From Chloroflexota bacterium (GTDB taxonomy: Bacteria > Chloroflexota > Limnocylindria > Limnocylindrales > CSP1-4): a stretch of 64,000 nt of DNA. Numbering within the stretch: position 1 is the stretch's first letter; every line of letters begins with the position of its first letter. Below the pieces are notes generated by a model. It did not search any database. It saw only the letters and a program-made list of their open reading frames with translations, and was not told the DNA's origin. The position numbers were made by a program, and so were the translations under genes. Shown piece after piece: positions 1 to 64,000 of this stretch. Location: NCBI GenBank assembly GCA_042408925.1, contig JBHOQO010000012.1, forward strand, positions 106 to 64,105. Reading direction: 5' to 3'.

Positions 1-1
1 C

Positions 2-496
2 GCGGAGCAGGCCGAGGTGGGCGCCGCCGCCACTCCCGAGGACCTCGCCGTCGCCAAGGAGATCCTCGCCGAGCTCATGGCCCGGATGGGTTTCCGGGTC
101 CGGATCGACGTCATCGCCGGCGAGACGAGTCGCCTGAACGTCGTCGGCGAGGGTGGCCGGCAGTCCCTCGGGGCCCTCATCGGGCGCAAGGGCGAGCGAC
201 TCTCGGCGCTCCAGCACCTCCTCAATCTCATGCTGAGCAAGCGGCTGGGGAGCTGGACCCGGGTCCTCGTCGACGTCGAGGACTACCGCGGGCGCCGGGA
301 GCGGCAGCTCCGCGACCTCGCCTGGCGGGCGGCCGCGCGGGTCGTCGAGACCGGCAAGATGCTCCAGCTCGAGCCGATGCCGGCCCTGGAGCGGCGTTGG
401 GTCCACCTCGAGCTTCGCGACCACCCGGCGGTCGCCACCCAGTCGATCGGCGAGGAACCGAATCGGCGGGTCGTCGTCCTGCCGAGGCCGGAGTAG
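2..496 (+). CDS. khpB: Jag/KhpB-like RNA-binding protein, C-terminal KH+R3H part (5' partial; gene begins upstream of window)
   Basis: KH-like segment (EILAELMARMGFRVRIDV..) followed by R3H-like GRKGERLSALQHLL..; open reading frame continues to position 2 with no stop. Confidence 0.65.
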   Translation, partial: AEQAEVGAAATPEDLAVAKEILAELMARMGFRVRIDVIAGETSRLNVVGEGGRQSLGALIGRKGERLSALQHLLNLMLSKRLGSWTRVLVDVEDYRGRRERQLRDLAWRAAARVVETGKMLQLEPMPALERRWVHLELRDHPAVATQSIGEEPNRRVVVLPRPE

Positions 497-671
497 GGGC
501 GATCCGTGCCGAGGGGGGACGTTCGGGGGATGGTCGGATCGGCCGGGGCGAGGCAGGCTCGCGGCGGACCGTCATGGAAATGCCCAGGCCTCGATGGCGC
601 CGCCGTGACCGGTCGGGGCCGCACCGCTCGGTGCGCACGCGACTCGCCGGCCGGGGTGTCCGCGCGCGTTT

Positions 672-2666
672 ATGGACCATCGACCGGGTCCTGCTAGGAT
701 GCCGCCCATGACGAGCGAAGTCCTGCCCGAGGTCATCGCCGAGCGCCCGACCGCCGTCGACCTGCCGGGTCGGAGCCCCTGGCTCCGCTTCGGCCTCGCG
801 TTCCTCATCGGGCTGCTCGTCGTCTTCGGCCTCGCCACCGCGGCCCTCTACGCCTACGAGCAGACGTACGCCGGGCGGATCCTCCCGGGCGTCCGGATCG
901 GGTCGGTCGACCTCTCGGGGCTCGACCCGGAGACGGCCGCCGCGCGTCTCGCCGCGGCCTACGCGCCCCTCGCCGGGGGCGAGATCCGTCTCGTTGCCGA
1001 CGGCGCGGAACGCCTCCTGCCCCTCGATCAGATCGGCCGGGGCCCGGACGTCGAGGCGATGGCCGCCGCAGCGATGGCGGTCGGCCGGAGCGGCTCGCCC
1101 TTCGAGCGGGCGATCATCGAGGTTCGAACCGCGGTCGCCGGGGTCGAGCTGGCCCCGCTCGTCCGCTACGACGCTGCCGCCCTCGAGCATCGCCTCGCGG
1201 CGACCCTGGCGAGCCTCGAGCGCCCTCCGCAGGATGCCGCGGTCCGAGACGGCGAGGCCGGGTTCGTCGTCGAGCCCGGCTACTACGGCTTGGCCGTCGA
1301 CGAGGCGGCGATCCTCGCCCGGGTTCGGGGGGCGCTCGCCGCCCCGTCGCCGATCGGGACGCTGACGATCGCGGTCGAGCGGACCTCGGTCCGCCCGGCG
1401 GTGACGACGATCGACGCCGAGATCGCCAAGACGCGGGCCGAGCGGATGGCCGCCGACCTCCTCGTCACGGCCGGGCCGGACCACTGGACGATCGACGGCT
1501 CGACGGTCCGGCGCTGGCTCCGCTTCGAAGTCACGAGCGACGGCCGCTACCTACCGGTCGTCGACACGGAGCAGGTCGCCCGGTCGCTCGGCGACCTGGC
1601 GAAGAAGGTCGCCCGCAAGCCGCAGGACGCGCGCTTCCTGACCGGCCGAAACGGGCAGGTCGTCGGCGTCGAGGCCGGGGTCGATGGTCGGGAGCTGGAC
1701 GTCGGCCCCACGGTCGAGCGGATCGTCGCGGCTCTGAACCGGCGGGGAGCCGAGGCGGCGGACGGGCCGGTCGAGCTCGCCGTCCGGAGCATCGCGCCGG
1801 CGCTGACGACGGAGGAAGCCGAGAAGGTCGCCCCGCAGATGACGAAGATCTCCCAGTGGACGACCTACTTCGAGATCAGCGAGCGGAACGGCTTCGGGGC
1901 CAACATCTGGATCCCGGCCCGGGACATCGACGGTCAGGTCGTCGGGCCGGGGGAGACCTTCGACTTCTGGAAGGCGCTCGGGCCGATCACGTACGAACGC
2001 GGCTACCGCGACGGCGGGGCGATCATCAACGGCAAGACCGAGCCGACCGGCGCCCTCGCCGGGGGCATCTGCTCGACGTCGACGACGCTCTTCAACGCCG
2101 CCCTCCGGGCCGGGTTCAAGATGGGGGCGCGCCGGAACCACTACTACTACATCTCCCGCTATCCCCTCGGGCTCGACGCCACCGTCTTCCAGAGCGCCTC
2201 GGGCTCGGTCCAGACGATGTCCTGGACGAACGACACCCCGTACCCGGTCCTCATCCGCGGCTACACGGGCCGCAGCGGCGGCCGGGGCTACGTGCGGTTC
2301 GAGCTCTGGAGCGTCCCGAACGGCCGGACGGTCAGCTTCACGAAGCCGATCGTCAAAAACGTCAAGAAGGCGACCGATACGGTCGAGTACACGAGCACGC
2401 TCCCGGCCGGGGTCCGGAAGCGGGTCGAGTACCCGGTCGACGGGATGGACGTCTGGGTCACCCGGACGGTCCGCGACCGCTCCGGCGCGATCATCCATCA
2501 GGAGACGTACTACTCCCACTACACCCGGATCACCGGGGTCGTCCTCGTCGGGACCGGCGGTTCGAAGTCGACGGGTGGCGGGGGCACGCCGGCCCCGAGC
2601 CCGACCCCGGCCCCCAGCCAGGAACCCGCCCCGAGCCCGACCCCGGCCCCCAGCCCCAACCCGTAG
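672..2666 (+). CDS. VanW-family protein with N-terminal TM anchor, peptidoglycan-binding-like repeats and C-terminal Pro-rich tail
   Basis: N-terminal TM helix; VanW core motifs (FDFWKALGP..GYRDGGAIINGKTEPTGALAGGICSTSTTLFNAALRAG); C-terminal PAPSPTPAPS repeats. Confidence 0.75.
   Translation: MDHRPGPARMPPMTSEVLPEVIAERPTAVDLPGRSPWLRFGLAFLIGLLVVFGLATAALYAYEQTYAGRILPGVRIGSVDLSGLDPETAAARLAAAYAPLAGGEIRLVADGAERLLPLDQIGRGPDVEAMAAAAMAVGRSGSPFERAIIEVRTAVAGVELAPLVRYDAAALEHRLAATLASLERPPQDAAVRDGEAGFVVEPGYYGLAVDEAAILARVRGALAAPSPIGTLTIAVERTSVRPAVTTIDAEIAKTRAERMAADLLVTAGPDHWTIDGSTVRRWLRFEVTSDGRYLPVVDTEQVARSLGDLAKKVARKPQDARFLTGRNGQVVGVEAGVDGRELDVGPTVERIVAALNRRGAEAADGPVELAVRSIAPALTTEEAEKVAPQMTKISQWTTYFEISERNGFGANIWIPARDIDGQVVGPGETFDFWKALGPITYERGYRDGGAIINGKTEPTGALAGGICSTSTTLFNAALRAGFKMGARRNHYYYISRYPLGLDATVFQSASGSVQTMSWTNDTPYPVLIRGYTGRSGGRGYVRFELWSVPNGRTVSFTKPIVKNVKKATDTVEYTSTLPAGVRKRVEYPVDGMDVWVTRTVRDRSGAIIHQETYYSHYTRITGVVLVGTGGSKSTGGGGTPAPSPTPAPSQEPAPSPTPAPSPNP
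2584..2664 (+). repeat. tandem 27-bp direct repeat encoding (PAPSPTPAPS)x2 in VanW-like C-terminus
   Basis: ccccgagcccgaccccggcccccagcc repeated twice within 2590-2660. Confidence 0.5.
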
Positions 2667-2687
2667 GCTCGTGACCGGGTCGCCGAG

Positions 2688-4067
2688 CTAGCCGACGGCC
2701 GGCCCCTCGGCCGGTCGGCCGAGCCCGGGCGGCACGAACCGCCAGGCGCTCGCGACGAGGCCGACGGCCGTCGCGACGAGGAGCCAGAGCCCGGCCGCGA
2801 AGTTCCCGAGCCCGTCCCGGAGCACGCCGAGGACGAGCGGGCCGACGGCCGAGAGGACGTAGCCGCCGAGGAGCATGATCGCCGCCAGGCGGCCGACCTC
2901 GTGGGGATCGGCGGCGATGTCGACGGGGAGCGTCATGGCGAGCGGGAAGACGGCCCCGAGCCCCAGGCCGAGGATGGCGACCCACACGACGGCGAGGCCC
3001 GGCACGGTCGTGAGGCCGAGGAGCCCGGTCACCGAGAGGAGACTCGAGGCGACGAGCTGGAACCGCCGTTCGCCCCACCGGTCGGCGAGGATGGGAACGC
3101 CAAGGACGCTGACGAGGGAGACGCCGTTCATGAGCGCGACGAGGAACCCGGCCGCGACCTCGCTCCAACCGCGCTCGATCTGGATGAGCGGGAGCCAGGC
3201 GATGACGGCGTAGAAGAGGACGGACTGGAGGCCGAAGACGAGGGCGAGGGCCCAGCCGCGGCGGTCGCGCCACGGGATCGCCGGCGGGTCGTCGGCCGCC
3301 ATCGGATCGCCGGTCGCGGTCGGGGCCCTGCGACGGGCGCCGCGCCCGGTCGGGCGCTCGAGGCCGATCCAGGCGAGGAGGGAGCCGCCGGCCGCGAGGG
3401 CGAAGATCGCGAGCGTCCGGCGCCAGTCGCCGGTCGGTCCGGAGAGGGGGACGGCCGCGGCGCCGGAGACCGTCGCCCCGACGATGATCCCGGTCGCGTA
3501 CGCCCCCGTCGCGAGGGCCGGCCGGTCCGGGACGCGATCGTGGACGACGATCGGGAGGATGGGGCCGACGAGGCCGATCCCGACGCCCACGGCGAACGTC
3601 GTCGCCATGACGGCGACGGCGTCGGGGGCGATCGCCCGGAGGAGGCCAAAGCCGGCGACGGCGGCGACGGCGAGGGCGACCGCGGTCTCGGCGCCCACCC
3701 GGCGGGCCAGCCACGAGCCGAGCGGGGCGAAGAGCCCCATGCAGAAGACCGGGATCGCCCCGAGGAGGCCGGCCGGTCCGTGGCCGATCCCGAGATCCCG
3801 CTCGATGGCGGGCAGGAGCGGACCGATCCCCACGATGGGTGGTCGGAGGGCGAGGGCGACGAGGAAGAGCGCGGCGATCGTCGGCCCGAGGGCCGCGCCG
3901 CGGCGATGATTCGGGGGCACGGAGGGATCGTACCCGGAACGGGGTTGGGCTGGGACGACCGGCTGGTGGGGCCGCTCGTTCGTCCCTCCCCAAGCGGGCT
4001 CGGGTCCGGCCCCGGCGCGCGACGAGGCGGAGCAGCGCCGGAGCTCGCCGTCCCGGCGGACGTTCAC
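2688..4067 (-). CDS. MFS transporter, CynX/YycB-like; true start probably internal (GTG near 3920)
   Basis: 12-TM MFS pattern; N-terminal region LFLVALALRPPIVGIGPLLPAIERDLGI typical of CynX family; Arg/Pro-rich N-terminal 50 aa looks non-coding. Confidence 0.7.
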   Translation of the reverse strand: MNVRRDGELRRCSASSRAGAGPEPAWGGTNERPHQPVVPAQPRSGYDPSVPPNHRRGAALGPTIAALFLVALALRPPIVGIGPLLPAIERDLGIGHGPAGLLGAIPVFCMGLFAPLGSWLARRVGAETAVALAVAAVAGFGLLRAIAPDAVAVMATTFAVGVGIGLVGPILPIVVHDRVPDRPALATGAYATGIIVGATVSGAAAVPLSGPTGDWRRTLAIFALAAGGSLLAWIGLERPTGRGARRRAPTATGDPMAADDPPAIPWRDRRGWALALVFGLQSVLFYAVIAWLPLIQIERGWSEVAAGFLVALMNGVSLVSVLGVPILADRWGERRFQLVASSLLSVTGLLGLTTVPGLAVVWVAILGLGLGAVFPLAMTLPVDIAADPHEVGRLAAIMLLGGYVLSAVGPLVLGVLRDGLGNFAAGLWLLVATAVGLVASAWRFVPPGLGRPAEGPAVG

Positions 4068-4542
4068 GGGCTTGTTCCGCGGCCCGGATCACGGGGCCGG
4101 ACGGAGAGGTGATCGGCACGGCCGATCTCCTGCCCGGCACACCACCCGCGTTCGAGGGCGATCCAACCGGGACCCGCTTCCTGCTCGTCACCGAGCCGGT
4201 CGCCGGCCGGGCCTGGCAGCTCGTCGCCGACCGATCGGGCGATGTCGTGCTCGCCGACCGCCGCAGCCTAGGCAGGATCGAGGACCTCGACTCGCCGCTC
4301 GCCCGCTGAGGGAGGGTAGTACGCCCGTCGGCGCCCGCGCGTCGCCCGTCATTCCCCGGCTCGGCGCCACGACCCGGGACTGGAGCGGAGCGGTATTCGC
4401 GCCGAACACTTTCAACCATCCGCCCGCCGCCCAGCCACGACGCCGAAGGGCGGGAGCGTCGCCGGCCGGGCGACCGGACGGAGTGGGCGAGGCGCCCCCT
4501 GCCGGGCGCTCGACATCGACGACAGAGGAGGTTCGGCAACCG

Positions 4543-5247
4543 ATGGCGATCGCGACCCACCCAGCAGCCCTCCACCGACGCCGCCCGCCATTCGTCGCTC
4601 CGCGACCCACCGAGCGGTCCCGGCCTGCCCCGCACGCCCTCGTCGTGCACCACGCCGATGTCGTCCGGGCGGGCGTGGCGACCGTCCTCGCGTCGGGCGC
4701 TCACTGTGAGGTGACGAATGCCAGCTCGATCTTCGAGGCCCTGCGGATGGCGCAGATGCGCCATCCGCAGGTCGTCCTCTTCGACTACCCGCCGAACGAG
4801 GGAGCCGAGGCGTGTCGGCTGCTCGCGGGGCTCTGGCCGCGGCCGCGTCTGGTGGCCCTCGCCGGCAAGGCCAGTGACGTTTCGCCGGCAGAGGCGATCC
4901 GCGCCGGAGCGGATGCCGTCGTCGCGCTCGACAGCGTCAGCCGCGAGACGCTCGTCCTGCTCGTCGGCCGGGTCCTTGACGGGATGCGGCCGCTCGTCGC
5001 GGGCTTCGCGCAGGCCCCCCTGGAGGCCGAGCGGTGCGACGACGACCCGAAGGCCGCCCTGACCCCCCGCGAGCGCGAGATGCTGTACCTCATCGGTGAG
5101 GGGCTCTCGAACCGCGAGATCGCCCAGGCCCTCGTCCTGTCGGTCAAGACGGTCGAGACGCACCGGGCGAACCTCGCCCGCAAGCTCGGCATCCGCTCGC
5201 GAGCCGGCCTCATGCGGCTCGCCATCTCGGCCAACCCCGTCAGCTGA
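4543..5247 (+). CDS. LuxR/NarL-family response regulator with atypical receiver (acidic pair replaced by HH)
   Basis: C-terminal LuxR HTH (TPREREMLYLIGEGLSNREIAQALVLSVKTVETHRANLARKLG); receiver-like N-terminus VVHHADVVRAGV...VVLFDY. Confidence 0.65.
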   Translation: MAIATHPAALHRRRPPFVAPRPTERSRPAPHALVVHHADVVRAGVATVLASGAHCEVTNASSIFEALRMAQMRHPQVVLFDYPPNEGAEACRLLAGLWPRPRLVALAGKASDVSPAEAIRAGADAVVALDSVSRETLVLLVGRVLDGMRPLVAGFAQAPLEAERCDDDPKAALTPREREMLYLIGEGLSNREIAQALVLSVKTVETHRANLARKLGIRSRAGLMRLAISANPVS

Positions 5248-5288
5248 CGCGCGCGGGCCGACTGCCTACCCCCGAGCGCTGCCGCGCC

Positions 5289-5603
5289 ATGATCCCGCTC
5301 ACCCGCCCCGACGGCTCCTGTCTCCTCGTCAACCCCGACCGGATCGAGACGGTCGAGGAGACGCCGGACACCGTCATCACCCTCGCCGACGGGAAGAGGC
5401 TCCTCGTCCGGGAGCCGGCGGCGACCGTTGCCCAACGCTTCATCGGCTACAAGCGGGCGGTCCACGCCGGGGCGCGCTACGGCGGCCGGCGGCAGACCGA
5501 CCCGGAGGCCGTCGATGACCCGCTCCGGTACGGCCACCCGAACCGGCCGAACATCCGCTCGCTCGGCGAGACCGAGTCGTCAGCCCGGGAGACCGAGGGA
5601 TGA
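5289..5603 (+). CDS. flbD: flagellar protein FlbD
   Basis: MIPLTRPDGSCLLVNPDRIETVEETPDTVITLADGKRLLVRE matches FlbD family N-terminus; immediately upstream of motA. Confidence 0.8.
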   Translation: MIPLTRPDGSCLLVNPDRIETVEETPDTVITLADGKRLLVREPAATVAQRFIGYKRAVHAGARYGGRRQTDPEAVDDPLRYGHPNRPNIRSLGETESSARETEG

Positions 5604-6409
5604 TTGGCGTTCTCATCGGCGTCGTCGCCGTCATCGCGACGTTTGTCCTCAAGGGTGTCAGCCCGACCATCCTCATCAACCTGCCATCGATCATGATCGT
5701 CCTCGTCGGGACGGCGGGGGCAACGATCGCGTCCTTCGGCCTCGGTGAGTTCAAGAAGGCGCCGACGCTCCTGCGGCTGGCCCTCAGCCGTAGCCACTAC
5801 GACCTCCTCGGGATCCGCGACCAGCTCGTCGCGTTCGCCGAGCGGGCCCGCCGGGATGGCCTGCTGGCCCTCGATTCGGACCTCGACACGGTTCGCGATC
5901 CGTTCCTCCGCCGCGGCCTCCAGATGATCATCGACGGCCTCGAGCCCGAGACGGTCGAGACGGTGCTGGAGCTCGACACCGTCGCCCTCAAGGAGCGGCA
6001 CGCCCACGGGGCGACGATGTTCCAGATGATGGCCGGCTACGCGCCGACGTTCGGCATCCTCGGCGCGGTCATGGGCCTCATCGCCGTCATGGCCCACCTG
6101 TCGGAGCCCGAGAAGCTCGCCATGGGGATCCAGGTCGCCTTCATCGCCACGCTCATCGCCGTCGGGGTGGCGAACATCCTCTTCATGCCGGTCGCCGTGG
6201 CGCTCCGCGGGCGCTCGGCCGAGGAAGTCCGAGCCCGGGAGATGGCGCTCGCCGGCATCCTCGCCATCCAGGCCGGCGACAACCCGCGGATCGTCGCCCA
6301 GAAGCTCGACAGCTTCATCCCGCCGAAGCTCCTCGCCGCCGCCCGCGAGCGGAGGGCTCGCCTGGCCTCCGGCCTGGCCTCGGCGGAGCCGGCCGGGGAG
6401 GCAGCGTAA
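5600..6409 (+). CDS. motA: flagellar motor stator protein MotA
   Basis: 4-TM MotA/TolQ/ExbB topology, conserved GILGAVMGLI and cytoplasmic loop; overlaps flbD stop. Confidence 0.9.
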   Translation: MIGVLIGVVAVIATFVLKGVSPTILINLPSIMIVLVGTAGATIASFGLGEFKKAPTLLRLALSRSHYDLLGIRDQLVAFAERARRDGLLALDSDLDTVRDPFLRRGLQMIIDGLEPETVETVLELDTVALKERHAHGATMFQMMAGYAPTFGILGAVMGLIAVMAHLSEPEKLAMGIQVAFIATLIAVGVANILFMPVAVALRGRSAEEVRAREMALAGILAIQAGDNPRIVAQKLDSFIPPKLLAAARERRARLASGLASAEPAGEAA

Positions 6410-7224
6410 TGACTCGCCGTGGGTCCGCCGGCGACCGTGGCGGCGTTCACGCCGACGAGCGCTGGCTCGTCACGTACGCCGACATGCTCACGCTCCTCCT
6501 CGCGCTCTTCGTCACCCTCTACGCGCTGTCGGACACGGACATGCGGAAGTTCGCCGCCCTCGCCAAGAGTCTCGCCGCGGCCTTCAGCACCGACATCTTC
6601 AGCGGGCAGCGCGCGTTCACGATCACGAGCGGCCAGGAGTCGGTTCCCGACGTCGCCCAGTTCGACGCCGGGAACGGCCTGGTCTCCGACTACCGAACGA
6701 TCCAAGCCGCCGTCACCGACTACGTCGTCGAGCGCGGCCTCAACGGACAGGTCACGGTCGAGCCGGTCGCCGAGGGGATCGCGATCCGAATCTCGAGCTC
6801 GCTGCTCTTCCGTCGTGGCCGGGCGACGCTCGCTCCCGAGACGGTCGATGTCGTCGACCGCGTCGCTCAGGTCGTGCTCCCCCTGCCGAACGCGATCCGG
6901 ATCGAGGGCCACACCGACAACGTCCCGCCGGACGGCACCCTCTTCCGCGACAACTGGCAGCTCTCGACCGCGCGAGCCCTCGCGGTGCTCGACCGTTTCG
7001 TGGCCGACGGCATCGCCCCCCAGCGACTGTCCGCCGCCGGCTACGGCGAGTACCGCCCGATCAGCCCGAACGTCGACGAGGCGAGCCGGTCGAAGAACCG
7101 CCGGGTCGACATCCTCGTGCTCTATCCCGACGACCGGCGACCCGTGCCGGTCCCGTCGCCAGCCAAATCGTTCGACCCGATCGGCCTGCCGATCGAGCCA
7201 GAACTGCCAGGAGGACGACCGTGA
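6409..7224 (+). CDS. motB: flagellar motor protein MotB (OmpA-like)
   Basis: N-terminal TM with conserved Asp (TYADMLTLLLALF), C-terminal OmpA-like peptidoglycan-binding domain (NWQLSTARA..NRRVDI). Confidence 0.9.
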   Translation: MTRRGSAGDRGGVHADERWLVTYADMLTLLLALFVTLYALSDTDMRKFAALAKSLAAAFSTDIFSGQRAFTITSGQESVPDVAQFDAGNGLVSDYRTIQAAVTDYVVERGLNGQVTVEPVAEGIAIRISSSLLFRRGRATLAPETVDVVDRVAQVVLPLPNAIRIEGHTDNVPPDGTLFRDNWQLSTARALAVLDRFVADGIAPQRLSAAGYGEYRPISPNVDEASRSKNRRVDILVLYPDDRRPVPVPSPAKSFDPIGLPIEPELPGGRP

Positions 7225-7718
7225 AGCTGCCCCGCGGAAAACGCGCCATGGTCCTCCTCGGCCTGCCGATCGGTCTCGCCGCTGCGGCCGGGCTCGCCTT
7301 CACCCAGCTCGCCGTTGTGGGCGGAACCGAGCCGCGCGCGGTCCCTGATCCAGGTCCAGGTCAGCACGGCGCCATGCTGCCCCTCGAGAGTCGGATCATC
7401 AACCTGCCGGCCGGCGGACCCTTCCGATACGTGAAGATCGGGCTGACGATCGAGCTTCGCCCTGAGTCGGCCGGGTTCTACGACCTGACCGGTGAGGCGC
7501 GAGCGGCAGCCGAAGAGGAGATCGTCGCTGCCGCCTCGCGCTTCTTGCCGCTCCTCTACGACGCCGTCGGGTCGGTGGTCGCCGGGTCGAGCGGACCCGC
7601 CCTAGCGACGAGCGCCGGCCGGGCGGCCCTCAAGGCCGATCTCCTCGCGGCCGCCAGGCAGATCCTCGGCGAGCACGAGGTGCTCGCGGTCTACCTCACC
7701 GATCTCGTCATGCAGTAG
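7221..7718 (+). CDS. fliL: flagellar basal body-associated protein FliL
   Basis: single TM then FliL signature (INLPAGGPFRYVKIGLTIEL); GTGA overlap with motB. Confidence 0.8.
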   Translation: MKLPRGKRAMVLLGLPIGLAAAAGLAFTQLAVVGGTEPRAVPDPGPGQHGAMLPLESRIINLPAGGPFRYVKIGLTIELRPESAGFYDLTGEARAAAEEEIVAAASRFLPLLYDAVGSVVAGSSGPALATSAGRAALKADLLAAARQILGEHEVLAVYLTDLVMQ

Positions 7719-7728
7719 GGGTTCGACG

Positions 7729-8742
7729 ATGCTGTCGCAGGCAGAGATCGACACCCTCCTCGGGGCCATCGGCTCGGATGGGCCGACGCGCGACGTCGGG
7801 TCGCCCGCCTCGCCCGAGGTCTCGGCGCCCATCGGCGGCGGCGGCCGTGGTCGGCAGCGGACGGTTCGGCCATACGACTTCCGGCGGCCGGACAAGTTCT
7901 CCAAGGACCAACTGCGGACGCTCCAGGCCGTCCACGAGGACGTCGCCCGCCTCGTTGGTGGTCGACTCTCGGCGCGCCTTCGGTCCACCGTGGCCGTCAG
8001 TCTCGGGGCGACGGCTCAGATGGTCTTCGACGAGTTCGTCGCCGGCCTCACCCTGCCGACCCAGCTCGTCGTCGTCGAGGCCTCCGGCCTCGACGGACCG
8101 TTCCTCATCGACCTCGACCTCGACCTGGCGCTCGCCGCCATCGACCGCCTCCTCGGCGGGTCCGGGGCCCCGCCGCTCTCCCGCCGAGAGCCGACGTCCA
8201 TCGAGGACGCCCTCATCGACCGCCTCATCGAGGACATCGTGCCCGCCATCGGGGAGGGCTGGTCCCACCTCGCTGCCCTCGGCGTCCGCGTCGGCGAGAA
8301 GGCGCTGCGACCCGACCTCCTCCGGGTCGCCGCGCCCTCGGCCGTTACGGCTGTCCTGACGTTGCAGGTCCGTCTTGCGGGCCGGGGCGCGCCGCTTTCG
8401 ATCTGCTATCCCCACGACTCGCTCGCCCCGGTCCTCCCTCGCCTCTCGCCGACGGCCTGGTACGGCCAGTCGGGCCGGGGCAACGGAGCGCTCCGGGACG
8501 CCCTCACCGATACCCTCGGGTCGGTCGAGATCCCCGTCGCCGCCGTTCTCGGGGGAACCGCGCTGTCGGTCGAGCAGCTCGCCGACCTCGCCCCCGGCGA
8601 CGTCATTCGCCTCGACCAGCCGGCCGACGCGCCGATCGCCGTCTCGGTCATGGACCAGGCTCGCGCCTGGGGTCTTCCGGGCCGGGTCCGCGACCGGCTG
8701 GCCGTTCGGCTCGTCTCGCCCCTCGCTCCGCTGGAGGCCTGA
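7729..8742 (+). CDS. fliM: flagellar motor switch protein FliM
   Basis: N-terminal CheY-P-binding-like LSQAEIDTLL motif, FliM middle domain, C-terminal SpoA-like segment. Confidence 0.9.
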   Translation: MLSQAEIDTLLGAIGSDGPTRDVGSPASPEVSAPIGGGGRGRQRTVRPYDFRRPDKFSKDQLRTLQAVHEDVARLVGGRLSARLRSTVAVSLGATAQMVFDEFVAGLTLPTQLVVVEASGLDGPFLIDLDLDLALAAIDRLLGGSGAPPLSRREPTSIEDALIDRLIEDIVPAIGEGWSHLAALGVRVGEKALRPDLLRVAAPSAVTAVLTLQVRLAGRGAPLSICYPHDSLAPVLPRLSPTAWYGQSGRGNGALRDALTDTLGSVEIPVAAVLGGTALSVEQLADLAPGDVIRLDQPADAPIAVSVMDQARAWGLPGRVRDRLAVRLVSPLAPLEA

Positions 8743-8745
8743 ACC

Positions 8746-9741
8746 ATGACCTGGGAGTCGTTCCACTGGCGTTCCCTCGACGAACGGTCGCTCCCAGCCG
8801 CGGCACCGCTCGCCGAGGCGGCATCCCTCGTTCGCGACGCGATCCAAGGGGCGCTGGCGGCGCTGGCCGCTGGACCGGTGACCCTCACCGGTGTCGAGGT
8901 CGCAGAGCTCCGCCGGACGGAGCTCCCCGACCTGGCGCTTCCCCTCGCCAGCGTCGAGGTCGTCGGCGCCCCTCGCCGGCAGATCCTCGTCGCCGGCGAT
9001 CCCGCGGCCGAGATTGTCCTGGGCCATCAACCGGCCGGTCCGGCGGAGCTCGGCGGGCGAGTCCTCCGGGCCGTCGACGAGGCGATCGCCGCATTCGCCG
9101 GTGAGGGCCTGGGGCTCGGGGCGGCTGACGCGGCGACGATACCGCCGGACGCCGAGCTCGTCGCGGTGCGGATCGCGGTCGCCGGCGAAGGCGGCCTCGC
9201 CGGCCGACTCGTGTTCATCGGGGAGGCCGCCGCGGTCGGCGAGCTCGCCGCCCACGTCGCCGCCCTCCGCGCCCTGGGCGCGGCGTCTGAGGAGTCGGAG
9301 GCCAAACCCGGCGACGGATCGACCCCGTCCGGCAACGCAGCAGGACGCACGAGCGCCGAGGCGGCAGCGGCCGAGCCCGTTGATGCGCGCAAATCCGCGC
9401 CGACGATCCGGCCGGCGGTCTTCCCCGATCTTGGCCTCTCCGGCTCCGGGACACCCACCGCCACCGAGCCCGGTCGATCGATCGATCTCTTGCTCGGCGT
9501 CCAGCTCCAGGTGAGCGTCGAGATCGGCCGGACAAAGCTCCCGATCAGAGAGGTCCTCAACCTGGGACCCGGATCGATCGTCGAGCTCGACAAGCTCGCC
9601 GGCGAGAAGGCCGACATCCTCGTCAACGGCCACCCCGTCGCCCAGGGCGAGGTCGTCGTCGTGGACGAGAACTTCGGCGTCCGGATCACCGACGTCGTGT
9701 CGCGCCAGCGCCGGATCCTGTCAGCGGACGGCGCGCCATGA
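8746..9741 (+). CDS. fliN: flagellar motor switch protein FliN/FliY (long form)
   Basis: C-terminal SpoA/FliN domain ([57 protein letters not shown]). Confidence 0.85.
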
Positions 9742-10373
9742 GCGTCGACCTCTCGGTCCTCGGTCGGCTCGTTGCGCCGGCCGACCCATCGTCGAGCGGC
9801 CGGGATCTGAGGCCGGAGCGGCCGCGACGGATGGCCCATCGGGTCGGGCGCGGCCCGACCAGATCGACCATCCTTGCCCGGGGGTTCCTCCCGAGCGGGC
9901 GGGCCGCTCGCCTTGGCTGGCTCGCCGTCGGCGCGTCCGCCGTCTTCGGCCTCGCGATCGTCCTCGGCCGCTTCGACGGGCTCGGTGGAGCCGTCGAGCC
10001 GGCTCCGCTGGCGCAGCCCGGCCCGTCGGCCGAGGCCGCTGGTTGGCCGCCGCCGGCGAGCTCGGCGGTCACCATCGACCCACTCGACCTGGCGACGAAG
10101 TTCGCGCTCGTCGGGCTCCTCCTCTATGGCGGGCTCCGCCTCCTTCGCCGCTACGTAGCGCCCACGGCCGACCGCAACGGCCCGATCGTCGTTCTCGCCT
10201 CGCGGCCGCTCGGTGCCAAGGCCGCCCTCCATCTCGTCGCGGTCGGCGACCGGCGACTCCTCGTCGGCGAGTCGCCGAGCGGGCTCGTTGGCCTGACCGA
10301 GCTCGTGGCCGACGAGCTCGAGTCGGATCAGGTGCGCACCATCGAGTCGCAACGTCGGGAGGTCGGTCGGTGA
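9738..10373 (+). CDS. fliO: flagellar biosynthesis protein FliO
   Basis: small membrane protein with FliO-like segment ([33 protein letters not shown]); position between fliN and fliP. Confidence 0.6.
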
Positions 10374-11125
10374 GCCGTCGAGCGACGATCCTCGGGCTGC
10401 TGCTCCCCTTGGCCGTCGTTCTCGCCGGCTGCAGCGGCAACGGGGCGCCGTCGGTGAGCGTCCAGATCGGGGACGGGACGGCTCAGGGCGATGGTGGGAC
10501 GTTCGCCCTCTCGCTCCAGCTCCTCGTTGCCGTCACCGTCCTGGCGGTCGTGCCGGCCGTCCTGCTCATGGCCACGAGCTTCACCCGGATCGTCGTCGTC
10601 CTCTCCCTCCTCCGGAGCGCGATCGGGATCCCAAACCTACCGCCGAACCAGGTCCTGCTCGGTCTGGCCCTCTTTCTGACGCTTTTCGTCATGGCCCCGG
10701 TCTGAGGCGAGATCCAGCGCGAGGCGATCGAGCCGTACCTCGCCGGCCGGATCGACCAAGCGACCGCCCTGGCAGCCGCCACGGGGCCGCTCCGGACGTT
10801 CATGCTCAGCCAGACGAAGGAGAGCGACCTGGCCACCTTCGTCGATCTGGCGCGCACCCCGCGCCCGAGCACCCCGGCGGACGTGCCGCTCGAGGTCCTG
10901 GTGCCGGCCTTCGTCACGAGCGAGCTCCGGACGGCCTTCACGATGGGCTTCCTCCTCTTCGTCCCGTTTCTCGTCATCGACCTCATCGTCGCCTCGGCCC
11001 TCATGAGCATGGGGATGGTCATGGTCCCGCCGACCCAGATCGCGCTACCGTTCAAGCTCCTGCTGTTCGTCCTCGTCGACGGCTGGGTCCTCATCGTCGG
11101 CTCCCTCGTCCGCAGTTTCGGGTGA
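10370..11125 (+). pseudogene. fliP: flagellar export apparatus protein FliP, interrupted by an in-frame TGA at 10703-10705 (otherwise full-length and collinear with FliP homologues)
   Basis: GTG start overlapping fliO stop; two same-frame ORFs (10370-10705 and 10706/10802-11125) align without gap to FliP: ..[22 protein letters not shown].. vs E. coli ..LFLTFFIMSPVIDKIYVDAYQPF.. Confidence 0.75.
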
Positions 11126-11400
11126 AGACGATGACCCCGAGCGAGATCATCACCGTCCTCCAGCAGGCCCTCGTCGTCGCCCTCGTCGTCGGCGGGCCGA
11201 TCCTCGCCGTGACCATCGTCGTGGGCCTCGTCGTCTCCATCCTCCAGGCGGCGACGCAGGTCCAGGAGGCGACGTTGACCTTCGTGCCGAAGATCGGCGC
11301 CGTCGCCGTCCTCCTCGTCCTGTTCGGCCCGGCGATGCTCGGTGCCCTCCTCGACTTCACCCGGGCGGTGTTCCTCGCCGTGAGCGAGGTGGCGCGATGA
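11122..11400 (+). CDS. fliQ: flagellar export apparatus protein FliQ
   Basis: 89-aa two-TM protein, FliQ family pattern; follows fliP. Confidence 0.9.
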   Translation: MKTMTPSEIITVLQQALVVALVVGGPILAVTIVVGLVVSILQAATQVQEATLTFVPKIGAVAVLLVLFGPAMLGALLDFTRAVFLAVSEVAR

Positions 11401-12155
11401 CCGGCACCCTCAGCCTCCAGCTGTCCGGGGGCGAGGTGGCGACCCTCTTCTTGGTCCTCCTCCGCTGCACGGGGTTCGTCGTCGCCGCCCCGCTCCTCGG
11501 TCACCGAGCGGTGCCGGGACCCGTCAAGGCGGGCCTCGCCGCCGTTCTCGCCGTCGGTCTCGCCCGGACCGCGAGCATCGCCCCGAGCCCGGTTCCGTTC
11601 TGGCTCGCCGTGCCGTTCGAGCTGGTCGTGGGCCTCGCCCTTGGCTTCGTCGTCGGCCTGGGCTTCCATGCCGTCGAGAGCGTCGGGCGGCTCGTCTCGC
11701 TCCAGCTCGGCCTGTCGCTCGCGCCGGTCCTCGACCCCGTTCGGGGCGACACCGGCTCGGCCCTCGATCCGCTCTTCGCGATCCTCGCGGGCCTCCTCTT
11801 CTATGCCCTCGACCTCCATCTGGCGATGCTCGCCGCCCTCGGGGCCTCGTTCGAGCACCTCCCGCTCGGCGGTAGCTGGCCCGGCGGGATCGGGCAGGCG
11901 GCGGCCGGTCTGACCGCCGTGGCGCTGGAGCTCGGCGGTCGGATTGCCCTCCCCATCGCCCTCGTCTTCCTCATCGCGGAGCTCGCCGTCGCCCTCGTCG
12001 CCCGGGCGATCCCCCAGGTCAACGTCTTCTTCCTCGGCCTGCCGCTCAAGCTCCTCGCCGGGCTCGCGGTCCTCGTGGCTGCCCTGCCGCAGCTCGCGGC
12101 GAGCGCGGCGGCCGTCGGCCGGTACTTCGTGTCCGCCGCCGGAGCGATCCGATGA
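11397..12155 (+). CDS. fliR: flagellar export apparatus protein FliR
   Basis: ~250-aa polytopic membrane protein, FliR position and pattern; ATGA overlap with fliQ. Confidence 0.9.
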   Translation: MTGTLSLQLSGGEVATLFLVLLRCTGFVVAAPLLGHRAVPGPVKAGLAAVLAVGLARTASIAPSPVPFWLAVPFELVVGLALGFVVGLGFHAVESVGRLVSLQLGLSLAPVLDPVRGDTGSALDPLFAILAGLLFYALDLHLAMLAALGASFEHLPLGGSWPGGIGQAAAGLTAVALELGGRIALPIALVFLIAELAVALVARAIPQVNVFFLGLPLKLLAGLAVLVAALPQLAASAAAVGRYFVSAAGAIR

Positions 12156-13213
12156 GCGACCAGCGCACCGAAGCCCCTACCCCTCGCCGGATCGAAGAGG
12201 CCCGTCGGAAGGGCGAGCCGGTCGGCCGGAGTCAGGAGCTGACCATGGCGGCCACCCTCGGGACCGGGGTCCTCCTCCTCGGCGCGCTCCTGCCTGGGGC
12301 GGCCGCGACGCTCGGGGCGGCGGTGCGCATGTCCGTCGACCGTCTCGCCGCTCGACCCGATCCGATCGCGAGCCTTCGGGCCCTCGGCGACGGCCTCGGA
12401 CTGGGACTCGCCATCACGGCGCCGCTCGCGGGCGCCATCCTAGTCGCCGGGGTGCTCGCCAACCTCGCTGCGGGCGGCATCGTCGTCTCGACCGGCGCGG
12501 TGCGGTTCGAGTGGAACCGACTCAATCCCCTGACCGGCCTTCGCCGGATGGTCAACCGCGAAGCGCTCACCCGCCTCGGCATCGCCCTCGCCAAGCTCGG
12601 CGTCCTCGCTGCGGCGACCTGGCTCGTTCTCGCGGGCCGCCTCGAGGGTCTGATCGGGACGACGGGAGCCTCCGCCGAGGCGATCGCCGGCACGGCGGCC
12701 GGGGTGCTCTTCGAGCTTGGCCTGACGGTCACGATCCTCCTCGGCGTCGTCGCTGCGATCGATGCCGTCCTCGCTCGGCGTCGGGCGCTCGGGGCGCTGA
12801 AGATGACGAAGGACGAGGTTCGGCGCGAGGCGAAGGACACCGAGGGCGACCCGCTCCTCCGCGGGATCCGCCGCCGCCGCGCCCGGCAACTCGCTTTCGC
12901 CCGGATGATGGACGCCGTTCCGACGGCCGACGTCGTCGTCACGAACCCGGTCCGCCTTGCCGTCGCCCTCCGCTACGACCCGGCGACGATGCGGGCGCCG
13001 CGGATCGTCGCCAAGGGCCAGCGTCTCGTGGCCGAGCGGATCCGGGAGGTTGCCCGGCGGGCCGGGGTCCCGATCGTCGAGGATCGGCCGCTGGCACGGG
13101 CTCTCTTCCCGCGCCCGCTCGGCAGCGAGGTCCCGCCGCACCTCTACCGGGCCGTGGCCCGCGTCCTCGTCATCGTCGCCCGGGCGCGGGCCCTCGCAGG
13201 GAGGCCACGATGA
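12152..13213 (+). CDS. flhB: flagellar export switch protein FlhB
   Basis: N-terminal MSDQRTEAPTPRRIEEARRKG (FlhB hallmark), 4 TM, C-terminal domain with NP(V/T)x autocleavage-type motif. Confidence 0.9.
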   Translation: MSDQRTEAPTPRRIEEARRKGEPVGRSQELTMAATLGTGVLLLGALLPGAAATLGAAVRMSVDRLAARPDPIASLRALGDGLGLGLAITAPLAGAILVAGVLANLAAGGIVVSTGAVRFEWNRLNPLTGLRRMVNREALTRLGIALAKLGVLAAATWLVLAGRLEGLIGTTGASAEAIAGTAAGVLFELGLTVTILLGVVAAIDAVLARRRALGALKMTKDEVRREAKDTEGDPLLRGIRRRRARQLAFARMMDAVPTADVVVTNPVRLAVALRYDPATMRAPRIVAKGQRLVAERIREVARRAGVPIVEDRPLARALFPRPLGSEVPPHLYRAVARVLVIVARARALAGRPR

Positions 13214-15333
13214 GCGGCACCGCTGGGTCGATGCGCGGATCGCTGGGTGCCGCGGCACCCGGTGCCCAGCCCAGGACGCTCGGTGGTGTCCTGGGCCGAA
13301 GCGACTTCATCCTCGCCGCGGCCGTCGTGGCGATCGTGGCGATGATGATCGTCCCGCTCCCGCCCGTTCTCCTCGACGTCCTCATCATCCTCAACATCAC
13401 CTTCAGCGTCACGATCCTCCTCTTGACGCTCAACGTGCGCGAGCCGGTCGAGTTCGGTGCCTTCCCGCCGCTCCTTCTCATCGCCACCCTCTTTCGGCTC
13501 GCCCTCAACGTCTCTGCCTCGCGACTCGTCCTCCTCGAGGCCCACGCCGGCGAGGTCATCAACGCCTTCGGCAACGTCGTCGTCGGCGGCAACACCGTCG
13601 TCGGCATCGTCGTCTTCCTCATCCTCGTCGTCATCCAGTACGTCGTCGTCACGAACGGCGCGGGGCGGGTCTCGGAAGTGGCGGCGCGCTTCACCCTCGA
13701 CGCGATGCCCGGCAAGCAGATGTCCATCGATGCCGACCTCAACGCCGGGCTCATCACCGCCGAGGAGGCGCGCCTTCGCCGACGGGCGATCGAGCGGGAG
13801 GCCGACTTCTACGGGGCGATGGACGGGGCCTCGAAGTTCGTCAAGGGCGACGCCATCGCGGCCATGGTCATCATCGTCGTCAACATCGTCGGCGGCTTGA
13901 CGATCGGTCTCCTCCAGCACGGCTTCAGCCTCGACCAGGCGCTCCGGACGTACACGGTCCTCACCGTCGGCGACGGCCTCGTCAACGAGATCAGCGCCCT
14001 GCTCGTCTCGGTCGCCGCCGGGATCCTCGTGACCCGCGGCACCTCGGACCACGGCCTCGGAACCGACCTCGCCGAGCAGCTCCTCGCCCGACCGCGGCTG
14101 TTCGTCGTCGTCGGGGGCATCCTCGTCGTCGTCGGCCTCGTGCCGGGCTTCCCGACCCTCATCTTCCTCGCAGCCGGCCTCCTCGTGGCGAGCGCCGGCT
14201 GGATGATCGGCGGTGGCGCCGCTCCCCGACAGGCGGAGACGCCGACCCCGAGCCAGCCCGAGCCGGCGGCGCCGACCCCGGCGATCGAGGCCGTCCTCGA
14301 CACCCTCCGGGTCGAGCCGCTCGAGCTCGCCGTCGGCTACGGGCTCGTCGGCCTCATCGACGGCTCGGCCGGCAACCCGACGGGCGGCCTCGTCGAGCGG
14401 ATCGGCCTCATCCGCCGCCAGATCGCGACCGAACTCGGGCTCATCGTCCCGACGGTCCGCGTCCACGACGATCTCACCCTCGATGCCGACGCCTACACGA
14501 TCAGTCTCCGCGGCGCCGAGATCGCTCGCGGTCGGGTGGACCCGAGCCGACTCCTCGTCATCGACCCTCGTGGCGGGGAGATCGCCGTCGACGGAGTCCC
14601 GACGACCGACCCGGTCTTCGGGGTGCCGGCGGTCTGGATCAGCGTCACCGACCGGGAGCGGGCGGAAGCCCTCGGCTACACCGTCGTCGATGCGGCGTCG
14701 GTCGTGGCGACGCACCTGGCCGAGACGATCCGGCGGCACGCTGGCGAGATCCTCGGTCGGGCCGAGACGAACCGCCTCTTGGACCTGGTCCGATCCGAGG
14801 CGCCGGGGATCGTCGAGGAGATCGTCCCGAACCTCCTGAGCGTCGGCGAGATCGAGCGCATCCTCGCCGGACTGCTCCGCGAGCAGGTTCCGATCCGCGA
14901 CCTCGTCACGATCCTCGGCGCGGCCGCCGACGCCGCCCGGTCGACGAAGGAGCCCGCCCTCCTCGTCGAGGCAGTGCGGCACGCGCTCGCGCGCGTCATC
15001 TCGCTACGCCACCGCGGCCCGGACGGCTCGATCCACGCCGTGGCGGTCGCCCCGACGACCGATAGCCGCCTCGCCGAGGCGGTCGTCGTGGGCTCCGGCC
15101 GGATCAGCCTCGAGCTTGGTCCGAACGAGTCGCGGGCGCTCCTTGAGGCGATCGGCGGTGCGATCCGGATCCTGACGGAGGCCGGTCACCCACCGCTCCT
15201 GTTGTGCCGGACCCGGACCCGGGCCGCCGTCCGATCGCTCGTCGAGCGCCAGTTCCCGCAGCTTGCGGTCGTCGCCTACGAGGAGATCGTGCCGAGCGTG
15301 CCGGTCGTCGTCCATGGACAGGTCGAGATCTAG
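13210..15333 (+). CDS. flhA: flagellar export gate protein FlhA
   Basis: FHIPEP family: 8-TM N-domain, conserved GAMDGASKFVKGDAIA loop, large cytoplasmic C-domain; ATG at 13210 overlapping flhB stop. Confidence 0.9.
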   Translation: MSGTAGSMRGSLGAAAPGAQPRTLGGVLGRSDFILAAAVVAIVAMMIVPLPPVLLDVLIILNITFSVTILLLTLNVREPVEFGAFPPLLLIATLFRLALNVSASRLVLLEAHAGEVINAFGNVVVGGNTVVGIVVFLILVVIQYVVVTNGAGRVSEVAARFTLDAMPGKQMSIDADLNAGLITAEEARLRRRAIEREADFYGAMDGASKFVKGDAIAAMVIIVVNIVGGLTIGLLQHGFSLDQALRTYTVLTVGDGLVNEISALLVSVAAGILVTRGTSDHGLGTDLAEQLLARPRLFVVVGGILVVVGLVPGFPTLIFLAAGLLVASAGWMIGGGAAPRQAETPTPSQPEPAAPTPAIEAVLDTLRVEPLELAVGYGLVGLIDGSAGNPTGGLVERIGLIRRQIATELGLIVPTVRVHDDLTLDADAYTISLRGAEIARGRVDPSRLLVIDPRGGEIAVDGVPTTDPVFGVPAVWISVTDRERAEALGYTVVDAASVVATHLAETIRRHAGEILGRAETNRLLDLVRSEAPGIVEEIVPNLLSVGEIERILAGLLREQVPIRDLVTILGAAADAARSTKEPALLVEAVRHALARVISLRHRGPDGSIHAVAVAPTTDSRLAEAVVVGSGRISLELGPNESRALLEAIGGAIRILTEAGHPPLLLCRTRTRAAVRSLVERQFPQLAVVAYEEIVPSVPVVVHGQVEI

Positions 15334-15348
15334 CTGGAGGTCCCCGAG

Positions 15349-15639
15349 ATGGAACTGCTTGTCGCTGGCTGGGTGGCGCGCTTGACCCTGTTCGCCGCCC
15401 TCCTCGTCGGCGGCCTGTCGCTCCAGGCCGGGCTCGGGCCCCTCGACGCTGCGCTTCGCGCCGCCTTCGCCGCCTTCGTCTTCACGACCGCCGGCCGGAT
15501 CGCCATCAGCCTCCTCGAAACGCCCGAGCAGCGCCTCCTCCGCCTCCGGGCGAAACGCGAGCGTGCCCGCGCCAAGGGCGCGACGGGGGCACGATCGGCG
15601 GCGGTGGCGGCTGAGCCATCCGCGAGGACGAGCCGATGA
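15349..15639 (+). CDS. hypothetical small two-TM membrane protein with basic C-terminus
   Basis: GGAGG RBS 8 nt upstream of ATG; 2 predicted TM helices; no recognisable family. Confidence 0.4.
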   Translation: MELLVAGWVARLTLFAALLVGGLSLQAGLGPLDAALRAAFAAFVFTTAGRIAISLLETPEQRLLRLRAKRERARAKGATGARSAAVAAEPSARTSR

Positions 15640-16547
15640 CGACCGGCTCCTGGCCCCGCCTCGCGGGCGGCAGCGCACCCTGGCTCCTCGCCCCCGAGAT
15701 CTCGGTACCGACGACGCGTGTCCCGGCGGCAGCGGAGGCATCGAAGGCCCGCGTCGCCCCATTCGTCTCCGGTGCACCGGCCGTGGTCGCGGTGGGCTCC
15801 GCCGACCGAGAGGCGCTCATCGCCCGCTACGGCCACCTCGTCAAGTACGTCGTCGGGCGGCTCGGAGCGGTCGTCCCCGGCGTCTTCGACCACGAGGACG
15901 CGATGCAGGCAGGTGCCATCGGCCTCCTCCGCGCCATCGATGCCTATCGACCCGAATCGGCGGCGTCGTTCGAGTCGTACGCCATCGTCCGCATCCGGGG
16001 CGCCATCCTCGACGCGGTCCGCGCCCTCGACGCCGTCGGCCGAGCCGGACGCGAGGCGGCGCGTTCGATCGGGGCGGCGATCGCCGAGCTCCAGGCCGAG
16101 CTCGGGCGGATGCCGGACGAGACGGAGGTCGCCGCCCGCCTCGGGATCTCCGTCGAGCGCTATCGGGAGCGCCTCGCCGCCGCCTCGCTGACGACGATCT
16201 CCCTCGACGCTCTCGAGATCCACGAACGGGACGACGAGGGCACGAGCGTCCTCGACTCGGCCGTCGACCCCGACGCCCCCGATCCCGAGGAGGCGGCCCT
16301 TCGCCGAAGCGAGGTGGAGCAGCTGGCCCGCGAGATCGAGCGGCTCCCCGAACGCCAGCGGCTCGTCCTGGCCCTCTACTACCAGGATGGTCTGACGTTC
16401 CGCGAGATCGGCGCCCTCCTCGGGGTGACCGAGTCGCGCATCTGCCAGATCCACACCGAGGCCGTGCTCGCCCTGCGAGCACGGCTCCTTGGACCGGCGG
16501 CGGTCGCCGACCGCCGCCTCCGACGCACCCGGAGGGCGTTGCCATGA
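15636..16547 (+). CDS. fliA: flagellar sigma factor sigma-28 (FliA/SigD/WhiG family); start may be ~45 codons downstream
   Basis: sigma-70 regions 2, 3 and 4 recognisable (YGHLVKYVV.., AIDAYRPE..FESYAIVRIRGAILD, ..LTFREIGALLGVTESRICQIHTEAV). Confidence 0.85.
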   Translation: MTTGSWPRLAGGSAPWLLAPEISVPTTRVPAAAEASKARVAPFVSGAPAVVAVGSADREALIARYGHLVKYVVGRLGAVVPGVFDHEDAMQAGAIGLLRAIDAYRPESAASFESYAIVRIRGAILDAVRALDAVGRAGREAARSIGAAIAELQAELGRMPDETEVAARLGISVERYRERLAAASLTTISLDALEIHERDDEGTSVLDSAVDPDAPDPEEAALRRSEVEQLAREIERLPERQRLVLALYYQDGLTFREIGALLGVTESRICQIHTEAVLALRARLLGPAAVADRRLRRTRRALP

Positions 16548-17263
16548 TCCGTGGCTGGTACACCTCGCTGTCGGGCGCCATCGCGGCGCTCCGACGGCTC
16601 GATGTCGTCGCCGACAACATTGCCAACGTCAACACGCCCGGTTTTCGGGCCAGCCGAACGGGGCAGGCCGACTTCGGGATCGAACTCGCCCGAGTGGACG
16701 GCCTTCACCTCGGGCGTCTCGGGACCGCGACCGTGCCGATCGGTACGGTCCTCGATCTCGCCCAGGGCGGCATGGAACCGACGGGCGAGCCGACGGACCT
16801 CGCCATCGAGGGCGACGGCTTCTTCGTCGTGCGCCGCGCCGATGGGTCCCTCGCCTACACCCGGGCCGGCGCCTTCCGGTTCGATGCAGCAGGGCGGTTG
16901 ACGACCGTCGACGGCCTCCTCGTCATCGGCACCGATGGTGGGCCCGTCGTGGCGCCGGCCGGGCCGTTCGTCGTGGCCGCCGACGGAACGGTTGCCGGCA
17001 CCGGGCAGCGGATCGCCCTCGTCGCCGCGCCGGCCGGCAGCGTCCGTCGCCTCGGCGGCTCGCTGTTCGCCATCGACGCTCCAACGACCCCGGCCGCTGG
17101 CCGGATCCGTCAGGGTGTCCTGGAGCGATCGAACGTCGATCTCGCTTCGGCCCTCACCGACCTCATCGCCCTCCAGCGGTCGATGGCCCTGAGCTCGCGG
17201 GCCTGGTCGGTCGCCGATGCGACGCTCGACGAGGGGATCCGCATCGGGAGGCTGCGCGGATGA
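16544..17263 (+). CDS. flgG: flagellar basal-body rod protein FlgG/FlgF-like (short)
   Basis: N-terminal rod motif (SGAIAALRRLDVVADNIANVNTPGF) and C-terminal rod motif (GVLERSNVDLASALTDLIALQRSMA). Confidence 0.8.
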   Translation: MIRGWYTSLSGAIAALRRLDVVADNIANVNTPGFRASRTGQADFGIELARVDGLHLGRLGTATVPIGTVLDLAQGGMEPTGEPTDLAIEGDGFFVVRRADGSLAYTRAGAFRFDAAGRLTTVDGLLVIGTDGGPVVAPAGPFVVAADGTVAGTGQRIALVAAPAGSVRRLGGSLFAIDAPTTPAAGRIRQGVLERSNVDLASALTDLIALQRSMALSSRAWSVADATLDEGIRIGRLRG

Positions 17264-17328
17264 GCGCGTGGCCTCAAGACCGCGCGCCGATCCGCCGACA
17301 CCTCCAGAAGCGATGAGGGAGGTCGACC

Positions 17329-17631
17329 ATGAAGATCAACGACATCCCGGGCCGCAGCCTCGATCCGCTCGTCGGCGGTCGCTCGCTGCCCGGCGTCCGA
17401 GGGGGCGATGCGCGGGATCGCGCGACGGGCACCGATCCGGTGGCCTCGCCCGCCGCCAGCGTCAGCCTCTCGGAGCGGAGTCGCGAGCTCCACGCCGTCC
17501 TCGCCGCGGCCGCCGCTGCCGCGGATGTCCGGGCGGAGCGGGTGGACGCGATCCGGCGGCAGCTCGACGCCGGCACGTACCGGATCGACCCGGTCGCCGT
17601 CGCCCGGGCGATGCTCGAGCGCTCGAGGTGA
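17329..17631 (+). CDS. flgM: anti-sigma-28 factor FlgM
   Basis: ~100 aa, C-terminal ERVDAIRRQLDAGTYRIDPVAVARAM typical of FlgM; directly downstream of fliA/rod gene. Confidence 0.75.
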   Translation: MKINDIPGRSLDPLVGGRSLPGVRGGDARDRATGTDPVASPAASVSLSERSRELHAVLAAAAAAADVRAERVDAIRRQLDAGTYRIDPVAVARAMLERSR

Positions 17632-17636
17632 CGACG

Positions 17637-18077
17637 ATGGCAGCGGCGCCAAGCCCTCCTGGGAGGGAGCCGCTCCGGTCGCTCGAAGCCCTCGTCGGGG
17701 CGTTGGAGCAGCTCGCCCTCGCCGTCGCTCGCCACGATCACGCCGCCCTCTCGGCGGCAACGGCGGAGGCGACCGCGCTCGTCGAGCTGGTCGAGCGGCA
17801 GGCCAGTGATGGGCTCGGTCTCCAGCCGGCCGGGCTCGACCGAACGACGCTCGACGAGCTGACCCGCCGCCTCGACGCGAGCGCGCGGCGGGCTGCCCTC
17901 CTCATCGAACGGGCCTGGTCGTCCGAGGCGGCCGCCATCCAGCTCCTCGCGCGGCTCCTCGCTCGTGATGGGGCTGAGCTGGCGACGTACGACCCGCTCG
18001 GCCACGCCGCGGCAACCCCGATGGCTGGAGGCCGTTCAGCGCCCACGCCGCCGCTCGTCGTCGAGCGGCAGGCTTGA
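17637..18077 (+). CDS. FlgN-like flagellar chaperone (putative)
   Basis: 146-aa helical protein between flgM and flgK (FlgN position); weak family resemblance only. Confidence 0.4.
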   Translation: MAAAPSPPGREPLRSLEALVGALEQLALAVARHDHAALSAATAEATALVELVERQASDGLGLQPAGLDRTTLDELTRRLDASARRAALLIERAWSSEAAAIQLLARLLARDGAELATYDPLGHAAATPMAGGRSAPTPPLVVERQA

Positions 18078-18087
18078 GGAGCCGCCG

Positions 18088-19494
18088 ATGCCCGGCGCCT
18101 GGTTCGGGTTGTCGCTCGGCCTGAGCGGCCTCCGGGCCGCCCAGACGATGCTCGAGACCGCCGCCCACAACACCGCCAACGCGAGCACCGTCGGCTATTC
18201 GCGCCAGCGAGTCCGCCTCGTCGCCGCGCCGCCATACACCTACCCGGCCTTCAACCGGTCCGGCTTCGGCCAGCTCGGGACGGGGGTTTCGATCGCGGCC
18301 GTCGAGCGGATCCGTGATCAGTTCCTCGATGCCGAGATCCGGACCCAGGTCGGGGCGACCGCTGCCTGGGCGGCGCGGCGAGATACGCTCGCCCGTGTCG
18401 AGACAATCCTTCCCGAGCCCTCGAGTGCGGCTCTCTCGGCCGCCCTCGCCCGATTCTGGGGGGCCTGGCACGACGTCGCCGCCGAACCGACGTCGATGGC
18501 CGCCCGCTCGGCCCTCGTCGAGCAGGCGGCGACCCTGGCCGCGGGGCTGAACCGGACGAGCCGCCAGCTCGCCGATCTCTCCGCCTCCATCGACGGCGAG
18601 CTCCGGGACCGGATCGGCGAGGTCAACGACATCGCCGGCCGCATTGCGGTCCTCAACGCCCAGATCCAGCGGGTCGTCGTGACCGGGGAGCGGGCGAACG
18701 ACCTCGAGGACGCCCGTGACCTCCTCCTCGAGCAGCTCTCCGAGCTCATCTCGATCGCCGCCCAACGGCAGCCCGACGGTACGATCACCGTCCTCGTCGG
18801 CGGGACGGACCTCGTGAGCGGCGACACGGTCCGGCCGATCACCGCCGGGACCAACATCGCCGGCCACGTCGAAGCGCGCTGGAGCTGGGGCGATTCCGTG
18901 GAGCTGGGAGAGGGGCGCCTCGCTGCCCTGGCGGAGCTCCGGGATGGGCCGCTGGCGTCGTACCGAACCGCCCTCGACGACCTCGCCGCCGGGGTCGCCG
19001 ATGCCGTCAATGCCCTTCATGCAACCGGGGTCGATGCGACGGGCACGCCCGGCGGCGCGTTCTTCACGTACACCGCCGGTGACGCCGCCGGCACCCTGGC
19101 TGTGGCGCCGGCGATCGCGGCCGATCCCCGCCGGGTTGCCGCCGCGTCCAGCGCCGGCCAGCCGGGCGACGGATCGATCGCCGCCGCCATCGCCGAGCTC
19201 CGCTCGGCCCGGATCCTCGCCGCCGGGACGCAGACGGCTACGGACTTCTACGCCGGGCTCGTCGGCCGGATCGGCGCCGATAGCCGGAGCGCCGCTGAGA
19301 TCGCCGCTGGCCAGTCGACCGTCGTCGACTACCTCCGCAACCGGCGGGAGGCGGTGAGCGGGGTCTCTCTGGACGAGGAGGCGGCCGACATGATCCGCTT
19401 CCAGCACGCCTATGCGGCGGCGGCGCGGGTCATCACGGCCGTCGACGAGCTCCTCGACACGCTCATCAACCGGACCGGGCTCGTGGGGCGGTGA
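18088..19494 (+). CDS. flgK: flagellar hook-associated protein 1 FlgK
   Basis: N-terminal GLSGLRAAQTMLETAAHNTANASTVGYSRQ and C-terminal DEEAADMIRFQHAYAAAARVI motifs. Confidence 0.85.
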   Translation: MPGAWFGLSLGLSGLRAAQTMLETAAHNTANASTVGYSRQRVRLVAAPPYTYPAFNRSGFGQLGTGVSIAAVERIRDQFLDAEIRTQVGATAAWAARRDTLARVETILPEPSSAALSAALARFWGAWHDVAAEPTSMAARSALVEQAATLAAGLNRTSRQLADLSASIDGELRDRIGEVNDIAGRIAVLNAQIQRVVVTGERANDLEDARDLLLEQLSELISIAAQRQPDGTITVLVGGTDLVSGDTVRPITAGTNIAGHVEARWSWGDSVELGEGRLAALAELRDGPLASYRTALDDLAAGVADAVNALHATGVDATGTPGGAFFTYTAGDAAGTLAVAPAIAADPRRVAAASSAGQPGDGSIAAAIAELRSARILAAGTQTATDFYAGLVGRIGADSRSAAEIAAGQSTVVDYLRNRREAVSGVSLDEEAADMIRFQHAYAAAARVITAVDELLDTLINRTGLVGR

Positions 19495-19591
19495 TGTCGA
19501 TGGCCGTCGGGTTCGGGCTCGTCGCGGTGCTCCTGCTCGTCTCTCGGCGCCGACTCGGTGAGCCGCCGGGCCGGCGCAGTGCGAGGAGGCC

Positions 19592-20461
19592 GTGATGCGC
19601 GTCACCCAGCAGATGCTTCATGCCAACGCCCTGCGCGCCCTGGCGACCAACCTCGCTCGGCTCGACCGGGCGGCCGAGCAGGTCGCCACGACGAAGCGGC
19701 TGAATCGCCCCTCGGACGACCCGGCCGACGTGCGGCGCGCGGTCAAGCTCGCCGACGCGTTGGCCGAAATCGAGCAATACGTGCGGAACGTCGGTGCCGC
19801 CGACCGTCTGCTCGGGATCGCCGATACGGCCCTCGGTCGAACCGCGGACATCGTCGGCCGGGCTCGCGAGCTCGCCGTCGCCGGCGCCAACGGCAGCCTC
19901 TCGGCCGCCGACCGCTCGGCGATGGCCCAGGAAGTCCGCCAGCTAGCGGAGCAGGTCGTCGTCCTCGCCGCGAGCCGGGTGGGGGACGCGTACATCTTCT
20001 CGGGCCTTCGGACCGACACGCCACCGTACGCCTCGCCGACGGGCCCGTACCAGGGCGACGCCGGGGCGATCCTGGCCTGGATCGGTCCGGGGACGAGCCT
20101 CCGGTTGAACATCGTCGGGAGCGACGTCTTTGGCCCGGTCCTCGGGGCGCTCGACGCCCTCGCGACCGAGCTCGAGGGCGGCGGACCGGTCTCCGCCGCG
20201 ACGATCGCCAGCCTCGATGTCGCCCTAACGGCCGTCGTCGACGGGCGGGCGATCGTCGGCTCCCGCCAGAACCGCCTCGAACTCACGAGAACCGCGCTCG
20301 ACGATGCCCGCCTGGCGACCGAACGGCTCCGGTCGATGGTCGAGGACGCCGACCTCGCGGCGGCGATCAGCGACCTGCGACGGCAGGAGACCACGTACCA
20401 GGCTGCCCTCGGAGTCACGGCGAGGGTCCTCTCGATGAGCCTCATCGAGTACCTCCGCTGA
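19592..20461 (+). CDS. flgL: flagellar hook-associated protein 3 FlgL
   Basis: flagellin-like N- and C-termini (MRVTQQMLHANALRALATNL..; ..ETTYQAALGVTARVLSMSLIEYL). Confidence 0.85.
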   Translation: MMRVTQQMLHANALRALATNLARLDRAAEQVATTKRLNRPSDDPADVRRAVKLADALAEIEQYVRNVGAADRLLGIADTALGRTADIVGRARELAVAGANGSLSAADRSAMAQEVRQLAEQVVVLAASRVGDAYIFSGLRTDTPPYASPTGPYQGDAGAILAWIGPGTSLRLNIVGSDVFGPVLGALDALATELEGGGPVSAATIASLDVALTAVVDGRAIVGSRQNRLELTRTALDDARLATERLRSMVEDADLAAAISDLRRQETTYQAALGVTARVLSMSLIEYLR

Positions 20462-20464
20462 TCG

Positions 20465-20905
20465 ATGGCGACGATCCACCAGCCGCCGTCCGCCACGCCC
20501 GCTCCCGACACGTCGCGCTCCGGTGGCGAGGTCCCGGAGCAGCGCCCGCTTCCCACGAGGCTCCGGCTGGCCGAAGGCCTCGTCGGCCTGCCCGCGCTCC
20601 GTCGCTTTCGGGTCCAGTTCGTCGGCGACGGCCTCCTCGAGCTCGCCTGCCTCGACGATCGAACCTTCGCGGTCTATGCTGCGCCGCTAGCCCTCGTCGA
20701 CCCGGCCGCGGACACCCTGCTCCGCGAGCGCCACCTGGCCGAACCCGGCGACGCCGTCCTCGTCTTGCTGGCGGCCCACGGGGAGCCACCGGTCGTGACC
20801 GCCAACCTCGCCGGGCCGATCGTCGTGGGGGCAGACGGCCGCGGTCGCCAGCTCGTCATCGAGGACCCGGCCTTCCCGCTTCGGGCGCCGCTCGGGAGCC
20901 GCTGA
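20465..20905 (+). CDS. fliW: flagellar assembly factor FliW (CsrA antagonist)
   Basis: 146 aa, FliW family pattern (F..GL.GL...R.F.L......L...Q......FAV..AP......Y); followed by csrA as in Bacillus. Confidence 0.85.
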   Translation: MATIHQPPSATPAPDTSRSGGEVPEQRPLPTRLRLAEGLVGLPALRRFRVQFVGDGLLELACLDDRTFAVYAAPLALVDPAADTLLRERHLAEPGDAVLVLLAAHGEPPVVTANLAGPIVVGADGRGRQLVIEDPAFPLRAPLGSR

Positions 20906-20907
20906 GG

Positions 20908-21141
20908 ATGCTCGTCCTCACCCGCCGGCCGGGTCAAGGGATCCGGATCGGGCCGGAAATCGAGCTGACCGTCGTCCGCGTCAGCGGCGAGCGGGTCGTC
21001 TTGGCCGTGGCTGCGCCGGCGGCGGTCCCCGTCGTCCGCTCGGAGCTCCTCGCCGCCGTCACGGCCGAGACCCACGCCGCCGCCCGGAGCGCGCGCAGCG
21101 TCCGGCACGCCCTCGACGATCGGGTCGGCGGCTCGGTGTGA
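20908..21141 (+). CDS. csrA: carbon storage regulator CsrA
   Basis: MLVLTRRPGQGIRIGPEIELTVVRVSGERVVLAVAAPAAVPVVRSEL matches CsrA family almost residue by residue. Confidence 0.9.
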   Translation: MLVLTRRPGQGIRIGPEIELTVVRVSGERVVLAVAAPAAVPVVRSELLAAVTAETHAAARSARSVRHALDDRVGGSV

Positions 21142-21207
21142 GAGCTGGCACAACCCGCGGGAGCCGTGCCCGCCCGAGAGCGCTCGGCTCGGTCGCGACC
21201 CCGGACG

Positions 21208-21786
21208 TCAGCGACCCGCTTCGATCACGAACCAGCGCGACGCGTCGTCGCCCGAGAGGCCGTGACGCGACTCCAGGCCCCGGAACGTCTCCTCCCCGCT
21301 GACGTCCACCGGGAGCTGGACGACCGAGCTGAAGCCGACCTTGATGAGGAGGGCGACGAGATCGGCTGCAGACCAGGGCGGCAGTGCCTTGAGACGGTCG
21401 AGCGAGAGCACGCCCTGGAGGGCGAGCCGGCGGACCTCCGCTTCCGCGACCGCCCGATCGCGGCCGACGAGCCGGAGTCGTCCACCGGGCGCAAGCACCC
21501 GGGCCGCCTCGAGGACGAAGGCGAGAAGACCCTCGCCCAGCGTGTCGGGGAGCTCCCAGGCGTAGATGCGATCGACACTCCCGTCATCGAAGGGGAGGGC
21601 GAGGCGCAGATCCAGGTCGAGGTCGCCAACCTTCGGATCTTGGGAGACGCGGATCCATCCGGGCAGGCGGACCTCGCCCGGACCAAGGTGGAGTCGGAGC
21701 GAGCGTTGGCCGCGATAGCGATCCGCGGCTTCGAAGCCGGCGAGATAGCGGAGCGGGTCGAAGGCAGGCCTCGGGGACGTGGTCAT
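21208..21786 (-). CDS. class I SAM-dependent methyltransferase-like protein (last gene of glycosylation operon)
   Basis: MTase fold motifs (LHLGPGEV..; FDDGSVDRIYAW..; RVLAPGGRLRLV); ATG overlaps upstream gene stop (ATGA). Confidence 0.5.
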   Translation of the reverse strand: MTTSPRPAFDPLRYLAGFEAADRYRGQRSLRLHLGPGEVRLPGWIRVSQDPKVGDLDLDLRLALPFDDGSVDRIYAWELPDTLGEGLLAFVLEAARVLAPGGRLRLVGRDRAVAEAEVRRLALQGVLSLDRLKALPPWSAADLVALLIKVGFSSVVQLPVDVSGEETFRGLESRHGLSGDDASRWFVIEAGR

Positions 21787-23843
21787 GGGATCCTCCCGGC
21801 GCTGGTACGTTCGGCGACGGCAACCGTCACGTCGGAGGGAGCGCAGCCCCCCGCTCCGCCACGAAGCGTGACGACGGCTTCGACGTTGGCGAGACGGATG
21901 TCGAGCGCGAGCAGGCGACGCCAGCGCTCGGCCCCTGGATGACGACCGCGGAGCGCGGCGGCGGGATCGAAGCGGACGAACGACAGCCCGGCCGAGACGA
22001 GCTCGGTCCCCACCGGGATCGCCTCGGGGTCCGGCGGCCAGCCCCCGACGATACGACCGTCGGGTTCGGCGAGCCAGCCATAGACGGCCTCGAGCCCTTC
22101 GTCGACCGCGACCTCCAGGAGGAGAGCAATGTGTTCCGGCGTGTAGACGTCGCCCGGCGCGAGCGTGGCCACCCAGGCGCCTCGCGCGGCAGCGAGCCCA
22201 CGGTTCAGGGCGCGAGCCCAGCGGGCGAAGGGATCGGTATCGCTCCGGGGACGAAGGGGCACGCATCGCACCCGCGGATCGGCGATCGGCGGCGTGGGAG
22301 CCGTGGTGTCGACGACGGCGAGCACCTCCACCGCCCTGTGGAGGCCGGTCAGGATCGATCCGATCGACCGGTCGAGGGCCTCGCGCTCCGCATCCGCCTC
22401 CGACCTCGACGCCGTCTCGATGGCCGAGCCATGAACGCGTACGACCGGAATGATGACGCTGACGAGCCTAGGATCGGCCGACGGGCGCGCCCGGCAGACG
22501 CCGTCTTCGCCACGTCGCCGGGCGAGGAGCCGCTCGGCGGCCGCGTCGCGCTGCCAAACCCGCCGCCGGTGCTCGAGCGCCTCGCGGGCCGAGGACCGGA
22601 TGGCGGCCGCCGCCTCGGCGGGGACGGCCACGCTCCGCCCGAGGGCGCCGATTCCAGCGTGGGCGGCCGCCCACCAGAACGCGTCGGCCCACTCTGCCGC
22701 GCGCTGCCGGGCGTCGTACTCGGCGAGGACCCGCTCCCGGGCGCGACCGACGACGTCAGCCCGCAGGCCCGGCGACCGCGCCAGACGGAGGAGCGTCTCC
22801 AGCCATTCGGCCTTGTTCTTCACGAGGAAGCCATCCACCCCGTGGCGGATGACGTCGTACGGCCCACCGTCCATCGTCCGGGAGGCGATGGTCACGGCTC
22901 CGGCAAGGGAGTACTCGAGCCAATGGAGCTCCGACTTCGCCCGATCGAACTCGTCGCCCAGCAGGGGCGCCAGTCCGATGTCCGGCGCCGCTCGAACGAG
23001 CGCCGCCGCGAAGGCCGGGACGCCGATCACGTAATCGTGGACCTCGTCGACGATGGCCTCGAGCCGTGCTCGGGCCTCGGGATCGTCTGGCGCCCCGAGC
23101 CACACCCGCCAGAGGTCTGGGTGGCGGCGCTTCGCTTCGTCGACCGGGCCGCGACAGACCTCGTAGTAGTTGAGACGGGACAGGTTCCCGTAGTGGAGGA
23201 CGCGCGGGTTCCCGGGGAGGTTTGAATCTGGTGTCGTCGTCTCGTACCAGTGGGGGTCGACGGCGTTGCGGATCACCCGGACCCGGTCACTGTACGGCCA
23301 GACGCGGGCCGCCAGGATCGGCGTCGACACCGTCACCAGATCCGCTCGCCGCAGCATCGCCTCGATGAGCCCTCGCTCCGGTGCCAAGATCCGGCGGTTC
23401 CCGTTCCAGGCGGGGATCCGCAACAGGTCGTCATCGGTTTCGTAGACGAGGGCTCGGCCGGCCAGGAGGCGCGGCTCGGTCACCAGCGCCTCCCACATGG
23501 GGCGGAGGAACTCGTTCGCGGCCCGCTGGATCCGGTGACCGCTCGCTTGGGCATGCGCCATCGCCTCGCTGTGCCGCGGGGTTGCGAACCGACAGTCGAA
23601 GCAGAGATGATGCGTCTGTTCGGCCCGTCGAAGGACGAGGACGTCGGCCCACTCGATCGCCTGACGGTCGGCCCAGGCAAGGCGACCGCCGTCGACCGTC
23701 GTCTGGGGTGCGGCGACCGTCAGCCAGGACTTGAGCTCCACGCCGAGCTCCTCGAGATAGGGTTGGAACATCCAGGTCCGGTAGAAATCGCAGACGCCGA
23801 CGGGCGTGGAGTTGTAGACGAGGACGCGCAGCCGCCCGTTCAT
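21783..23843 (-). CDS. bidomain glycosyltransferase: N-terminal GT-B (GT4-like) + C-terminal GT-A (GT2-like) domain
   Basis: GT4-type C-half (GAVTIASRTMDGGPYDVIRHGVDGFLVKNKAEWLETLLRLARSP); GT2-type LVSVIIPVV..ALNRGLAAARGAWVATLAPGDVYTPEH; start MNGRL at 23843 overlapping upstream stop. Confidence 0.65.
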   Translation of the reverse strand: MNGRLRVLVYNSTPVGVCDFYRTWMFQPYLEELGVELKSWLTVAAPQTTVDGGRLAWADRQAIEWADVLVLRRAEQTHHLCFDCRFATPRHSEAMAHAQASGHRIQRAANEFLRPMWEALVTEPRLLAGRALVYETDDDLLRIPAWNGNRRILAPERGLIEAMLRRADLVTVSTPILAARVWPYSDRVRVIRNAVDPHWYETTTPDSNLPGNPRVLHYGNLSRLNYYEVCRGPVDEAKRRHPDLWRVWLGAPDDPEARARLEAIVDEVHDYVIGVPAFAAALVRAAPDIGLAPLLGDEFDRAKSELHWLEYSLAGAVTIASRTMDGGPYDVIRHGVDGFLVKNKAEWLETLLRLARSPGLRADVVGRARERVLAEYDARQRAAEWADAFWWAAAHAGIGALGRSVAVPAEAAAAIRSSAREALEHRRRVWQRDAAAERLLARRRGEDGVCRARPSADPRLVSVIIPVVRVHGSAIETASRSEADAEREALDRSIGSILTGLHRAVEVLAVVDTTAPTPPIADPRVRCVPLRPRSDTDPFARWARALNRGLAAARGAWVATLAPGDVYTPEHIALLLEVAVDEGLEAVYGWLAEPDGRIVGGWPPDPEAIPVGTELVSAGLSFVRFDPAAALRGRHPGAERWRRLLALDIRLANVEAVVTLRGGAGGCAPSDVTVAVAERTSAGRIP

Positions 23844-24973
23844 GCGCCGATTTCCGAAGCGAGCGGCCGAGTGGTTAGCGCGGGACCGCCGGCGAGATGG
23901 AAGAGGCGTACCACCTGCTCGAAGAAGCGAGTGCGCTGGCTCCGGATCCAGCGTCGGTAGTCGTCGAACGCCCTGCTCGCGCCGGGATCGTCGAGGCACC
24001 AGGCGATCCGCGCGACCGCCAGATCGATGTTCGCATCGGGGACCTTGAACAGATCGGGGATCGGGAGGTCCTCGGCGAACGCCGCGGCCCCCTGGCGGCC
24101 GGTCACGACGCAGCAGCCGGCGAGCGCTGCTTCGCGAGGCAGCCGGTCCATGCCTGGGTGCGGGCCGAAGTCGATGTAGACCCGACAGGTGGCCAGGAGC
24201 GCCGCCACCCCGGCAGCATCCAGTCCGGCGATGGGCACCCACTCCGCCTCGACGCCCAGCGCGAGACTGCGCTGGATGATCTGTATCGTCGTCTCGAACC
24301 CCTTCTTTGGATTGAAGGCGACCCGGCGCCGCCTCGGTGTCTCGGTCGTGGGGGCGAAATGCGCGGCCGCTAGATAGTCCCCGAGCGGCTCGCCAGCCGT
24401 GCCGTGGACGGCCAGGTAGGCTCGGGCGTAGGCCGACTGATAGAGGTGGACGGGCGCCCGCCGGGGAGCCGGACGCTGAAAGAAGCGGCCGAGGCCCGAG
24501 ACGAGGTTGTTGTCGACGCTCAACCACCAAAGGCCGACGCGGGCGGCGACGAACTCGTCGACGGCGCAGCTCCAAACCTCCGGGAGAATGATGACCGTGT
24601 CGCCGTCGTCCGGGAGCGGCGCCCGCCAGAGCGGCACGCGATAGTGGCGGTAGGCATCCGGGATCGTTGCGGTCGTAACCGACTCCGCAAATGCTCGCCC
24701 GGGGGCCGGCGCCAGATACGCCATCGCCGCGTCGGCGCCGAGTCCAACGAGCGCGTCGACGAGCTGATGGAGTGCTTCGGGCCCGCCCGTGACGCTCTCG
24801 GCGGGGCACGTCACGATCACCCGCTGGTGGGCCTGGAGCGCGAGCGGGGAGGGGCCCGGTTCCGTTCTCCTGGCGGTCGGAGGCTCACCGGGCCGGCGCC
24901 CCGTCGTCCGCTTGGGCGGGCGGGGGAGTAGGATCGCGGGACGGGCGTGGCGCCGCTCTCGCCGATGCTTCAC
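23840..24973 (-). CDS. hypothetical protein, probable GT-B-fold glycosyltransferase; N-terminal extent uncertain
   Basis: C-terminal half resembles GT-B nucleotide-sugar-binding half (..AALLATCRVYIDFGPHPGMDRLPREAALAGCCVVTGRQG..EDLPIP..); ATGA couplings at both ends. Confidence 0.4.
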   Translation of the reverse strand: MKHRRERRHARPAILLPRPPKRTTGRRPGEPPTARRTEPGPSPLALQAHQRVIVTCPAESVTGGPEALHQLVDALVGLGADAAMAYLAPAPGRAFAESVTTATIPDAYRHYRVPLWRAPLPDDGDTVIILPEVWSCAVDEFVAARVGLWWLSVDNNLVSGLGRFFQRPAPRRAPVHLYQSAYARAYLAVHGTAGEPLGDYLAAAHFAPTTETPRRRRVAFNPKKGFETTIQIIQRSLALGVEAEWVPIAGLDAAGVAALLATCRVYIDFGPHPGMDRLPREAALAGCCVVTGRQGAAAFAEDLPIPDLFKVPDANIDLAVARIAWCLDDPGASRAFDDYRRWIRSQRTRFFEQVVRLFHLAGGPALTTRPLASEIGA

Positions 24974-26022
24974 GAGAAGAGCTCCAGCCAGGTCAGCATT
25001 CCCTGGCGCAGACGATCGAAGTACTCACCGTCGAGCGGCAGGCGCTCGGCGAGCTCCTTGTAGGCGCCGCTTACGGTCGTCGCGTCCAGCCGGACCGAGT
25101 CGACCGCCCGCCAGAACGTCTCGTTCGCCTCGATCCCGGCTGCCTCCTTCCTGAGGTTCGCGAAGACGTTGCTCGCTCGCCGGTGCTCGACGGTAGGCAG
25201 CCCGGAGACCATCGCCAGGCCGAGGTGGTCGGCGACCCGCTTGGCCAGAACCCCGGCCCAGATGTCGTCGAACCGATCGAAGGGCCAGCCGCGGCCCATG
25301 AGGGGGAACCACATCGCCGGCGCGAACTCGGCGCGGAAGGCGAGGTTCATGCCGCTCATCGGGAAGTAGGTCCCACGGGGGATGACCTGGACCGCCTGCG
25401 GCCGCTCGAGGCGGAGGTCGGCATGCAAGAGCTGGGTCGGTGCGTCCAGATCCGGGATTCCTTCCCAGAGGCCGTGACTGACGACGACCGGCGCGGCGTC
25501 CCGAATGCCGTAGGGGAAGCCGCGGGTGTAGAACGCGCAGACCGGTTGCCAGCCCAACGTCACGCGTCGCTGGAGGTTGGCGACATGGGTCGCCAGGAAC
25601 GGTGCCGAGCCGGGATAGCAGTCGTCGTCGATCGTTACGATGACGTCGGCCCCGGACTGCCAGGCCTTCCAATAGCCGAAGTTGCGGATGGCCGCATTGT
25701 GGCGCGGGATGATCCAGGATCGGGATCCGAGCTCCCGGTCGATCTCCGCCCAGGAGTAGTGCTCGATCGTCCAGTTCCGTGGGAGCTCGATCTGGCGCTC
25801 GGGGTGGTCCTCGCAGACGATGACGTCGCAGGCGCCGAGCTCCTCTCGCCAGTCGTCGAGGAACGCGAGGTCCCGGATCGTCGGGATGACGACCGCCACC
25901 CTGGGCGACTGATCGCGGGTGCTGCCTCGAGGCGCCAGATCTGCCTTCGGCTGCTGCCTGGAATCGTCGGGTGGCGTCGCGAGAGCTGATTCTCCCGCGA
26001 TCGGCGGCGCGTTCGGCGACAT
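24970..26022 (-). CDS. reversibly glycosylated polypeptide / UDP-L-arabinopyranose mutase family (GT75) homologue
   Basis: collinear similarity to plant RGP/UAM: VVIPTIRDLAFLDDW, DDDCY (DxD), GFPYGIRDAAPVVVSHGLWEGIPDLDAPTQL, PRGTYFPMSGMNLAF, DRFDDIWAG, DHLGL..GLP..H..ASNVFANLRKE, YFDRL..GMLTWLE; GAGGAG RBS 5 nt upstream of ATG at 26022. Confidence 0.75.
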   Translation of the reverse strand: MSPNAPPIAGESALATPPDDSRQQPKADLAPRGSTRDQSPRVAVVIPTIRDLAFLDDWREELGACDVIVCEDHPERQIELPRNWTIEHYSWAEIDRELGSRSWIIPRHNAAIRNFGYWKAWQSGADVIVTIDDDCYPGSAPFLATHVANLQRRVTLGWQPVCAFYTRGFPYGIRDAAPVVVSHGLWEGIPDLDAPTQLLHADLRLERPQAVQVIPRGTYFPMSGMNLAFRAEFAPAMWFPLMGRGWPFDRFDDIWAGVLAKRVADHLGLAMVSGLPTVEHRRASNVFANLRKEAAGIEANETFWRAVDSVRLDATTVSGAYKELAERLPLDGEYFDRLRQGMLTWLELFS

Positions 26023-26217
26023 CGGTCTCCTCGTCGTTCCTCGATCGAGTCGTGGCGAGCGGGGACGGCGCGGGGCCCCGCGGTCGACCAATTCCACGCC
26101 ACAGGATGCGGCCGACGGGCGGGCGCGGCCAGACCCGACTTCGGGTAGGTGAAGACCCCGGGAGGCACCAGGTGTCCGCTCGCTCCGAGGCCGGCGGGCG
26201 GCGCCTCGGCGCACCAC

Positions 26218-26348
26218 CGGTCGCGCCGATTCCTCGCCGATTCCTCAAGTTGGGCTCGCCGGCGACCGATCCCCAGCCAGACGGGAACGGTTCCCGTCGG
26301 CGGCATGGACGCCGCCAAGGATTCGGCAGTGGCTAGGAGGCCAGTCCA
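26218..26348 (+). promoter_or_regulatory. flagellin leader/promoter region: tandem GCCGATTCCTC boxes (sigma-28 -10-like) and GGA-containing candidate CsrA sites including SD
   Basis: cgCGCCGATTCCTCGCCGATTCCTCaag; downstream GGCGGC-atggac-GCCGCC hairpin followed by AAGGATTC and ctAGGAGGcc SD. Confidence 0.3.
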
Positions 26349-27182
26349 GTGGGAGTCCGAATCAACACGAACATCGAGGCGCTCATCGCCCAGCGGAACC
26401 TGGCGATCACCTCGAGCAACCTCGGCAAGTCCGTCGAGAAGCTCTCCTCGGGCCTGCGCATCAACCGGGCAGCCGACGATGCGGCGGGCCTCGGGATCAG
26501 CGAGAAGCTCCGAGCCCAAGTTCGCGGTCTCAATCAGGCCAGCCGTAACGCGCAGGACGCCATCTCGATGGTCCAGACCGCGGAAGGTGCGCTCAACGAA
26601 GTCCACGCCATGCTCCAGCGGATCCGCGAGCTGGCGGTCCAGTACAACAACGGGACGAACGACGCGGACTCGAAGGCGTCGATCCTCGCCGAGGTGAAGC
26701 AGCTCGCCGACGCCATTGGCACCGTCGCCAGCCAGACCCAGTTCAATGGCGTCAACCTCCTCTCCGGCACCGGGACGACGGTCACCTTCCAGGTTGGCGC
26801 CAACGGCGGCGAGACGCTCAACGTCGGCTTCGGCGGCCTCGACGCCGGCGTCTCGTCGGTCTCGGCGTTCGTCTCCGCGGCGAACGTGACCTCCGTCTTC
26901 GGCACCGGGACCGCCACGATCAGTGCGGTCGACGATGCCATCAGCTACATCAGCTCGATGCGCGGTACCTTCGGCGCCGCCCAGAACCGCCTCGAGCACA
27001 CGATCAACAGCCTGAACGTCGCCTCGGAGAACCTGGCTGCGTCGGAGTCGCGGATCCGTGATCTCGACGTCGCCGCCGAGATGGTGAACTTCACCAAGCT
27101 CCAGATCCTCCAGCAGGCCGGCACGGCGATCCTCGCCCAGGCGAACCAGGCCCCGCAGTCGGTCCTCGCGCTCCTCCGCTAG
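26349..27182 (+). CDS. hag: flagellin (FliC/Hag), short form with Ser/Thr-rich central segment
   Basis: GTG start 7 nt after AGGAGG; conserved N-terminus (VRINTNIEALIAQRNL..SSGLRINRAADDAAGL) and C-terminus (AQNRLEHTINSL..ILQQAGTAILAQANQAPQSVLALLR). Confidence 0.95.
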   Translation: MGVRINTNIEALIAQRNLAITSSNLGKSVEKLSSGLRINRAADDAAGLGISEKLRAQVRGLNQASRNAQDAISMVQTAEGALNEVHAMLQRIRELAVQYNNGTNDADSKASILAEVKQLADAIGTVASQTQFNGVNLLSGTGTTVTFQVGANGGETLNVGFGGLDAGVSSVSAFVSAANVTSVFGTGTATISAVDDAISYISSMRGTFGAAQNRLEHTINSLNVASENLAASESRIRDLDVAAEMVNFTKLQILQQAGTAILAQANQAPQSVLALLR

Positions 27183-27206
27183 GCGAGGAGTCGACCGGTC
27201 CGGTGG

Positions 27207-27236
27207 GCCGGCGGTCGGCGTGGCCGCCGGCTCACC
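27207..27236 (+). terminator. GC-rich hairpin downstream of flagellin (partial terminator/attenuator before fliS)
   Basis: GCCGGCGG..(9 nt)..CCGCCGGC inverted repeat 25 nt after hag stop. Confidence 0.35.
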
Positions 27237-27299
27237 CCGTCCAGTCTCCACCCGGTCCACGACACCGCCGTCCACCAGCGACGAACGGAGCGACCAGCG

Positions 27300-27731
27300 A
27301 TGTACGACCCGACGGCCACCTACCGCAGCGCCCAGGCCACGACCGCGACCCCGGTCGGCCAGGTCGTCCTCCTTCTCCAGGGAGCGGTCCGCTTCGGACA
27401 GCGCCACGTGGAGGCGCTCGCGCGCGGCGATCGCGAGGCGGCCCACACCGCCTCGATCCGCTGCCAGGCGATCGTCGCGGGCCTCCAGGAGGTGCTCGAT
27501 CTCCGGGCTGGGCCGATCGCGGCCCAGCTCGACGCCATCTACGACTTCATCCTCCGGCGACTCGTCGAAGGCAACCTTCGGGGCGACCCCCGCCCGACCG
27601 AGGAGGCGATCGGTCTGCTGCGGGATCTCCTCGACGCCTGGACCGAGGTCGCCGCTCGCCACGGCACCGAGACGCACCCTCACGCCGAGGCGCCAGCCTC
27701 CCTCAGCACCCGCCAAGCGATCCCGGCGTGA
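27300..27731 (+). CDS. fliS: flagellar export chaperone FliS
   Basis: FliS family pattern (YRSAQATTATPVGQVVLLLQGAVRF..A...G.....A......I...L...LD). Confidence 0.85.
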   Translation: MYDPTATYRSAQATTATPVGQVVLLLQGAVRFGQRHVEALARGDREAAHTASIRCQAIVAGLQEVLDLRAGPIAAQLDAIYDFILRRLVEGNLRGDPRPTEEAIGLLRDLLDAWTEVAARHGTETHPHAEAPASLSTRQAIPA

Positions 27732-27973
27732 ATCCGACACCACACGGCCCGGAGGCGGCGCTTCGGCGCCGGGTGATCCGCTCGCCGCGGCGTCGGATCC
27801 CGGGCGCCCTCGACTGGCTGTTCACCGACCCGAGCGTGGCGAGTGCGCTCGCGGCCCATCTGGCAACGATCGCGATCACCGCCCGCCGCAGGCGTCCGCC
27901 GCCACGTGCCGAGCGCCGACGAGAGCGCGATCGAGCTCAAGTCGACTCACCGGCCGGCCGATCCCTCTCCTAG
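27728..27973 (+). CDS. possible small Arg-rich ORF between fliS and fliD (FliT-position; speculative)
   Basis: GTG overlapping fliS stop; 81 codons, no family signature; composition partly GC-artefact-like. Confidence 0.15.
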   Translation: MNPTPHGPEAALRRRVIRSPRRRIPGALDWLFTDPSVASALAAHLATIAITARRRRPPPRAERRRERDRAQVDSPAGRSLS

Positions 27974-28000
27974 GTACCATCGTCAACGCGAGGAGCTGGC

Positions 28001-29788
28001 ATGCCCACGATCCAGTTCGGTGGCCTCGCATCGGGGCTCGACACCAAGTCGATCATCGATGCACTCATGGGCGTCGAGCGGCGGAGACTCGACCAGCTCG
28101 TCGCCCGGCGAGCGACGCTCCAGGCGCGCGCCGACGCGTACGCGAAGATCCGGACGGCGCTCGCCGACCTCAAGACGAAGCTGACCGCGTTCACCGAGCG
28201 CGGGCTCGGTGCCGCCCGGAGCGCGACGAGCAGCGACACCACGGCCCTCGGCGCCACCGCCACGAGCCGGGCGGCCCCAGGCCGCTACGAGATCGGGATC
28301 CAGCAGCTGGCGACGGCGACGCGGGCCACCTCCCTCGGACCGATCGGGACGCCGATCACGTCGGCAATGACCGGGACCGCGCTCGCCGAGCTCAATCTCC
28401 CGGGCAGCGTAACCGCGGGCAGTCTCGGGCTCGTCGTCGACGGAACGATCGTCCGGATCAGCGTCGGCGATCCCGCCACGACGACGCTCGGGGACGTCCT
28501 TGGCGCCATCAGCGGCGCCATCGGCGCCGCGATCGCCGGCTCGGACCCGGGCGCGGCCGTGACGGCGACGGTCGTCAACAACCGGATCGTCGTCTCGCTG
28601 TCCGGTGCCGCCGCGAGCCACGAGATCCGCTTCGGGGTCGCCGGCGATACCTCGAACTTCTTCAGCGTCGTCGGTCTCGCGGGGGTCGGCAGCTCGGCGC
28701 TCGGGCCCGGCGACGCCTCCCTCCAGAGCACCGTCGAGCTCGGCGTCGTCCGGACCTCGCGGCCGCTCGACGAGGCCGGCCTGACCGGCCTCGCTTCGAC
28801 GACGAGCGGGCGACTCGTCATCAACGGCGTCGCCATCGACTATGACACGACGACCGATTCGCTCTCGACCGTCCTCGCTCGGATCAACACCGCGGGCGCC
28901 GGGGTCGTCGCTTCTCTCGATCGTCGAAACGACCGGGTCGTCCTGACCCGCACGGCGACAGGACCGGCGGCGATCGACATCGTCGACGAGTCCGGGACGC
29001 TCGGGGCGGCGCTCGATCTCGCCCCTGGCACGACCGCCGCGCAAACGCTCGGCCAGGTGGCCCGGTTGACCGTGGGTGGACAGTCGATCACGAGCGACAG
29101 CAACCAGGTGGTCGGAGTGATCGAGGGGGTGACCCTCGAACTCCGAGCGACGACGACCGCTCCCGTCTCCCTCACGGTCGGGATCGATCGAGCGGCGATC
29201 CGCTCGGCCCTGGCCGACCTCGTCGACGGGTACAACGCCCTCGCCGATCTCGTCGCCGCTCAGTCGACGGCTGCTCCCGGCGGCACGGCCCCGCTTCGTG
29301 GCGACGCCACGATCGCCGGGCTGCCGCTCGCCATCCGGGGGATGCTCATGGCTCCGGCGACGGCCTGGTCGAGCGGCCTGCGGTCGCTCGGCGAGCTCGG
29401 GGTCTCGAGCGGCCCCCTCGGCTCGGGGACGAGCGGCGTCGCCCGCCTCCAGGTCGATCAGGCGGCGCTCGACGCAGCGCTCGATCGCGATCCGGCCCGG
29501 GTCGCCGCGCTCCTCGGATCGGTCGACGGCGTCCTCGCCCCGGTCGTCGAGCGGTTGACCGAGCTGACCCGGAGCGGCGGCCTCCTCGACAGCCGTCGGA
29601 TTGCAGTCGAGACCGCAATCGGCGACCTCCAGGCGCGCGAGCGTCGAGAGCAGGACCGGCTCGCCGCCGTCGAGCTGCGGCTGGAGCGCAAGTACGCCCA
29701 GCTCGAGGCGCTCCTCTCGCAGCTCGGGACCACCTCGGCCGCCGTCGGTCGCCAGATCGACGCGTTCACGATCCGTCGCGACGCGTAG
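28001..29788 (+). CDS. fliD: flagellar filament cap protein FliD
   Basis: N-terminal IQFGGLASGLDTKSIIDALMGVERRRLDQL and C-terminal coiled region (YAQLEALLSQL) typical of FliD. Confidence 0.9.
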   Translation: MPTIQFGGLASGLDTKSIIDALMGVERRRLDQLVARRATLQARADAYAKIRTALADLKTKLTAFTERGLGAARSATSSDTTALGATATSRAAPGRYEIGIQQLATATRATSLGPIGTPITSAMTGTALAELNLPGSVTAGSLGLVVDGTIVRISVGDPATTTLGDVLGAISGAIGAAIAGSDPGAAVTATVVNNRIVVSLSGAAASHEIRFGVAGDTSNFFSVVGLAGVGSSALGPGDASLQSTVELGVVRTSRPLDEAGLTGLASTTSGRLVINGVAIDYDTTTDSLSTVLARINTAGAGVVASLDRRNDRVVLTRTATGPAAIDIVDESGTLGAALDLAPGTTAAQTLGQVARLTVGGQSITSDSNQVVGVIEGVTLELRATTTAPVSLTVGIDRAAIRSALADLVDGYNALADLVAAQSTAAPGGTAPLRGDATIAGLPLAIRGMLMAPATAWSSGLRSLGELGVSSGPLGSGTSGVARLQVDQAALDAALDRDPARVAALLGSVDGVLAPVVERLTELTRSGGLLDSRRIAVETAIGDLQARERREQDRLAAVELRLERKYAQLEALLSQLGTTSAAVGRQIDAFTIRRDA

Positions 29789-29842
29789 GGCGGCGAACCC
29801 GCGACGGACGCGGTTTCCCAGTCCCGGGCTGGGCGTTGCAGG

Positions 29843-29865
29843 GGCCTCCGCCGCCCGCGGAGGCC
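29843..29865 (+). terminator. hairpin terminator downstream of fliD
   Basis: GGCCTCCGC-cgccc-GCGGAGGCC perfect 9-bp stem. Confidence 0.4.
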
Positions 29866-30024
29866 GCCGCCGTCCCGCTCGTCCTCGGCGCCCGCTTTTC
29901 CCCCAGCCGGGCAGTGCCGTCGTTGTCGTCGCCGCGGAACTGACCGCGACACGACCGATGCCGGCGGCCGAACGTCGGGCGGTCGTTCGCCCGTCGTGGG
30001 CTGGCCAGCCGGCCCCGCTGCCCT

Positions 30025-30402
30025 TCAGCGGCCGGCGTAGGTCTGCATGGTGGCGATCATCTCGGCAACTGATTCCGGGGGAATCGTCCTGATGAGGTGG
30101 CCCGTCTCGTCGACGATCCGGACCCGAACCTCGTTCGTCGACGACTCGAACGAGAAGATCACGTAGACGCGGACGAAGCCCAGCTCCCCGCCGACCTCGG
30201 CGTCGGGTCCGGCGGCTCGGGCGAAGCCGTCGATGGCGGACAGCGCGAGCGGGCTGCCAGGGGCACTCGGGCGCTCACCTGGTCGGATGACCGAGACGCC
30301 GATCGGATCGAGCCGGGTCATGGTATTGAAGGGATCGGTTGGTTGAACCTCGAACTGGAGCGCGCCCACTGCCGTCCGGTGCGGGGCCGCACCGGAGGGC
30401 AC
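30025..30402 (-). CDS. flaG: flagellar protein FlaG (start possibly at 30321)
   Basis: C-terminal FlaG motif (LQFEV..VRVRIVDETGHLIRTIPPESVAEMIATMQ). Confidence 0.6.
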   Translation of the reverse strand: MPSGAAPHRTAVGALQFEVQPTDPFNTMTRLDPIGVSVIRPGERPSAPGSPLALSAIDGFARAAGPDAEVGGELGFVRVYVIFSFESSTNEVRVRIVDETGHLIRTIPPESVAEMIATMQTYAGR

Positions 30403-31102
30403 CGCCGTCGAGCTCGTCGGGATCGAGGAGGCCGAGCCGGAAGGCGAGGATCGCCGCCTGGGTGCGGTCGGTGGCGCGCAGCTTCCAGATGATGTTCTGG
30501 ACGTGCTTCTTGACCGTGTCCTCGGCGATGGCGAGCCGGGCGCCGATCTCCTTGTTCGTCAAGCCTTCGGCGACGAGTTGGAGGACGGCGTGCTCTCGGC
30601 CGGTGAGATCGAAGACGAGCGCTCGCTGGCGAGGGATCTCGGTCGGCGGTGACGGGGCTTGATCGGCGGGCGACGTCGAGGCCCGAGCGGTGAGGGCGGC
30701 CCGGAGGAGTTCGGGACTGATCGCCAGGCCGCCTTCGAGGACCGTTCGGATCGTCCCGATGACCTCTTCGGTCGTCGCATCCTTGAGGAGATAACCGGCT
30801 GCCCCACGTCGAAGGGCCTCCAGGACGTACGCGGTGTCGTCGTAGAAGGTGACGATGACGACCGCCGGGGTCGGGGTGACGGCGCGGAGCGGCTCGATGC
30901 AGGCCAGACCATCGCTCCCTGGCATCCGGATGTCGAGGAGGACGATGTCGGGCCGCGTCCGACGGGCGAGGTCGAGGCCGCCCGCACAGTCGGCGGCCTC
31001 GCCGACCACGGTCAGCCACTCAGCGGTGGCGAGCATCGCCGCCAGCCCCCGGCGGGCCATCTCGTGGTCGTCGATGATGAGGACGCGAACCGGGCTCGTC
31101 AT
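30275..31102 (-). CDS. NarL/LuxR-family response regulator (canonical receiver + HTH)
   Basis: VRVLIIDDHEMARRGL..DIVLLDIRMPGSDG..; LuxR HTH LTGREHAVLQLVAEGLTNKEIGARLAIAEDTVKKHVQNI; ATGA overlap with upstream kinase. Confidence 0.8.
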   Translation of the reverse strand: MTSPVRVLIIDDHEMARRGLAAMLATAEWLTVVGEAADCAGGLDLARRTRPDIVLLDIRMPGSDGLACIEPLRAVTPTPAVVIVTFYDDTAYVLEALRRGAAGYLLKDATTEEVIGTIRTVLEGGLAISPELLRAALTARASTSPADQAPSPPTEIPRQRALVFDLTGREHAVLQLVAEGLTNKEIGARLAIAEDTVKKHVQNIIWKLRATDRTQAAILAFRLGLLDPDELDGGALRCGPAPDGSGRAPVRGSTNRSLQYHDPARSDRRLGHPTR

Positions 31103-32412
31103 CGAACTGATCGTACGTCGTCGCGCCCGCCCACCGCGACGTCCTTCGGCAGCGGGATCGAGATTCGGACCCGCGTTCCGGCACCGGGCCGGCTGTGGAT
31201 CTCGGCTCGCCCGCCGAGCCAGCTTGCCTGGCGCCGGAGTCCCTCGAGGCCCAGGCCGCCGCCGTCGCGCGACCTCGACTGCGGCTCGAAGCCGCGACCA
31301 TCGTCCTCGACGACGGCGACGGCGCGCGATCGGGCGACCATCAGCCGGACCGAGAAGCGACTGGCGGAGGCGTGATGGACGACGTTGCTCGCCGCCTCGG
31401 CGATCATCGCAAAGAGGGCCTGCTCCATCGCCGTCGGCAGTCGGGGCAGGTCGCCCTCGACGGTCCAGGCGAGGGCGGTGTCGCGGGTCAGCTGACGGAG
31501 TCGTTGCTCGACGGCGCGCCGGAGGCCGAGCTCCTCGAGCGCCGGCGGGGCGAGGCGCTCCAGGACGGTCCGGAGCTCGCCGATCGCGGTGGCTAGTCGG
31601 GCGCTCGCCTCGTTGAGGTGGGCCTGCGCTGCCGGCGGCATCGGCGCCGAGGCGAGCGCTGCCTGGAGGAACCGATGGGCCGATACGAGCGACTGGGTCG
31701 CCGTGTCGTGGATGAGGTGGGCGACCGCCGCCCGTTCGTTGGCTCGCGTCGACACGAGCTCGCGCGCGAGGCGGTCGAGCCGTCGCTCGGTCGTCGCGAG
31801 GCGCCGCCGCTGCCGCTCGGCAAGCCGCCAGTGCTCGAGGAGCTCGTCGCTCGTGGCGAGCATCTGGGCGATCGCCGCGGTCGCCATCCGTCGTCGCTCG
31901 GCCGCGGCGTCCCGGATCGACGCCTCCCAGGCGACGAGACGAGCCTCGTCCCGGAAGTGGTGGATCGCCGCCCACAGAGCGCTCGCACCAAACCGTCTCG
32001 CCGGTCGTGCGGCCCGCCGCAGCGCCACGACCGGTACCTGGATCGCGCTGGCAACTTCGGCCAGCCGGCGAGGGTCGGGACCGCTACAGCGGAGGACCGC
32101 GACGCTGCCGCGTGCCCCGCGCGGCGCCGGGAAGGCGAGGAGTCGGACGCCCGCCTGGCAGGGCATCGATGCCGGCCGACCCGTTGCTAGCACGCGGGCG
32201 ACGACCGCCGATGGGCAGCGCCGACAGAAGACGAGCCCGACGCTGGTCGTGCAGACGGCGGCGCAGAAGGGATGGGCGTCTTCCCAGCCCACGGCCAGCC
32301 GGGGGACGCCGGTCGCGGGGTCGGTGCGCCAGAGCTGTGCGGCATTGACCAGGGCCCCGACCGCACCGGGCGTCGGCTCGCCGTCCGGACGCTGGCTGGA
32401 TGGCGCCGTCAT
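31099..32412 (-). CDS. cytoplasmic sensor histidine kinase (HisKA_3 + HATPase) with Cys-rich PocR-like N-terminal sensor domain
   Basis: no TM helices; HPFCAAVC..FCRRCPSA Cys cluster; H-box ERAAVAHLIHDTATQSL; ATPase G-boxes (DDGRGF, GGLGLEGL). Confidence 0.75.
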   Translation of the reverse strand: MTAPSSQRPDGEPTPGAVGALVNAAQLWRTDPATGVPRLAVGWEDAHPFCAAVCTTSVGLVFCRRCPSAVVARVLATGRPASMPCQAGVRLLAFPAPRGARGSVAVLRCSGPDPRRLAEVASAIQVPVVALRRAARPARRFGASALWAAIHHFRDEARLVAWEASIRDAAAERRRMATAAIAQMLATSDELLEHWRLAERQRRRLATTERRLDRLARELVSTRANERAAVAHLIHDTATQSLVSAHRFLQAALASAPMPPAAQAHLNEASARLATAIGELRTVLERLAPPALEELGLRRAVEQRLRQLTRDTALAWTVEGDLPRLPTAMEQALFAMIAEAASNVVHHASASRFSVRLMVARSRAVAVVEDDGRGFEPQSRSRDGGGLGLEGLRRQASWLGGRAEIHSRPGAGTRVRISIPLPKDVAVGGRDDVRSVR

Positions 32413-32586
32413 CGCGACCGAGTATAGGGCCGCCCGACCGCCCCGAGCGGTCCCATCGCTGCCTGGTACGACCGGCGGTGTGATCTCCAGGAGGGTCCCG
32501 ATACGCGAGACGGCGGATTCGGCCGACCATCGCGCTGCACCGGCCTCGACCGGTTGGCGACCACGCAGGACAGGTAGGGAGCTTCG

Positions 32587-32988
32587 ATGAGCATCTTCGA
32601 CACGCTTCGAATTGCGGCATCTGGGCTCACCGCCCAGCGCCTCCGGATGGACGTCGCCGCCTCGAACATCGCGAACGCAGGATCCACCCACGGGCCCGAC
32701 GGCGCGCCGTATGCGCCTGCAGCAGTCGTCTTCGCGGCGACGCCCCTCGAGGAGGGGGCCGCGCCGGGCGTCGCCGCCGTTGCTGTGCCGGCCATCGGGG
32801 GGACGGTCCGGGTCTACGATCCCAGCCACCCCGACGCCGACGAGAACGGCTTCGTCTCCTACCCCGACGTCGACATCGCGGCTCAGGTCACCGACCTCAT
32901 CGGTGCCGCTCGCTCCTATAGCCTGAACGCCACCGTGACGGCGGCCGCCAAGCAGAGCGCGCTCGACGCGCTCGAGATCGGGCGATGA
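32587..32988 (+). CDS. flgC: flagellar basal-body rod protein FlgC
   Basis: MSIFDTLRIAASGLTAQRLRMDVAASNIANAGST.. and C-terminal NGFVSYPDVDIAAQVTDLIGAARSYSLN. Confidence 0.9.
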   Translation: MSIFDTLRIAASGLTAQRLRMDVAASNIANAGSTHGPDGAPYAPAAVVFAATPLEEGAAPGVAAVAVPAIGGTVRVYDPSHPDADENGFVSYPDVDIAAQVTDLIGAARSYSLNATVTAAAKQSALDALEIGR

Positions 32989-33368
32989 TCGGATCCCTCG
33001 GGCGGATCGACCGGATCGGCGGATCGGCGCCGTTCGCCCTCGATGGCGTGGCCGCCGCGCCGGCGGCCGTGAATCCGGCGTCGCCATCTCGTGTCGGGCG
33101 ATCGCCGCTCGATGGCGCATCCCCGGTTGGCGCTGTCGCGACGCGTGGCGAGTCGTTCCTCGACGCCCTCGCGAGCGCCGTCGAGCAGCTCAACGGCCAG
33201 CTCGTCGCAGCCGACGCTGCGGCGGCCGACTTCGCCGCCGGAGGAGCGACGGACCTCCACGACGTCGTCCTTGCGCTCTCCGAGGCGAGCATCGGCCTGC
33301 GGCTCGGCGTCAGCGTCCGCGACCGCCTCCTGGAGGCGTATCAAGAAATCATGCGGCTCCAGATCTGA
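32985..33368 (+). CDS. fliE: flagellar hook-basal body protein FliE
   Basis: C-terminal LHDVVLALSEASIGLRLGVSVRDRLLEAYQEIMRLQI typical of FliE. Confidence 0.85.
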   Translation: MIGSLGRIDRIGGSAPFALDGVAAAPAAVNPASPSRVGRSPLDGASPVGAVATRGESFLDALASAVEQLNGQLVAADAAAADFAAGGATDLHDVVLALSEASIGLRLGVSVRDRLLEAYQEIMRLQI

Positions 33369-33390
33369 GCTCGACTGAGATCGATCGACC

Positions 33391-35028
33391 GTGCTCGACC
33401 AGCTCACCCCCCTGCTCCGCCAGCTGACGGTTTCCCAGCGGATCGGCGTCGCCTTCGGGGCCTTTGCCTCGGTCCTCCTCCTCGTCGGCTTCGTCATCTG
33501 GGCCGGCCGAACCGAGTACCAACCCGCCTTTACCCGCCTCTCTGCCGGCGATGCGGCAGCGATCGTCGAGGCGCTCCGGGGTGCCAAGATCCCGTACCAG
33601 GTCACCGACGCCGGTTCGACCATCCTCGTCCCGGTGGGCTCGCTCGCCGATGCCCGACTTGCAGCAGCCTCGGCCGGCGTGCTGCCGGAAGACGGCACGG
33701 CCTTCGATCTCTTCGACAAGCAGGGCTTCGGTGCCTCCGAGTTCGAACAGACCGTCGCCTACCAGCAGGCCCTTGAGCGAAAGCTCGAAGCGACGATCCG
33801 CCGGCTGGCGGGGGTGGCCGATGCGACCGTCGCCATCGTCCCGAAGCGGCAGGGCGCCTTCACGACCGACGATCAGCCGGCCTCGGCCTCGGTGACGATC
33901 CGGATGCGGGACGGCGGCTCGCCGGACGGTGCGATGGTCCGCGGCATCGTGTCGACGGTTGCCGGGGCCGTCGCCGGACTGTCGCCGGAGAACGTCACGG
34001 TCGTCGACGAGCGCGGGCGCGTCCTCGCCGGTCCCGGTGCTGCGCCGGGTGCCGACGTCCTGGCGATGCGCGAGGCAGTCGAGCGGTCGCTGGCGGCCAA
34101 GGCGCAGCAGCTCGTCGACGAGGCCCTCGGTCCCGGGCGTGCGACGGTCGCCGTGACCGCCGAGCTCGACGCGGCGGCGGTCGAACAGACGATCACGACG
34201 GTCAAGCCGATCGACGCCACGAACTGGACCCCGGCCTCGGTCCAGACGATCGACGAGCGCTACACGGGGTCCGGCGCCGCCGGCGCCGCGGGCATCCCCG
34301 GGTCGGCCTCGAACGTGCCCGGCCTGCCGACGTATCCCATCAGCGGCATTCCCGGGCTCCAGGCCAGCCCGGCACCGAGCCCATCGCCCGGGACGGCGCC
34401 TGGCCCGAGCCCATCGCCCGGGACGAATCCGGCCTACCAGCGCACCCAGCAGACGGTGAACTACGCCAACAGCCAGACCGTCGAACGGGTCATCCGCCAA
34501 CCCGGGGCGATCGAGCGGCTCTCGGTGGCGGTCCTCCTCGATCAAGCTGCCCTCGGTTCAACCTCGCCGAGCGGGTTGGAGGCCGCCATCGCGGCGGCGA
34601 TCGGGGCGGACCCGCAGCGGGGGGATGTCGTCTCCGTCCAGGCTGTGCCCTTCGCAGCCGACTCGACCGGCGAGGCGAGCGAGGCCGGTCCGCTCGGGGA
34701 GCCCGGGTTCCTCGAGAGCGTCCTCGGGATCGCCTCCTCAGTCGTCGGGGTTCTGCTCGCGGCGCTCCTCCTCTTCCTCGTTTGGCGGAACCTGCGGGCG
34801 CTTCGCCAGCGGGCCGAGGAGGCTCAGCTCGGCGCGGCCCTCGCCGCCGGGCCGAGCGCCCGGGTGGAGAGCGAGGTGGCGGGCACGCTGACGGCGGGGT
34901 CGGGATCGACCCCAGCAGGCGATACCGCGGCGGCGATCGCTGAGCAGCTCCGTCACGTCGCCACCGACCGACCCGACGCCGTGGCAGGCGTCCTCGCGGG
35001 CTGGCTCTCTGAGGATGCGAAGCGATGA
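33391..35028 (+). CDS. fliF: flagellar MS-ring protein FliF
   Basis: N-terminal TM, YscJ/FliF ring domains, C-terminal TM and FliG-binding tail; Pro/Ser-rich linker. Confidence 0.9.
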   Translation: MLDQLTPLLRQLTVSQRIGVAFGAFASVLLLVGFVIWAGRTEYQPAFTRLSAGDAAAIVEALRGAKIPYQVTDAGSTILVPVGSLADARLAAASAGVLPEDGTAFDLFDKQGFGASEFEQTVAYQQALERKLEATIRRLAGVADATVAIVPKRQGAFTTDDQPASASVTIRMRDGGSPDGAMVRGIVSTVAGAVAGLSPENVTVVDERGRVLAGPGAAPGADVLAMREAVERSLAAKAQQLVDEALGPGRATVAVTAELDAAAVEQTITTVKPIDATNWTPASVQTIDERYTGSGAAGAAGIPGSASNVPGLPTYPISGIPGLQASPAPSPSPGTAPGPSPSPGTNPAYQRTQQTVNYANSQTVERVIRQPGAIERLSVAVLLDQAALGSTSPSGLEAAIAAAIGADPQRGDVVSVQAVPFAADSTGEASEAGPLGEPGFLESVLGIASSVVGVLLAALLLFLVWRNLRALRQRAEEAQLGAALAAGPSARVESEVAGTLTAGSGSTPAGDTAAAIAEQLRHVATDRPDAVAGVLAGWLSEDAKR

Positions 35029-36035
35029 CGACGACGGCGAGCCTCTCCGGTGCGAGGAAGGCAGCCGCCCTCCTCATCGCCCTCGGGCGAGACGCCGCGG
35101 CGCGGGTGCTCGCCCGGTTGCCGGCCGACGCCGTCGAGCGGCTGACGCTCGAGCTTCTTCGCACGCCGGCGCTCGACGCCGCCGTTCGGGACGCCATCCT
35201 GTCCGAGGCCCACGCCGACGTGTTCGCCGGGTCAGGGCTCATGCCCGCGGGCGAGACGTTCGCCTACGAGGTCGTCCGCGAGGCGTACGGACCGGATCTG
35301 GCCGAGGACGTCATCAGTCGGGTTCGCAAGGCCCAGATTCCGGCGCCCTTCGAGTTCTTGCGGGACGCCGATCCGAGCCAGGTGCGCGAGCTCCTGGCGA
35401 CCGAGCATCCCCAGACGATCGCCCTCGTCCTCGCCCACCTCGACCCGCGGAGCGCGGCCCGAGTCCTGACCGAGCTCGATGCGCCGCTCCAGGTTGACGT
35501 GGCTCGCCGAATCGCGATGACCGAACAGGTCAGCCCCGAGACGGTGGCCGTCGTCGAGGCCCAGCTGCGATCCCGAATGGCCGCCTTCGCGGCCGGCTCG
35601 ACGACGACGGTCGGCGGGGCACGGCCGCTCGCCCACGTCCTCAACCAGGTCGACCGCTCGACCGAGAGGCAGATCCTCGGTGGCCTCGCTGAGATCGATC
35701 CGGTGCTCGCCGACGAGGTCCGCCGCTACATGTTCGTCTTCGAGGACGTGCTCCTCCTCGACGACCGGGCGATGCAGCGGGTCATCCGCGAGCTCGACGC
35801 CAAGGACATCGCCCTCGCCCTCCGGGCGACGACCGAGGAGGTCAAGGAGAAATTCTTCAGCAACATGAGCCACCGGGCAGCCGAGATGCTCCGCGAGGAG
35901 ATGGAGCTCGCCGGCCAGGTCCGGATGAAGAACGTCGAGGAGGCGCAGGGCCGGATCGTCGAGGTGATCAAGCGCCTCGAGGAGCAGGACGAGATCGTCA
36001 TCAGCCGCGGTGGAGGGGGCGATGTCCTCGCCTAG
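35025..36035 (+). CDS. fliG: flagellar motor switch protein FliG
   Basis: FliG three-domain pattern incl. C-terminal torque helix region (..MSHRAAEMLREEMELAGQVRMKNVEEAQGRIVEVIKRLEEQDEI). Confidence 0.9.
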   Translation: MTTTASLSGARKAAALLIALGRDAAARVLARLPADAVERLTLELLRTPALDAAVRDAILSEAHADVFAGSGLMPAGETFAYEVVREAYGPDLAEDVISRVRKAQIPAPFEFLRDADPSQVRELLATEHPQTIALVLAHLDPRSAARVLTELDAPLQVDVARRIAMTEQVSPETVAVVEAQLRSRMAAFAAGSTTTVGGARPLAHVLNQVDRSTERQILGGLAEIDPVLADEVRRYMFVFEDVLLLDDRAMQRVIRELDAKDIALALRATTEEVKEKFFSNMSHRAAEMLREEMELAGQVRMKNVEEAQGRIVEVIKRLEEQDEIVISRGGGGDVLA

Positions 36036-36774
36036 GCGGATCCTCGTCGGGCGGCCGAGCGCGCGGAGCCGCGGCGTCATCGCGTCGGATGGCCCTGCCG
36101 ACCCCAGCCGGCCCGCCGTCGCACCCGAGTCCGGTGGCGGGATCGGCCGACCGAGCAGCAGCGCAAGAGGAGCGGGCGAGCTGCGGGCCGAGCGGATCGC
36201 GGCCGCCCGCGGGTACACCGACGGGCTCGCCCGCGGCCAGGCCGAGCTCGCCGCGGCGGTGGCGGCGACCGGCGCCCTGGCCGAGGAGCTCGAGCGTCTC
36301 GCGCCGCGGGACGTGGGACGCGCCGCGCTCGCCATCAGCCGCCTCGCCCTCGTGGTCGCCGAGCGGATCCTCGGCCGGGCGATCGCCATCGATCCGGACC
36401 TCCTCGTCTCGATCGTGGAGCGGGCGGCGTCGGCGATCAACGGTTCGCCGACCGCCCGGGTCATTCTTGCTCCCCAGGTGCGCCCCCACGTCGAGGCGGC
36501 CTGGATCGCCGTTCACGGCACGGCCTACCTTGGAAAGCGGTGGATCTTCGAGGACGACCCGAGCCTGTCGCCCGGTGGGTGTCGGCTCGTCTACGAGCAC
36601 GGCTTCGTCGATGCGTCGCTCGAGGCGCAGATCGAGGAGATCGGGCGGGCCATCGACCACGCCCTGCCGACGCTCCTCCGCGAGCTCGGCGAGCGCCCGG
36701 AGCGGGCCCAGGGCAACGGGCTGATCCCTGAGGGATGGGCCGCGGCGCCCGATGGAAGGACGGACACCAAATGA
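36010..36774 (+). CDS. fliH: flagellar assembly protein FliH
   Basis: FliH/YscL-like coiled-coil then C-terminal domain; overlaps fliG end and fliI start. Confidence 0.7.
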   Translation: MEGAMSSPRRILVGRPSARSRGVIASDGPADPSRPAVAPESGGGIGRPSSSARGAGELRAERIAAARGYTDGLARGQAELAAAVAATGALAEELERLAPRDVGRAALAISRLALVVAERILGRAIAIDPDLLVSIVERAASAINGSPTARVILAPQVRPHVEAAWIAVHGTAYLGKRWIFEDDPSLSPGGCRLVYEHGFVDASLEAQIEEIGRAIDHALPTLLRELGERPERAQGNGLIPEGWAAAPDGRTDTK

Positions 36775-38138
36775 GCGTCTCGACCCCGCCCCGCCCGTCC
36801 GGCATCCTCGACGGCCCGGTCTCGCCGCTCGTCGAGCGCCTCGAGCGCCTCGTCCGCGAGCTGCCGACGTTCGTCCCGTCCGGAGCGGTCACCCGGGTCG
36901 TCGGGACGACGATCGAGGCCGAGGGTCTCCTCGTCCAGATCGGCTCGATCTGCTGGATCGAGACCGAATCGGCGGGTCTCATCAGTGCCGAGGTCGTCGG
37001 TTTCCGAGACGGCCGGATCACGCTCGTCCCGTTCGGCGACGTCGTCGGCGTCCGGCCGGGCTCCCGGGTCCGCCTCCGAGCGGAGCAGTTTCGGGTCCCG
37101 GTGGGGCCGCGCGTCCTGGGGCGCGTTCTCGACGGCTTCGGTCGGCCTCTCGACGGCCGGGGACCGCTCGACGCCGAGACCCGCGTCGTCGGCGGCGCCG
37201 CGCCACATCCGCTCAACCGAGCCCGGATCGAGACGCCGCTCTCGACCGGCGTTCGCGCCATCGACGGCTGCCTGACGGCCGCCAAGGGTCAGCGGCTCGG
37301 CATCTTCGCCGGCTCGGGGGTCGGCAAGTCGACGCTCCTGTCGATGATCGCTCGCCACGCCGCAGCGTCGGTCAATGTCATCGCCCTCATCGGCGAGCGG
37401 GGCCGCGAGGTCCAGGAATTCATCGACCGTCACCTCGGGCCCGACGGCCTCGCCCGGTCGGTGGTCGTCGTGGCGACGTCGGACCAACCGGCGCTCCTGC
37501 GGGTGAAGGCGGCGGAGGTGGCGACGGCGATCGCTGAATCGTTCCGCGACGACGGCGCGGACGTGCTCATGGTCATGGACTCGGTAACTCGGCTCGCCAT
37601 GGCCCAGCGGGAGATCGCCCTCGGGGCGGGGGAGCCTCCGGCACTCCGCGGCTATCCGCCGTCGGTCTTCGCCTATCTGGCTCGGATCCTTGAGCGGGCG
37701 GGGAACACCGACCGCGGCACGATCACCGGCTTCTACACCGTCCTCGTCGAAGGAGACGACCTCTCGGAGCCGGTGGCCGACAGCGTCCGCTCGATCCTCG
37801 ACGGCCACATCGTCCTCGCCCGGGCGCTCGCGGAGCGGAACCACTATCCGGCCATCGATGTCCTCGCCTCGGTCTCGCGGGTCATGCCGGCTGTCACCGA
37901 CGAACGCCACCGCCGCCTGGCCGGGGCGCTGCGGGCGGCGCTGGCGATCTACGAGGAGTCGCGCGACCTCATCGAGGTCGGTGCCTACGCCGCCGGGTCG
38001 AACCCCGAGCTCGACCGGGCGATCGCGCTCCGGCCGGCCATCCTCGCCTTCCTCCAGCAGGGGCCCGACGAGCGCTCCGACCTCGCCGACGCGGTCGCCC
38101 GGCTGGAGGCGACCGGGGTCCTTGAGGGTGCTGCATGA
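36771..38138 (+). CDS. fliI: flagellum-specific ATP synthase FliI
   Basis: Walker A GSGVGKST, Walker B VLMVMDSVTRLAMAQREI, FliI/YscN N-terminal beta-barrel. Confidence 0.95.
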   Translation: MSVSTPPRPSGILDGPVSPLVERLERLVRELPTFVPSGAVTRVVGTTIEAEGLLVQIGSICWIETESAGLISAEVVGFRDGRITLVPFGDVVGVRPGSRVRLRAEQFRVPVGPRVLGRVLDGFGRPLDGRGPLDAETRVVGGAAPHPLNRARIETPLSTGVRAIDGCLTAAKGQRLGIFAGSGVGKSTLLSMIARHAAASVNVIALIGERGREVQEFIDRHLGPDGLARSVVVVATSDQPALLRVKAAEVATAIAESFRDDGADVLMVMDSVTRLAMAQREIALGAGEPPALRGYPPSVFAYLARILERAGNTDRGTITGFYTVLVEGDDLSEPVADSVRSILDGHIVLARALAERNHYPAIDVLASVSRVMPAVTDERHRRLAGALRAALAIYEESRDLIEVGAYAAGSNPELDRAIALRPAILAFLQQGPDERSDLADAVARLEATGVLEGAA

Positions 38139-38587
38139 GCGCCGACCGACTGGCGACCGTTCTCCGCCTCCGCCGGCTCGAGGAGCACCGGGCCCGACTC
38201 GCGCTCGCGCGGGCGCTCGGCGACCACGACGCCGCTCGCCGCCGACTTGCAGTGGCTCGGGCCGAACAGGCGGCCGCCACGGCCGGACTCCGATCGCTTC
38301 TGGAGGGTCGAGTCCCGATCGCTGAGGTGGCCGCGCGCACCGCGGCAGTCGAGGTCGGCGAGCGGAATCGGGCGGTGGCCGAGGCGAAGGTCGAGGCGGC
38401 GCAGCGAGTGGTGGCCGAGGCTCGCGAGGCGCTCGCCACGGCGATCCGTCGTCGGAACGCCGTCGAGCGGCTCCGCCAACGGCGCCTGGCCGAACGGCGC
38501 CTGGCCGTTGAGCGGCGGTCCGAGCGCGAGCTCACCGAGATCGCCCTCGTTCGCCACGCGCGAGCCATCGCTGAGCGGATGGGTTGA
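38135..38587 (+). CDS. fliJ: flagellar export protein FliJ
   Basis: 150-aa coiled-coil, position after fliI, Arg/Glu/Ala-rich FliJ-like. Confidence 0.7.
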   Translation: MSADRLATVLRLRRLEEHRARLALARALGDHDAARRRLAVARAEQAAATAGLRSLLEGRVPIAEVAARTAAVEVGERNRAVAEAKVEAAQRVVAEAREALATAIRRRNAVERLRQRRLAERRLAVERRSERELTEIALVRHARAIAERMG

Positions 38588-39711
38588 GGTTGGGTGCAAT
38601 GTCCACCGCGATCGCTGCCATTGCCAGCCGGGTCCGCGAGCTCGACACGCTCCTCAGGCAGATGGGGCGCCTGTCGTGGTCTGGTGCCGAATCCGTCGCG
38701 TCGGCCACGGCGCTCGTATCGCCCTGGCCGTCCAAGGACCCGGCCGGCGCCGGTCGCCGCGTGGGGGCGGTCGTGACGACCGTGCCGTTCGCAACGATCA
38801 TCCGGAACGTCGCGTCCGATGTCGCCGGCGAGGGGGGCTCGGGGGTCGTCGTCAAGCCCGTCGTCGGCGGGCGGATCACGCAGCGGTTCTCGCGTCCGGC
38901 GGCCGACGGCCTGCGCGGCCACGAGGGGTTGGACATCGCGGCACCCCTCGGGACGCCGGTCCGCGCGCTGGCCGCCGGGACGGTTCGCTTCGCCGGCGTG
39001 GCCCCCGACGGTGCCGTCGTCGTTCGGATCGAACACGCCGATGGGACCGAGACGCTCTACGGCCACTTGCAACCCGGTCTCGGGGTCCGAGCGGGTGATC
39101 GGGTGGCAGCGGGAACGACCATCGGGCGGATCGGGCTTACCGGCCGAACCACTGGACCGCATCTCCACCTCGAAGTCCGGGCCGGCGGCAGGCCGATCGA
39201 CCCCGAGCCGATCCTGGAGAGCGGCCGACTCCCGGGGAGCCTGCGGGCCCTCGGTGCCGAGCAGCTGGGCCGGATCGCCCTCCGCCGCTTCGATGCGATC
39301 GCCGAGCGCATCCCGTATGCCGCGGAGATCCGCACCGCGGCGGTCGACGCCGGGATCGATCCGCTCCTCCTCGCGGCCCTCGTGCGCACCGAATCGGGCT
39401 TCCGTACCGACGCGGTCTCGCGGGCTGGGGCGATGGGGCTCACCCAGCTCATGCCGGCCACCGCCCGGGCGCTTGGCGTCGACGACCCCGTTGATCCGGC
39501 GGCGAACCTCGATGGCGGCGCCCGCTACCTCGCCGGCAACCTCCGAATGTTCGGACGTGTCGACCTCGCCCTCGCTGCCTACCACGCTGGCAAGGCGGCC
39601 GTCCGACGGGCGGGCGGCATCCCCGACTCGCCGGTGACGCAGGCGTACGTCGCCCGGGTGCTCGAGACGTGGGCTGGCTATCTCGCCGCAGCGGAGGAGC
39701 AGGACCGATGA
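38584..39711 (+). CDS. flagellar-operon peptidoglycan hydrolase: M23 (LytM) peptidase domain fused to lytic transglycosylase (SLT) domain; functional FlgJ analogue
   Basis: M23 motifs HEGLDIAAP..GHLQ..HLHLEV; SLT motifs TESGF..AMGLTQLMP..AAYHAG. Confidence 0.8.
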   Translation: MRLGAMSTAIAAIASRVRELDTLLRQMGRLSWSGAESVASATALVSPWPSKDPAGAGRRVGAVVTTVPFATIIRNVASDVAGEGGSGVVVKPVVGGRITQRFSRPAADGLRGHEGLDIAAPLGTPVRALAAGTVRFAGVAPDGAVVVRIEHADGTETLYGHLQPGLGVRAGDRVAAGTTIGRIGLTGRTTGPHLHLEVRAGGRPIDPEPILESGRLPGSLRALGAEQLGRIALRRFDAIAERIPYAAEIRTAAVDAGIDPLLLAALVRTESGFRTDAVSRAGAMGLTQLMPATARALGVDDPVDPAANLDGGARYLAGNLRMFGRVDLALAAYHAGKAAVRRAGGIPDSPVTQAYVARVLETWAGYLAAAEEQDR

Positions 39712-40169
39712 GGATCGACGACGCAACTGGGCGGCTCTTAGCGACCGCCCTCGATGGCCTGGCGAGCCGCCAGGAGGCGATCGCCGCCAACCTAGCGAAC
39801 ATCGACACGCCCGGCTACGCGCCGCTGGCGGTCGACTTCGAGACCGCGCTCCGGGCCCAGATCGAGGCGGCGAACGGCGGTTTCGCTCCTCTCCAGCCGC
39901 GACCTCCGACCCTCGGGTCGTCCGCCGACGAAGGGCCGTCCCGGATCGATCCCCGCCACCTCGCCGGGGTCGCCTCGCCGGCCGGTGGCGTCGAGGTGTC
40001 CATCGTCCCGCGACCGACGGTCGAGGCCGGCCGGAACGACCGCAACACCGTCGATCTCGAGGCCCAGGTCACCGGGCTCGCCGAGACGCAGCTTCGGTAC
40101 GCGGCGGTCTCGCGGCTCATCAGTCTTCGCCTTGGGATGCTCCGAGACGTCGTTGGAGGTCGGTTCTGA
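39708..40169 (+). CDS. flgB: flagellar basal-body rod protein FlgB (displaced from the usual flgB-flgC position)
   Basis: LDGLASRQEAIAANLANIDTPGYAPLAVDFETAL.. and C-terminal RNTVDLEAQVTGLAETQLRYAAVSRLIS. Confidence 0.85.
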   Translation: MRIDDATGRLLATALDGLASRQEAIAANLANIDTPGYAPLAVDFETALRAQIEAANGGFAPLQPRPPTLGSSADEGPSRIDPRHLAGVASPAGGVEVSIVPRPTVEAGRNDRNTVDLEAQVTGLAETQLRYAAVSRLISLRLGMLRDVVGGRF

Positions 40170-41791
40170 TGCAGATCGTTCGCGTCCCCGAGACGCACGT
40201 CGTCCCCGGAGGGCTCGTCGCCGAGGCCGTTGGGTTTCCAGTGGAGGCGCTCGGCGAGGCGTCCGAGGCGACGGCGGTGGCGGTACCGGCCGAAGCGCTC
40301 GCGGATGCGCCGGAGCGGGCTGGTCCGTCCTCGACAGGCCGGCCTGCGCGAGAGAGTGGTCGAGCTCGTGGCCGATCCAGCGGTGGAGACGAGGCCGACG
40401 TCGCGCCCAGTCTCCCGGCCACCCTCGCCCCCTGGCTCGGTGCCGGCCCAGCGTCCGGTGCCGGGGCAGGGCGAGTGGGAACATCCGGCGATACGGACGG
40501 GGCCGTCTCGACCGATTCGGCGGCGGCCTCGGCCACATCGCGATCGCAGCCGGATGGTCGGGATGGCCTGGCTCACTGGCTCGCGATGGTCGTTCCGAAC
40601 TGGGCACTCGGCGTCTCGGCGGTCGCTCCGGTGGCCGTCGCGGAATCGGAGCAGCCGGAGCTGCCCGCCGGCGTCCCACTGGAGCAATCCGACGTCGTCG
40701 GGTCGGACGAAGCGCACGGCCTCGCGGTCATCCGAACGCCGACCGAGGCCGCCGGACGTCTTCGGTCCGCCGCCGTCGGCAGCGAGATCGTTCCGGCAAC
40801 GCCGTCGCCGGCTGAGGACGTCGCCCCGGCGCCAGGGACACTCGTGGATCGAGTCGTCGGCGAGCCGGCGGCGATGCCGGGCGCCGGGACGGGCGAGGCA
40901 GTACCCGAGGTCCGGGTCGCCCCGGCCGATGCCCTCTTGAGCCAGGGCGCGCCTCCGACAGTGGCGGAGACGCCCACCCCGATACGGCAGACGACGCGTC
41001 CGCCGGCCGACGCGCCGCCCGGCGAGCTTGTTGCGCCACCCCCCACCGACCCGCGACCCCGCCTGCGGGATGGAGCCGAGGCGCTCGAACCGCGTCGACC
41101 GGACACGGACGGCGCCGCGACGTCCAGCGCCCGGAGCGGCGACCTGCAGGGACTGGCCCGGCCGGCTTCGACCGACGCCGCTCCGCCGCCGGTCGTTGCG
41201 CCGGCGGCTGTTCGGGCGTCGGGGCCATCGGTCGTCCGGGACGCCGGACCGTCCGATCCGACGGCCGCCGCCGATCGGCTGCTCCGGTTCGTCGCCGAAC
41301 GGATCCACGTTGCCGTCGGGGAGCGACGGCCTGCCCTTGAGGCCCGGTTCCACGACCCGGCACTCGGTCCCGTGCGGCTGTCGGTCAGCGGTCTGCCAGA
41401 CGGCCCCATCGCGGTGACGATCATCGTCACCATCGCGCGGGCCGCCAGAGCCATCGAGCGCGCGGCGCGCGAGGCGCACGCCGACGGTCAGGCGCCTCTC
41501 GCCGGGATCGACCTCCGGATCCGGACCGAGGTCCCGATCGGCGGGCCGCCGGCGGTCGAGCCCCGGCCGAGCGAGCATCGATTTCCCGGCTCCGGCGGGG
41601 CGGGAGATCCGAGCCTCACGACCAACGCCGGCCCGGGCCGTCAGGGTGGGGGGCACGGCGCACCAGCCGAGGCGTCCCTTGCCCCGCCGATCGCGAGCAG
41701 CAAGACGGGGCGGGGCGCGCGGACCGCGGTTCCTGCCCCGGCGACGCTGCGCCCACCAGGCGCGCCCGGCACCCTCGATCTCCGCCTCTAG
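40169..41791 (+). CDS. fliK: flagellar hook-length control protein FliK (Pro/Ala-rich, low complexity)
   Basis: position fliJ..fliK-flgD-flgE; C-terminal FliK-C-like segment (LRFVAERIHVAVGERRPALEARFHDPALGPVRLSVSG). Confidence 0.55.
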   Translation: MQIVRVPETHVVPGGLVAEAVGFPVEALGEASEATAVAVPAEALADAPERAGPSSTGRPARESGRARGRSSGGDEADVAPSLPATLAPWLGAGPASGAGAGRVGTSGDTDGAVSTDSAAASATSRSQPDGRDGLAHWLAMVVPNWALGVSAVAPVAVAESEQPELPAGVPLEQSDVVGSDEAHGLAVIRTPTEAAGRLRSAAVGSEIVPATPSPAEDVAPAPGTLVDRVVGEPAAMPGAGTGEAVPEVRVAPADALLSQGAPPTVAETPTPIRQTTRPPADAPPGELVAPPPTDPRPRLRDGAEALEPRRPDTDGAATSSARSGDLQGLARPASTDAAPPPVVAPAAVRASGPSVVRDAGPSDPTAAADRLLRFVAERIHVAVGERRPALEARFHDPALGPVRLSVSGLPDGPIAVTIIVTIARAARAIERAAREAHADGQAPLAGIDLRIRTEVPIGGPPAVEPRPSEHRFPGSGGAGDPSLTTNAGPGRQGGGHGAPAEASLAPPIASSKTGRGARTAVPAPATLRPPGAPGTLDLRL

Positions 41792-41803
41792 GGAGGACAC
41801 AGC

Positions 41804-42274
41804 ATGGCCATCGACGTTCGAATGCTCGCCGGAAGCAGCGGACTCCTCGGCGACCCGATCCTCGCTTCGCTCGGCTCCGCGCTCGGGCCGGGTGCGTCCC
41901 GGATCGACCGCGGGCGCGACATGAGCGACATCTTTGGGCTCGGGCGCGACGACTTCTTTCGGCTCTTCCTCGCCCAGCTCCGGAACCAGGACCCGACCAA
42001 GCCCCTCGAGGATCGCGACTTCGTCGCCCAGCTTGCGCAGTTCACGCTCATCGACACGATGCAGGAGGTGAAGCGGGTCCTGAACGCCGGGTCGCTCGCC
42101 CAGGCCGCGGCACTCATCGGCCGGACCGTCGTCGGCTCGACCGAGGATGGTCAGCCGGTCGAGGGCGTCGTCGACCGCGTCGTCCAGAGCGAGGGGGCCG
42201 TCGCCCTCGCCGTCAACGGGCTCCTCGTCCGGCCGGAGTCGGTCACCGTCGTGGCCGACCCGCCGGCGAGCTAA
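41804..42274 (+). CDS. flgD: flagellar hook assembly protein FlgD
   Basis: LGRDDFFRLFLAQLRNQDPTKPLEDRDFVAQLAQFTLIDTMQE core FlgD motif; GGGAGGA RBS. Confidence 0.85.
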   Translation: MAIDVRMLAGSSGLLGDPILASLGSALGPGASRIDRGRDMSDIFGLGRDDFFRLFLAQLRNQDPTKPLEDRDFVAQLAQFTLIDTMQEVKRVLNAGSLAQAAALIGRTVVGSTEDGQPVEGVVDRVVQSEGAVALAVNGLLVRPESVTVVADPPAS

Positions 42275-42327
42275 GCCGATCCATTCACGTCACGACCGGC
42301 GCAGGTCGTGAGCCACCACTGAAGGAG

Positions 42328-42750
42328 GTGATGCGTACGCCCATCCATCGCACCGTCGGATTGCCAGTTGCGGTCGCCCAGATCGAGTCGTCGGATCCCG
42401 TCCGTCCGCTTGGTCCACACGGGACCGGCCCCGCCCGCGGCCGGCACCGACCCCAGGACGCGGACTTCGCGGCGACCCTCGCTGCGGAGGAGCGCCGCTC
42501 GATCCAGTGGTCGGCCCACGCGAGCCACCGGCTCGAGCGACGGGCCATCGACCTCGATGCGGCGCAGCTCGATCGGCTCGAGCGGGCCGTCGAGCTCGCG
42601 TCGGCCAGGGGTGGCCGGTCGTCGGTCGTCTGGCTCGACCGGATCGCCTACATCGTCGACGTTCCGTCGGGCACGGTCATCACCGCCGTCCGCCCGGACC
42701 AAGGAAGGGAGGCCGTCTTCACGAACATCGACAGCGTCGTCATCGCCTGA
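42328..42750 (+). CDS. flagellar operon protein of the TIGR02530-like family (between flgD and flgE)
   Basis: ~140 aa, conserved position in Firmicute-type flgD-X-flgE; pattern F...L.......S.HA..RL..R.I.L....L..L..AV..A. Confidence 0.45.
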   Translation: MMRTPIHRTVGLPVAVAQIESSDPVRPLGPHGTGPARGRHRPQDADFAATLAAEERRSIQWSAHASHRLERRAIDLDAAQLDRLERAVELASARGGRSSVVWLDRIAYIVDVPSGTVITAVRPDQGREAVFTNIDSVVIA

Positions 42751-42888
42751 ACGCTCCGACCGAGCCGGCGGCGTGCCGGCGACGGAGGACCCGGATCTCG
42801 CCGGACCTCGTGCAGGAGGCGACTCGGGTCGGGCAGGGGCCCTGCCCATCCCACCAAGCCATCGACGCAACCTGGGAGGTCACGAACT

Positions 42889-44118
42889 GTGCTTCGATCG
42901 ATGTTCTCGGCCATCAGCGGCCTGCGCAGCCACCAGGTCATGATGGACGTCATCGGCAACAACATCGCCAACGTCAACACCGTCGGCTTCAAGGCCGGGC
43001 GGGTCAACTTCCAGGACACCCTCTCCCAAACGTTCCGTGGCGGTGCTGCTCCGAACGGAACGCTCGGCTCCATCAACCCCGCCCAGGTCGGGCTGGGGGT
43101 AACGGTCGCCGGCATCGACGTCCTCCACACCCAGGGCAACCTCCAGGCGACCGGTCGCCTGACGGACCTCGCCATCCAGGGTGACGGGTTCTTCGTCATG
43201 TCGAACGGTCCGCTTACGTACTACACGCGGGACGGCGCCTTCGACATCGGGCTCGATGGCTCGCTCCTCAACCCCGCCTCGGGCCTCCGCGTCATGGGCT
43301 GGCAGGCGGACAACGCCGGCGTCGTCGACACGACGGCCCCGGTCGGCCCCTTGACGATCCCCCTCGGGCGGCGGACGACGGCCCTCGCCTCGTCGTCGGC
43401 GGTCGTTCAGGGCAACCTCGATGCCCGGGCCGAGGTCGGCGATACGGTTTCGACGACCCTTAGCGTCTTCGACTCGCTCGGCACCCGCCACCCCATCAAG
43501 ATCACCTTCACGAAGACGGCCGCCAACGAGTGGAGCTGGTCGGCTGCGGCCGACCCGTCCGACCCGGGGACCTCGACGTCGAGCAGCGGGACCATCACGT
43601 TCACTTCGGCGGGACAGTTCGCCAGCGTCAACACGACGACCCTCTCGATTTCCCTGACGAATGGCGCCGGGAGCCCGCTCGTCGTCGATCTCGACTTCAC
43701 GAAGATGAACCAGTACGCCGGGGCGAGCCAGGTCTCCGGCGTCGCCGACGGCTTCAGCTCGGGCACGCTCGTGACGTTCTCGATCGGGTCGAGCGGTGAG
43801 ATCACCGGGGTCTATTCGAACGGGCAGACCCAGACCCTCGGCCAGATCGCCCTCGCCACGTTCACGAACCCCGGCGGTCTCCTCCGCGCCGGCCAGAACC
43901 TCTTCCAGGCGTCGTCCGCGTCCGGCGATCCGCTCGTCGGCGTGCCGGGAACGGGTGGCCACGGGAATGTCACGACCGGCGCCCTGGAGATGTCAAACGT
44001 CGACCTGGCAACGCAGTTCACCGGGATGATCACCGCCCAGCGCGGCTTCCAGGCGAACGGACGGGTGATCACGACCTCGGACGAGATGCTCCAGGAGCTC
44101 GTCAACCTGAAGCGGTAG
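42889..44118 (+). CDS. flgE: flagellar hook protein FlgE
   Basis: N-terminal MLRSMFSAISGLRSHQVMMDVIGNNIANVNTVGFK and C-terminal GALEMSNVDLATQFTGMITAQRGFQANGRVITTSDEMLQELVNLK. Confidence 0.9.
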   Translation: MLRSMFSAISGLRSHQVMMDVIGNNIANVNTVGFKAGRVNFQDTLSQTFRGGAAPNGTLGSINPAQVGLGVTVAGIDVLHTQGNLQATGRLTDLAIQGDGFFVMSNGPLTYYTRDGAFDIGLDGSLLNPASGLRVMGWQADNAGVVDTTAPVGPLTIPLGRRTTALASSSAVVQGNLDARAEVGDTVSTTLSVFDSLGTRHPIKITFTKTAANEWSWSAAADPSDPGTSTSSSGTITFTSAGQFASVNTTTLSISLTNGAGSPLVVDLDFTKMNQYAGASQVSGVADGFSSGTLVTFSIGSSGEITGVYSNGQTQTLGQIALATFTNPGGLLRAGQNLFQASSASGDPLVGVPGTGGHGNVTTGALEMSNVDLATQFTGMITAQRGFQANGRVITTSDEMLQELVNLKR

Positions 44119-44238
44119 GGATCCGCCGGTCCGTCGCGCCCGGTTCGGTCGCGCCCGGCGAGGAATCGGACCGGGCCGGCGGCCGGAGATCCACCGCCGC
44201 TTCGCTGCGATGCCCAACACGGTAGGAGGCACGACCCG

Positions 44239-45513
44239 ATGGGACGACTCGACCCCAACAGCCTGGCGACGCCGGGCGGCTCCAGCCGATCCCGGCCAAC
44301 GACCGGGCGCCGCGCTCTCCTTGCCCACGCGGCATCCACGCCCGGCGGCACGGTCCGGCGTCGCGGCTGCCCGCCGCGCCGGGCCGCGGCCGCGTTCGCC
44401 GGCATGGCCCTCGCCGTCGGCCTCCTCAGCGGCCTGGCGGGTGCTCGCCCGGGACCGACGCTCGCCAACGGCATCGGCGACCTGTACGCGGCGACGACCG
44501 GCGGCGTCGCCGAAATCCTCGTCGCGAGCGGGGAGGTCCTGGCGACGGTGCCGCTCCAGCCTCCCCCGACCGCTCTCGCCTTCGCGCCCGACGGGCGGAC
44601 GCTCTTCACCGTCACCGGGAGTCGGGCGCTCCAGCCGATCGACATCGAGACGCTCGAGACCGCCGCGGCGATCCCGCTGCCCGGTGCCGCCGTGAGTGTC
44701 GCCCATCCGAACGGGGAGCGCGTCGTCGTTGCCCTTGCCGGAGACCGTCGACTGGCGATCGTCGATCGGAGCTCCGGATCCGTTGCCCGAAGCGGGGAGC
44801 TCCCCGGCCCGCCCGACCTGTTGGCCGCCGACCGACGACACGAGCTGGTCGCCGTCGCGGAGAATGGGAAGTCCTGGGTCGGGCTCCTCGACGGCGAGGC
44901 GCCGCCCCGGACGGGCACCGTCGAGGGGCGGATCACGGCCATCGCCGTCTCGAGCGACGGCGCGGCGTACGTCGCGACTCGTGTGCCCGCCAGTGTCAGT
45001 CGAATCTCGCTCCGAGACCTCGCCGTCGAGCGGGTGGTCAGCCTGCCCGCCTCGCCGGACGCGATTGCGGTGGTCGCCGACGGCGTCGTCGTGGCGAGCG
45101 GCCGGACGCTCTGGTGGCTCGACCGCACGGGACCGCGCCAGTGGCGGACGACCCAGGCGCCGGTCACGGCCCTCGCGGCGAGCGACGATGGACAGGTTCT
45201 CTACGCGGCGACGCAGGGGGCGATCGAGGCGTTCGTCGCGCGTGGCGATGGCTCGGTGCGGATCACCCTCGAGGTCGGCTTGGGCCCGGCGGTCCTGGCG
45301 CCGGTGCCCCGTCCGGCGTCGCTGACGGGAGTCGGCGGAACGGGAGAGCCTGGCACCTCGCCTGGCGAGGCCGGCCGAGCCCCAGCGACGAACACGGAGG
45401 GAGCGGCCACAGGCGCCGCTCTCGACCCGTTGCCGATCGTGCTGGTGGTCCTCGTCGTCCTCCTCGTGGCCGGCGTCGGCGCCCGTCGGATCGTCGGCGC
45501 CCCGTCAGATTGA
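44239..45513 (+). CDS. secreted YVTN-type beta-propeller repeat protein with C-terminal TM anchor (hypothetical)
   Basis: repeating ~40-aa units (..LYAAT..G.V..I......V..V.....P..LAF.PDG..L.V); C-terminal hydrophobic LPIVLVVLVVLLVAGVGA. Confidence 0.5.
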   Translation: MGRLDPNSLATPGGSSRSRPTTGRRALLAHAASTPGGTVRRRGCPPRRAAAAFAGMALAVGLLSGLAGARPGPTLANGIGDLYAATTGGVAEILVASGEVLATVPLQPPPTALAFAPDGRTLFTVTGSRALQPIDIETLETAAAIPLPGAAVSVAHPNGERVVVALAGDRRLAIVDRSSGSVARSGELPGPPDLLAADRRHELVAVAENGKSWVGLLDGEAPPRTGTVEGRITAIAVSSDGAAYVATRVPASVSRISLRDLAVERVVSLPASPDAIAVVADGVVVASGRTLWWLDRTGPRQWRTTQAPVTALAASDDGQVLYAATQGAIEAFVARGDGSVRITLEVGLGPAVLAPVPRPASLTGVGGTGEPGTSPGEAGRAPATNTEGAATGAALDPLPIVLVVLVVLLVAGVGARRIVGAPSD

Positions 45514-45636
45514 GATCCGCTCAGACCCGGTTCCGGGCCCCCACAGCCGCCGCCAGCGCCCAACGGGCCGCCCGTCCGGCCCCACCGGGGCGGCGGTGGT
45601 CGCGGCGATGCGTCGCTCTCGACCCACGCTTCGGCA

Positions 45637-46425
45637 CTACAGGAGGCCATGGTGGGCAGCGAACACGACCGCCTCGACCCGGCTCCGGGCCCCCAGCTTA
45701 CGCTCGATGTTCTGGATGTGGTTGCGCGCCGTGAGGGGGCTGATCGTCAGCCGCTCCGCGATTTCCCGCGTCCCCAGCCCCATCGCCATGAGGCGGAGAA
45801 CCTCGAACTCCCGGCGCGAGAGCGGTCTCGGGACCGGGGGGACGGCGTCCGGGGGGACGGTGGCCTCGAGACGCCCGCTGGCCGATCCCGGCAGTGCGCT
45901 CGATCGGCTGTTGCCGCTCACTGGGCGGACCATGTGGAGGAGGTAGCTCGGCGCCCCGTCGTCGTCGGGAGCGAGGACGATCGAACTCGACACGAGGATT
46001 CGATCGTCTTCGCTCGTGCGGGCCACGATCTCGTAGCTCTCGGTAGGACGGCGCCGCCGGGCGTTTCGGACGACCCGGCAATCGCGACGACAGACCGGGT
46101 GACCGTCGGGCTCGGTTCCTGCCATGACCTCGTAGCAGCGGCGTCCGATGACCTCGGCGGCCCGGTGGCCGAGGAGGCGCTCGGCGGCAGGCGACCAGGC
46201 GACGATGCGCTGGCGCTCGTCGGAGACGAAGAGCGCCTCCGCCGACTGGAGCCCCCGCAGCCACTCGACGACGGTCGCCGCGGCTGCGGACGCGGATCGG
46301 GGCGGCACAGCGACCGATTCGACGAAGGTCGTCGACGCGGCGTCCGCGACCAGGCGACGGTTGGCTCGAGTTCGCATCGGCAGATCGATTCCACAGCGGC
46401 CGGGGACGCACCACGAGGCTAGCAC
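45637..46425 (-). CDS. PAS-domain LuxR-family transcriptional regulator with Cys/His cluster
   Basis: PAS-like LFVSDERQRIVAWSPAAERLLGHRAAEVIGRRCYEV..HPVCRRDCRVV; C-terminal LuxR HTH LSRREFEVLRLMAMGLGTREIAERLTISPLTARNHIQNI. Confidence 0.65.
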   Translation of the reverse strand: MLASWCVPGRCGIDLPMRTRANRRLVADAASTTFVESVAVPPRSASAAAATVVEWLRGLQSAEALFVSDERQRIVAWSPAAERLLGHRAAEVIGRRCYEVMAGTEPDGHPVCRRDCRVVRNARRRRPTESYEIVARTSEDDRILVSSSIVLAPDDDGAPSYLLHMVRPVSGNSRSSALPGSASGRLEATVPPDAVPPVPRPLSRREFEVLRLMAMGLGTREIAERLTISPLTARNHIQNIERKLGARSRVEAVVFAAHHGLL

Positions 46426-46579
46426 AGCCGCCCCTTGGCGGGATATTGGTGCGATCGAACTACATCGCGGCTGACGAGCCCTCCAACACTATCGCTCGCC
46501 ACTGGATGACGGCAGGGTCGGCCCCTGCCCGCCCGCACACCGCCGTCACGATCGAGATCGAAGGAGCGACCCGCAGCGC

Positions 46580-47629
46580 ATGCAGCGCGACACCATCACT
46601 GCCGGCCTGGTCTGGGTCGGCCTGACGATCCTCGGCTTGCCCGTCCTCCTCGGCTGGGCGCCGCCCCCGCTCGCGTCCGACAAGGGTGAAGCCGTCGCCG
46701 CGAGCTTCCGCTTCCTCCTCCTCGCCGCCTGGCCCGTCTTCACCTTCGTCCTCGTCGTCCTCGGCTACAGCGTCCTCCGGTTCCGGGTCCGCACCCGCCC
46801 CGGGACGACCCCGCCCGACGGACCGCCGAGCCACGGCCTCGGCCGGGTCCCCCTCGCCTGGTTCTGGGTCACGTCTTCCCTCGCCCTCCTCATCATGGTC
46901 TATCCCGGCCTCATCGAGCTGCCGAAGGTCGTCGCCGTCGACCCGGCCCCGCAGCTGCGGATCGAGGTGACCGCCTTCCAGTGGGCGTGGCGGGTCCGCT
47001 ACCCGGATGCCGGCGTCGAGGTCGTCGACGAGCTCGTCCTGCCCGTCGAGCGGAGCGTCCGGGTCGACGTCACGAGCCTCGACGTCGTCCACGCCTTCTG
47101 GGTCCCCGCGTTCGGCCTCCGGATCGACGCCCTACCGGGTCGGACGACGTCGCTCTCGTTCCGACCGACGACGACCGGCGACTACGCGACCGATCACCGC
47201 TTCCGGCTCCAGTGCTCGCAGCTCTGCGGCGGCGCCCATGCGGCAATGATGATCCCGGTCCGGGTCGTCGACGAGCCGACCTTCGCGGCCTGGCTCGCCG
47301 CGAAGGCACCGGCCTCGCCCGGGCCGAGCGCCGCCCCCGGCGGCCCCACGCTCAACGTCGTCGCCCGGAACATTCGGTTCTCGACCGAGCGACTCGAGGT
47401 CGCCGCCGGCAGCCCGTTCACGATCGTCTTCGACAACCAGGATGCCGGGGTCGTTCACAACCTGGCCGTCTACGACGCCGCGGGCCAACTCGTCGATGGG
47501 TCCCGGACGCCCTTCGAACCGGGGCCCGTCGAGCAGACGCTCTCGGTCCCGGCCCTCCCGCCCGGAACGTACCGCTTCGTCTGCGACGCCCATCCGCGCG
47601 AGATGGTCGGCGAGCTCGTCGTCAAGTGA
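46580..47629 (+). CDS. ctaC: cytochrome c oxidase subunit II (CuA) fused to a C-terminal type-1 cupredoxin (blue copper) domain
   Basis: 2 TM + CuA site HAFWVP..CSQLCGGAHAAM; C-terminal ~100 aa with HNLAV...FVCDAHPREMVG plastocyanin-type ligand pattern. Confidence 0.85.
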   Translation: MQRDTITAGLVWVGLTILGLPVLLGWAPPPLASDKGEAVAASFRFLLLAAWPVFTFVLVVLGYSVLRFRVRTRPGTTPPDGPPSHGLGRVPLAWFWVTSSLALLIMVYPGLIELPKVVAVDPAPQLRIEVTAFQWAWRVRYPDAGVEVVDELVLPVERSVRVDVTSLDVVHAFWVPAFGLRIDALPGRTTSLSFRPTTTGDYATDHRFRLQCSQLCGGAHAAMMIPVRVVDEPTFAAWLAAKAPASPGPSAAPGGPTLNVVARNIRFSTERLEVAAGSPFTIVFDNQDAGVVHNLAVYDAAGQLVDGSRTPFEPGPVEQTLSVPALPPGTYRFVCDAHPREMVGELVVK

Positions 47630-47669
47630 TGGACCTGTACCCCTCCCGGCCAACGGAAGGAAGGGAGCC

Positions 47670-49628
47670 GTGAACAACCAGCTCGACACCCACCCGGAAC
47701 CCGCCGGTTCGTCGGATCGGCCCGCTCGCGCCCTCGCCGCCCTCCGGCCGATCGGTCGCGGGCTGCTCTGGGCCGGCCTCGGGTTCGGCCTCGGAGCCGG
47801 ACTCCTCGGTCTTCTCCGATCGGCCCTCGGCGGGCCCGCCTTCGAGCTCGAACCGTCCTTCGCCGTCGGCTACGCCCTCGCCGTCCCGGGCTGGATCCTC
47901 GGCGTTGGGGCCTGGGAGCGGTGGGCCCGGGAATGGTTCGGCCGGCCCGTCGACACGACCGAGCGAACCGGGCTCGCCCGGTACCTGTCGTTCACCCTCG
48001 ACCACAAGGTCATCGGCATCCAGTACCTGGCGGCCTTCCTCCTCCTCTTCCTCGCCGCGGGACTCCTGGCGATGCTCATCCGGCTCCAGCTCCTCAACCC
48101 GGTGACGCCCCTCCTCGGTGAGGGCGCCTACAACAGCGTCATGAGCCTCCACGGGATCATCATGATCGCGGTCGCCGTCGCCTCGGTCGTCGGAGGCTTC
48201 GGGAACTACCTCGTCCCGCTCCTCATCGGCGCCCGGGACGTCGCCTTCCCGCGTCTCAACGCCCTGACCTTCTGGCTCATCCCGCCGGTCGCCGTCCTCC
48301 TCCTCGCCGCCCAGGCCGTCGGCGGTTGGGATTCCGGCTGGACGGCGTACCCGCCGCTGTCGGTCCGGAACGCCCCCGGCCAGCTCTTCTTCAACCTGGC
48401 GATCATCACCTTCGGGCTCTCGTCGATCCTCGGTGGCCTGAACTTCCTCGTGACGATCCACCGCCTTCGGGCGCCGGGGATGACCTGGAGCCGCCTCCCG
48501 ATCTTCGTCTGGGCGATGTACGCGACGAGCTGGATCGCCCTCATCTTCACCCAGTTCTTCGCCGCCGCCCTCCTCATGGTGACCCTCGATCGGATCGTCG
48601 GGACGGCCTTCTTCGACCCGGCCCGGGGCGGCGACGCCCTCCTCTACCAGCACGTCTTCTGGTTCTACTCGCACCCGGCGGTCTACATCTTTGTCCTGCC
48701 GGGCTTCGGGATCATCCTCGAGGTCCTCTCGACCTTCGCCCGGAAGCCGGTCTTCGCCTACCGCTGGGCCGTCGCCGGCTTCCTCGGGATCCTCGGTCTC
48801 TCGGGGATCGTCTGGGCCCACCACATGTTCGTCTCCGGGATGGCGAGCGACCTCCTCGCCCCCTTCCTCGTCACGACCGAGCTCATCAGCATCCCGACCG
48901 GCCTCGTCTTCCTCTCGGCCCTCGGCACGATCTGGGGCGGCCGGCTCTGGCTTCGGGTACCGATGCTCTTCGCCCTGGCGATGATCGTGAACTTCCTCAT
49001 CGGCGGGATCACCGGGATCTTCCTCGCCGACGTCCCGACGGACGTCCTCCTCCACGACACGTACTTCGTCGTCGCCCACTTCCACTACACGATCATCGGC
49101 GGCGAGATCTTCGCCCTCTTCGCCGCGATCTACTACTGGTTCCCGAAGCTGACCGGCCGGATGCTCGACGAGCGCCTCGGGCGGCTCCACTTCTGGGGGA
49201 TGTTCCTCGGCTTCAACGCCACGTTCCTGCCGATGTTCTGGGCCGGCCTGGCCGGGATGAACCGCCGGATCGCCCACTACCCGGTCGACCTCCAGCCGCT
49301 CAACGTCGCGATCAGCCTCGCCGCCTTCGTCCTCGGCGCCTCCTTCGTGCCCTTCGTCGTGAACGTCGTCTGGACGCTCCTTCGGCGACGGGCCGAGGCG
49401 CCCGGGCCGAATCCGTGGGGCGCCCGGACCCTCGAGTGGCAGACGAGCTCGCCGCCGCCGATCGAGAACTTCCCGGTCCGACCGCGGGTCGTCGGGCCGC
49501 CGTACGGGTACGGGACGCCCGGAGCGGTCCACGCCGTCGTCGGCGGCGCAGATGAGCACGGAGCGGCCCCGGTCGGTGTCGTCGGAGCGTCGGCACCCGC
49601 CCGGTTCGCCTCGGAGGGGGCCCGATGA
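47670..49628 (+). CDS. ctaD: cytochrome c oxidase subunit I with ~90-aa N-terminal extension
   Basis: GTG after GGAAGGAAGGGAG RBS; haem-copper oxidase signatures (HKVIGIQY, WFYSHPAVYIFVLPGFG, HHMFVSG, HDTYFVVAHFHY). Confidence 0.9.
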   Translation: MNNQLDTHPEPAGSSDRPARALAALRPIGRGLLWAGLGFGLGAGLLGLLRSALGGPAFELEPSFAVGYALAVPGWILGVGAWERWAREWFGRPVDTTERTGLARYLSFTLDHKVIGIQYLAAFLLLFLAAGLLAMLIRLQLLNPVTPLLGEGAYNSVMSLHGIIMIAVAVASVVGGFGNYLVPLLIGARDVAFPRLNALTFWLIPPVAVLLLAAQAVGGWDSGWTAYPPLSVRNAPGQLFFNLAIITFGLSSILGGLNFLVTIHRLRAPGMTWSRLPIFVWAMYATSWIALIFTQFFAAALLMVTLDRIVGTAFFDPARGGDALLYQHVFWFYSHPAVYIFVLPGFGIILEVLSTFARKPVFAYRWAVAGFLGILGLSGIVWAHHMFVSGMASDLLAPFLVTTELISIPTGLVFLSALGTIWGGRLWLRVPMLFALAMIVNFLIGGITGIFLADVPTDVLLHDTYFVVAHFHYTIIGGEIFALFAAIYYWFPKLTGRMLDERLGRLHFWGMFLGFNATFLPMFWAGLAGMNRRIAHYPVDLQPLNVAISLAAFVLGASFVPFVVNVVWTLLRRRAEAPGPNPWGARTLEWQTSSPPPIENFPVRPRVVGPPYGYGTPGAVHAVVGGADEHGAAPVGVVGASAPARFASEGAR

Positions 49629-50290
49629 GCGGCGATCTCGTCGGCCTCGCCGGCTCGGGCGGGCTGGCCGGCCGGCGCCTGGGCATCGCGGTCGAACCCG
49701 GTCCCCGGTCGGCGACCTCGGTCGACGAGGCCGCCGTCGCGCACCCGGCCGTCGAGGAGGCCGAAGATCGGCCGGCGGTCAACCGCTTCGGCCTCCGACT
49801 CTTCATCGCCTCCGAATCGATGCTCTTTGCCGCCTTGATCGCGGCCCGGTTCTACCTCGCCGGCCTCGAGCGGCCCGAGGGGGTGAACCTCGCCCTCGGC
49901 GCCGTGCTCACGGCCATCCTCCTCGCCTCCTCGTGGCTCGGCTACCGGGGCCTGGCGGCGATCCGCCGTGGGGACCGGGGTGCTGCGGCTCGTCGGCTCA
50001 GCGGAGCGGTGTTCCTCGGGCTCCTGTTCCTCGTCGGGGTCGGCCTCGAGTGGGCGACCGCCGAGTTCGCCATCGGGACGGCGTACGGGACGGCCTTCTT
50101 CACCACGACCGGCCTCCACGCCGCCCACCTCCTCTCCGGCATCCTCGTTCTCGGCGGCGTGGCGAACCTCCTCCGGCTCGGCCACTTCGACGCCGAGTCG
50201 TACTGGGGCGTCGCTGGAGCGGTGACGTACTGGACCTTCGTCGATGCGGTCTGGGTCGTCGCCGTCTTCCCTACCCTCTACTTGCTCTGA
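49625..50290 (+). CDS. ctaE: cytochrome c oxidase subunit III
   Basis: 5-TM COX3 pattern (..TTTGLHAAHLLSGILVLG..YWTFVDAVWVVAVFPTLY). Confidence 0.85.
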   Translation: MSGDLVGLAGSGGLAGRRLGIAVEPGPRSATSVDEAAVAHPAVEEAEDRPAVNRFGLRLFIASESMLFAALIAARFYLAGLERPEGVNLALGAVLTAILLASSWLGYRGLAAIRRGDRGAAARRLSGAVFLGLLFLVGVGLEWATAEFAIGTAYGTAFFTTTGLHAAHLLSGILVLGGVANLLRLGHFDAESYWGVAGAVTYWTFVDAVWVVAVFPTLYLL

Positions 50291-50298
50291 GTGCCGCC

Positions 50299-50943
50299 AT
50301 GGTTCGCCGCTGGGCAGCCCCGAGCAACGGCGCCGGATCCCGGCGATCGGCCGCCCTCGGGTGGGCGCTCCGGCGGTGTCTGCCCGGCGCCGTCGCGGGA
50401 CTCGCGGCCGGCGTCGTCCTCAGCCTCGCCGCTGCGGCGGCCTCGGGCGGGCTGGCCGACCGGGGGCCCGAGGTCGTCCTCGTCGCGATCCCCCGCGGGA
50501 CGGCGGATCTGATCGCCCGCGGAGCGACGACGAGCCCGATCCCGGCCGACCTCCGGCTGCGCCCGGGCGACACCCTCGTCGTCCGCAACGACGACACGGT
50601 CGGCCATCGCTTCGGCGGCTACACGGTCGCCCCGGGGACGATCCTCACCCTTCCGGTCGCGAGCGCCGACCGCGGCCGTTTCGTCTGCAGCTTCCACCCG
50701 TCGGGGACCCTCGCCCTCGACGTCGTCGAGCCGGCGAGCCCGCTCGGGATCGTGGCCTCGAGTCTCCTCGTCGCGCTCCCTGTCGGTCTCCTCCTGGCCG
50801 CCCTGTCGGTCTTCATGGGCCGACTCGAGGGGCCGCCCGACGAGCGAGGGCCGAGCGGCGGTGGGGGCGCTGCCGTGAGGACGATCCTCGATCGCCCGGG
50901 AGCGACCCGGTCCGCCCTGCCCCAGGGGGTCGCCCGGCCATGA
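50299..50943 (+). CDS. membrane-anchored cupredoxin-like protein (oxidase-associated, hypothetical)
   Basis: N- and C-terminal TM helices flanking GDTLVVRNDDTVGHRFGGYTVAPGTILTLP...FVCSFHPSGTL beta-sandwich-like segment. Confidence 0.4.
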   Translation: MVRRWAAPSNGAGSRRSAALGWALRRCLPGAVAGLAAGVVLSLAAAAASGGLADRGPEVVLVAIPRGTADLIARGATTSPIPADLRLRPGDTLVVRNDDTVGHRFGGYTVAPGTILTLPVASADRGRFVCSFHPSGTLALDVVEPASPLGIVASSLLVALPVGLLLAALSVFMGRLEGPPDERGPSGGGGAAVRTILDRPGATRSALPQGVARP

Positions 50944-51641
50944 CGAACGATCTCGACGGGCTTTGGACGGCCGTCCTGGACGCCCTCGGGCAGGTCGTCA
51001 TGCCCGACTGGGGGCGCCTCGTCACGAACCTCCTCCCCCTCGCCGTGGCGGTCGTCGTCGTTGGCGTGGCCGGATGGCTGGCCCGGGCCTGGTTCCGTGC
51101 TTGGCTTCTCGACCCCGGCCGGCAGGCCCGTCGCCGGCGGACGGCCCGGCGGGCGAGCCGCACCCGGAGCTCGGCGGCGGCGATCCTTCGGCGCCTCCTC
51201 CTCGTCCCGGTCGGGGCGACCGTCGCCGGCCTCGGCCTCCTCGAGCGGTCGTCGCATCCGAGCGGGAACCTCGTCCTCATCGTCGGGGGCCTCGGCGTCG
51301 CCCTCCTCGGCGCCGGGCTTGCGGTCCGGGCGAGCGAGCGGCTCGAGACGGTCGAGGGCGCCGCCGAGGTCACCGCCGGCGCGGGTGTCGGCCTTCCTGA
51401 GCGCCTCGGCGCCGTCCGGTCGGTTTTTGAGCGCCTCCCGAGCCCCCTCCGCCGGCTGCCGGCGCTCGGGATCGCCGTCCTCGGCATCGCCCTCGGCCTC
51501 ATGTTCGTGCCCGGGGTTCCGTCGGACGGCGCGATCCGGCCGGTCGCGAACCTGCCGATCCTCCTCCTGGGCCTCGGGCTCGGTCTGGCGGTCGTGGCTC
51601 GAGCCGTCGGCGACTGGGAGCGCCTCGACCGGGGGCGCTGA
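50940..51641 (+). CDS. hypothetical polytopic membrane protein (ATGA-coupled to preceding gene)
   Basis: 4-5 predicted TM helices; no family signature. Confidence 0.4.
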   Translation: MTNDLDGLWTAVLDALGQVVMPDWGRLVTNLLPLAVAVVVVGVAGWLARAWFRAWLLDPGRQARRRRTARRASRTRSSAAAILRRLLLVPVGATVAGLGLLERSSHPSGNLVLIVGGLGVALLGAGLAVRASERLETVEGAAEVTAGAGVGLPERLGAVRSVFERLPSPLRRLPALGIAVLGIALGLMFVPGVPSDGAIRPVANLPILLLGLGLGLAVVARAVGDWERLDRGR

Positions 51642-51689
51642 CCGGGGCCGGCGTCGCCGGCGCCCGGAGATCGCCTGGAACGAACGAAC

Positions 51690-51715
51690 GGCGGCCCGCC
51701 TCCCGGCGGGCCGCC
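51690..51715. terminator. bidirectional GC hairpin terminator between cta-associated operon and ssrA
   Basis: GGCGGCCCGCC-tccc-GGCGGGCCGCC perfect 11-bp stem; on minus strand followed by CGUUCGUUCGUU. Confidence 0.5.
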
Positions 51716-51727
51716 CGATGATGCCGA

Positions 51728-52103
51728 TGGTGGAGATGGGGGAGAGTCGAACTCCCCGTCCAGAGCCCTTCGCCAGGGACCAGCTACGAGCGTGTCCGGT
51801 GGTTTCTCGTCGATCGATCGGCCGATCACCGGCAGCCTGCCGATCGATCCAGCCGCGTGCCCCGAGATTGGGCTTGGCTCCGGCCCACGCGGCGCTCGGC
51901 CGGGCTGCAGCCCCGCTTCATGACGCTTCCACGACCCGCGGGGCGGAGGTCGCTTCCACGCTCACCTAGGCGGCCTTAGGCCGCGAGGGCGAGAGCAGAC
52001 TGGCGGTTGCCAGTTACTTCGGTTGCCGCCTGTTTTACGAGGCCTGACGGCACCTCGGCTCGCGTTCCCTGACAGCCAGACCCTGTCGAGACCGCGCATC
52101 CCC
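51728..52103 (-). ncRNA. ssrA: tmRNA (ssrA), ~376 nt; predicted tag ending ..NRQSALALAA
   Basis: 5' end GGGGATGCGCGGTCTCGACAGGG (acceptor/D-arm consensus), 3' end GGACGGGGAGTTCGACTCTCCCCCATCTCCACCA (T-arm + ACCA); internal ORF ..GGC AAC CGC CAG TCT GCT CTC GCC CTC GCG GCC TAA; adjacent smpB. Confidence 0.85.
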
Positions 52104-52209
52104 ACAGAGCCGAACGCCACGAACAGGCGTTCGAGGCCATTCTACTCGCCGTCCGTCGATCGGCCAAGGGGTGGGTCGGCCGGCGGCCAGGACCCGCCAT
52201 ACCTTGGCT

Positions 52210-52713
52210 CTAGCCGCGGCGCGCCTCGGCGAGCTCGCGTTCCACCTCCCGCCGCGCGTCCCGCTCGGCGATCGCCCGCCGCCGGTCGTGGAGCCGTCGG
52301 CCACGGGCAAGCCCCAGCTCGACCTTCGCCAGCCCGCGCTCGGTGAGGTAGAGCCGGAGCGGGACGAGGGCCAGGCCCTTGGCGGCGGTCCGGCCGAGGA
52401 GCTGGTCGATCTCGGCACGATGGAGGAGGAGCTTGCGGTCGCGCTTCGGTTCGTGGTTGAACCGCGCGGCGCCCGGCCACGGCGCAATGTGGGCTCCGAG
52501 GAGCCACGCCTCGCCGCGCTCGATCCGGGCGTACGCGTCGGCGAGGTTGACCCGGCCGGCCCGGACCGACTTGATCTCGGAGCCGGTCAGGACGAGCCCG
52601 GCCTCGATCGTCGCCTCGATGTCGTACTCGTGGCGCGCCTTGCGGTTCACCGCCACCGTCCGCTCGGTGGATGGCCGGTCACCCGCGGCGGGCCGCCTCG
52701 CGGGGTTCCTCAT
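52210..52713 (-). CDS. smpB: SsrA-binding protein SmpB
   Basis: NRKARHEYDIEATIEAGLVLTGSEIKSVRAGRVNLADAYA..WLLGAHIAPW..KLLLHRAEIDQL matches SmpB family. Confidence 0.9.
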   Translation of the reverse strand: MRNPARRPAAGDRPSTERTVAVNRKARHEYDIEATIEAGLVLTGSEIKSVRAGRVNLADAYARIERGEAWLLGAHIAPWPGAARFNHEPKRDRKLLLHRAEIDQLLGRTAAKGLALVPLRLYLTERGLAKVELGLARGRRLHDRRRAIAERDARREVERELAEARRG

Positions 52714-53216
52714 CGGCTCGTGGGGCAGCGACCGTGCCGGCCTCGTCCCGGACGCACGAACGCCGGCCCGCTGAGGGACCGGCGTTCCTGCTCCGTGCCA
52801 ACCCGCAGGGCGTCGCCTAGCGGCCGAGCTCCTGCGAGGTGGTGCGGCGACTCGGACAATCGGTCACTGCACATCACCTCCTTTCGTTCGAGCGAACCGT
52901 ACTCGATCGGGGGCGAATGCGCAAGCGGTCGTCCGGCTTTGGGTCCGCGTCCCAACGTCGGTGCGGGACGGGACGGAGCGGTCCGGCGGCGGGCCGTCCC
53001 GATCGCCGTGCACCGGGAACTCCAAACCCGGGGCGCGGGGCGCGGGGGATCGGCCCGTTCGGCCGCTTCGGTGTGGACCGAACACCAACAGGCGGGAACG
53101 AGGGCCGCCGACGCCGCGCATGCGGCCGGTTTGGTGTTCGGGGGGCACGCTCACCGGAGGGCCGGCCAGGGAATGGCAGAGCCGAAGGGATGCGTCCGGC
53201 GCTCAGGCCGCCCCGC

Positions 53217-54617
53217 TCACGCCGCTCGCCGGCCGAGCCAGGACTGGGAGGTCGCGTCGCCGAGGAGCTCGAGCGCCTTGTCGAGAACCGGATCGTCGGT
53301 CGGGCTCGACGGCGTCGCCTCGACGACGACGTCGGGCGTCAGGCCCGTCCCGTGGACCCAGCGTTTCTTCGGCGTCAGCCACTTCGCGACGGTGAGCCGG
53401 AAGCCGCCGGCATCGTCGGAGAGGAGCGACCACTGCTGGACCGTCCCCTTGCCGAACGTTCGCTGCCCGACGAGGGTTGCCCGCCCCGTGTCCTGGAGCG
53501 CCCCGGCGAGGATCTCGCCGGCCGACGCCGTTCCGCTGTCGACGAGGGCGACGACCCGGATCGAGGGGTCCGTCGCCAACCCGCCCGGCTTCGCCTCCGT
53601 CGCGATCTGATTCCCGCGGGCGTCCGCCTGCCAGAAGATCGGCCCGGAGCCGATGAACTCGCTGGCGATGTCGCGAGCCGCCGTCGTGTAGCCGCCGGGG
53701 TTGCCGCGGAGGTCGAGGACGAGCTTCTTGACGCCCGCCGAGACGAAGCGGTCGAGGGCGGCGTGGAACTGCTCGGCGCTGTTGCTCGAGAACGCCGTGA
53801 GCCGGATGTAGCCGACGGTTCCCCCGGCGAGCTCCCGAACGATGACCTCGCGCTGGACGATGACGTCCCGGACGATCCGGACGTCCTGGCGGGCCCCGTT
53901 CCGCTCGATCGTCAGGACGACCTCGGTCCCCTTCTTGCCGCGGATCCGGTTGCGGGCGTCGTCGATGGTCAGGCCGTCCAAGGCCTTGCCGTCGACGGCG
54001 ACGACGATGTCCCCCGGGAGGAGCCCCGCCTTCTCGGCCGGCGAATCGGCGAGCGGCGCCACGATGACGAGCCGGCAGTCGGCCCCCAGGGTGACGCAGC
54101 TGCTCGTCTTGCCGGCCGCATCGACCGTCCCGATCTCGGCGCCGATGCCCTCGAACTGACCGGAGAGATCCTGGAGGCTCTGCTGGTACTCCTCGGAGGT
54201 CAGGTACGAGGAATACGGATCGCCGAGGGCCTGGAACATCCCCTTGATGGCGCCCTCGACGAGCTTCTTGCGGTCGACCTCGCCGCCGGCGTACTGCTCG
54301 GTGACCGCCCGGTACGCCTCCCAGAACGGGGCAAAGAGCTCCTCCTCGGGCGGCGTCCCCGGCGTCGTCGCGAGCTGGCGGCCGAGAGAGAAGCCCGACA
54401 GGAAGAGGGCGGCCCCGGCCAGGATCGCGACGGCGACGACGGCGACGGCGAGGAGGGGGCCCGAGGCCCGAACGCGGGACGGCGGTTGGACGAAACCGGC
54501 GGGGGGCGGCTCCGACGGCCGACCGGCCGCGTCGCTCGGCGCCGGCGCGGGCCCGGCCGGGCTCGATCCGTCCCCGAAGGAGGCCGGCGGCTGCTCGGGA
54601 GGCTGGGAGGTGGTCAT
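53217..54617 (-). CDS. ctpA: C-terminal processing peptidase (S41, CtpA/Prc-like) with PDZ domain and N-terminal TM anchor
   Basis: PDZ (GLLPGDIVVAVDGKAL), S41 catalytic region (LVLDLRGNPGG..; VALVDSGTASAGEILAGALQD..TFGKGTVQ). Confidence 0.85.
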   Translation of the reverse strand: MTTSQPPEQPPASFGDGSSPAGPAPAPSDAAGRPSEPPPAGFVQPPSRVRASGPLLAVAVVAVAILAGAALFLSGFSLGRQLATTPGTPPEEELFAPFWEAYRAVTEQYAGGEVDRKKLVEGAIKGMFQALGDPYSSYLTSEEYQQSLQDLSGQFEGIGAEIGTVDAAGKTSSCVTLGADCRLVIVAPLADSPAEKAGLLPGDIVVAVDGKALDGLTIDDARNRIRGKKGTEVVLTIERNGARQDVRIVRDVIVQREVIVRELAGGTVGYIRLTAFSSNSAEQFHAALDRFVSAGVKKLVLDLRGNPGGYTTAARDIASEFIGSGPIFWQADARGNQIATEAKPGGLATDPSIRVVALVDSGTASAGEILAGALQDTGRATLVGQRTFGKGTVQQWSLLSDDAGGFRLTVAKWLTPKKRWVHGTGLTPDVVVEATPSSPTDDPVLDKALELLGDATSQSWLGRRAA

Positions 54618-54724
54618 CGCTTGCTACCACTCGCTGCTGACTGGACCGCGACGGGGACGCGCGGTGCTCGCTGGATCGTACGCCGATCCCGGCCGAGGCG
54701 GATCGCGGGCCGCTCCGCCGGCGA

Positions 54725-55609
54725 TCAGCGGATCAGATACGTCCGGACCGAGATCCAGGCGCCGACCGAGCCGAGCCCCAGACCCGCGCCGAGGACGAGG
54801 ACGGCGACGTCCCGAGCGAGCGACCCGAGCTGGAGGGGGACGATCCGGAAGAAGTCGAAGAGGAAGCGCCCGATCGGCTCGGCGGCCGCCCCGAGGAGCC
54901 CGAGGGTGACGGCCGCCCCGAGGAGCCCGACGAGCGCCCCCTCGAAGACGAACGGCCAGCGGATGAAGGCGTCCGAGGCGCCGACGAGGCGCATGATCTC
55001 GATCTCGTCGGCCCGGGCGAGGACGGCGAGCCGGATCGTGTTGACGACGATGAAGAGGACGATGAGACCGACGACGACGAGGACGACCGCCCCGGCCGTC
55101 CGGAGGACGCTCGTCACCGTCAGGACCCGGTCGACGAGGTTCTCGATATCGGTGACCGATTCGACGATCGCCGCACCGCGCAGCTCGTCGGCGAGGGCGC
55201 CGGCCGCCCGGGGATCGGCGAGCTTGACCTCGAGGCTCGCCCGGAGCGGGTTCGTGTCGAGGTAGCGGGTCAGGTCCTCCTCGCCCTGGGCGGCGAGGCG
55301 CTCCCGAAAGCGGGCCAGGGCCTCGTCCTTCGAGACGTAGTCGACCGAGCTGACGGCCGGTTCGGCGAGGAGCCGCCGCCGCAGCGCGTCGACCTCGGCC
55401 GGCGGGGCGTCGTCGCGGAGGTCGGCGACGACCTCGACCTTCTGCTCGACGTACTGGAGCCCGGCGAGGAGCCCGGCCTGGAGGATCCAGAAGCCGGCGA
55501 GGAGGAGGAGCATGAGGATCATCGTCGCCGTCGCGGCGAGGCTCATGAGCGCGTTTCGCCAGAAGCCCTGCCAGGCTCGGCGGAGGCTAAAGGCGAGGAA
55601 GCGGAGCAC
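54725..55609 (-). CDS. ftsX: cell division ABC transporter permease FtsX
   Basis: FtsX topology: TM1, large extracytoplasmic domain, 3 C-terminal TM; follows ftsE. Confidence 0.9.
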   Translation of the reverse strand: MLRFLAFSLRRAWQGFWRNALMSLAATATMILMLLLLAGFWILQAGLLAGLQYVEQKVEVVADLRDDAPPAEVDALRRRLLAEPAVSSVDYVSKDEALARFRERLAAQGEEDLTRYLDTNPLRASLEVKLADPRAAGALADELRGAAIVESVTDIENLVDRVLTVTSVLRTAGAVVLVVVGLIVLFIVVNTIRLAVLARADEIEIMRLVGASDAFIRWPFVFEGALVGLLGAAVTLGLLGAAAEPIGRFLFDFFRIVPLQLGSLARDVAVLVLGAGLGLGSVGAWISVRTYLIR

Positions 55610-55624
55610 GGCCCTGGGATTCCG

Positions 55625-56404
55625 TCAGTCGTCGTGGTGGTAGGCGCCCCGCGGCTCGTCCCGGACGACCCGCCCCTCGTCGAGGGCGACGACCCGCCGG
55701 CGGAGGGCGGTCACGACGTCGGCGTTGTGGGTCGCCATGAGGACCGTGACGCCGAGCTCGTTGATCCGGAGGAGCAGCTGGATGATCTCCCAGGCGATGA
55801 CCGGATCGAGGTTGCCGGTCGGCTCGTCGGCGATGATGAGCCGCGGCTCGTGGACGAGGGCCCGGGCGATCGCCGTCCGCTGCTGCTCGCCGCCGGAGAG
55901 CTGGCTCGGGAGCTGATCGGCCTGGTGGGTCAGCCCGACGAGGGCGAGGACCCGCTCGACGGCCGGACCGATCCGGCGCCCCGGGGTGCCGGTGACCTCG
56001 AGGGCGAAGGCAACGTTCTCGCGGACGGTCTTGCGGGGGAGGAGCTTGAAGTCCTGGAAGACGATCCCGATCCGCCGTCGGAGCTTCGGCACCTCGCGCC
56101 GCGGCAGTCTGGCGACGTCGGTCCCGTCGATGAGGACGCGGCCGTGGGTCGGGAGCTCGTCCCGGATGAGGAGCTTGATGAGCGTGCTCTTCCCGGCGCC
56201 GGACGGTCCCACGAGGAAGACGAAGTCCCCCTCGGGGATCGCCAGGTCGACGTCCCGGAGCGCGGTCCGGCCGTTCGGGTACGTCTTCGTCACCTCGTGG
56301 AGGCGGACGACCGCGCGCTCGGCCTCGGCCGGCGGGGCAGGCGGCGCGGAGAGGCGGTCCTTCGGGGAGCGTACGCCGCTCCCGGGGCTGATCGTCGTCG
56401 TCAT
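55625..56404 (-). CDS. ftsE: cell division ATP-binding protein FtsE
   Basis: Walker [13 protein letters not shown] signature LSGGEQQR, Walker [13 protein letters not shown]; ~230-aa FtsE-type. Confidence 0.9.
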
Positions 56405-57237
56405 CGTCGAGGGCTCCGCGGATCGAGGGACCGGGAGGCCGAGCGGCCGACCGGCGGGACTCCGTCCGCGGGCACGGCATCGGGAGCCACGTCGCGTCGA
56501 GGCTACCACCCGGCGGGCGGAAAGGGCAACGGCTGCCGCCGATCCATGGTGGATCCGCGGACCCCGGGACCAGATCGGGGCCGAGGCAGGGCCGCCGCGG
56601 GCGCCTCGCCCCATATCTTGCCCTTGTTCCCGTGAGGCGCGCGCTATCCGCAGCCCGGACGGTCCGGAGGGCCGGTAGCGGCGTCGGCACCGCACGCCCC
56701 ACGCTCGGCGGGCAGGTCGAAGCGGGCGGGCTCGGGGCCGCCCCGGCCGGTTCGCCGGTCGTACGCTCGTGGCACGGTCGTTTGTCCGTGACGGTGCCCC
56801 GGACCGGGGTCGGGACGCCGTCGGTGCCGCCCTCGCCACGCTCGGGCAGCCCTCCATCCGGGTCACCACGGTGCCCAAACCGGCCCCGGACGCCGATCCG
56901 GGCCGCCGAAGGTGCGCCTGATGAGAAGATGTCCAGAATCCGGGGCGAGCGTGGGTGGATGCCGGCCCGGTTCAGTCGTGAGGAGCCTCGCCGTCGGGGG
57001 AATGGCGGTCGGCGTGCCGGGCCTCGGGAGAGCAGCGGCAAGGTCGGACTGCTCCCGGGCGGCACGCGGGCGCGACTCGACGGGGCCGGGGGAGCTGTGC
57101 CGGGGGCCAGTCGCGCTGGCCGACGACCCGCTCCGCCACCGCCGCCCGCGGCCCGGCCCGGAGCCCTACACTCTCCGCGGGCGCCCCGGCGAGCGCCCGA
57201 GCACCCATGAGCACCAGCGACGTCGAGCGGAGGGAGC

Positions 57238-58114
57238 TGTGGAGACCCTGACGATCCGGAGCGACGAGCTCGAGGTCGTCGTACTCCCGGACGCCGGCGC
57301 CCGACTCCATCGCCTCCGCGCCTTCGGAGTCGACCTCCTCCGGACCCCCGCCGACCCGGCGACCCACCGGAGCGACCCCTTCTTCTGGGGCGCCTACGTC
57401 ATGGCCCCCTGGTGCAACCGGATCGCGGCGACGCCGGTCCGGGTCGGGCGCCGAACCGTCGCGCTGCCGGCGAACTTCCCCGACGGAACCGCGATCCACG
57501 GGCAGCTCGCCCTCGCCCGGTGGACCGTCGACGGCGAGGGTCGCCTTCGGGTTCGGGGTGGCGGCGACGCCTGGCCGTGGCCGTACGAGGCCCGCCTCGC
57601 CGTCGGCGTCGACGGCCCCGTCCTGCGCCTCCGGCTCGAGCTGACGAACCTCGCCGACGAGCCGATGCCCGCGGGCCTCGGCCTTCACCCCTGGTTCGTC
57701 GAGCCCGTCCGCCTGGCGATCCGTGCCGACGCCGTCTATCCCGACAACCTCGGGCCGCCCGGTCCGCCCGAGCCGGTCGCCGGCGTCTTCGATCGCCGTG
57801 AGCTCGGCGAGCTCGCCCCGGGGCTCGACGCGGCCTGGACCGCCCTCGCCGAACCGGCGGTCGAGTTCGTCTGGCCCGAGGCCGGCCTCCGGGCAACCCT
57901 CGCCACCGAGGGGACCGCCCGCTGCATCGTCGCGGCGCGGCTGCCCTCGATCCCGGCCGTCGCCGTCGAGCCCGAGACCCATGCCCCGCAGGGACTCCGG
58001 CGCCTCCTCGAGGGGCTTCCGGATCCGCTCGCCCTCCTCGGCCCGGGGGAGCAGCTTCGCCTCGACGTCGTCCTCTCCGTGGCCCGATCGGAGGCGCCCG
58101 CCGACGGCCGGTGA
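57238..58114 (+). CDS. aldose 1-epimerase (mutarotase)-family protein
   Basis: GTG after GGAGGGAG; galactose-mutarotase-like motifs ([39 protein letters not shown]); upstream of xylA. Confidence 0.6.
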
Positions 58115-58221
58115 ACCTCGCCGGCTCCCGGACCCGAGACGGCCGCCCGCTCGTATGTGATACTTCTTCACAAACCACCGTCGAAACCATTCCGGAGTCG
58201 ATCGAGGACGAGGGTCGAGCG

Positions 58222-59577
58222 ATGGCAACCACATTCTTCACCGACGTCGAGGAGCCGATCCGCTTCGGCGGTCTCGAATCCGAGGATCCCCTCACGTACA
58301 AGGTCTACGAGCCGGACCGCCTCGTCCTCGGCAAGCGGATGGAGGACCACCTCCGGATCGCCGTCTGTCTGTGGCATTCGTTCAACTGGCCGGGCTCGGA
58401 CGTCTTCGGGGCCGGGACCTTCGACCGGCCCTGGCTCGACCCCCGGGCCGAGCCGATGGCGGCCGCCCGGGCCAAGGTCGACGCCGCCTTCGAGTTCCTC
58501 GCCAAGCTCGGCGTCCCCTTCTTCACCTTCCACGACCGCGATGTGGCCCCCGAGGGACGGACGTTCGCCGAGACGAAGAAGAACCTCGAGACCGTCGTCG
58601 GCTGGATCGAGGAGGCGATGGCGCGGACCGGGGTCAGGCTCCTCTGGGGGACGGCGAACCTCTTCTCCCATCCCCGCTACGCCGCCGGAGCGGCGACGAA
58701 CCCCGACCCCGAGGTCTTCGCCTATGCGGCCGCCCAGGTGAAGTGCATGCTCGAGGCGACCCACCGCCTCGGCGGGGCAAACTACGTCCTCTGGGGCGGC
58801 CGGGAAGGCTACGAGACGCTCCTCAACACCGACCTCGCCAGAGAAGACGCTCAGCTCGCCCGGTTCCTGACCCTCGTCGCCGAGCACAAGCACAAGATCG
58901 GCTTCAAGGGCACCCTCCTCATCGAGCCGAAGCCCCAGGAGCCGACGAAGCACCAGTACGACTACGACGCGGCGACCGTCCACGGCTTCCTCGTCCGCCA
59001 CGGCCTCGCCGACGAGTACCGGCTCAACATCGAGGTGAACCACGCGACGCTCGCCGGCCACAGCTTCCACCACGAGGTCGCCTACGCCGACGCCCACGGG
59101 ATCTTCGGGAGCATCGACTCGAACCGGGGCGACCCCCAGAACGGCTGGGACACGGACCAGTTCCCGAACTCGGTCGAGGAGCTCGCCCTCGCCCTCCACG
59201 AGATCCTCAAGGGCGGCGGCTTCACGACCGGCGGCTTCAACTTCGACGCCAAGCTCCGCCGCCAGAGCGTCGACCGGACCGACCTCTTCCACGGCCACAT
59301 CGGCGGGATCGACACCCTGGCCCGGGCGCTCCTCGTCGCCGCGGACATGCTCGAGCGGGGCACCCTCGAGAACGCCCGGGCCGAGCGCTACGCCGGTTGG
59401 AGCGGGGAGCTCGGTCGCTCGATTCTCGGGGGCGACCGATCCCTGGCCGACCTCGAGGCCCTCGTCGCCGCCGGCGGGATCGACCCCCGGCCGCGCTCGG
59501 GTCGCCAGGAGCTCCTCGAGAACCGGGTGAACCAGCGGATCTGGGCGATCGACGCCCGCGACGGCCGGGCGAGCTGA
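58222..59577 (+). CDS. xylA: xylose isomerase
   Basis: class II XylA signatures ([44 protein letters not shown], metal ligands). Confidence 0.95.
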
Positions 59578-59645
59578 CGACGGGCGCCGCGGATCCTGGG
59601 TCGGCGGCCGCCCTCGAGGGCGAGCGATCGGAGGAGGTCGGTTCG

Positions 59646-61139
59646 ATGCGGGTCGTCATCGGCATCGACGTCTCGACGACGGCGACGAAGGCCGTCGTCG
59701 TCGACGAGGACGGGGCGGTTCGGGGGATCGGTGCCGCCGAGTACGGCTTCGAGACGCCGCGGCCGCTCTGGAGCGAACAGGACCCGGCGCTCTGGTGGTC
59801 GGCGGCGCAGGAGGCGATCCCGGCCGCCCTCGCCGCAGCCGGCGTCCCTGCCTCGGCCGTGGCGGCCGTCGGCCTGACCGGGCAGATGCACGGCGCCGTC
59901 CTCCTCGACGCCTCGGGCGCCGTCCTGCGGCCGGCGATCCTCTGGAACGATCAGCGGACCGCGGCCGAGTGCGACGAGATCCGGGCCCGGATCGGGATGG
60001 AGCGGCTCGTCGCGATCACCGGCAACGACGCCCTCACCGGCTTCACGGCCCCGAAGCTCCTCTGGGTCCAGCGACACGAGCCCGAGATCTGGCGGCGGGT
60101 CCGGCGGATCCTCCTCCCGAAGGACTACGTCCGCTTCCGGCTGACCGATGCCGCCGCCGTCGACAAGGCCGACGGGGCCGGGACCCTCCTCTTCGACCTC
60201 CGGGCCCGGGACTGGTCGGCGGAGATCGTCGCCGCCCTGGAGATCGATCCGGCCTCGCTGCCGCGGACCTTCGAGGGGCCGGAGATCACCGGAGCCGTGA
60301 CGGCCGCGGCAGCGGAGGCGACGGGACTCGCCCCGGGGACGCCGGTCGTGGCCGGCGGCGGCGACCAGTCGGCCGCGGCCGTCGGGGTCGGGGCGACGGC
60401 GCCCGGGACGATGGCCGTCTCGCTCGGGACGAGCGGCGTCGTCTTCGCCCCGACCGACGCGCCGCTCGTCGAGGCGCGCGGCCGCGTCCACGCCTTCTGC
60501 CACGCCGTCCCGGGCCGCTGGCACCTCATGGCCGTCATGCTCTCGGCGGCCGGGAGCCTCCGCTGGTTCCGCGACACCCTCGCCCCGGGCGTCGACTACC
60601 CGACCCTCGTCGAGGCCGCGGCGGCGGTGCCGGCCGGAAGCGAGGGCTGCTTCTTCCAGCCGTACCTGACCGGCGAGCGGACGCCCCACGCCGACCCGCT
60701 CGCCCGCGGGGCCTTCGTCGGCCTCACCGTCCGCCACGACCGACGCCACCTCGTCCGGGCGATCCTCGAGGGGGTGGCGTACGGGCTCCGGGACGGCCTC
60801 GAGCTCATGCGGACTGCGGGGATCGCGGCGCCCGCGCAGGTCCGGATCACCGGCGGCGGATCGGCGAGCCCGCTCTGGCGTCAGATCGTCGCCGACGTCC
60901 TCGGCGTCGAGGTCGCGACGGTGACGACGACGGAGGGAGCGGCGTACGGGGCGGCCCTCCTCGCCGCCGTCGGGGCGGGCTGGTTCGGGAGCGTCGACGA
61001 GGCCGCGGCCGCCTTCGTCCGGGCAACGCCCGTCGCCGCCCCGGGACCCGACGCGGCGACCTATGCCGAGGCGTACGCGCGGCACCGGACCCTCTACCCG
61101 GCCCTCGCCCCCCTCTACCACACCCTGGCGCCGGCCTAG
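59646..61139 (+). CDS. xylB: xylulokinase
   Basis: FGGY kinase N- and C-domains (IGIDVSTTATKAVVVDEDG.., GGGDQSAAAVGVG, ITGGGSASPLWRQIVADVLG). Confidence 0.9.
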   Translation: MRVVIGIDVSTTATKAVVVDEDGAVRGIGAAEYGFETPRPLWSEQDPALWWSAAQEAIPAALAAAGVPASAVAAVGLTGQMHGAVLLDASGAVLRPAILWNDQRTAAECDEIRARIGMERLVAITGNDALTGFTAPKLLWVQRHEPEIWRRVRRILLPKDYVRFRLTDAAAVDKADGAGTLLFDLRARDWSAEIVAALEIDPASLPRTFEGPEITGAVTAAAAEATGLAPGTPVVAGGGDQSAAAVGVGATAPGTMAVSLGTSGVVFAPTDAPLVEARGRVHAFCHAVPGRWHLMAVMLSAAGSLRWFRDTLAPGVDYPTLVEAAAAVPAGSEGCFFQPYLTGERTPHADPLARGAFVGLTVRHDRRHLVRAILEGVAYGLRDGLELMRTAGIAAPAQVRITGGGSASPLWRQIVADVLGVEVATVTTTEGAAYGAALLAAVGAGWFGSVDEAAAAFVRATPVAAPGPDAATYAEAYARHRTLYPALAPLYHTLAPA

Positions 61140-61149
61140 CCCGCCGGTC

Positions 61150-61935
61150 CTACTTGGCGGCGGCGAGCTCCTCCGGGGCCGCCTCGCCGGGCCGCCGCCC
61201 GGCGATGATCATCGCCAGGATGTCGTCGGTCGTGACCTCGCCCCGCTTCACCGTCTCGACGATCCGACCCTGGTACATGACGCTGATCCGGTCGGAGAGG
61301 TCGTAGACGTCGTGGATGTCGTGGCTGATGAGGAAGATCCCGATCCCCTCCTCCTTGAGCTGGCGGATGAGGGCGTGGACCTGGGCCGTCTCGGCCGGAC
61401 CGAGGGCGGCGGTCGGCTCGTCCATGATGAGGATCTTGGCGTTGAAGTAGACGGCCCGGGCGATGGCGATGGACTGCCGCTGGCCGCCGGAGAGGCTGAC
61501 GACTGGTTGCTTGAAGCGGGTGAAGTTCGGGTTGAGCCGAGCCATGACCTTGCGGGTCTCCGACTCCATCGCCGAGTCGTCCAGCTCGCCGAAGAGGGTC
61601 GTCCGCTCGCGCCCGAGGAAGACGTTCGCCGGAGCATCGAGGTTGTCGGCGAGGGCGAGGTGCTGGTAGATCGTCTCGATCCCATACAGCTTGGCGTCGC
61701 GGGGGTTCCGGATCGTGACCGGCCGGCCCTCGATGAGGATCTCGCCGCTGTCGGCCGGATGGGCCCCGGAGAGGGCCCGCATGAGCGTCGTCTTGCCGGC
61801 GCCGTTGTGGCCGACGAGCCCGACGACCTCGCCCCGGTGGAGGTCGATCGAGGCGTCCCGGACGGCGTGGACGCCGCCGAACGAGACGTTGATGTGTCGC
61901 ATCTCGACGAGCGGGGTGACCGCATCGCCCGTCAT
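61150..61935 (-). CDS. sugar ABC transporter ATP-binding protein (single NBD)
   Basis: Walker [10 protein letters not shown], signature LSGGQRQ, Walker [12 protein letters not shown]; ATG at 61935. Confidence 0.85.
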
Positions 61936-61988
61936 CTCACGTGCCTCCTCTCGCCTGAGGGGTGTCGACCGTCCATCATCCGCCGCCG

Positions 61989-63311
61989 TCACGTGCCGCG
62001 CCGGCGGTTCCAGCTGTCGAAGGCGACGGCGAGGACGAGGACGATCCCCGCCGCGACGTTCTGGCCCGGCGAGTTCACGCCGAGGAAGGCCAGGCCGTAG
62101 GCGAGCGACTGCATGACGAAGGCGCCGAGGACCGCCCCCGGGATCGTCCCGATCCCGCCGGCGAACGAGGTCCCGCCGACGACGGCGGCGGCGATGACGT
62201 AGAGCTCGTAGCTCTCGCCGACGTCGAGGGTCGCCGCGTTCAGGCGCCCGACGGCAACCGCCGCCGAGAGGGAGGCAAGGATCCCCATGAGGATGAACGT
62301 CTTCATGATCGTCCAGCGGGTGTTGATGCCGGCGAGCTCGGCGGCCTCCGGGTTCCCGCCGTAGGCGTAGACGTTGCGACCGAAGCGCCGACGCTTGGCG
62401 ATCCAGGTCATGACGATCGTGACGCCGATGAGGAGGACGATTGGGTACGGCAGGCCCATCGGGATCTGGAGCCCGCCCGGCGGCTCGGTGATGCCGTGCT
62501 GTCGGGCGTACTCGCTCGCCAGCGCCGGGGGCAGGTAGTTCATGTTCGCGAAGGCGGCGAGGCCCAGGATGATGAGGGAGCCGACGACGGCGAGGAGGAC
62601 CTCGGCCCACATGGGTCGGACCGGGAAGCCGTAGCGCCGCCGTTGTCGCCGCCCGGTCACGAGCAGGAAGACGAGCCCGATGCAGCCGAGGACCCCGATC
62701 GCCCAGGTCAGCTCGCCACCGATCGACCCGCGGGGGCCGCCGCCGAAGAGCTGGAACGTGGGATCGAGGCCGGTGACCGCGGCTCCGTTGCTCAGGTACC
62801 AGACGGCGCCCCGGATCGAGAGGAGGCCGCCCAGGGTGACGACGAAGGACGGCACCCTGCCGTAGGCGATGATGAAGCCTTGGAGGGCGCCGAACCCGGC
62901 CCCGATGGCGATCCCGATGGCGAGGGCGATCGCCCACCGGAACGGGAAGTCCGGACCGAGCCCCACGACCCTCGGCAGCCAATCGGTCATGAGCAGGGCG
63001 TAGCTCATGGCGACGAAGCCGGTCAGCGAGCCGACCGAGAGGTCGATCTGGCGAGCGACGATCACGAGGACCATGCCGGTCGAGAGGATCGCCACCGTCG
63101 TCGCCTGGACGGCGAGGGTGACCATGTTGACCGGCTGGAGGAACTTGCCGCCGCTCAGGACGTTGAAGGCGAGCAGGATGACCGCCAGAGCGACGAGCAT
63201 CCCGAAGAGGCGGAGATCGATCTCCGTCGCTGCGACGAGGCGGCGCAGCGACGCCAGGGGCGACTGCTCCGTCGTCGATGGGGCCTTGGCCGTGTCGGCC
63301 AGCTGGGTCAC
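61989..63311 (-). CDS. sugar ABC transporter permease (XylH/FrcC-like, BPD_transp_2 family)
   Basis: 10-12 TM, conserved permease motifs (IDLSVGS.., [20 protein letters not shown]). Confidence 0.85.
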
Positions 63312-63406
63312 GGTCGCCCTCCTGAACGCTGTCAGGACTGTGCCCCGGTCGCTGCGCCCCCGGGCAGCCCGGGGGCGCAGGTCGACCGAATCCTATCGCG
63401 AGGACG

Positions 63407-64000
63407 CTAGAGTCCGCAGGCCTTGGCGCCGGGATCGGACGCCGTGACGCCCTTGCAGATGTCGTCCTTCGTCGCGTACCAGCCGGCCGAGATCACTTTG
63501 TCGAGGGTCTCGGCGGTGATCGGCGTCGGCTGGAGGATGAACGCCTTGACGGTGTTGCCGCCGGGCGTCTGGAAGTCGATCGGCTTGTTCCCCTCGGTCG
63601 GGGCGACCGACGGGTCGATGTTGATCGTGATGTCCGCCATGGCCGTGCCCTGGCAGAGGGCGAGCGCAGCCTGGCCGGCGGCCTTGCCGAGCTCGTTGCT
63701 GTTCTTCCAGACGTCGACGTACTGCTTCCCGAGGGCGACGTTGTTGAGGTTCGCCGGATCGCCGTCCTGGCCGGACAGCGGGACGAAGGGATGACCCTTG
63801 GCGGTCTCGGCCGCCACGACGCCGAGCGCCGTGCTGTCGTTCTCGGCGAGGATGGCGTCGATGGTGTTCCCGTCGGCGCGGGCCTTGTCGATGATCGCCT
63901 CCATGTTCGCCTGGGCCTTGCTGGTGTCCCAGGCGTCGGTGAAGGTGCCGTAGTCCTGCGGCCAGTTCGTGCCGGTCGAGTTGAGGACCTTGATGTCGCC
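63407..64000 (-). CDS. sugar ABC transporter periplasmic substrate-binding protein (3' part; gene continues beyond window end)
   Basis: PBP type-I sugar-binding-like sequence; reading frame open to position 64000 on minus strand. Confidence 0.75.

Follow-up and report, generated by a model that had tools for sequence, protein, structure and literature searches.

A private in-frame TGA in fliP of a high-G+C Chloroflexota bacterium is probably a young nonsense allele

Premature stops in genes of the flagellar type III export apparatus do not always mean non-motility, because Bordetella pertussis, in which a stop in flhA is found in all annotated genomes, can nevertheless be motile (PMC6520453). 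Also, UGA codons can be read through, and a value of ~6% has been reported for a reporter of Bacillus subtilis (summarised in PMC7918605); the in-frame stops that this work treats as conserved each occur in at least two species. Moreover, reassignment of UGA to Trp has been described, including a case with a tRNA-Trp(CCA) that carries a 4-bp anticodon stem, and in those genomes UGA is a sense codon throughout (PMC13092985). For FliP itself, the comparison is provided by the Salmonella protein of the solved export-gate structures (PDB codes: 6f2d and 6r69).

Here, a premature stop in fliP is described from a stretch of 64,000 nucleotides of a Chloroflexota bacterium (the window), which has a G+C content of 72%. 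Codon usage over the whole window gives 57 predicted genes, and the neighbors of fliP were assigned by Pfam. The gene, its parts and its polymorphic sites are the following.

10370 to 11125, plus strand: fliP, with a GTG start, 251 sense codons, one internal TGA and a terminal TGA (translation and Pfam).
10703 to 10705, plus strand: the in-frame TGA, codon 112 of fliP, which precedes GEIQREAIEPY.
10370 to 10705, plus strand: truncated FliP as encoded, 111 amino acids, with a lipobox-like signal peptide and the first membrane-helix pair.
10706 to 11125, plus strand: the part of fliP after the stop, 139 codons, with the periplasmic domain, the second helix pair and the Met-rich loop ALMSMGMVMV.
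10398, plus strand: the second polymorphic site of fliP, T (Leu18) in the window and in contigs L082 and L087, C (Pro) in contig L001 only.

The preliminary description of this DNA had reported an in-frame TGA in a fliP that is otherwise full length and collinear with its homologs, and both points are borne out. The TGA appears on translation, and the protein with X at the stop matches Pfam family PF00813 over positions 2 to 191 of 191 (E = 1.2e-77) in one stretch that spans the TGA, with a score of 260.6 bits against a curated cut-off of 26.9. Because this match runs unbroken across the TGA, the two halves correspond to one collinear gene and not to a chance pair of open reading frames. A comparison with Salmonella FliP is also ungapped, with residues 39 to 250 of the window protein aligned to residues 32 to 243 (E 3e-71) and the part past the stop aligned to residues 105 to 243 of the solved structures. 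The stop had been placed at the Ile of the motif MSPV-I-DKIY, and the alignment with the Salmonella structure (PDB code: 6f2d) indeed puts it at Ile105. The window gene encodes, as in Salmonella, each of the four helices as well as the Met-rich loop. The differences from the Salmonella protein are a lipobox-like N terminus (LAGC), a position 112 that is Trp in the clade instead of Ile105, and the stop carried by the window record.

The uninterrupted full-length frame expected of the FliP family is absent from the window, where fliP has TGA at codon 112, and is present in sister contigs, which encode an intact protein of 251 amino acids. The window protein is 99% identical to the intact 251-residue proteins P0001 and P0121. 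In the cluster look-up, the fragment of 111 amino acids is on record once (P0122), on a 116,801-bp NCBI contig that is presumably the window's own record. Since this product is recorded from an NCBI contig, the TGA belongs to the deposited sequence. At the N terminus of the protein (residues 1-24, window positions 10370-10440), Cys21 is invariant across the window protein and the 16 relatives aligned with it, and it sits in a lipobox-like L/V-A/G-G/A-C motif, of which LAGC is the form in the window. This suggests a signal peptide of the lipoprotein type; for enterobacterial FliP, a plain cleaved signal peptide is described.

The surroundings of fliP correspond to the context expected of the family, being the Pfam assignments of the neighbors in the operon order fliO-fliP-fliQ-fliR-flhB-flhA.

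9738 to 10373, plus strand: fliO (Pfam FliO), directly upstream of fliP, with its own TGA stop (10371 to 10373) overlapping the fliP start.
11131 to 11400, plus strand: fliQ (Pfam), starting 5 nt past the fliP stop.
11397 to 12155, plus strand: fliR, intact (Pfam and gene calls on L082 and L001).
12152 to 13213, plus strand: flhB, intact (Pfam and gene calls on L082 and L001).
13210 to 15333, plus strand: flhA, intact (Pfam and gene calls on L082 and L001).

The GTG start of fliP and the stop of fliO overlap as GTGA. The operon belongs to a larger flagellar region, which begins with flbD, motA, motB, fliL, fliM and fliN, followed by fliO, fliP, fliQ, fliR, flhB and flhA. Then come a sigma factor, a rod gene, flgM, flgK, flgL and fliW, next a glycosyltransferase block, flagellin, fliS and fliD, further on rod genes, fliE, fliF, fliG, fliH, fliI and fliJ, and last an M23/SLT hydrolase, a rod gene, a 540-residue protein without a Pfam match, flgD and flgE. 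For ~35 flagellar genes other than fliP, the Pfam profiles are covered essentially end to end, which agrees, for all the others tested, with the earlier statement that the rest of the flagellar genes are intact. No frameshift or other broken gene is detected among the ~57 predicted genes of the window. Also, decay of the flagellar regulon, in the form of several lesions or degraded partner genes, is not observed in the window, where the fliP lesion is single.

Other features of the window are of a different kind. At the fliN position (8746-9741, plus strand), the encoded protein has 331 amino acids, and its match to the FliN C-terminal domain is confined to the final ~70 residues; the long N-terminal part, rich in Ala, has no Pfam match. 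Between fliW and the flagellin gene, four genes on the minus strand (21208-25899) encode a protein with a weak methyltransferase match, a 686-residue protein with several glycosyltransferase domains, a 377-residue protein without a Pfam match, and a protein that matches PF03214 ('reversibly glycosylated polypeptide'; E 4.5e-54), a family known mostly from plants. This block may be a flagellin glycosylation island. The open reading frame of 540 amino acids without a Pfam match (40169-41791, plus strand) lies between a rod-protein gene and flgD, the usual place of the hook-length regulator fliK, and holds 5 of the 26 strain differences described below. Directly after flgE, a protein of 424 amino acids (44239-45513, plus strand) gives weak, sub-threshold beta-propeller matches, and the ring genes flgH and flgI are not seen within the window. 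On the minus strand (51728-56404), a conserved cluster is formed by tmRNA, smpB, an S41/PDZ CtpB-like protease, ftsX and ftsE, the tmRNA being a full-length match of 101 bits with the tag GNRQSALALAA.

Regarding the origin of the stop, position 10705 is A in the window and G in three independently assembled contigs of the same population, where the codon is TGG (Trp). The contig L082 (run ERR15087770, 8,883 bp) is equal to window positions 4754-13636 at 8,882 of 8,883 bases, with 10705 as the sole difference. Likewise, L087 (SRR24490441, 1,365 bp) is equal to positions 9581-10945 save 10705, and L001 (SRR24490440, 1,963 bp), which encodes P0001, shows two differences over positions 9981-11943, 10705 and 10398. 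The window allele at 10398 is not private, being common to L082 and L087. At the protein level, the six closest FliP homologs (82-99% identity) all have Trp at the stop column; Trp also occupies it in the next relatives (84-88% protein identity), and the DNA of L002 and L003 reads TGG. Among the best 120 homologs, the column holds W in 44, L in 37, F in 25, I in 11 and V in 3. The nearest FliP proteins come from metagenome-assembled genomes of Chloroflexota / Candidatus Limnocylindrales, and a scan of GTDB representatives gives only relatives of at most 88% identity.

Only one record carries the A allele, and the three other assemblies spanning the site lack it. A search of JGI metagenome contigs with an exact 27-mer, A or G being allowed at the site, gave 0 matches, and the FliP fragments of 111 and 107 amino acids have no exact match in the contig index; exact look-ups with flhA, flagellin, fliI and a 488-residue protein (58111-59577) also gave no matches. 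Because the sister contigs and the closest relatives carry TGG or Trp, the stop is a private and very recent change, reached in one step by a G-to-A transition from TGG to TGA, which is the origin that the preliminary description had put forward. As for flhA of B. pertussis, there is one premature stop in a core gene of flagellar type III export and the gene set is otherwise complete. However, the B. pertussis stop is fixed, whereas that of fliP occurs in a single record, with a sense codon in three sister assemblies.

A comparison with further contigs points to real strain diversity in the source population. L085 differs from the window at 26 of 8,834 bases, 13 differences being synonymous and 13 not, and 13 of the 26 are clustered in fliF; L086 differs at 7 of 1,669 bases and L088 at 4 of 2,558. 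In two other stretches, the comparators diverge from the window by 0.16-0.4%. Wherever two comparators overlap (34663-36331 and 37719-40276), one of them alone carries each difference, and the other agrees with the window. This diversity makes a genuine private SNP plausible. Over the ~7.5 kb covered by at least two comparators, the nonsense change is the only private allele of the window. Among the substitutions possible in the window genes, 2.1% make a stop (2.75% for G:C>A:T transitions). Then, that the sole private allele is a nonsense one (~2-3% if random) is unusual for a random mutation, and equally so for a random error.

The contigs of run ERR15087770 show a contrast of their own, since they are identical to the window at 8,882 of 8,883 bases in the fliL-flhB stretch and differ at 26 of 8,834 in the fliF-flgD stretch (34138-42971). 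Within fliF (34270-34924), 13 differences fall in 655 bp, 7 of them changing the amino acid. Such a mosaic suggests that strains co-exist, with recombination or a mixing of assembly paths, and that a segment of FliF evolves fast.

TGA is the normal terminator of this organism. It ends 41 of the 57 predicted genes (TAG ends 14 and TAA 2), start-stop overlaps of the type ATGA or GTGA are numerous, and the genes for which TGA had been described as a genuine stop, fliO (10371-10373), fliH (36774) and flgM (17631), do end with it. Six pairs of adjacent open stretches in the same frame are separated by a single stop in the window, and fliP alone is one gene cut in two; the other five pairs are separate genes, fliM and fliN, flgL and fliW, flagellin and fliS, flgE and the propeller protein, and ftsE and ftsX. 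After the genuine TGA ends of the window, G is the commonest fourth base (15 of 40), and the fliP stop is also TGA-G.

Signals of recoding around the stop were not detected. The 63 nt from 10703 to 10765 fold at -23.1 kcal/mol, with z = -0.82 against shuffled sequences, so that no distinct downstream RNA structure is apparent there. Rfam at E <= 10 gives only noise over 10500-10950, and over the whole window only the tmRNA. No tRNA-Sec or suppressor tRNA is present in the window, where the ARAGORN calls are limited to the tmRNA and a doubtful tRNA-Ser(cga), and the genes for tRNA-Trp and RF2 are not found within it. The stop is not conserved in any ortholog, the codon being TGG in the three contigs of 99.9-100% identity and in L002 and L003. 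The fliP TGA therefore offers no evidence of programmed recoding or of a new recoding mechanism. As for the tRNA-Ser(cga) call (1075-1141, plus strand), it lies inside a VanW-domain gene (699-2666), and Rfam reports no tRNA there at the gathering threshold. With 67 nt, it is short for a tRNA-Ser and is probably a false positive.

We consider it rather probable that the stop is a genuine and very young loss-of-function allele of fliP, and this reading is favored over a consensus error because strain SNPs are common in the population and the rest of the consensus looks clean. A G-to-A transition at 10705 would have converted the Trp112 codon from TGG to TGA in the strain or population behind the record, so recently that the rest of the operon is unchanged. 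Translation would end past residue 111, and the resulting fragment would keep the signal peptide and the first of the two helix pairs but lack the second pair, the Met-rich loop and the periplasmic domain, all of which are needed for the FliP5-FliQ4-FliR1 export gate. Such a FliP fragment is unable to form the export gate. The allele should then abolish flagellar protein export and motility, making fliP a nascent pseudogene, and the expression of the tightly packed downstream genes fliQ-fliR-flhB-flhA may also drop. The comparisons establish the substitution, its ancestral state and its restriction to this record, the intact surroundings, and TGA as the normal stop codon; we infer the phenotype and that base 10705 is real rather than miscalled. 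Counting against a real allele, no other flagellar gene shows decay, so that a non-motile way of life has no independent sign in its favor.

A sequencing, assembly or polishing error, where the organism has TGG and the A was miscalled inside the run TGGGG, is less probable than a real allele and is the strongest of its rivals. Every other assembly covering 10705 has G, L082 being otherwise identical over 8.9 kb, the A allele comes from a single record whose operon has no other damage, and the G run around the site (CTGGGGC) is of the sort in which miscalls occur on some platforms. On the other hand, the consensus looks clean, without frameshifts or broken genes among the ~57 predicted, only ~2% of random substitution errors would make a stop, and the strain SNPs observed here (0.1-0.4%) far exceed the usual rates of consensus error. 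Among the options offered by the preliminary description, an error and a recent inactivating mutation both stand and are inseparable by sequence alone, whereas a dedicated readthrough site is unsupported, given that the stop is unconserved, no stimulatory structure accompanies it and TGA-G is the commonest genuine context.

It is improbable, although less so than the other forms of decoding, that the TGA is real but leaky, with tRNA-Trp (anticodon CCA) occasionally reading UGA so that some cells still flagellate. UGA is the leakiest stop in Escherichia coli, Salmonella and B. subtilis, with Trp inserted (PMC7918605). As in those bacteria, the fliP stop is UGA and near-cognate decoding would restore the native protein, since the ancestral codon is Trp and each readthrough event would yield wild-type FliP; moreover, only five FliP copies are needed per basal body and the frame past the TGA is perfectly intact. 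However, an intact downstream frame is equally expected of a change one mutation old, the stop is unconserved, the structure has z = -0.82 with no Rfam match, and TGA-G is the commonest genuine terminator context. Unlike the stops analysed in PMC7918605, that of fliP is unshared, and nothing marks the site as leakier than other TGA-G stops. A generic, low-level leak at UGA is conceivable, and nothing at the fliP site argues for more than this background. An extension of this idea, that the TGA allele is kept in a subpopulation where low Trp readthrough gives rare, stochastic flagellation as a translational bet-hedging of motility, seems more doubtful still.

Selenocysteine, genome-wide reassignment of UGA, or a split FliP made by re-initiation have, taken together, a nearly negligible probability, the bare presence of an in-frame TGA being the main point in their favor. 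Selenocysteine is rejected because there is no SECIS-like hairpin, Rfam match or tRNA-Sec, and the column holds W, L, F, I or V and never Cys. A reading of UGA as sense (codes 4 and 25) is also rejected: as in the reassigned genomes (PMC13092985), UGA would be read as Trp, but unlike them, this 72% G+C window has TGA as the main stop (41 of 57 genes) and a single in-frame TGA, no other window gene containing one. For re-initiation, the mutation does create GAGG (10704-10707), which an in-frame ATC (10712-10714) closely follows. Nonetheless, an ATC start with a 4-nt spacer is very poor, and the earliest in-frame ATG, GTG or TTG past the stop is at 10802, 33 codons downstream, so that most of the periplasmic domain would go; this possibility is rejected too.

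In sum, the stop in the well-known gene fliP amounts to a nonsense lesion of one nucleotide and of an ordinary kind, or else to a miscall, and it belongs to none of the recoding classes of which the defining features were tested. The main consequence is for annotation, where the fliP of this record deserves a flag as pseudogene or possible error, and where the window record alone should not be used to call the organism motile or non-motile. Natural loss of motility commonly begins with such lesions, which makes this one modestly interesting. A real allele would show flagellar loss caught at a very early stage, in a lineage of Chloroflexota that is uncultured and high in G+C.

Follow-up and report, generated by a model that had tools for sequence, protein, structure and literature searches.

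A probable sigma-28 promoter and CsrA-type leader at the flagellin gene of an uncultured high-GC bacterial lineage

We identified the region at 26200-26348 of a 64-kb stretch of DNA (hereafter the window) as a probable sigma-28 promoter followed by a CsrA-type leader of the flagellin gene, which would be placed under the control of a partner switch. This leader is an ordinary case of the known CsrA-FliW-flagellin system and the mechanism is not new. All the sequence features named in the original prediction for the region are in place, and it had recognised the right system, but it named the wrong -10 element and the wrong upstream GGA.

The window has a GC content of 72%, and the flagellin leader is surrounded by a plus-strand late flagellar cluster, with the complete regulator set (fliA, flgM, fliW and csrA) encoded in the window. 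A FliA/WhiG-family sigma-28 gene is found at 15615-16547 on the plus strand (TIGR02479, 225 bits against a cutoff of 189.6), with its true start codon somewhere within the open reading frame. Genes for a FlgF-like rod protein (16544-17263) and for the anti-sigma-28 factor FlgM (17329-17631, plus strand; Pfam FlgM, 1.1e-15; ATG with a Shine-Dalgarno (SD) sequence upstream) are followed by those for FlgK (17965-19494) and FlgL (19592-20461). Next to these are fliW (20465-20905, plus strand), which gave a weak Pfam FliW match that is above threshold (32.1 bits against a cutoff of 25), and csrA (20908-21141, plus strand; Pfam CsrA, 8e-18). Both are on the same strand as the flagellin gene and 5.2 kb upstream of it, in agreement with the distance of 5 kb given before. 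The flagellin gene itself (26349-27182, plus strand) has a GTG start, where the relative L164 has ATG, and encodes a protein of 277 amino acids with matches to Flagellin_N (2.7e-46) and Flagellin_C (9.4e-30) in Pfam. The genes for FliS and then FliD lie 3' of it, and the leader and promoter fall within a 326-bp divergent intergenic region.

A 5-kb insert (21166-26022) separates csrA from the flagellin gene. It houses three plus-strand open reading frames of lower third-position GC, none of which matched Pfam or NCBIfam, and two minus-strand genes, the second of which encodes an RGP-like glycosyltransferase (24970-26022). The pairing of glycosyltransferase and flagellin is kept in relatives, and this insert may be a flagellin glycosylation island. 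Elsewhere in the window, a full-length tmRNA gene was found at 51728-52103 on the minus strand (RF00023, 101 bits).

The best PDB match of the window CsrA is 5DMB_D, a Geobacillus CsrA that was crystallised with FliW. Residues 3-73 are aligned, and the alignment takes in the C-terminal extension, the part of CsrA that FliW contacts (PMC7652899). The csrA start lies 2 nt after the fliW stop and the csrA SD is inside fliW; this tight junction resembles the one in B. subtilis, where translational coupling of fliW and csrA governs stoichiometry (PMC6529632). FliW is the weakest link of the set: besides the modest Pfam score, the NCBIfam FliW match (E = 4e-7) was below the curated equivalog cutoffs, and the comparison with a solved FliW-family protein (PDB 2AJ7) gave E = 0.086. 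Both csrA and fliW are placed in the flagellar late operon beside flgK and flgL.

We collected 158 related loci from protein-guided scans of genome and metagenome collections and a further 11 by searching for records identical to the closest flagellins (85-91% identity), giving a total of 169. Six lineages make up the close clade (the window, the L001 group, L162/163/169, L164, L165 and L002), and they have in common the gene order RGP-glycosyltransferase (minus strand), flagellin, fliS and fliD. Most of the close clade is labelled Chloroflexota bacterium and one member Candidatus Binatia, while the next-nearest flagellins, at about 60% identity, come mostly from Thermoleophilia (Actinomycetota). 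Phylum labels conflict among the closest MAGs (L001, L002, L162 and protein P0015), being either Chloroflexota bacterium or Candidatus Binatia bacterium. An exact-protein look-up for strain variants of the window flagellin, with a V or an M start, matched no record. We also found that in approximately 45 of 134 non-redundant relatives (L009, L028, L045, L099 and L137 among them) the flagellin gene is directly 3' of the end of a CsrA-like open reading frame (...EIW..V..EN...), with a gap of 30-60 nt; these loci have one GGA stem-loop at the SD (for example CGGA-AAGGAA-UCCG) and lack a free-standing leader.

The predicted sigma-28 promoter consists of a -35 element, CTCAAG (26244-26249, plus strand), and a -10 element, ACCGATCC (26265-26272, plus strand), separated by 15 nt, which corresponds to 16 nt between CTCAA and the -10. 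The -35 element (14.9 bits) is invariant in the six lineages and is the sole good -35 match within the intergenic region, and the -10 element reads RCCGAYNC in the six lineages. When the close clade was aligned, these two elements were kept near the leader upstream of about 26279, and their flanks were not. The pair lies between two tandem boxes and the first hairpin of the leader and was absent from the original prediction. A looser pattern was matched by 73 of the 89 non-redundant relatives that have a free-standing leader, and 61 of these 73 carry CTMAAG-N16/17-CGAY at 60-150 nt before the start. These 61 were used for a two-block matrix, and the derived family consensus is CTMAAG-N14-GCCGATNA. 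Over the whole 64 kb, the best match of this matrix was the flagellin promoter, with 23.0 bits at 26244/26267, whereas shuffled sequence gave a mean maximum of 11.8 bits and a largest value of 16.9 bits. Second on the plus strand was a fliD promoter, 37 nt upstream of fliD, with CTCAAG at 27936-27941 and GCCGATCC at 27957-27964 (N16 after CTCAA), and third was a flgM promoter, with CTCAAG at 17273-17278 and GCCGACAC at 17294-17301 (CTCAA-N16-GCCGA). All three window promoters are of the form CTCAA-N16-RCCGA. Since the matrix was seeded with a pattern of our own choosing (CTMAAG ... CGAY), its strong columns are partly circular, and the fliD and flgM matches serve as the independent check. One caveat is that the proposed -10 starts with A where the consensus has G. 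According to a study of actinobacterial WhiG/FliA promoters, the consensus is a -35 of XT(C/A)AX, 16 nt and a -10 of GCCGA, the first two -10 bases are variable, and flagellin belongs to the targets predicted most often (PMC13595943); the A of the window -10 is thus one mismatch, a variation that these authors allow (PMC13595943). Based on this conservation and these scores, we predict that CTCAAG/ACCGATCC is the working flagellin promoter.

For flgM, a first guess at the promoter, CCTCAAG-N8-CCGATCC, was discarded because its spacing was wrong and the matrix scan gave GCCGACAC as the -10. The flgM spacer holds a second GCCGAT-like sequence, GCGCCGATCC, at 17285-17293. A scan of 25900-27400 for sigma-70 promoters and terminators found none. 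In addition, the block AGACCCGACTTCGGGTAGGTGAAGACCCCGGG (26127-26163) is kept in all six clade lineages while the rest of the intergenic region varies; either an upstream CCCG or a downstream CCCC could be the pairing partner of its CGGG segment, and the block lies at a varying distance of about 74-132 nt from the divergent glycosyltransferase start. We considered this block as a regulator site of the flagellin promoter and rejected it, since it sits anywhere from 64 to 126 nt away from the -35, depending on the lineage, and is therefore not tied to that promoter.

The two tandem boxes had been reported before, and they are indeed present: CGCCGATTCCT occurs twice head to tail at 26224-26245 (26224-26234 and 26235-26245, both on the plus strand; TRF period 11, 2.1 copies, 100% match), and the -35 element CTCAAG takes its first two bases from the end of the second copy. 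Each box contains GCCGATTC, which matches GCCGATAA at 6 of 8 positions, and the likeness to a sigma-28 -10 that was first pointed out is genuine, although a working -10 role is unsupported, given the want of a -35 partner and of conservation. The original prediction took both GCCGATTC boxes to be working sigma-28 -10 elements of tandem promoters, with CsrA acting on AAGGAUUC and the SD. The family -10 block on its own does fit the boxes well (11.4 bits for box 1 and 7.5 bits for box 2), box 1 even better than the -10 that we propose (8.8 bits), which is a second caveat to our assignment, and a CTCGGC with a 3/6 match to CTCAAG is at the correct distance upstream of box 1. However, no -35 partner was found for the boxes at the correct spacing, where the -35 scores were -12.6 and -12.7 bits, and the combined scores consequently fall to 0.4 and -5.9 bits, while the conserved promoter reaches 23.0 bits. 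The boxes are also missing from the five other close-clade lineages and from all 169 fetched loci, and the bases immediately 5' of CTCAAG, which is the position of the boxes in the window, differ in every close-clade lineage. Together with the placement of the upstream CsrA site discussed below, this makes the tandem-promoter reading very unlikely.

The direct repeat could instead be the site of a transcription factor, such as a response regulator, that activates or represses the flagellin promoter. Classical direct-repeat activators bind repeats that are one helical turn apart and adjoin the -35, and the period of 11 bp, the identical copies and the position abutting the -35 all fit that geometry; a perfect tandem duplication with a period of at least 11 is, moreover, improbable by chance, with 0.19 expected per 64 kb of this composition. 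Against a factor site, the repeat is kept in no relative, and the rest of the window shows no enrichment of the motif, with 3 matches of at most one mismatch found and 3.4 expected. The window as a whole has 16 perfect short tandem duplications with periods of 8-15, most of them of period 9, and 4.8 were expected; this excess suggests that slippage duplications are common here and favours neutral slippage, so that a factor site appears extremely unlikely. We consider it highly improbable, too, that the boxes are a recent functional gain, either as extra -10-like sites that load or trap the sigma-28 holoenzyme or as weak secondary promoters with a longer leader, which if true would tune flagellin transcription in one lineage only. 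The boxes are most likely a lineage-specific 11-bp slippage duplication that abuts the -35 and has no promoter role.

From the position of the -10, transcription is predicted to start at about 26280 (7 nt after the -10; range 26279-26281), which would give a leader of about 69 nt, and the clade alignment shows hardly any variation between about 26279 and the start codon. The 83-nt stretch at 26278-26360 has a minimum free energy (MFE) of -42.3 kcal/mol (z = -4.0), better than all 200 shuffles, and folding predicts three leader stem-loops, namely hairpin 1, hairpin 2 with a GGA loop, and an SD stem-loop. Hairpin 1, GACGGGAAC-G-GUUCCCGUC, is a perfect 19-nt palindrome at 26280-26298 on the plus strand, at the predicted 5' end of the mRNA, and had gone unlisted in the earlier description of the region. 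Clade members share it, with an A-U pair replaced by G-U. In leaders further away its position is taken by other hairpins, and in every lineage folded the hairpin begins at the predicted +1, with GACGGGA..., GGUGG... or GUCGG.... That the hairpin and the predicted transcript start together across lineages fits a structural role of a 5'-terminal stem-loop, and from this model hairpin 1 probably protects the mRNA from 5'-end-dependent decay.

Hairpin 2, GGCGGC-AUGGAC-GCCGCC (26299-26316, plus strand), is the predicted primary CsrA site and the equivalent of BS1. Its arms (GGCGGC at 26299-26304 and GCCGCC at 26311-26316) had already been noted as a hairpin, but the GGA at 26307-26309, within the 6-nt loop AUGGAC, was overlooked. 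In the six close lineages the loop is AUGGAC, AGGGAU or AAGGAC, that is A-N-GGA-Y, with the GGA fixed and its neighbours varying. Of 89 related leaders, 83 have a hairpin of this type, defined as at least 5 bp with GGA in the loop and located 18-100 nt before the start, whereas shuffles gave 10.7 on average and 19 at most. The stems are unrelated in sequence (GGGGCGAC, GGAGCGCC, CCUCACC, CCGGA and CGGCCCAC), and two Clostridium loci (L075 and L077) are included. When all 71 hairpins were aligned with MAFFT (alignment A1), the 3' arms were out of register between 5-nt and 6-nt loops, and pair counts were taken on the 29 sequences with 6-nt loops only (alignment A2). In these 29 sequences, 89% of cells are paired, a percentage that is inflated because the hairpins were selected for pairing, while the diversity of pair types is not; double changes occur at all eight of the 8 pairs. 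The covariation score is 0.676 against 0.19 in shuffled alignments, none of 500 shuffles was as high, and pairing falls to about 40% when the partner is slid by one column. The loop GGA of hairpin 2 is likely to be the main CsrA site, judging from its conservation within changing stems.

A third GGA (26319-26321) is part of AAGGAUUC (AAGGATTC in DNA; 26317-26324, plus strand), just 3' of hairpin 2. The original prediction modelled the leader on Bacillus hag, in which BS1 is GCACAAGGACGUGC, and assigned the upstream CsrA site to this sequence. The two-GGA architecture and the regulators of that model hold and AAGGATTC is present 3' of the hairpin, but the upstream site is predicted to be the loop of hairpin 2, which carries the invariant upstream GGA, and the assignment of this site to AAGGAUUC is not supported. 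The third GGA is specific to the lineage: the five other close lineages have CCGAUUC, UCGAUUC or CAUCUGG at its position. On the other side, 50 of 84 leaders across the family have a GGA, typically as GGGAC, no more than 10 nt beyond the 3' end of the first GGA hairpin, where shuffles gave a mean of 9.7, and this enrichment suggests that the window may have gained an auxiliary contact used by other branches. At most, we predict that AAGGAUUC is such an auxiliary CsrA contact. In the MFE fold, its GGAUUC (26319-26324) pairs with GAGUCC (26352-26357) and thereby encloses the SD stem-loop. In Thermoleophilia-type loci such as L017, L030 and L043, a third GGA, in most cases GGGAC, starts directly at the 3' foot of the first GGA hairpin, an arrangement that is outside the published two-site model as far as the literature consulted shows.

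The SD stem-loop, UGGCU-AGGA-GGCCA (26330-26343, plus strand), is invariant in the clade and is the predicted second CsrA site, equivalent to BS2. The AGGAGG that had been proposed as the SD is at 26335-26340, 8 nt before the GTG at 26349. Among 90 leaders, 77 have the SD GGA looped out by a stem of at least 4 bp, whereas the flank-shuffle mean was 21; these figures are to be read in the knowledge that a GGA is expected in any AGGAGG, that the SD stem has 4-5 bp and that 72% GC forms hairpins easily. The stems vary between leaders and include GAUC/GAUC, AUCAUC/GAUGAU, CUUC/GAAG, GGCU/GGCC and CAGC/GCUG.

Rfam scans at gathering score and by E-value gave no family for the leader, and 25900-26500 gave only a 10.7-bit chance match within the coding region. 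We also built a covariance model (R1) from 24 leaders, with the clade of the window excluded. Its sole significant match in the window was 26297-26351 (24.4 bits, E = 1.4e-4), and the next best match had 13.7 bits. It might be argued that the leader hairpins serve mRNA stability or translation efficiency only, that the GGAs are not CsrA sites and that the targets of CsrA are elsewhere. High-GC leaders fold readily, an SD contains GGA of necessity and the support for FliW is weak, all of which are in keeping with such a role; yet some 80 leaders from several phyla, the Clostridium loci among them, keep the loop GGA unchanged on stems of differing sequence, the A-N-GGA loop is that of the footprinted CsrA sites of flaA and hag, and csrA and fliW belong to the same late operon as flgK and flgL. 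We regard a role in stability or translation efficiency only as unlikely, and the CsrA-type leader is the reading that we adopt.

Under the CsrA-type reading, the FliA/WhiG sigma factor encoded in the window, together with RNA polymerase, would recognise CTCAAG (26244-26249) and ACCGATCC (26265-26272), and transcription would start near 26280. Flagellin transcription would be timed to the completion of the hook through the release of sigma-28 from FlgM. In the resulting mRNA, hairpin 1 at the 5' end would shield the transcript, hairpin 2 would present AUGGA and the SD stem-loop would present AGGA. A CsrA dimer could then bridge both GGA loops and block the binding of the 30S subunit. FliW would bind CsrA and free the mRNA, unless unsecreted flagellin holds FliW, which is the Hag-FliW-CsrA partner switch.

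These findings extend the Hag-FliW-CsrA homeostasis circuit, by sequence only, to an uncultured high-GC lineage. Flagella have been described as uncommon in Chloroflexota (PMC13212565). About 80 leaders of Thermoleophilia and their relatives share the leader architecture, with covarying stems, which speaks for the circuit being ancestral among flagellated bacteria. On balance, we lean towards the two-GGA-stem-loop flagellin leader being a deeply conserved and uncatalogued cis-regulatory RNA family that is found in Clostridia, Thermoleophilia and Chloroflexota-labelled MAGs. The practical yield is a corrected prediction of the promoter and the transcription start, and the correct GGA for mutation.

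Work on the B. subtilis hag leader and the Hag-FliW-CsrA partner switch reportedly goes back to Yakhnin in 2007 and Mukherjee in 2011. The partner switch has been reviewed (PMC7652899, PMC6529632, PMC13443453), and the hag leader has two GGA stem-loops, one of them at the SD (PMC13443453, PMC7652899). The flagellin leader in the window has the same layout, with a sigma-28-class promoter and two GGA stem-loops, one covering the SD. In both systems fliW is directly followed by csrA and the two close a flgM-flgK-flgL operon, fliS and fliD are 3' of flagellin, and CsrA has a C-terminal extension, with the best structural relative of the window protein being FliW-bound. The two differ in that here 5.2 kb of unannotatable open reading frames and glycosyltransferase-like genes lie between csrA and flagellin, the leader carries a further hairpin at its 5' end and a third GGA specific to the lineage, and the -35 reads CTCAAG in place of TAAA. 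The host is also an uncultured lineage with 72% GC, in which the circuit is predicted from sequence. With regard to the promoter, the actinobacterial WhiG/FliA promoters have the same -35, 16-nt spacer and -10 layout (PMC13595943), whereas the nearest MAGs here are labelled Chloroflexota and not Actinomycetota. The flaA leader of C. jejuni contains a pair of ANGGA stem-loops, of which the second covers the ribosome-binding site (PMC4894983), and in the hag and flaA leaders alike CsrA binds both stem-loops and blocks the ribosome. The window shares with flaA the two GGA-loop stem-loops, the second over the ribosome-binding site, and the compensatory changes (PMC4894983), as well as a sigma-28 promoter and FliW as CsrA antagonist, which is a predicted role here. 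Unlike the window, flaA has a 45-nt leader without a separate 5' cap hairpin, and in Campylobacter fliW is not linked to csrA. The SD loop of the window is UAGGA, whereas the loops of flaA are A-N-GGA.

Follow-up and report, generated by a model that had tools for sequence, protein, structure and literature searches.

A soluble four-cysteine histidine kinase and a NarL-type regulator, encoded divergently from flgC, as candidate flagellar regulators in Chloroflexota

Introduction

DegS is a cytoplasmic kinase, and in Bacillus subtilis the degSU genes lie a few kb from flgM-flgK-flgL-fliW-csrA-hag-flaG-fliD. Together with SwrA, the NarL-type regulator DegU is the tier-I master activator at the sigma-A promoter of the B. 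subtilis fla/che operon, the first genes of which are flgB-flgC (PMC12826050), and DegS-DegU responds to flagellar status (PMC3963450). The FlgS-FlgR, FleS-FleR and FlrB-FlrC systems also have soluble kinases encoded in flagellar loci, where each controls one transcription tier (PMC3760246, PMC7064773). In another soluble kinase, NreB, an Fe-S cluster bound by the PAS-domain cysteines sets the activity of the kinase, the partner regulator being NreC (PMC13478379, PMC8774646).

Here we describe a kinase/regulator pair within a stretch of 64,000 nt from Chloroflexota bacterium GCA_042408925.1 (contig JBHOQO010000012.1, positions 106-64,105 of the forward strand), referred to below as the window. 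To our knowledge, nothing is known about the control of flagellar genes in this phylum, in which flagella are rare (see Discussion).

As in DegS-DegU, a HisKA_3 kinase is paired with a NarL/GerE-type regulator. The window kinase, however, lacks the DegS sensor domain (PF05384, for which Pfam gave no match even with E values of up to 10 admitted) and has instead a four-cysteine PAS/PocR-like sensor; its genes are directly divergent from flgC, are predicted to be co-transcribed with flaG, and belong to a Chloroflexota host. We know of no SwrA partner for the pair. NreB-NreC of Staphylococcus and Bacillus licheniformis likewise combines a soluble HisKA_3 kinase, an N-terminal PAS domain with clustered cysteines and a NarL-type regulator, but its sensor has no detectable sequence similarity to that of the window kinase, and the cysteines are spaced CxxC-x11-CxxC in staphylococcal NreB as compared with C-x12-CxxC-x18-C in the window. 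The genes controlled by NreBC, moreover, serve nitrate respiration or sulfide oxidation, whereas the window system is presumed to be flagellar. FlgSR, FleSR and FlrBC resemble it in being encoded in flagellar loci and in having a soluble kinase, yet they combine HisKA kinases with NtrC-type, sigma-54-dependent enhancer-binding regulators, in place of HisKA_3 and REC-GerE, and act on middle-class genes, whereas the candidate site in the window precedes the earliest operon. With PocR domains, finally, the sensor shares a PAS-like fold and, in the one domain compared, the spacing C-x12-C-x21-C-x-A-G; a low-probability alignment with that domain is colinear between the N-terminal helix and the helices that follow beta5. 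The sensor differs from PocR domains in an extra invariant cysteine (CxxCP), a GWED motif, a variable Ala/Pro-rich insert, and a family distribution almost wholly within motility loci.

An earlier note on this DNA had held that flagellar loci of Firmicute-like layout do not normally contain a two-component system. This overstates the case, since DegS-DegU is part of the master activator in B. subtilis (PMC12826050).

Results

The kinase and regulator genes are divergent from flgC

The genes considered here are the following:

30025..30321, minus strand: flaG, the third gene, after the kinase and regulator genes (PF03646, 32.3 bits)
30275..31102, minus strand: NarL-family response regulator, 275 aa (open reading frame, Pfam and NCBIfam matches, key residues)
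31099..32412, minus strand: soluble sensor histidine kinase, 437 aa (open reading frame, Pfam domains, orthologues at 72-75% identity)
32587..32988, plus strand: flgC, which opens the divergent flgC-fliE-fliF-fliG-fliH-fliI operon, the presumed target (TIGR01395)

The stop codon of the kinase gene and the start codon of the regulator gene overlap (ATGA), and 174 bp separate the kinase start from that of flgC on the opposite strand, at 32587. The flgC product scored 118 bits against TIGR01395 (cut-off 102). Kinase, regulator and flaG are predicted to be co-transcribed from a conserved housekeeping-type -10 box. Orthologues at 72-75% identity retain this arrangement and the cysteines C50, C63, C66 and C85 of the kinase are invariant, and the locus is therefore not a chance feature. 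As a separate observation, flgB has moved from its usual position before flgC, which suggests a rearrangement at this spot.

We surveyed synteny across 68 distinct loci, with the informative loci as denominators. The divergent neighbour of the kinase gene was flgC in 45/54 loci, the regulator gene came next after the kinase gene in all cases (34/34), and flaG followed the regulator in 22/28. This gene order persists down to about 45-50% identity in the sensor and about 40% in FliF. Of the nine loci without a divergent flgC, two that were inspected (L092 and L108) adjoin cheY, cheB or cheW; the relative L151 has no motility context. With 23 clusters among 1.84 billion representative proteins the sensor family is rare; it is almost always motility-linked, and no catabolic genes were found alongside the pair in the 68 loci. 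In a group of uncultured Chloroflexota the flagellar gene cluster has the kinase/regulator pair as a fixed component, and the synteny strongly backs the link to motility made in the earlier note.

The soluble kinase and the regulator are intact

The catalytic half of the kinase comprises:

31147..31425, minus strand: HATPase_c catalytic domain, with N343, G1 at 370 and G2 at 386 (PF02518)
31537..31737, minus strand: HisKA_3 dimerisation/phosphoacceptor domain with H235 (PF07730)
31738..31947, minus strand: long helical linker (signalling helix), residues 156-225, from the sensor to the DHp domain (model and sequence)

HisKA_3 matched residues 226-292 with 34.2 bits (cut-off 24), with the phosphoacceptor H235 placed within HDTATQ, and HATPase_c matched residues 330-422 with 47.4 bits (cut-off 26.4). 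The N, G1 and G2 boxes were all found (N343, DDGRGF at 370 and GLGLEG at 386). The Kyte-Doolittle maximum over 19 residues was a mean of 1.34, and no transmembrane segment is therefore expected. In the modelled construct an unbroken helix ran from residue 156 to the construct's end at 194; from the sequence, the signalling helix probably reaches residue 225.

The regulator has two domains:

30443..30607, minus strand: GerE/LuxR-type helix-turn-helix (PF00196, 64.9 bits)
30749..31084, minus strand: receiver domain with the phospho-acceptor D57 (PF00072, 87.5 bits)

The receiver residues D11, D12, D57, T85 and K107 are all present. The top NCBIfam match was NarL (E = 3.9e-46, under the equivalog cut-off), and the nearest proteins of solved structure were VraR, NarL and DevR. 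The Pfam scan returned REC and GerE only and no NtrC-type sigma-54 interaction (AAA+) domain. The kinase is therefore an intact, soluble HisKA_3 kinase and the regulator an intact NarL-type protein, and the earlier description of a NarL-family regulator and a kinase devoid of transmembrane segments, divergent from flgC, is confirmed. The two genes are adjacent, overlap (ATGA) and co-occur in every informative locus, and their products are putative phosphotransfer partners.

The sensor is PAS-like and carries four invariant cysteines

31948..32373, minus strand: N-terminal PAS-like, distantly PocR-like sensor, residues about 14-155 (AF2 model, PF10114 match)
32158..32265, minus strand: cysteine cluster C50-x3-C54-x8-C63-x2-C66-x18-C85 (alignment of 21 relatives)

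The N-terminus of the kinase was modelled as a PAS-like alpha/beta fold (AF2, pLDDT 93). Five of the kinase's six cysteines (50, 54, 63, 66, 85 and 109) fall inside 36 residues, and the FCxxxC...FCRRC cluster that the earlier note had pointed out is found as FCAAVC at residues 49-54 and FCRRC at 62-66. Across 21 aligned relatives, some of them merely 35% identical to the window sensor, C50, C63, C66, P67 and C85 are invariant, whereas C54 is variable and C109 unconserved. The four-cysteine motif was found in 64 loci as well. Because these four positions are invariant, the finding that would have told against the earlier proposal, cysteines not conserved in orthologues, was not obtained. In the AF2 model the cysteines lie on helices and on the turn after beta3, edging the usual PAS pocket.

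The suggestion that the sensor is PocR-like stood in part. PF10114 was the only Pfam family to match it, and 14/21 family members match (E < 1, the best among the relatives being E = 8.8e-5), but all lie under the gathering cut-off. The window sensor itself scored 16.7 bits (E = 0.0064) against a gathering threshold of 23.9 bits, over profile positions 40-88 of 162 only. For comparison with a bona fide PocR we used one domain, that of the kinase L048, which scores 89.3 bits to PF10114. Profile comparison (hhalign) of the 21-relative alignment with this domain gave a colinear alignment of 105 columns with three cysteines aligned, at E = 0.11 and low probability. The window's C50-x12-C63-x21-C85-QAG has the same spacing as C-x12-C-x21-C-HAG in this one PocR domain; the fourth invariant cysteine, C66 of the CxxCP, sits where L048 has a serine. 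The sensor is a PAS-like domain with four invariant cysteines, probably distantly related to PocR.

The cysteine spacing agrees with neither NreB nor any classical Fe-S motif. Foldseek found nothing in the PDB resembling the sensor model at E <= 1e-3, and no PDB sequence matched the sensor profile; matches of the full-length kinase were confined to its catalytic half. Word-index searches of proteins returned one truncated match for the window sensor and nothing for a bona fide PocR domain, and our literature search found no paper linking PocR to Fe-S clusters.

Conserved elements lie between the kinase gene and flgC

32421..32426, minus strand: TATACT -10 box, ending 8 nt before the ATG of the kinase gene (conserved in relatives)
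32466..32475, plus strand: conserved block A (GTACSAAnGG) upstream of flgC
32482..32505, no strand assigned: imperfect 10-4-10 inverted repeat, a candidate regulator-binding site (conserved in 38-41 loci)
32520..32531, plus strand: conserved block C (CCGAnnAT), possibly a weak -10 element of the flgC operon (38 loci)

A TAYACT motif occurs 7-9 nt ahead of the kinase ATG in L002, L003, L083, L084, L085, L114 and L115. The distance of 8 nt between TATACT and the ATG implies a leaderless or near-leaderless kinase mRNA. A scan with the standard sigma-70 consensus over 29700-32700 found nothing.

The inverted repeat has the family consensus GGTCCCAGGG-N4-CCCTGATACC, with 72% of cells complementary as compared with 26-45% in slid registers. 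The copy in the window is degenerate, about 4-5 of its 10 positions being complementary. No covariation beyond that of shuffles was detected in the repeat, which is explained by sequence conservation only and not by RNA covariation. A model of the repeat extended by block A has a single match in the window (18.6 bits), while the repeat alone scores 9.4-10 bits there, about level with the weakest family member. The repeat lies about 40 bp upstream of the -10-like box before flgC. In that box, block C, the bases C63, C64, G65, A66, A69 and T70 (alignment columns) are invariant in 38 loci; it may be the -10 element of flgC, as two invariant bases and the spacing suggest.

One such repeat was found per locus, and no second convincing copy was found in 534 kb of related loci, so that no regulon can be drawn. 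A candidate second site ahead of flgB, scoring 13-21 bits and recurring in 7 loci, was rejected; it lies within the coding sequence of a conserved lytic-transglycosylase motif and is therefore inseparable from coding constraint. A riboswitch or structured RNA between the kinase gene and flgC was rejected too, as this region matched no Rfam family at E up to 1, its folding energy was ordinary, no better than that of shuffles (z +1.2), and it showed no covariation. A sigma-28 promoter reading of CCCGATAC or CCGAnnAT was not adopted, the spacing to TAAA-like boxes being a misfit; the regions upstream of motA and flagellin have just a loose CCGA core in common.

Discussion

Among candidates for the on/off switch of flagellum building in its host group, which is probably the Chloroflexota class Limnocylindria, the kinase/regulator pair is the best. 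We consider the evidence about evenly balanced for and against a dedicated, lineage-specific flagellar two-component system that is the master regulator of the basal-body operon and senses through a four-cysteine metal or redox site. We infer the signal and the DNA target of the pair as follows. In the PAS pocket the four cysteines would bind a metal cofactor, either zinc or an Fe-S cluster, or make up a redox-active thiol site, and a change at this site, caused by O2, an oxidant, NO, sulfide or iron status, would pass through the long helix to H235 and from there, as phosphate, to D57 of the regulator. Once phosphorylated, the regulator would bind as a dimer to the 24-bp inverted repeat, the centre of which is about 43 bp ahead of the flgC start site predicted near 32537, and switch the basal-body operon, possibly together with its own operon about 80 bp off on the other side. 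The pair would then be a tier-I master regulator, as SwrA-DegU is in Bacillus. A narrower proposal, that the cofactor of the four-cysteine PocR-like domain is an Fe-S cluster (or a redox-active thiol or metal centre), that the kinase reports oxygen or redox state and that the pair is the first identified flagellar master regulator of Chloroflexota, strikes us as rather unlikely.

The kinase could instead serve an assembly checkpoint, sensing a flagellar intermediate (export gate, MS ring or rotor) or rotation via protein contact, with the cysteines holding a structural zinc, which four invariant cysteines fit equally well, and the regulator timing later genes, flaG and those of the filament among them. 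FlgS, a soluble kinase activated by the export apparatus and FliF/FliG structures (PMC3760246, PMC7064773), and DegS-DegU, which reacts to arrested flagellar rotation (PMC3963450), provide precedents, and the position of the kinase gene beside fliF and fliG and its predicted co-transcription with flaG are in keeping with them. We nevertheless hold a checkpoint to be fairly unlikely: known systems have NtrC-type, sigma-54-dependent regulators and not REC-GerE, the sole conserved candidate site precedes the earliest (basal-body) operon and not a late one, and the kinase promoter appears to be of the housekeeping type and not hierarchy-dependent. Classical PocR-type sensing, in which the pocket, lined or stabilised by the cysteines, would bind a metabolite (for example a diol or a different simple hydrocarbon derivative) and tie motility to a nutrient, appears more doubtful. 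Binding of simple hydrocarbon derivatives has been proposed for PocR (Anantharaman and Aravind 2005, title cited in PMC5847659), and the sole Pfam match, the colinear alignment with L048 and the identical C-x12-C-x21-C spacing agree with it; the matches, however, all fall under threshold, the additional C66 creates a CxxCP, which is commoner in metal sites, and catabolic genes accompany the pair in none of the 68 loci.

That the pair is a passenger, inserted beside flgC in an ancestor, inherited with the locus and controlling genes elsewhere, or only itself and flaG, is improbable. Even lineages with FliF identity of only about 40% keep the divergent layout and the intergenic elements, the sensor family is nearly missing outside motility loci, and such strict retention is rare for passenger genes. 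These points stand against the single repeat per locus with no visible regulon, the existence of L151 as a pair outside motility loci, and the hint of a rearrangement at flgC given by the displaced flgB.

Flagella are rare in Chloroflexota (PMC13212565). The pair offers a concrete candidate for the top of the flagellar hierarchy in this phylum, with defined parts: a 160-residue sensor, in which four cysteines are invariant, and a candidate target region of 174 bp that carries conserved elements. The sensor also offers a handle on the PocR domain family, for which neither a solved structure nor a demonstration of the ligand chemistry is known to us. Should the cofactor reading be true, the three cysteines shared with classical PocR may mark the whole family as cofactor-bearing and not as plain hydrocarbon binders.

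A minor feature distinguishes the window's own regulator: its final ~50 aa form a window-specific tail that overlaps flaG, while the orthologues in L001 and L002 stop at ...LLDPDELEA.

A soluble two-component system in the flagellar locus

The window, with a G+C content of 72%, encodes a large flagellar locus in which three consecutive minus-strand genes, for a kinase, a response regulator and FlaG, lie divergent from flgC:

31099-32412, minus strand: sensor histidine kinase, 437 aa, with two domains that pass their Pfam cut-offs, HisKA_3 (residues 226-292) and HATPase_c (residues 330-422)
30275-31102, minus strand: NarL-type regulator, 275 aa, with Response_reg and GerE (Pfam)
30025-30321, minus strand: flaG, the third gene after kinase and regulator
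174 bp from the kinase, plus strand: flgC (TIGR01395, above cut-off), followed by fliE, fliF and fliG

The kinase stop and regulator start overlap in an ATGA. The catalytic set of the kinase is complete (H235, N343, G1 and G2 boxes), as are the key residues of the regulator (D11, D12, D57, T85 and K107), for which NarL was the top NCBIfam match, at a score below the equivalog cut-off. No hydrophobic stretch was found in the kinase (maximum Kyte-Doolittle 19-residue mean, 1.34), and five of its six cysteines fall within residues 50-85, including those of the FCAAVC and FCRRC motifs. The architecture is that of an ordinary NarL-class two-component system, and the pair constitutes an intact, soluble HisKA_3/NarL system fixed in the flagellar locus. 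The earlier note had described a Cys-rich two-component system divergent from flgC, with both cysteine motifs, and was correct in every particular.

After GerE the window regulator has a ~50-aa tail (30275-30424, minus strand), which shares 47 nt with the start of flaG; in two related loci, L001 and L002, the orthologues lack it and end at ...LLDPDELEA. Loss of a stop codon, or a difference in sequencing, is the probable reason for the tail.

The system is retained across related motility loci

Full-length kinase orthologues with 72-74% identity occur in two MAGs labelled Chloroflexota (loci L002 and L003), and a more distant family member is annotated as Candidatus Limnocylindrales. Flagella are reported to be rare in Chloroflexota, yet present in some Limnocylindria (PMC13212565). 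The sensor family, defined by the cysteine-bearing N-terminal domain of the kinase, is very small: an exhaustive HMMER search with a 160-residue query recovered no more than 23 clusters (at 50% identity) from 1.84 billion representatives, a word-index search with the window sensor returned one truncated match, and a degenerate-pattern scan of metagenome contigs yielded 69 loci.

We searched every related locus (68 distinct loci) by tblastn for the flagellar proteins of the window. The divergent neighbour of the kinase was flgC in 45/54 loci with enough upstream DNA, usually followed by fliE, fliF, fliG and fliI; the regulator lay directly downstream of the kinase in all 34 of 34 loci, and flaG came next in 22 of 28. 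This layout is kept even where FliF is only ~40% identical to that of the window. Synteny across 68 loci, sustained at such divergence, indicates that the system is a fixed, lineage-specific part of motility loci and not a chance neighbour.

Three of the nine exceptions to the flgC neighbourhood were inspected. In L092 (10622-12223, plus strand) the kinase and regulator lie upstream of cheY and cheB, and in L108 (14989-15492, plus strand) upstream of cheW, in neither case adjoining flgC; no inverted repeat of the kind described below was detected at these two kinase-regulator loci. L151, the one relative that is clearly not linked to motility, has unrelated metabolic genes as neighbours on a 1.3-Mb contig. 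Its kinase is split over three successive ORFs (sensor, HisKA_3 and HATPase_c; 10001-11396, plus strand) and is either a pseudogene or the product of long-read frameshift errors.

A candidate regulatory site between the divergent operons

A composite element upstream of flgC is common to 38-41 loci:

32466-32475, upstream of flgC: block A, GTACSAAnGG
32482-32505, upstream of flgC: imperfect 10-4-10 inverted repeat, GGTCCCAGGG-N4-CCCTGATACC
32520-32531, 18 bases past the repeat: block C, CCGAnnAT, whose invariant A and T fall where those of a -10 hexamer would be expected

The dyad is real; 72% of cells are complementary, versus 26-45% with the partner columns slid. Covariation within the repeat did not exceed that of shuffles and its two central positions never pair, the flgC/kinase intergenic region matched no Rfam family, and its folding was no better than that of shuffled sequence, which together favour a candidate protein-binding site over an RNA hairpin. 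If block C serves as the -10 element, the repeat would be centred near -43 of the flgC promoter, the classical position for LuxR/NarL-type activators. Relative to the kinase start, this repeat lies ~80 bp upstream. It occurs once per related locus, before flgC. The window's own copy is degenerate and scores 9.4-10 bits by itself, too low for an informative scan; the extended element (block A plus repeat) has its sole match within the window at this site.

On the kinase side, the window and closer relatives have a TAYACT box 7-9 nt before the ATG and no Shine-Dalgarno sequence, which argues for a leaderless mRNA from a housekeeping-type promoter. With such a promoter, the system would stand highest in the hierarchy.

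A weaker copy of the repeat (~CGTCTCGGGGYAGTCCCCGATAGC, 13-21 bits) recurs ~75 nt upstream of flgB in seven loci (L097 1789, L112 2123, L117 2059, L120 1999, L124 2071, L138 2100 and L148 1220, all minus strand), within conserved coding sequence for a transglycosylase motif, so that site and coding constraint are inseparable there. The window has no flgB-side copy at a 12-bit cut-off, below which its main site also falls. Upstream of motA (5520-5560, plus strand), the sequence GGTACG-N13-GCCGAACAT resembles blocks A and C of the flgC element, without the inverted repeat, and may represent a shared promoter type.

The sensor is a predicted PAS-like domain, probably a distant PocR relative

In an alignment of 21 relatives, with identity to the window sensor as low as 35%, the invariant residues are A25, W28, G42, E44, C50, G59, C63, C66, P67, C85 and G88; conservation does not extend to C109, and C54 is substituted in a subgroup. 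The core motif, GWED-x3-C ... CxxCP ... CxxG, is present in 64 loci. An AlphaFold2 model built from this alignment was confident (pLDDT 93.1, pTM 0.85) and predicts a PAS-like order, beta-beta-alpha-alpha-alpha-beta-beta-beta, with a helix starting at residue 156 that continues towards the kinase core. By its secondary-structure map, the helical segment bears C50 on its first helix and C63 and C66 where the next two helices meet; C85 directly follows beta3. As modelled, the sensor is a rare Cys4 PAS-like domain.

The suggestion that the sensor is PocR-like held in part. PF10114 was the only Pfam family to match the window sensor, but it scored 16.7 bits (cut-off, 23.9) and covered profile positions 40-88 only; scanned singly, 14 of the 21 relatives matched at E < 1 (best E = 8.8e-5). 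One genome locus, L048, encodes a genuine PocR-HisKA_3 kinase, with a sensor score of 89 bits against PF10114; in a profile comparison with this PocR domain, the sensor alignment was colinear over 105 columns, although statistically weak (E 0.11). C50, C63 and C85 align with three PocR cysteines at identical spacing (C-x12-C-x21-C), with QAG opposite HAG, whereas the L048 domain has Ser in place of the fourth invariant cysteine, C66 of CxxCP. We conclude from these comparisons that the sensor is likely a divergent PocR relative, and not a member by the curated definition.

Proposed mode of action and its alternatives

In the mechanism that we consider most likely, the sensor cysteines would either bind a cofactor (metal or Fe-S) or make up a redox-active site, whose state would set autophosphorylation at H235; phosphate would then pass to D57 of the regulator, a dimer of which would bind the inverted repeat and switch the flgC-fliE-fliF-fliG operon, perhaps together with its own. 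A passenger system with targets elsewhere remains an alternative, against which the strict synteny counts. Two further alternatives are compatible with the data: classical PocR-style metabolite binding, and a FlgS-like assembly checkpoint whose zinc site would be structural (PMC3760246, PMC7064773, PMC3963450).

For a cofactor-holding or redox-active sensor, the closest sensory precedent is NreB, likewise a soluble HisKA_3 kinase having a PAS domain with clustered cysteines, through which an Fe-S cluster is held (PMC13478379, PMC8774646). The closest functional precedent is DegS-DegU, which pairs a HisKA_3 kinase with a NarL-type regulator as the window does; it makes the earlier view that Firmicute-like flagellar loci normally lack a two-component system an overstatement. 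DegS is cytoplasmic. In Bacillus, DegU acts with SwrA as the tier-I activator of the basal-body operon at its sigma-A promoter (PMC12826050). Our literature search found no published description of the present kinase-regulator system. New are the very rare, distantly PocR-like Cys4 sensor subfamily, its strict placement within the flagellar locus in a Chloroflexota lineage, and the kinase-regulator-flaG operon divergent from flgC.

Other features of the flagellar loci

Flagellin, fliS and fliD converge on flaG from the other side, and a FliA/WhiG sigma factor and FlhB are also encoded in the window. Between flaG and fliD, L002 has a receiver-domain protein and two HD-GYP-type proteins (HHERPDGTGYP and HHERADGSGYP; 12473-13501 and 14194-15348, minus strand), all absent from the window; this hints at a link to cyclic-di-GMP in this close relative.

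In most flagellar loci flgB lies upstream of flgC. Here the divergent kinase operon occupies that place, and flgB (39669-40169, plus strand) lies ~7 kb downstream of flgC, after fliI, fliJ and a peptidoglycan hydrolase gene, an order kept in L002, L087, L097, L112, L120 and L138. A fused M23 peptidase and lytic transglycosylase (38584-39711, plus strand) is encoded within the flagellar operon. It scores below cut-off against the NCBIfam 'flagellar assembly lytic transglycosylase' model; its predicted function is FlgJ-like, with a different domain arrangement.

The flagellin 5' leader (26230-26348, plus strand) is nearly identical to that of L002 (18766-18900, minus strand) and has AGGAGG at the start codon as well as a hairpin with GGA in its loop, GCCAAGGATTCGGC. 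Together with the upstream fliW gene (20465-20905), it resembles the FliW-CsrA-flagellin circuit known from Bacillus.

Follow-up and report, generated by a model that had tools for sequence, protein, structure and literature searches.

The passage of the flagellar rod through the thick wall of monoderm bacteria is under active debate. In the locus analyzed here, a gene for a predicted double wall-lytic enzyme is located between fliJ and flgB. The gene resides in a stretch of 64,000 nt of contig JBHOQO010000012.1 from a Chloroflexota bacterium, referred to as the window in the following. [quoted passage not shown] Chloroflexi have been described to be devoid of L and P rings and appear to be monoderm (PMC6169038). 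Chloroflexota apparently hard-wire a lytic enzyme with two predicted activities into the core flagellar operon, and an SLT-only version is hard-wired in the same manner in metagenome-assembled genomes (MAGs) of Actinomycetota, Armatimonadota and Vampirovibrionales. The features on which the analysis rests are the following.

32587..45513, + strand: surrounding operon, in the order flgC, fliE, fliF, fliG, fliH, fliI, fliJ, lytic-enzyme gene, flgB, fliK-like, flgD, flg_new, flgE, gene for a 424-aa protein
38135..38587, + strand: fliJ (TIGR02473, PF02050), with an 11-nt gap to ATG 38599
38599..39711, + strand: lytic-enzyme gene encoding the N-terminal module, M23 and SLT (open reading frame, GAGG, homologue alignment, Pfam)
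38599..38850, + strand: N-terminal module, residues 1 to ~84 (alignment A1, AF2 model, hydropathy, hhalign)
38917..39204, + strand: predicted peptidase M23 (LytM-type zinc endopeptidase) domain, residues 107-202 of 370 aa (PF01551)
39331..39621, + strand: predicted SLT (family-1 lytic transglycosylase / goose-lysozyme-like) domain, residues 245-341 of 370 aa (PF01464)
39708..40169, + strand: flgB, encoding the proximal rod protein (TIGR01396)

The first-pass annotation had placed the gene at 38584-39711 with a product of 375 aa. An open reading frame of this extent is indeed present on the + strand and shows a coding-type GC3 of 0.86; its start, however, had to be moved. The TTG at 38584, which shares nucleotides with the fliJ stop codon, is located 15 nt upstream of ATG 38599 and would add five residues to the protein. 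The ATG is preceded by GAGG at 38586-38589, 9 nt to its 5' side, and the N-termini of the homologues, MS(D/E/T)..., align to its Met. For these two reasons ATG 38599 was chosen and is almost certainly the true start, so that the best reading of the frame is 38599-39711, encoding 370 aa.

In a domain HMM search, as had been proposed with the first annotation, both of the catalytic domains that it had named scored above the Pfam cutoffs. Peptidase_M23 (PF01551) matched residues 112-207 in the 375-aa numbering (E~2.6e-29, 101.7 bits with a cutoff of 28.7) in an alignment spanning profile positions 2-96 of 96, and the match was obtained in all 24 members of alignment A1. SLT (PF01464) matched residues 250-346 in the same numbering (E~4.3e-24, 84.8 bits, cutoff 21.3). 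The motifs that had led to the assignments, H113-EGL-D117 and H193-L-H195 for M23 and T-E270-S-G-F and A-Y333-H-A-G for SLT (375-aa numbering), are present as well. The M23 part yielded Foldseek and phmmer matches to StM23, NMB0315, ShyA and LytM, and the M23 fold was confirmed at the level of the AF2 model and its Foldseek comparison; the folded SLT domain of the model comprises about residues 220-369 and thus reaches the stop codon at 39711. The top domain-level NCBIfam match of the SLT part was BB0259_flg_lyt (NF047373, E=2.5e-25), although profile positions 547-652 of 705 were aligned and the 89.4 bits obtained stay below the full-length cutoff of 234. No match to the GH73 glucosaminidase family (PF01832) was found in the window protein, the predicted glycan-cleaving domain of which is SLT.

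In the numbering of the 370-aa protein, which is used from here on, the putative zinc ligands of the M23 domain are H108, D112 and H190 and its putative catalytic residues H156 and H188, and the key residues of the SLT domain are the catalytic pair E265-S266 together with G280-L-T-Q283-L-M and A-A-Y328-H-A-G. Within a set of 122 sequences, which includes the orthologue from Thermomicrobium roseum, the five M23 residues as well as E265, S266, Q283 and Y328 are kept in every sequence that is ungapped at the given column. Such conservation would hardly be expected of a non-catalytic domain and argues against the idea that the enzyme is flagellar but that its M23 domain is regulatory, acting in the manner of the LytM factors EnvC, NlpD or the LytM domain of PrgK by tuning or restraining SLT, so that glycan cleavage alone would make the hole. 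There is precedent for such an arrangement, as the degenerate LytM domain of PrgK down-regulates the SLT domain of the same protein (PMC11323569), and EnvC and DipM, whose LytM domains are non-catalytic, were also among the Foldseek matches. Furthermore, SLT-only versions serve in other phyla, and M23 is missing from some otherwise identical Chloroflexota-type operons (P0256, L095), which suggests that the core function does not depend on peptidase activity. Degenerate LytM domains, however, have lost zinc ligands, and the nearest sequence matches of the window domain are the active enzymes NMB0315, StM23 and zoocin A. A purely regulatory M23 domain therefore appears improbable. It should be noted that the chemistry cannot be read off from Pfam labels: PrgK is similarly arranged (LytM-SLT), yet its LytM is inactive and its SLT acts as a muramidase (PMC11323569). 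We infer the enzymatic activity and the bond specificity of the M23-SLT protein from its sequence.

The assignment to the flagellar system is mainly based on the position of the gene. Both neighbors were matched by HMMs, in line with the placement between fliJ and flgB in the first-pass annotation: fliJ with TIGR02473 (E=4e-13, 50.0 bits, slightly below the cutoff of 50.45) and, passing, with PF02050 (29.3 versus 28.4 bits), and flgB with TIGR01396 (69.5 bits, cutoff 59.05). The lytic-enzyme gene and flgB overlap by 4 nt, with the stop codon of the former and the ATG of the latter contained in the sequence ATGA. This flgB at 39708 is the only one found in the cluster and is displaced from its usual place before flgC. 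In a promoter and terminator scan, no terminator-like site was found on the + strand within 32200-45700. Among the loci with enough flanking DNA to be counted (L001, L003, L005-L007, L085, L087-L089), the operon order of the window recurs in L001 and L003, in L005-L007 from Chloroflexi MAGs and on the T. roseum megaplasmid (L085), and L087-L089 keep the fliJ-X-flgB-fliK-flgD-flgE synteny at just 43-57% identity; altogether, more than 10 independent loci strictly follow this order. In L001, L003 and L087-L089, the lytic-enzyme gene likewise overlaps flgB by 4 nt. In complete Chloroflexota genomes such as that of T. roseum, the inspection spanned about 10 kb to either side of the locus. Opening of the peptidoglycan for the rod is supported as the best reading of this strictly conserved synteny. 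That an autolysin with general housekeeping duties in growth, division or wall turnover sits in the flagellar operon by chance might be suspected from the fact that M23 and SLT enzymes are mostly housekeeping and that the relatives carry just the NCBI annotation "peptidoglycan DD-metalloendopeptidase family protein". Yet the position between fliJ and flgB and the overlapping stop and start codons are kept down to 43% identity and across classes, the protein is without the Sec signal or membrane anchor that housekeeping autolysins need, and its N-terminal module was found almost exclusively in proteins at this slot of flagellar operons. We consider a housekeeping role to be highly improbable.

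The fusion as such is real but not new. As judged by sequence and gene order, the window protein is the orthologue of trd_A0646, an M23-SLT fusion that was pointed out in the genome of T. roseum by Wu et al. in 2009 with the same role proposed (PMC2615216). The two share the architecture, an N-terminal region, M23 and SLT in one polypeptide of ~330-480 aa, with M23 at residues 84-178 and SLT at 205-301 of the 327 aa of trd_A0646, and are 49.6% identical over the catalytic part. They also occupy the same slot, flgC-fliE-fliF-fliG-fliH-fliI-fliJ-X-flgB-fliK-flgD-flgE. In contrast, the N-terminal region of trd_A0646 is shorter and divergent, with no obvious ARIxQLD helix, and its gene is carried on a megaplasmid in an organism described as non-motile (PMC2615216). 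All full-length relatives among genome contigs belong to Chloroflexi MAGs, and more than 700 relatives with both M23 and SLT were found in metagenomes. The same tandem of M23 and SLT was seen in a phage tape-measure protein as well as in plasmid-encoded proteins of Rhodococcus. Together with the report from 2009, this means that the architecture had been called uncommon with too much emphasis. The window gene mainly confirms the earlier observation; what is added here is that the SLT part and the N-terminal module are common to SLT-only flagellar-operon proteins of other phyla and that M23, as far as the sequences tell, is an optional middle module.

The SLT-only proteins (L008-L056) are encoded in flagellar operons of Solirubrobacterales, Acidimicrobiia, Egicoccus, Fimbriimonadia and Vampirovibrionales MAGs. 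They are 50-63% identical to the window protein over the SLT part, possess a homologous N-terminal module, likewise have no signal peptide and occupy a similar place, after fliI and before flgD/flgE. They differ by the lack of M23, and flgB precedes flgC in all seven of their loci with a flgB match. Accordingly, the first-pass description of two catalytic domains holds for the domains themselves, which are both present with intact residues, and is incomplete in that a conserved N-terminal module comes in addition. The module starts with an amphipathic helix (residues 2-23) bearing the motif A-x-x-R-V/I-x-E/Q-L-D (ARIxQLD), which is joined by a disordered, low-complexity linker (pLDDT<50 at 26-62 in the AF2 model) to a second short helix (64-75) with the motif PFAxxL (PFAxVL). 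Its comparison to the N-termini of the SLT-only proteins by hhalign resulted in a probability of 91.6% (E=8e-7). A Kyte-Doolittle scan revealed neither a Sec signal nor a transmembrane helix in 24 family members and 17 related open reading frames. In the window protein, residues 52-68 form an RR-hydrophobic stretch, which was considered as a Tat signal and dismissed since it is not conserved in the family.

As had been stated before, no rod-capping domain of the FlgJ type is detectable in the protein. The Rod-binding profile PF10135 gave no match at E<=5 in 34 proteins (the window protein, 23 relatives, the T. roseum orthologue and nine SLT-only proteins), and homology of the N-terminus to FlgJ was rejected by hhalign, with a probability of 0.1% against a narrow, mostly enterobacterial profile of the FlgJ N-terminus. 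The protein might nevertheless be a true functional equivalent of FlgJ, with the module as a strongly diverged cap or scaffold of the rod. In this view, the module would bind rod proteins such as FlgB and be required for rod polymerization, and the enzyme would stay tethered at the rod tip instead of being released. The relocation of flgB to the side of the lytic-enzyme gene in all Chloroflexota-type loci fits with this idea, as do the conservation of the module across phyla, its largely disordered nature, which the FlgJ N-terminus shares, and the lack of a Sec signal. In addition, the scan of open reading frames within the window did not reveal any Rod-binding protein. Given that sequence similarity to the FlgJ N-terminus is lacking and that the conserved part of the module amounts to just two short helices of ~35 residues, we regard a cap function as rather unlikely.

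We thus favor a dedicated lytic enzyme for rod passage, for which the following sequence of events can be envisioned. Translational coupling to fliJ upstream and flgB downstream would cause the enzyme to be made along with export-gate and proximal-rod proteins. As there is no Sec or Tat signal, it would most likely be exported by the flagellar T3SS among the early substrates of the rod type, and the conserved and partly disordered N-terminal module may direct its export or targeting. Glycan strands would then be cut by the SLT domain and peptide cross-links by the M23 zinc endopeptidase where the tip of the growing rod meets the wall, and both activities would jointly produce a hole of sufficient width for the rod. 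The export route, the localization at the rod and the necessity for flagellation are predictions of this model. Recent work shows that Salmonella has no strict need for the hydrolase activity of FlgJ and that flagella of B. subtilis are built with no hydrolase dedicated to this task (PMC13584718), so that deletion of the gene might result in only a partial phenotype.

Several known systems are related to different aspects of this model. FlgJ is likewise a wall-lytic enzyme encoded in a flagellar operon without a Sec signal; in PMC13584718 it is described to be exported by the flagellar T3SS and to act at the rod tip, and one class of FlgJ is said there to combine the flagellar role with a peptidase domain already. 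The window protein differs from FlgJ by the lack of a Rod-binding domain, by SLT in place of GH73 and by two catalytic domains instead of one, and its gene adjoins fliJ and flgB rather than being part of an E. coli flgH-flgI-flgJ-flgK-type arrangement. SltF of Rhodobacter/Cereibacter sphaeroides, PleA of Caulobacter and BB0259/LTaseBb of Borrelia also have an SLT-family domain dedicated to flagellar passage through peptidoglycan. In contrast to the window protein, they are stand-alone, Sec-exported or lipoproteins of diderms without M23; for SltF and BB0259, binding to a FlgJ of the single-domain kind has been reported (PMC8517470). The order M23 then SLT is found in PrgK of pCF10 (LytM-SLT-CHAP), in the Rhodococcus plasmid proteins and in phage tape-measure or ejection proteins, which share the logic of two bond specificities breaching a thick wall locally. 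These proteins, however, belong to other machines that cross the wall of monoderms (type IV secretion systems, phage tails) and have no flagellar N-terminal module, and PrgK is membrane-anchored with a degenerate LytM, whereas the M23 site of the window protein is intact.

It might further be speculated that the module is a hitherto unrecognized, phylum-spanning cassette for flagellar type III export or rod targeting in monoderm (Terrabacteria) flagella, which brings interchangeable wall-cutting heads to the rod tip; we consider this a tentative idea with the odds somewhat against it. If true, many monoderm lineages, unlike B. subtilis, would use a dedicated T3SS-exported lytic enzyme for the thick wall, and the module would functionally replace the cap domain of FlgJ. 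The heads of such a cassette would be SLT alone, M23 with SLT, and a papain-like domain with SLT. A search with a profile of the module only against 1.84 billion representatives returned 22 matches, mostly from the same family or fragments thereof, and three long coiled-coil or TPR proteins among them were dismissed as spurious; the module is too short and too low in complexity for wide detection.

The third kind of head derives from a variant (P0263) in which an unrecognized domain is located between the module and SLT. Its model, built from three sequences, reached a pLDDT of only 46, and on this low-confidence model Foldseek matched papain-like peptidases (Alr0975 and the C39-like 3erv) at E ~3e-3. 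It is possible that M23 is replaced by a papain-like domain in this one operon. P0254, which has the same middle domain, had no phmmer match in the PDB; P0254 and P0262, both consisting of the module and an unrecognized domain without SLT, were not retained as flagellar, as their short contigs show no flagellar neighbors. For genetic work on further monoderm lineages, the M23-SLT and SLT-only genes offer concrete targets, and SLT alone, M23 with SLT, and the unrecognized domain with SLT constitute a natural series for the contribution of each activity. Beyond the lytic enzyme, the 424-aa protein at the end of the operon is conserved, and the other flagellar proteins of the window show higher identity to their counterparts in the loci of the full-length relatives and of T. 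roseum.

The open reading frame at 38584-39711 on the forward strand, in a window of about 72% G+C, shows the G+C distribution over codon positions of a genuine gene (GC3 0.86). Its TTG at 38584 shares bases with the stop codon of fliJ, while the ATG at 38599 is preceded by GAGG with a 9-nt spacer, and all homologues start with MS(D/E/T)xxxA(V/I)AxR aligned to the Met of this ATG. The gene is therefore placed at 38599-39711; the length of 375 aa in the first-pass annotation was five residues too long, and nothing else changed. Both domains named there were recovered by Pfam far above their gathering scores (Peptidase_M23, E=2.6e-29; SLT, E=4.3e-24), and the motifs HxxxD, HLH, TESGF and AYHAG are all found. 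The observation of an M23-SLT gene between fliJ and flgB is confirmed in full, and the functional interpretation attached to it, a FlgJ-like role, is supported. The genes of the operon are:

32587, flgC, upstream of the lytic-enzyme gene and first gene of the operon
between flgC and fliJ, in this order, fliE, fliF, fliG, fliH and fliI
38135-38587, fliJ, immediately before the lytic-enzyme gene
38599-39711, + strand, lytic-enzyme gene, 370 aa, start from GAGG and homologue alignment
39708-40169, flgB, its ATG overlapping the stop of the lytic-enzyme gene as ATGA
40169-41791, + strand, FliK-like protein of 540 aa, downstream of flgB
downstream of the FliK-like gene, flgD, then the TIGR02530 "flg_new" protein gene, then flgE
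44239-45513, + strand, protein of 424 aa, directly 3' of flgE

Between flgC and the cluster end, no terminator-like site was found on the + strand. Most of a monoderm-type flagellar regulon is encoded in the remainder of the window (flbD, motAB, fliL, fliM, fliN/Y, fliOPQR, flhBA, fliA, one FlgG-like rod gene, flgM, flgKL, fliW, flagellin, fliS, fliD, flaG); some of these genes were confirmed by Pfam or NCBIfam, and flbD, motA, motB, fliM, fliN/Y, fliQ, fliR, flhB, flgK, flgL, flagellin, fliS and fliD were named from N-terminal translations and gene order. We consider it probable, at roughly 0.75, that the gene encodes a flagellum-specific wall-lytic enzyme. [quoted passage not shown]

The architecture, which had been called uncommon, is not that of a lone oddity: 741 relatives at E<=1e-5 were found among the candidates scored, and PF01551 and PF01464 are both present in 120/120 relatives listed, most of them 330-480 aa long. 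Genomic context was viewed for relatives spanning 43% to 66% identity. The order fliJ-X-flgB-fliK-flgD-(flg_new)-flgE, where X is the lytic-enzyme gene, occurs in every examined locus with enough flanking DNA (L001, L003, L087-L089), and the 4-nt X/flgB overlap is kept in these loci. In a species-representative genome collection, full-length relatives were found only in three Chloroflexi/Chloroflexia MAGs (L005-L007), with identical synteny. An M23-SLT fusion was already pointed out in 2009 in Thermomicrobium roseum, and the function proposed for it was the same (PMC2615216). The T. roseum protein WP_012642874.1, encoded on megaplasmid NC_011961.1, has 327 aa with M23 at 84-178 and SLT at 205-301, shares 49.6% identity with the window protein and lies in the order flgC-fliE-fliF-fliG-fliH-fliI-fliJ-X-flgB-fliK-flgD-flgE. 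This makes the window gene an orthologue of the 2009 fusion, and the fusion itself is not new. It is of a known kind but experimentally untouched, no experimental study of any family member having been found in the literature.

Both domains appear equipped for catalysis. When the window protein, the T. roseum protein and 120 relatives were aligned (122 sequences in all), the zinc ligands and catalytic His of M23 (H108, D112, H156, H188, H190 in 370-aa numbering) are kept in all non-gapped sequences, the H108/D112 columns being missing in one fragment, and no variation was seen at the SLT catalytic Glu-Ser pair E265-S266, at Q283 or at Y328. In an AlphaFold model (mean pLDDT 83), two domains are folded with confidence, one at about 85-208 and one at about 220-369; they are preceded by a helix (2-23), a disordered stretch (26-62) and a short helix (64-75). 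By Foldseek and phmmer, the M23 part matches the active enzymes StM23, NMB0315, ShyA, LytM and zoocin A, and the SLT part Slt/MltF-type transglycosylases. The M23 domain might instead be purely regulatory, as is the degenerate LytM domain of PrgK (PMC11323569); the conserved zinc ligands and catalytic residues, together with the matches to active enzymes, argue against this. Such a reading is unlikely, and a housekeeping autolysin, the other less likely reading, is highly improbable. Given that an "SLT" domain can turn out to be a muramidase (PMC11323569), the bond chemistry of the M23 and SLT domains of the lytic enzyme is one that we infer from sequence.

As to export, no hydrophobic N-terminal signal or membrane helix was found in 24/24 family members, whose first 25 residues form an amphipathic, charged helix. 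SltF and BB0259, flagellar transglycosylases that stand alone, leave the cell by Sec signals (PMC8517470). FlgJ has no such signal and is exported via the flagellar T3SS. By this elimination, the analogy to FlgJ and the coupling of its translation to that of fliJ and flgB, the lytic enzyme is most likely exported as an early flagellar T3SS substrate.

The N-module consists of a helix with the motif A-x-x-R-I/V-x-Q/E-L-D, a variable linker and then (P)F-A-x-V-L. A genome scan revealed SLT-domain matches in Solirubrobacterales, Acidimicrobiia, Egicoccus, other Actinomycetota, Fimbriimonadia and one Vampirovibrionales MAG, and a search with the window flagellar proteins placed them within flagellar operons, between fliI and flgD/flgE. 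The reading frames at those loci encode 190-300 aa, with SLT as the only domain, and begin with the same two motifs; the N-termini of the M23-SLT and SLT-only sets match at a profile-profile probability of 91.6% (E=8e-7, 46 columns, both motifs covered). The conserved family core is therefore N-module plus SLT; M23 is inserted between the two, as is typical of Chloroflexota. Searching with a profile of the N-module alone gave only 22 matches. Among these, P0256 has N-module and SLT without M23 in a Chloroflexota-type operon (L095, fliJ-X-flgB-fliK-flgD-flg_new-flgE). P0263 (L093), encoded between a FliJ C-terminal and a FlgB N-terminal fragment, carries between N-module and SLT an unknown domain of about 170 aa in which Cys117 and His223 are invariant; its close relative P0249 (L091) follows fliI-fliJ. 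For the unknown domain, Pfam gave no match in the relatives P0249 and P0254, nor did a PDB sequence search with P0254; a low-confidence model of P0263 (pLDDT 46) weakly matches papain-like peptidases, which is only a lead. Taken as a set, the variants suggest a modular protein in which the N-terminal address and the glycan-cutting head stay constant and the peptide-cutting head is optional and can be exchanged.

The lytic enzyme would work like FlgJ, or SltF plus FlgJ, yet it is not of the FlgJ family, as both defining domains of FlgJ were tested and are absent. The claimed lack of a rod-capping domain is borne out: Pfam Rod-binding gave no match at E<=5 in 34 proteins, and the family N-terminal profile showed no similarity to a narrow, enterobacterial FlgJ N-terminal profile (hhalign probability 0.1%). 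Nor is the protein a member of the BB0259 family (89 bits against a cutoff of 234). Within FlgJ itself, one class already joins a peptidase domain to the flagellar role (2006, as cited in PMC13584718). It is possible, though doubtful, that the N-module also serves as a rod cap or scaffold like the FlgJ N-domain. In the window, flgB lies not ahead of flgC, as is usual, but directly after the lytic-enzyme gene, as in all Chloroflexota-type loci (L001, L003, L005-L007, L085 of T. roseum, L087-L089, L095), whereas flgB matches precede flgC in seven of the loci that encode SLT-only proteins in Actinomycetota and Fimbriimonadia; this relocation is thus suggestive of a rod cap, but not proof.

The two-activity logic of the flagellar lytic enzyme is also that of wall-breaching modules in other monoderm machines: PrgK (LytM-SLT-CHAP), plasmid M23-SLT proteins of Rhodococcus and a phage tape-measure protein. 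The M23-then-SLT tandem occurs in many of the Rhodococcus proteins and in the tape-measure protein, which is plasmid-borne in Bacillus pumilus and matches the window protein over both domains (45% identity). Separate chains of a cyanophage pre-ejectosome (PDB 9k2v) match the model or its M23 domain, and a tape-measure protein (PDB 9b45) matches the SLT domain. This distribution suggests that the M23-SLT module has been exchanged between wall-crossing machines. How monoderm flagella cross the wall is an open question, for which the cross-phylum N-module and the natural series of architectures offer a useful handle (PMC13584718).

Several neighbouring genes deserve mention. flgC adjoins a divergent pair of a HisKA_3 kinase and a GerE response regulator. 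Neither Pfam nor NCBIfam gave a match for the Pro/Ala-rich protein at the FliK position, not even to the FliK C-terminal Flg_hook domain; only about 86 residues are conserved with its equivalents in L001, L005 and L007, and its length ranges from about 470 to 1122 aa across related loci. The 424-aa protein has weak beta-propeller Pfam matches only (YNCE, WD40) and a hydrophobic C-terminal segment, and keeps its position after flgE in L001 (87% identity), L003, L005 and L007; in T. roseum a beta-helix protein and a class F sortase take its place. Possibly the 424-aa protein is a flagellar accessory of such monoderm-type motors that has not yet been described. Three consecutive candidate reading frames of 258, 428 and 236 aa without a Pfam match lie at 21166-23960 on the + strand, between fliW/csrA and glycosylation-like genes. 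Beside flagellin (26349-27182) lie an unannotated reading frame (23840-24973) and, on the - strand at 24970-26217, a gene with a strong match to PF03214 (E=3e-54), the mainly plant family of "reversibly glycosylated polypeptide", whose product may be a flagellin glycosylation enzyme.
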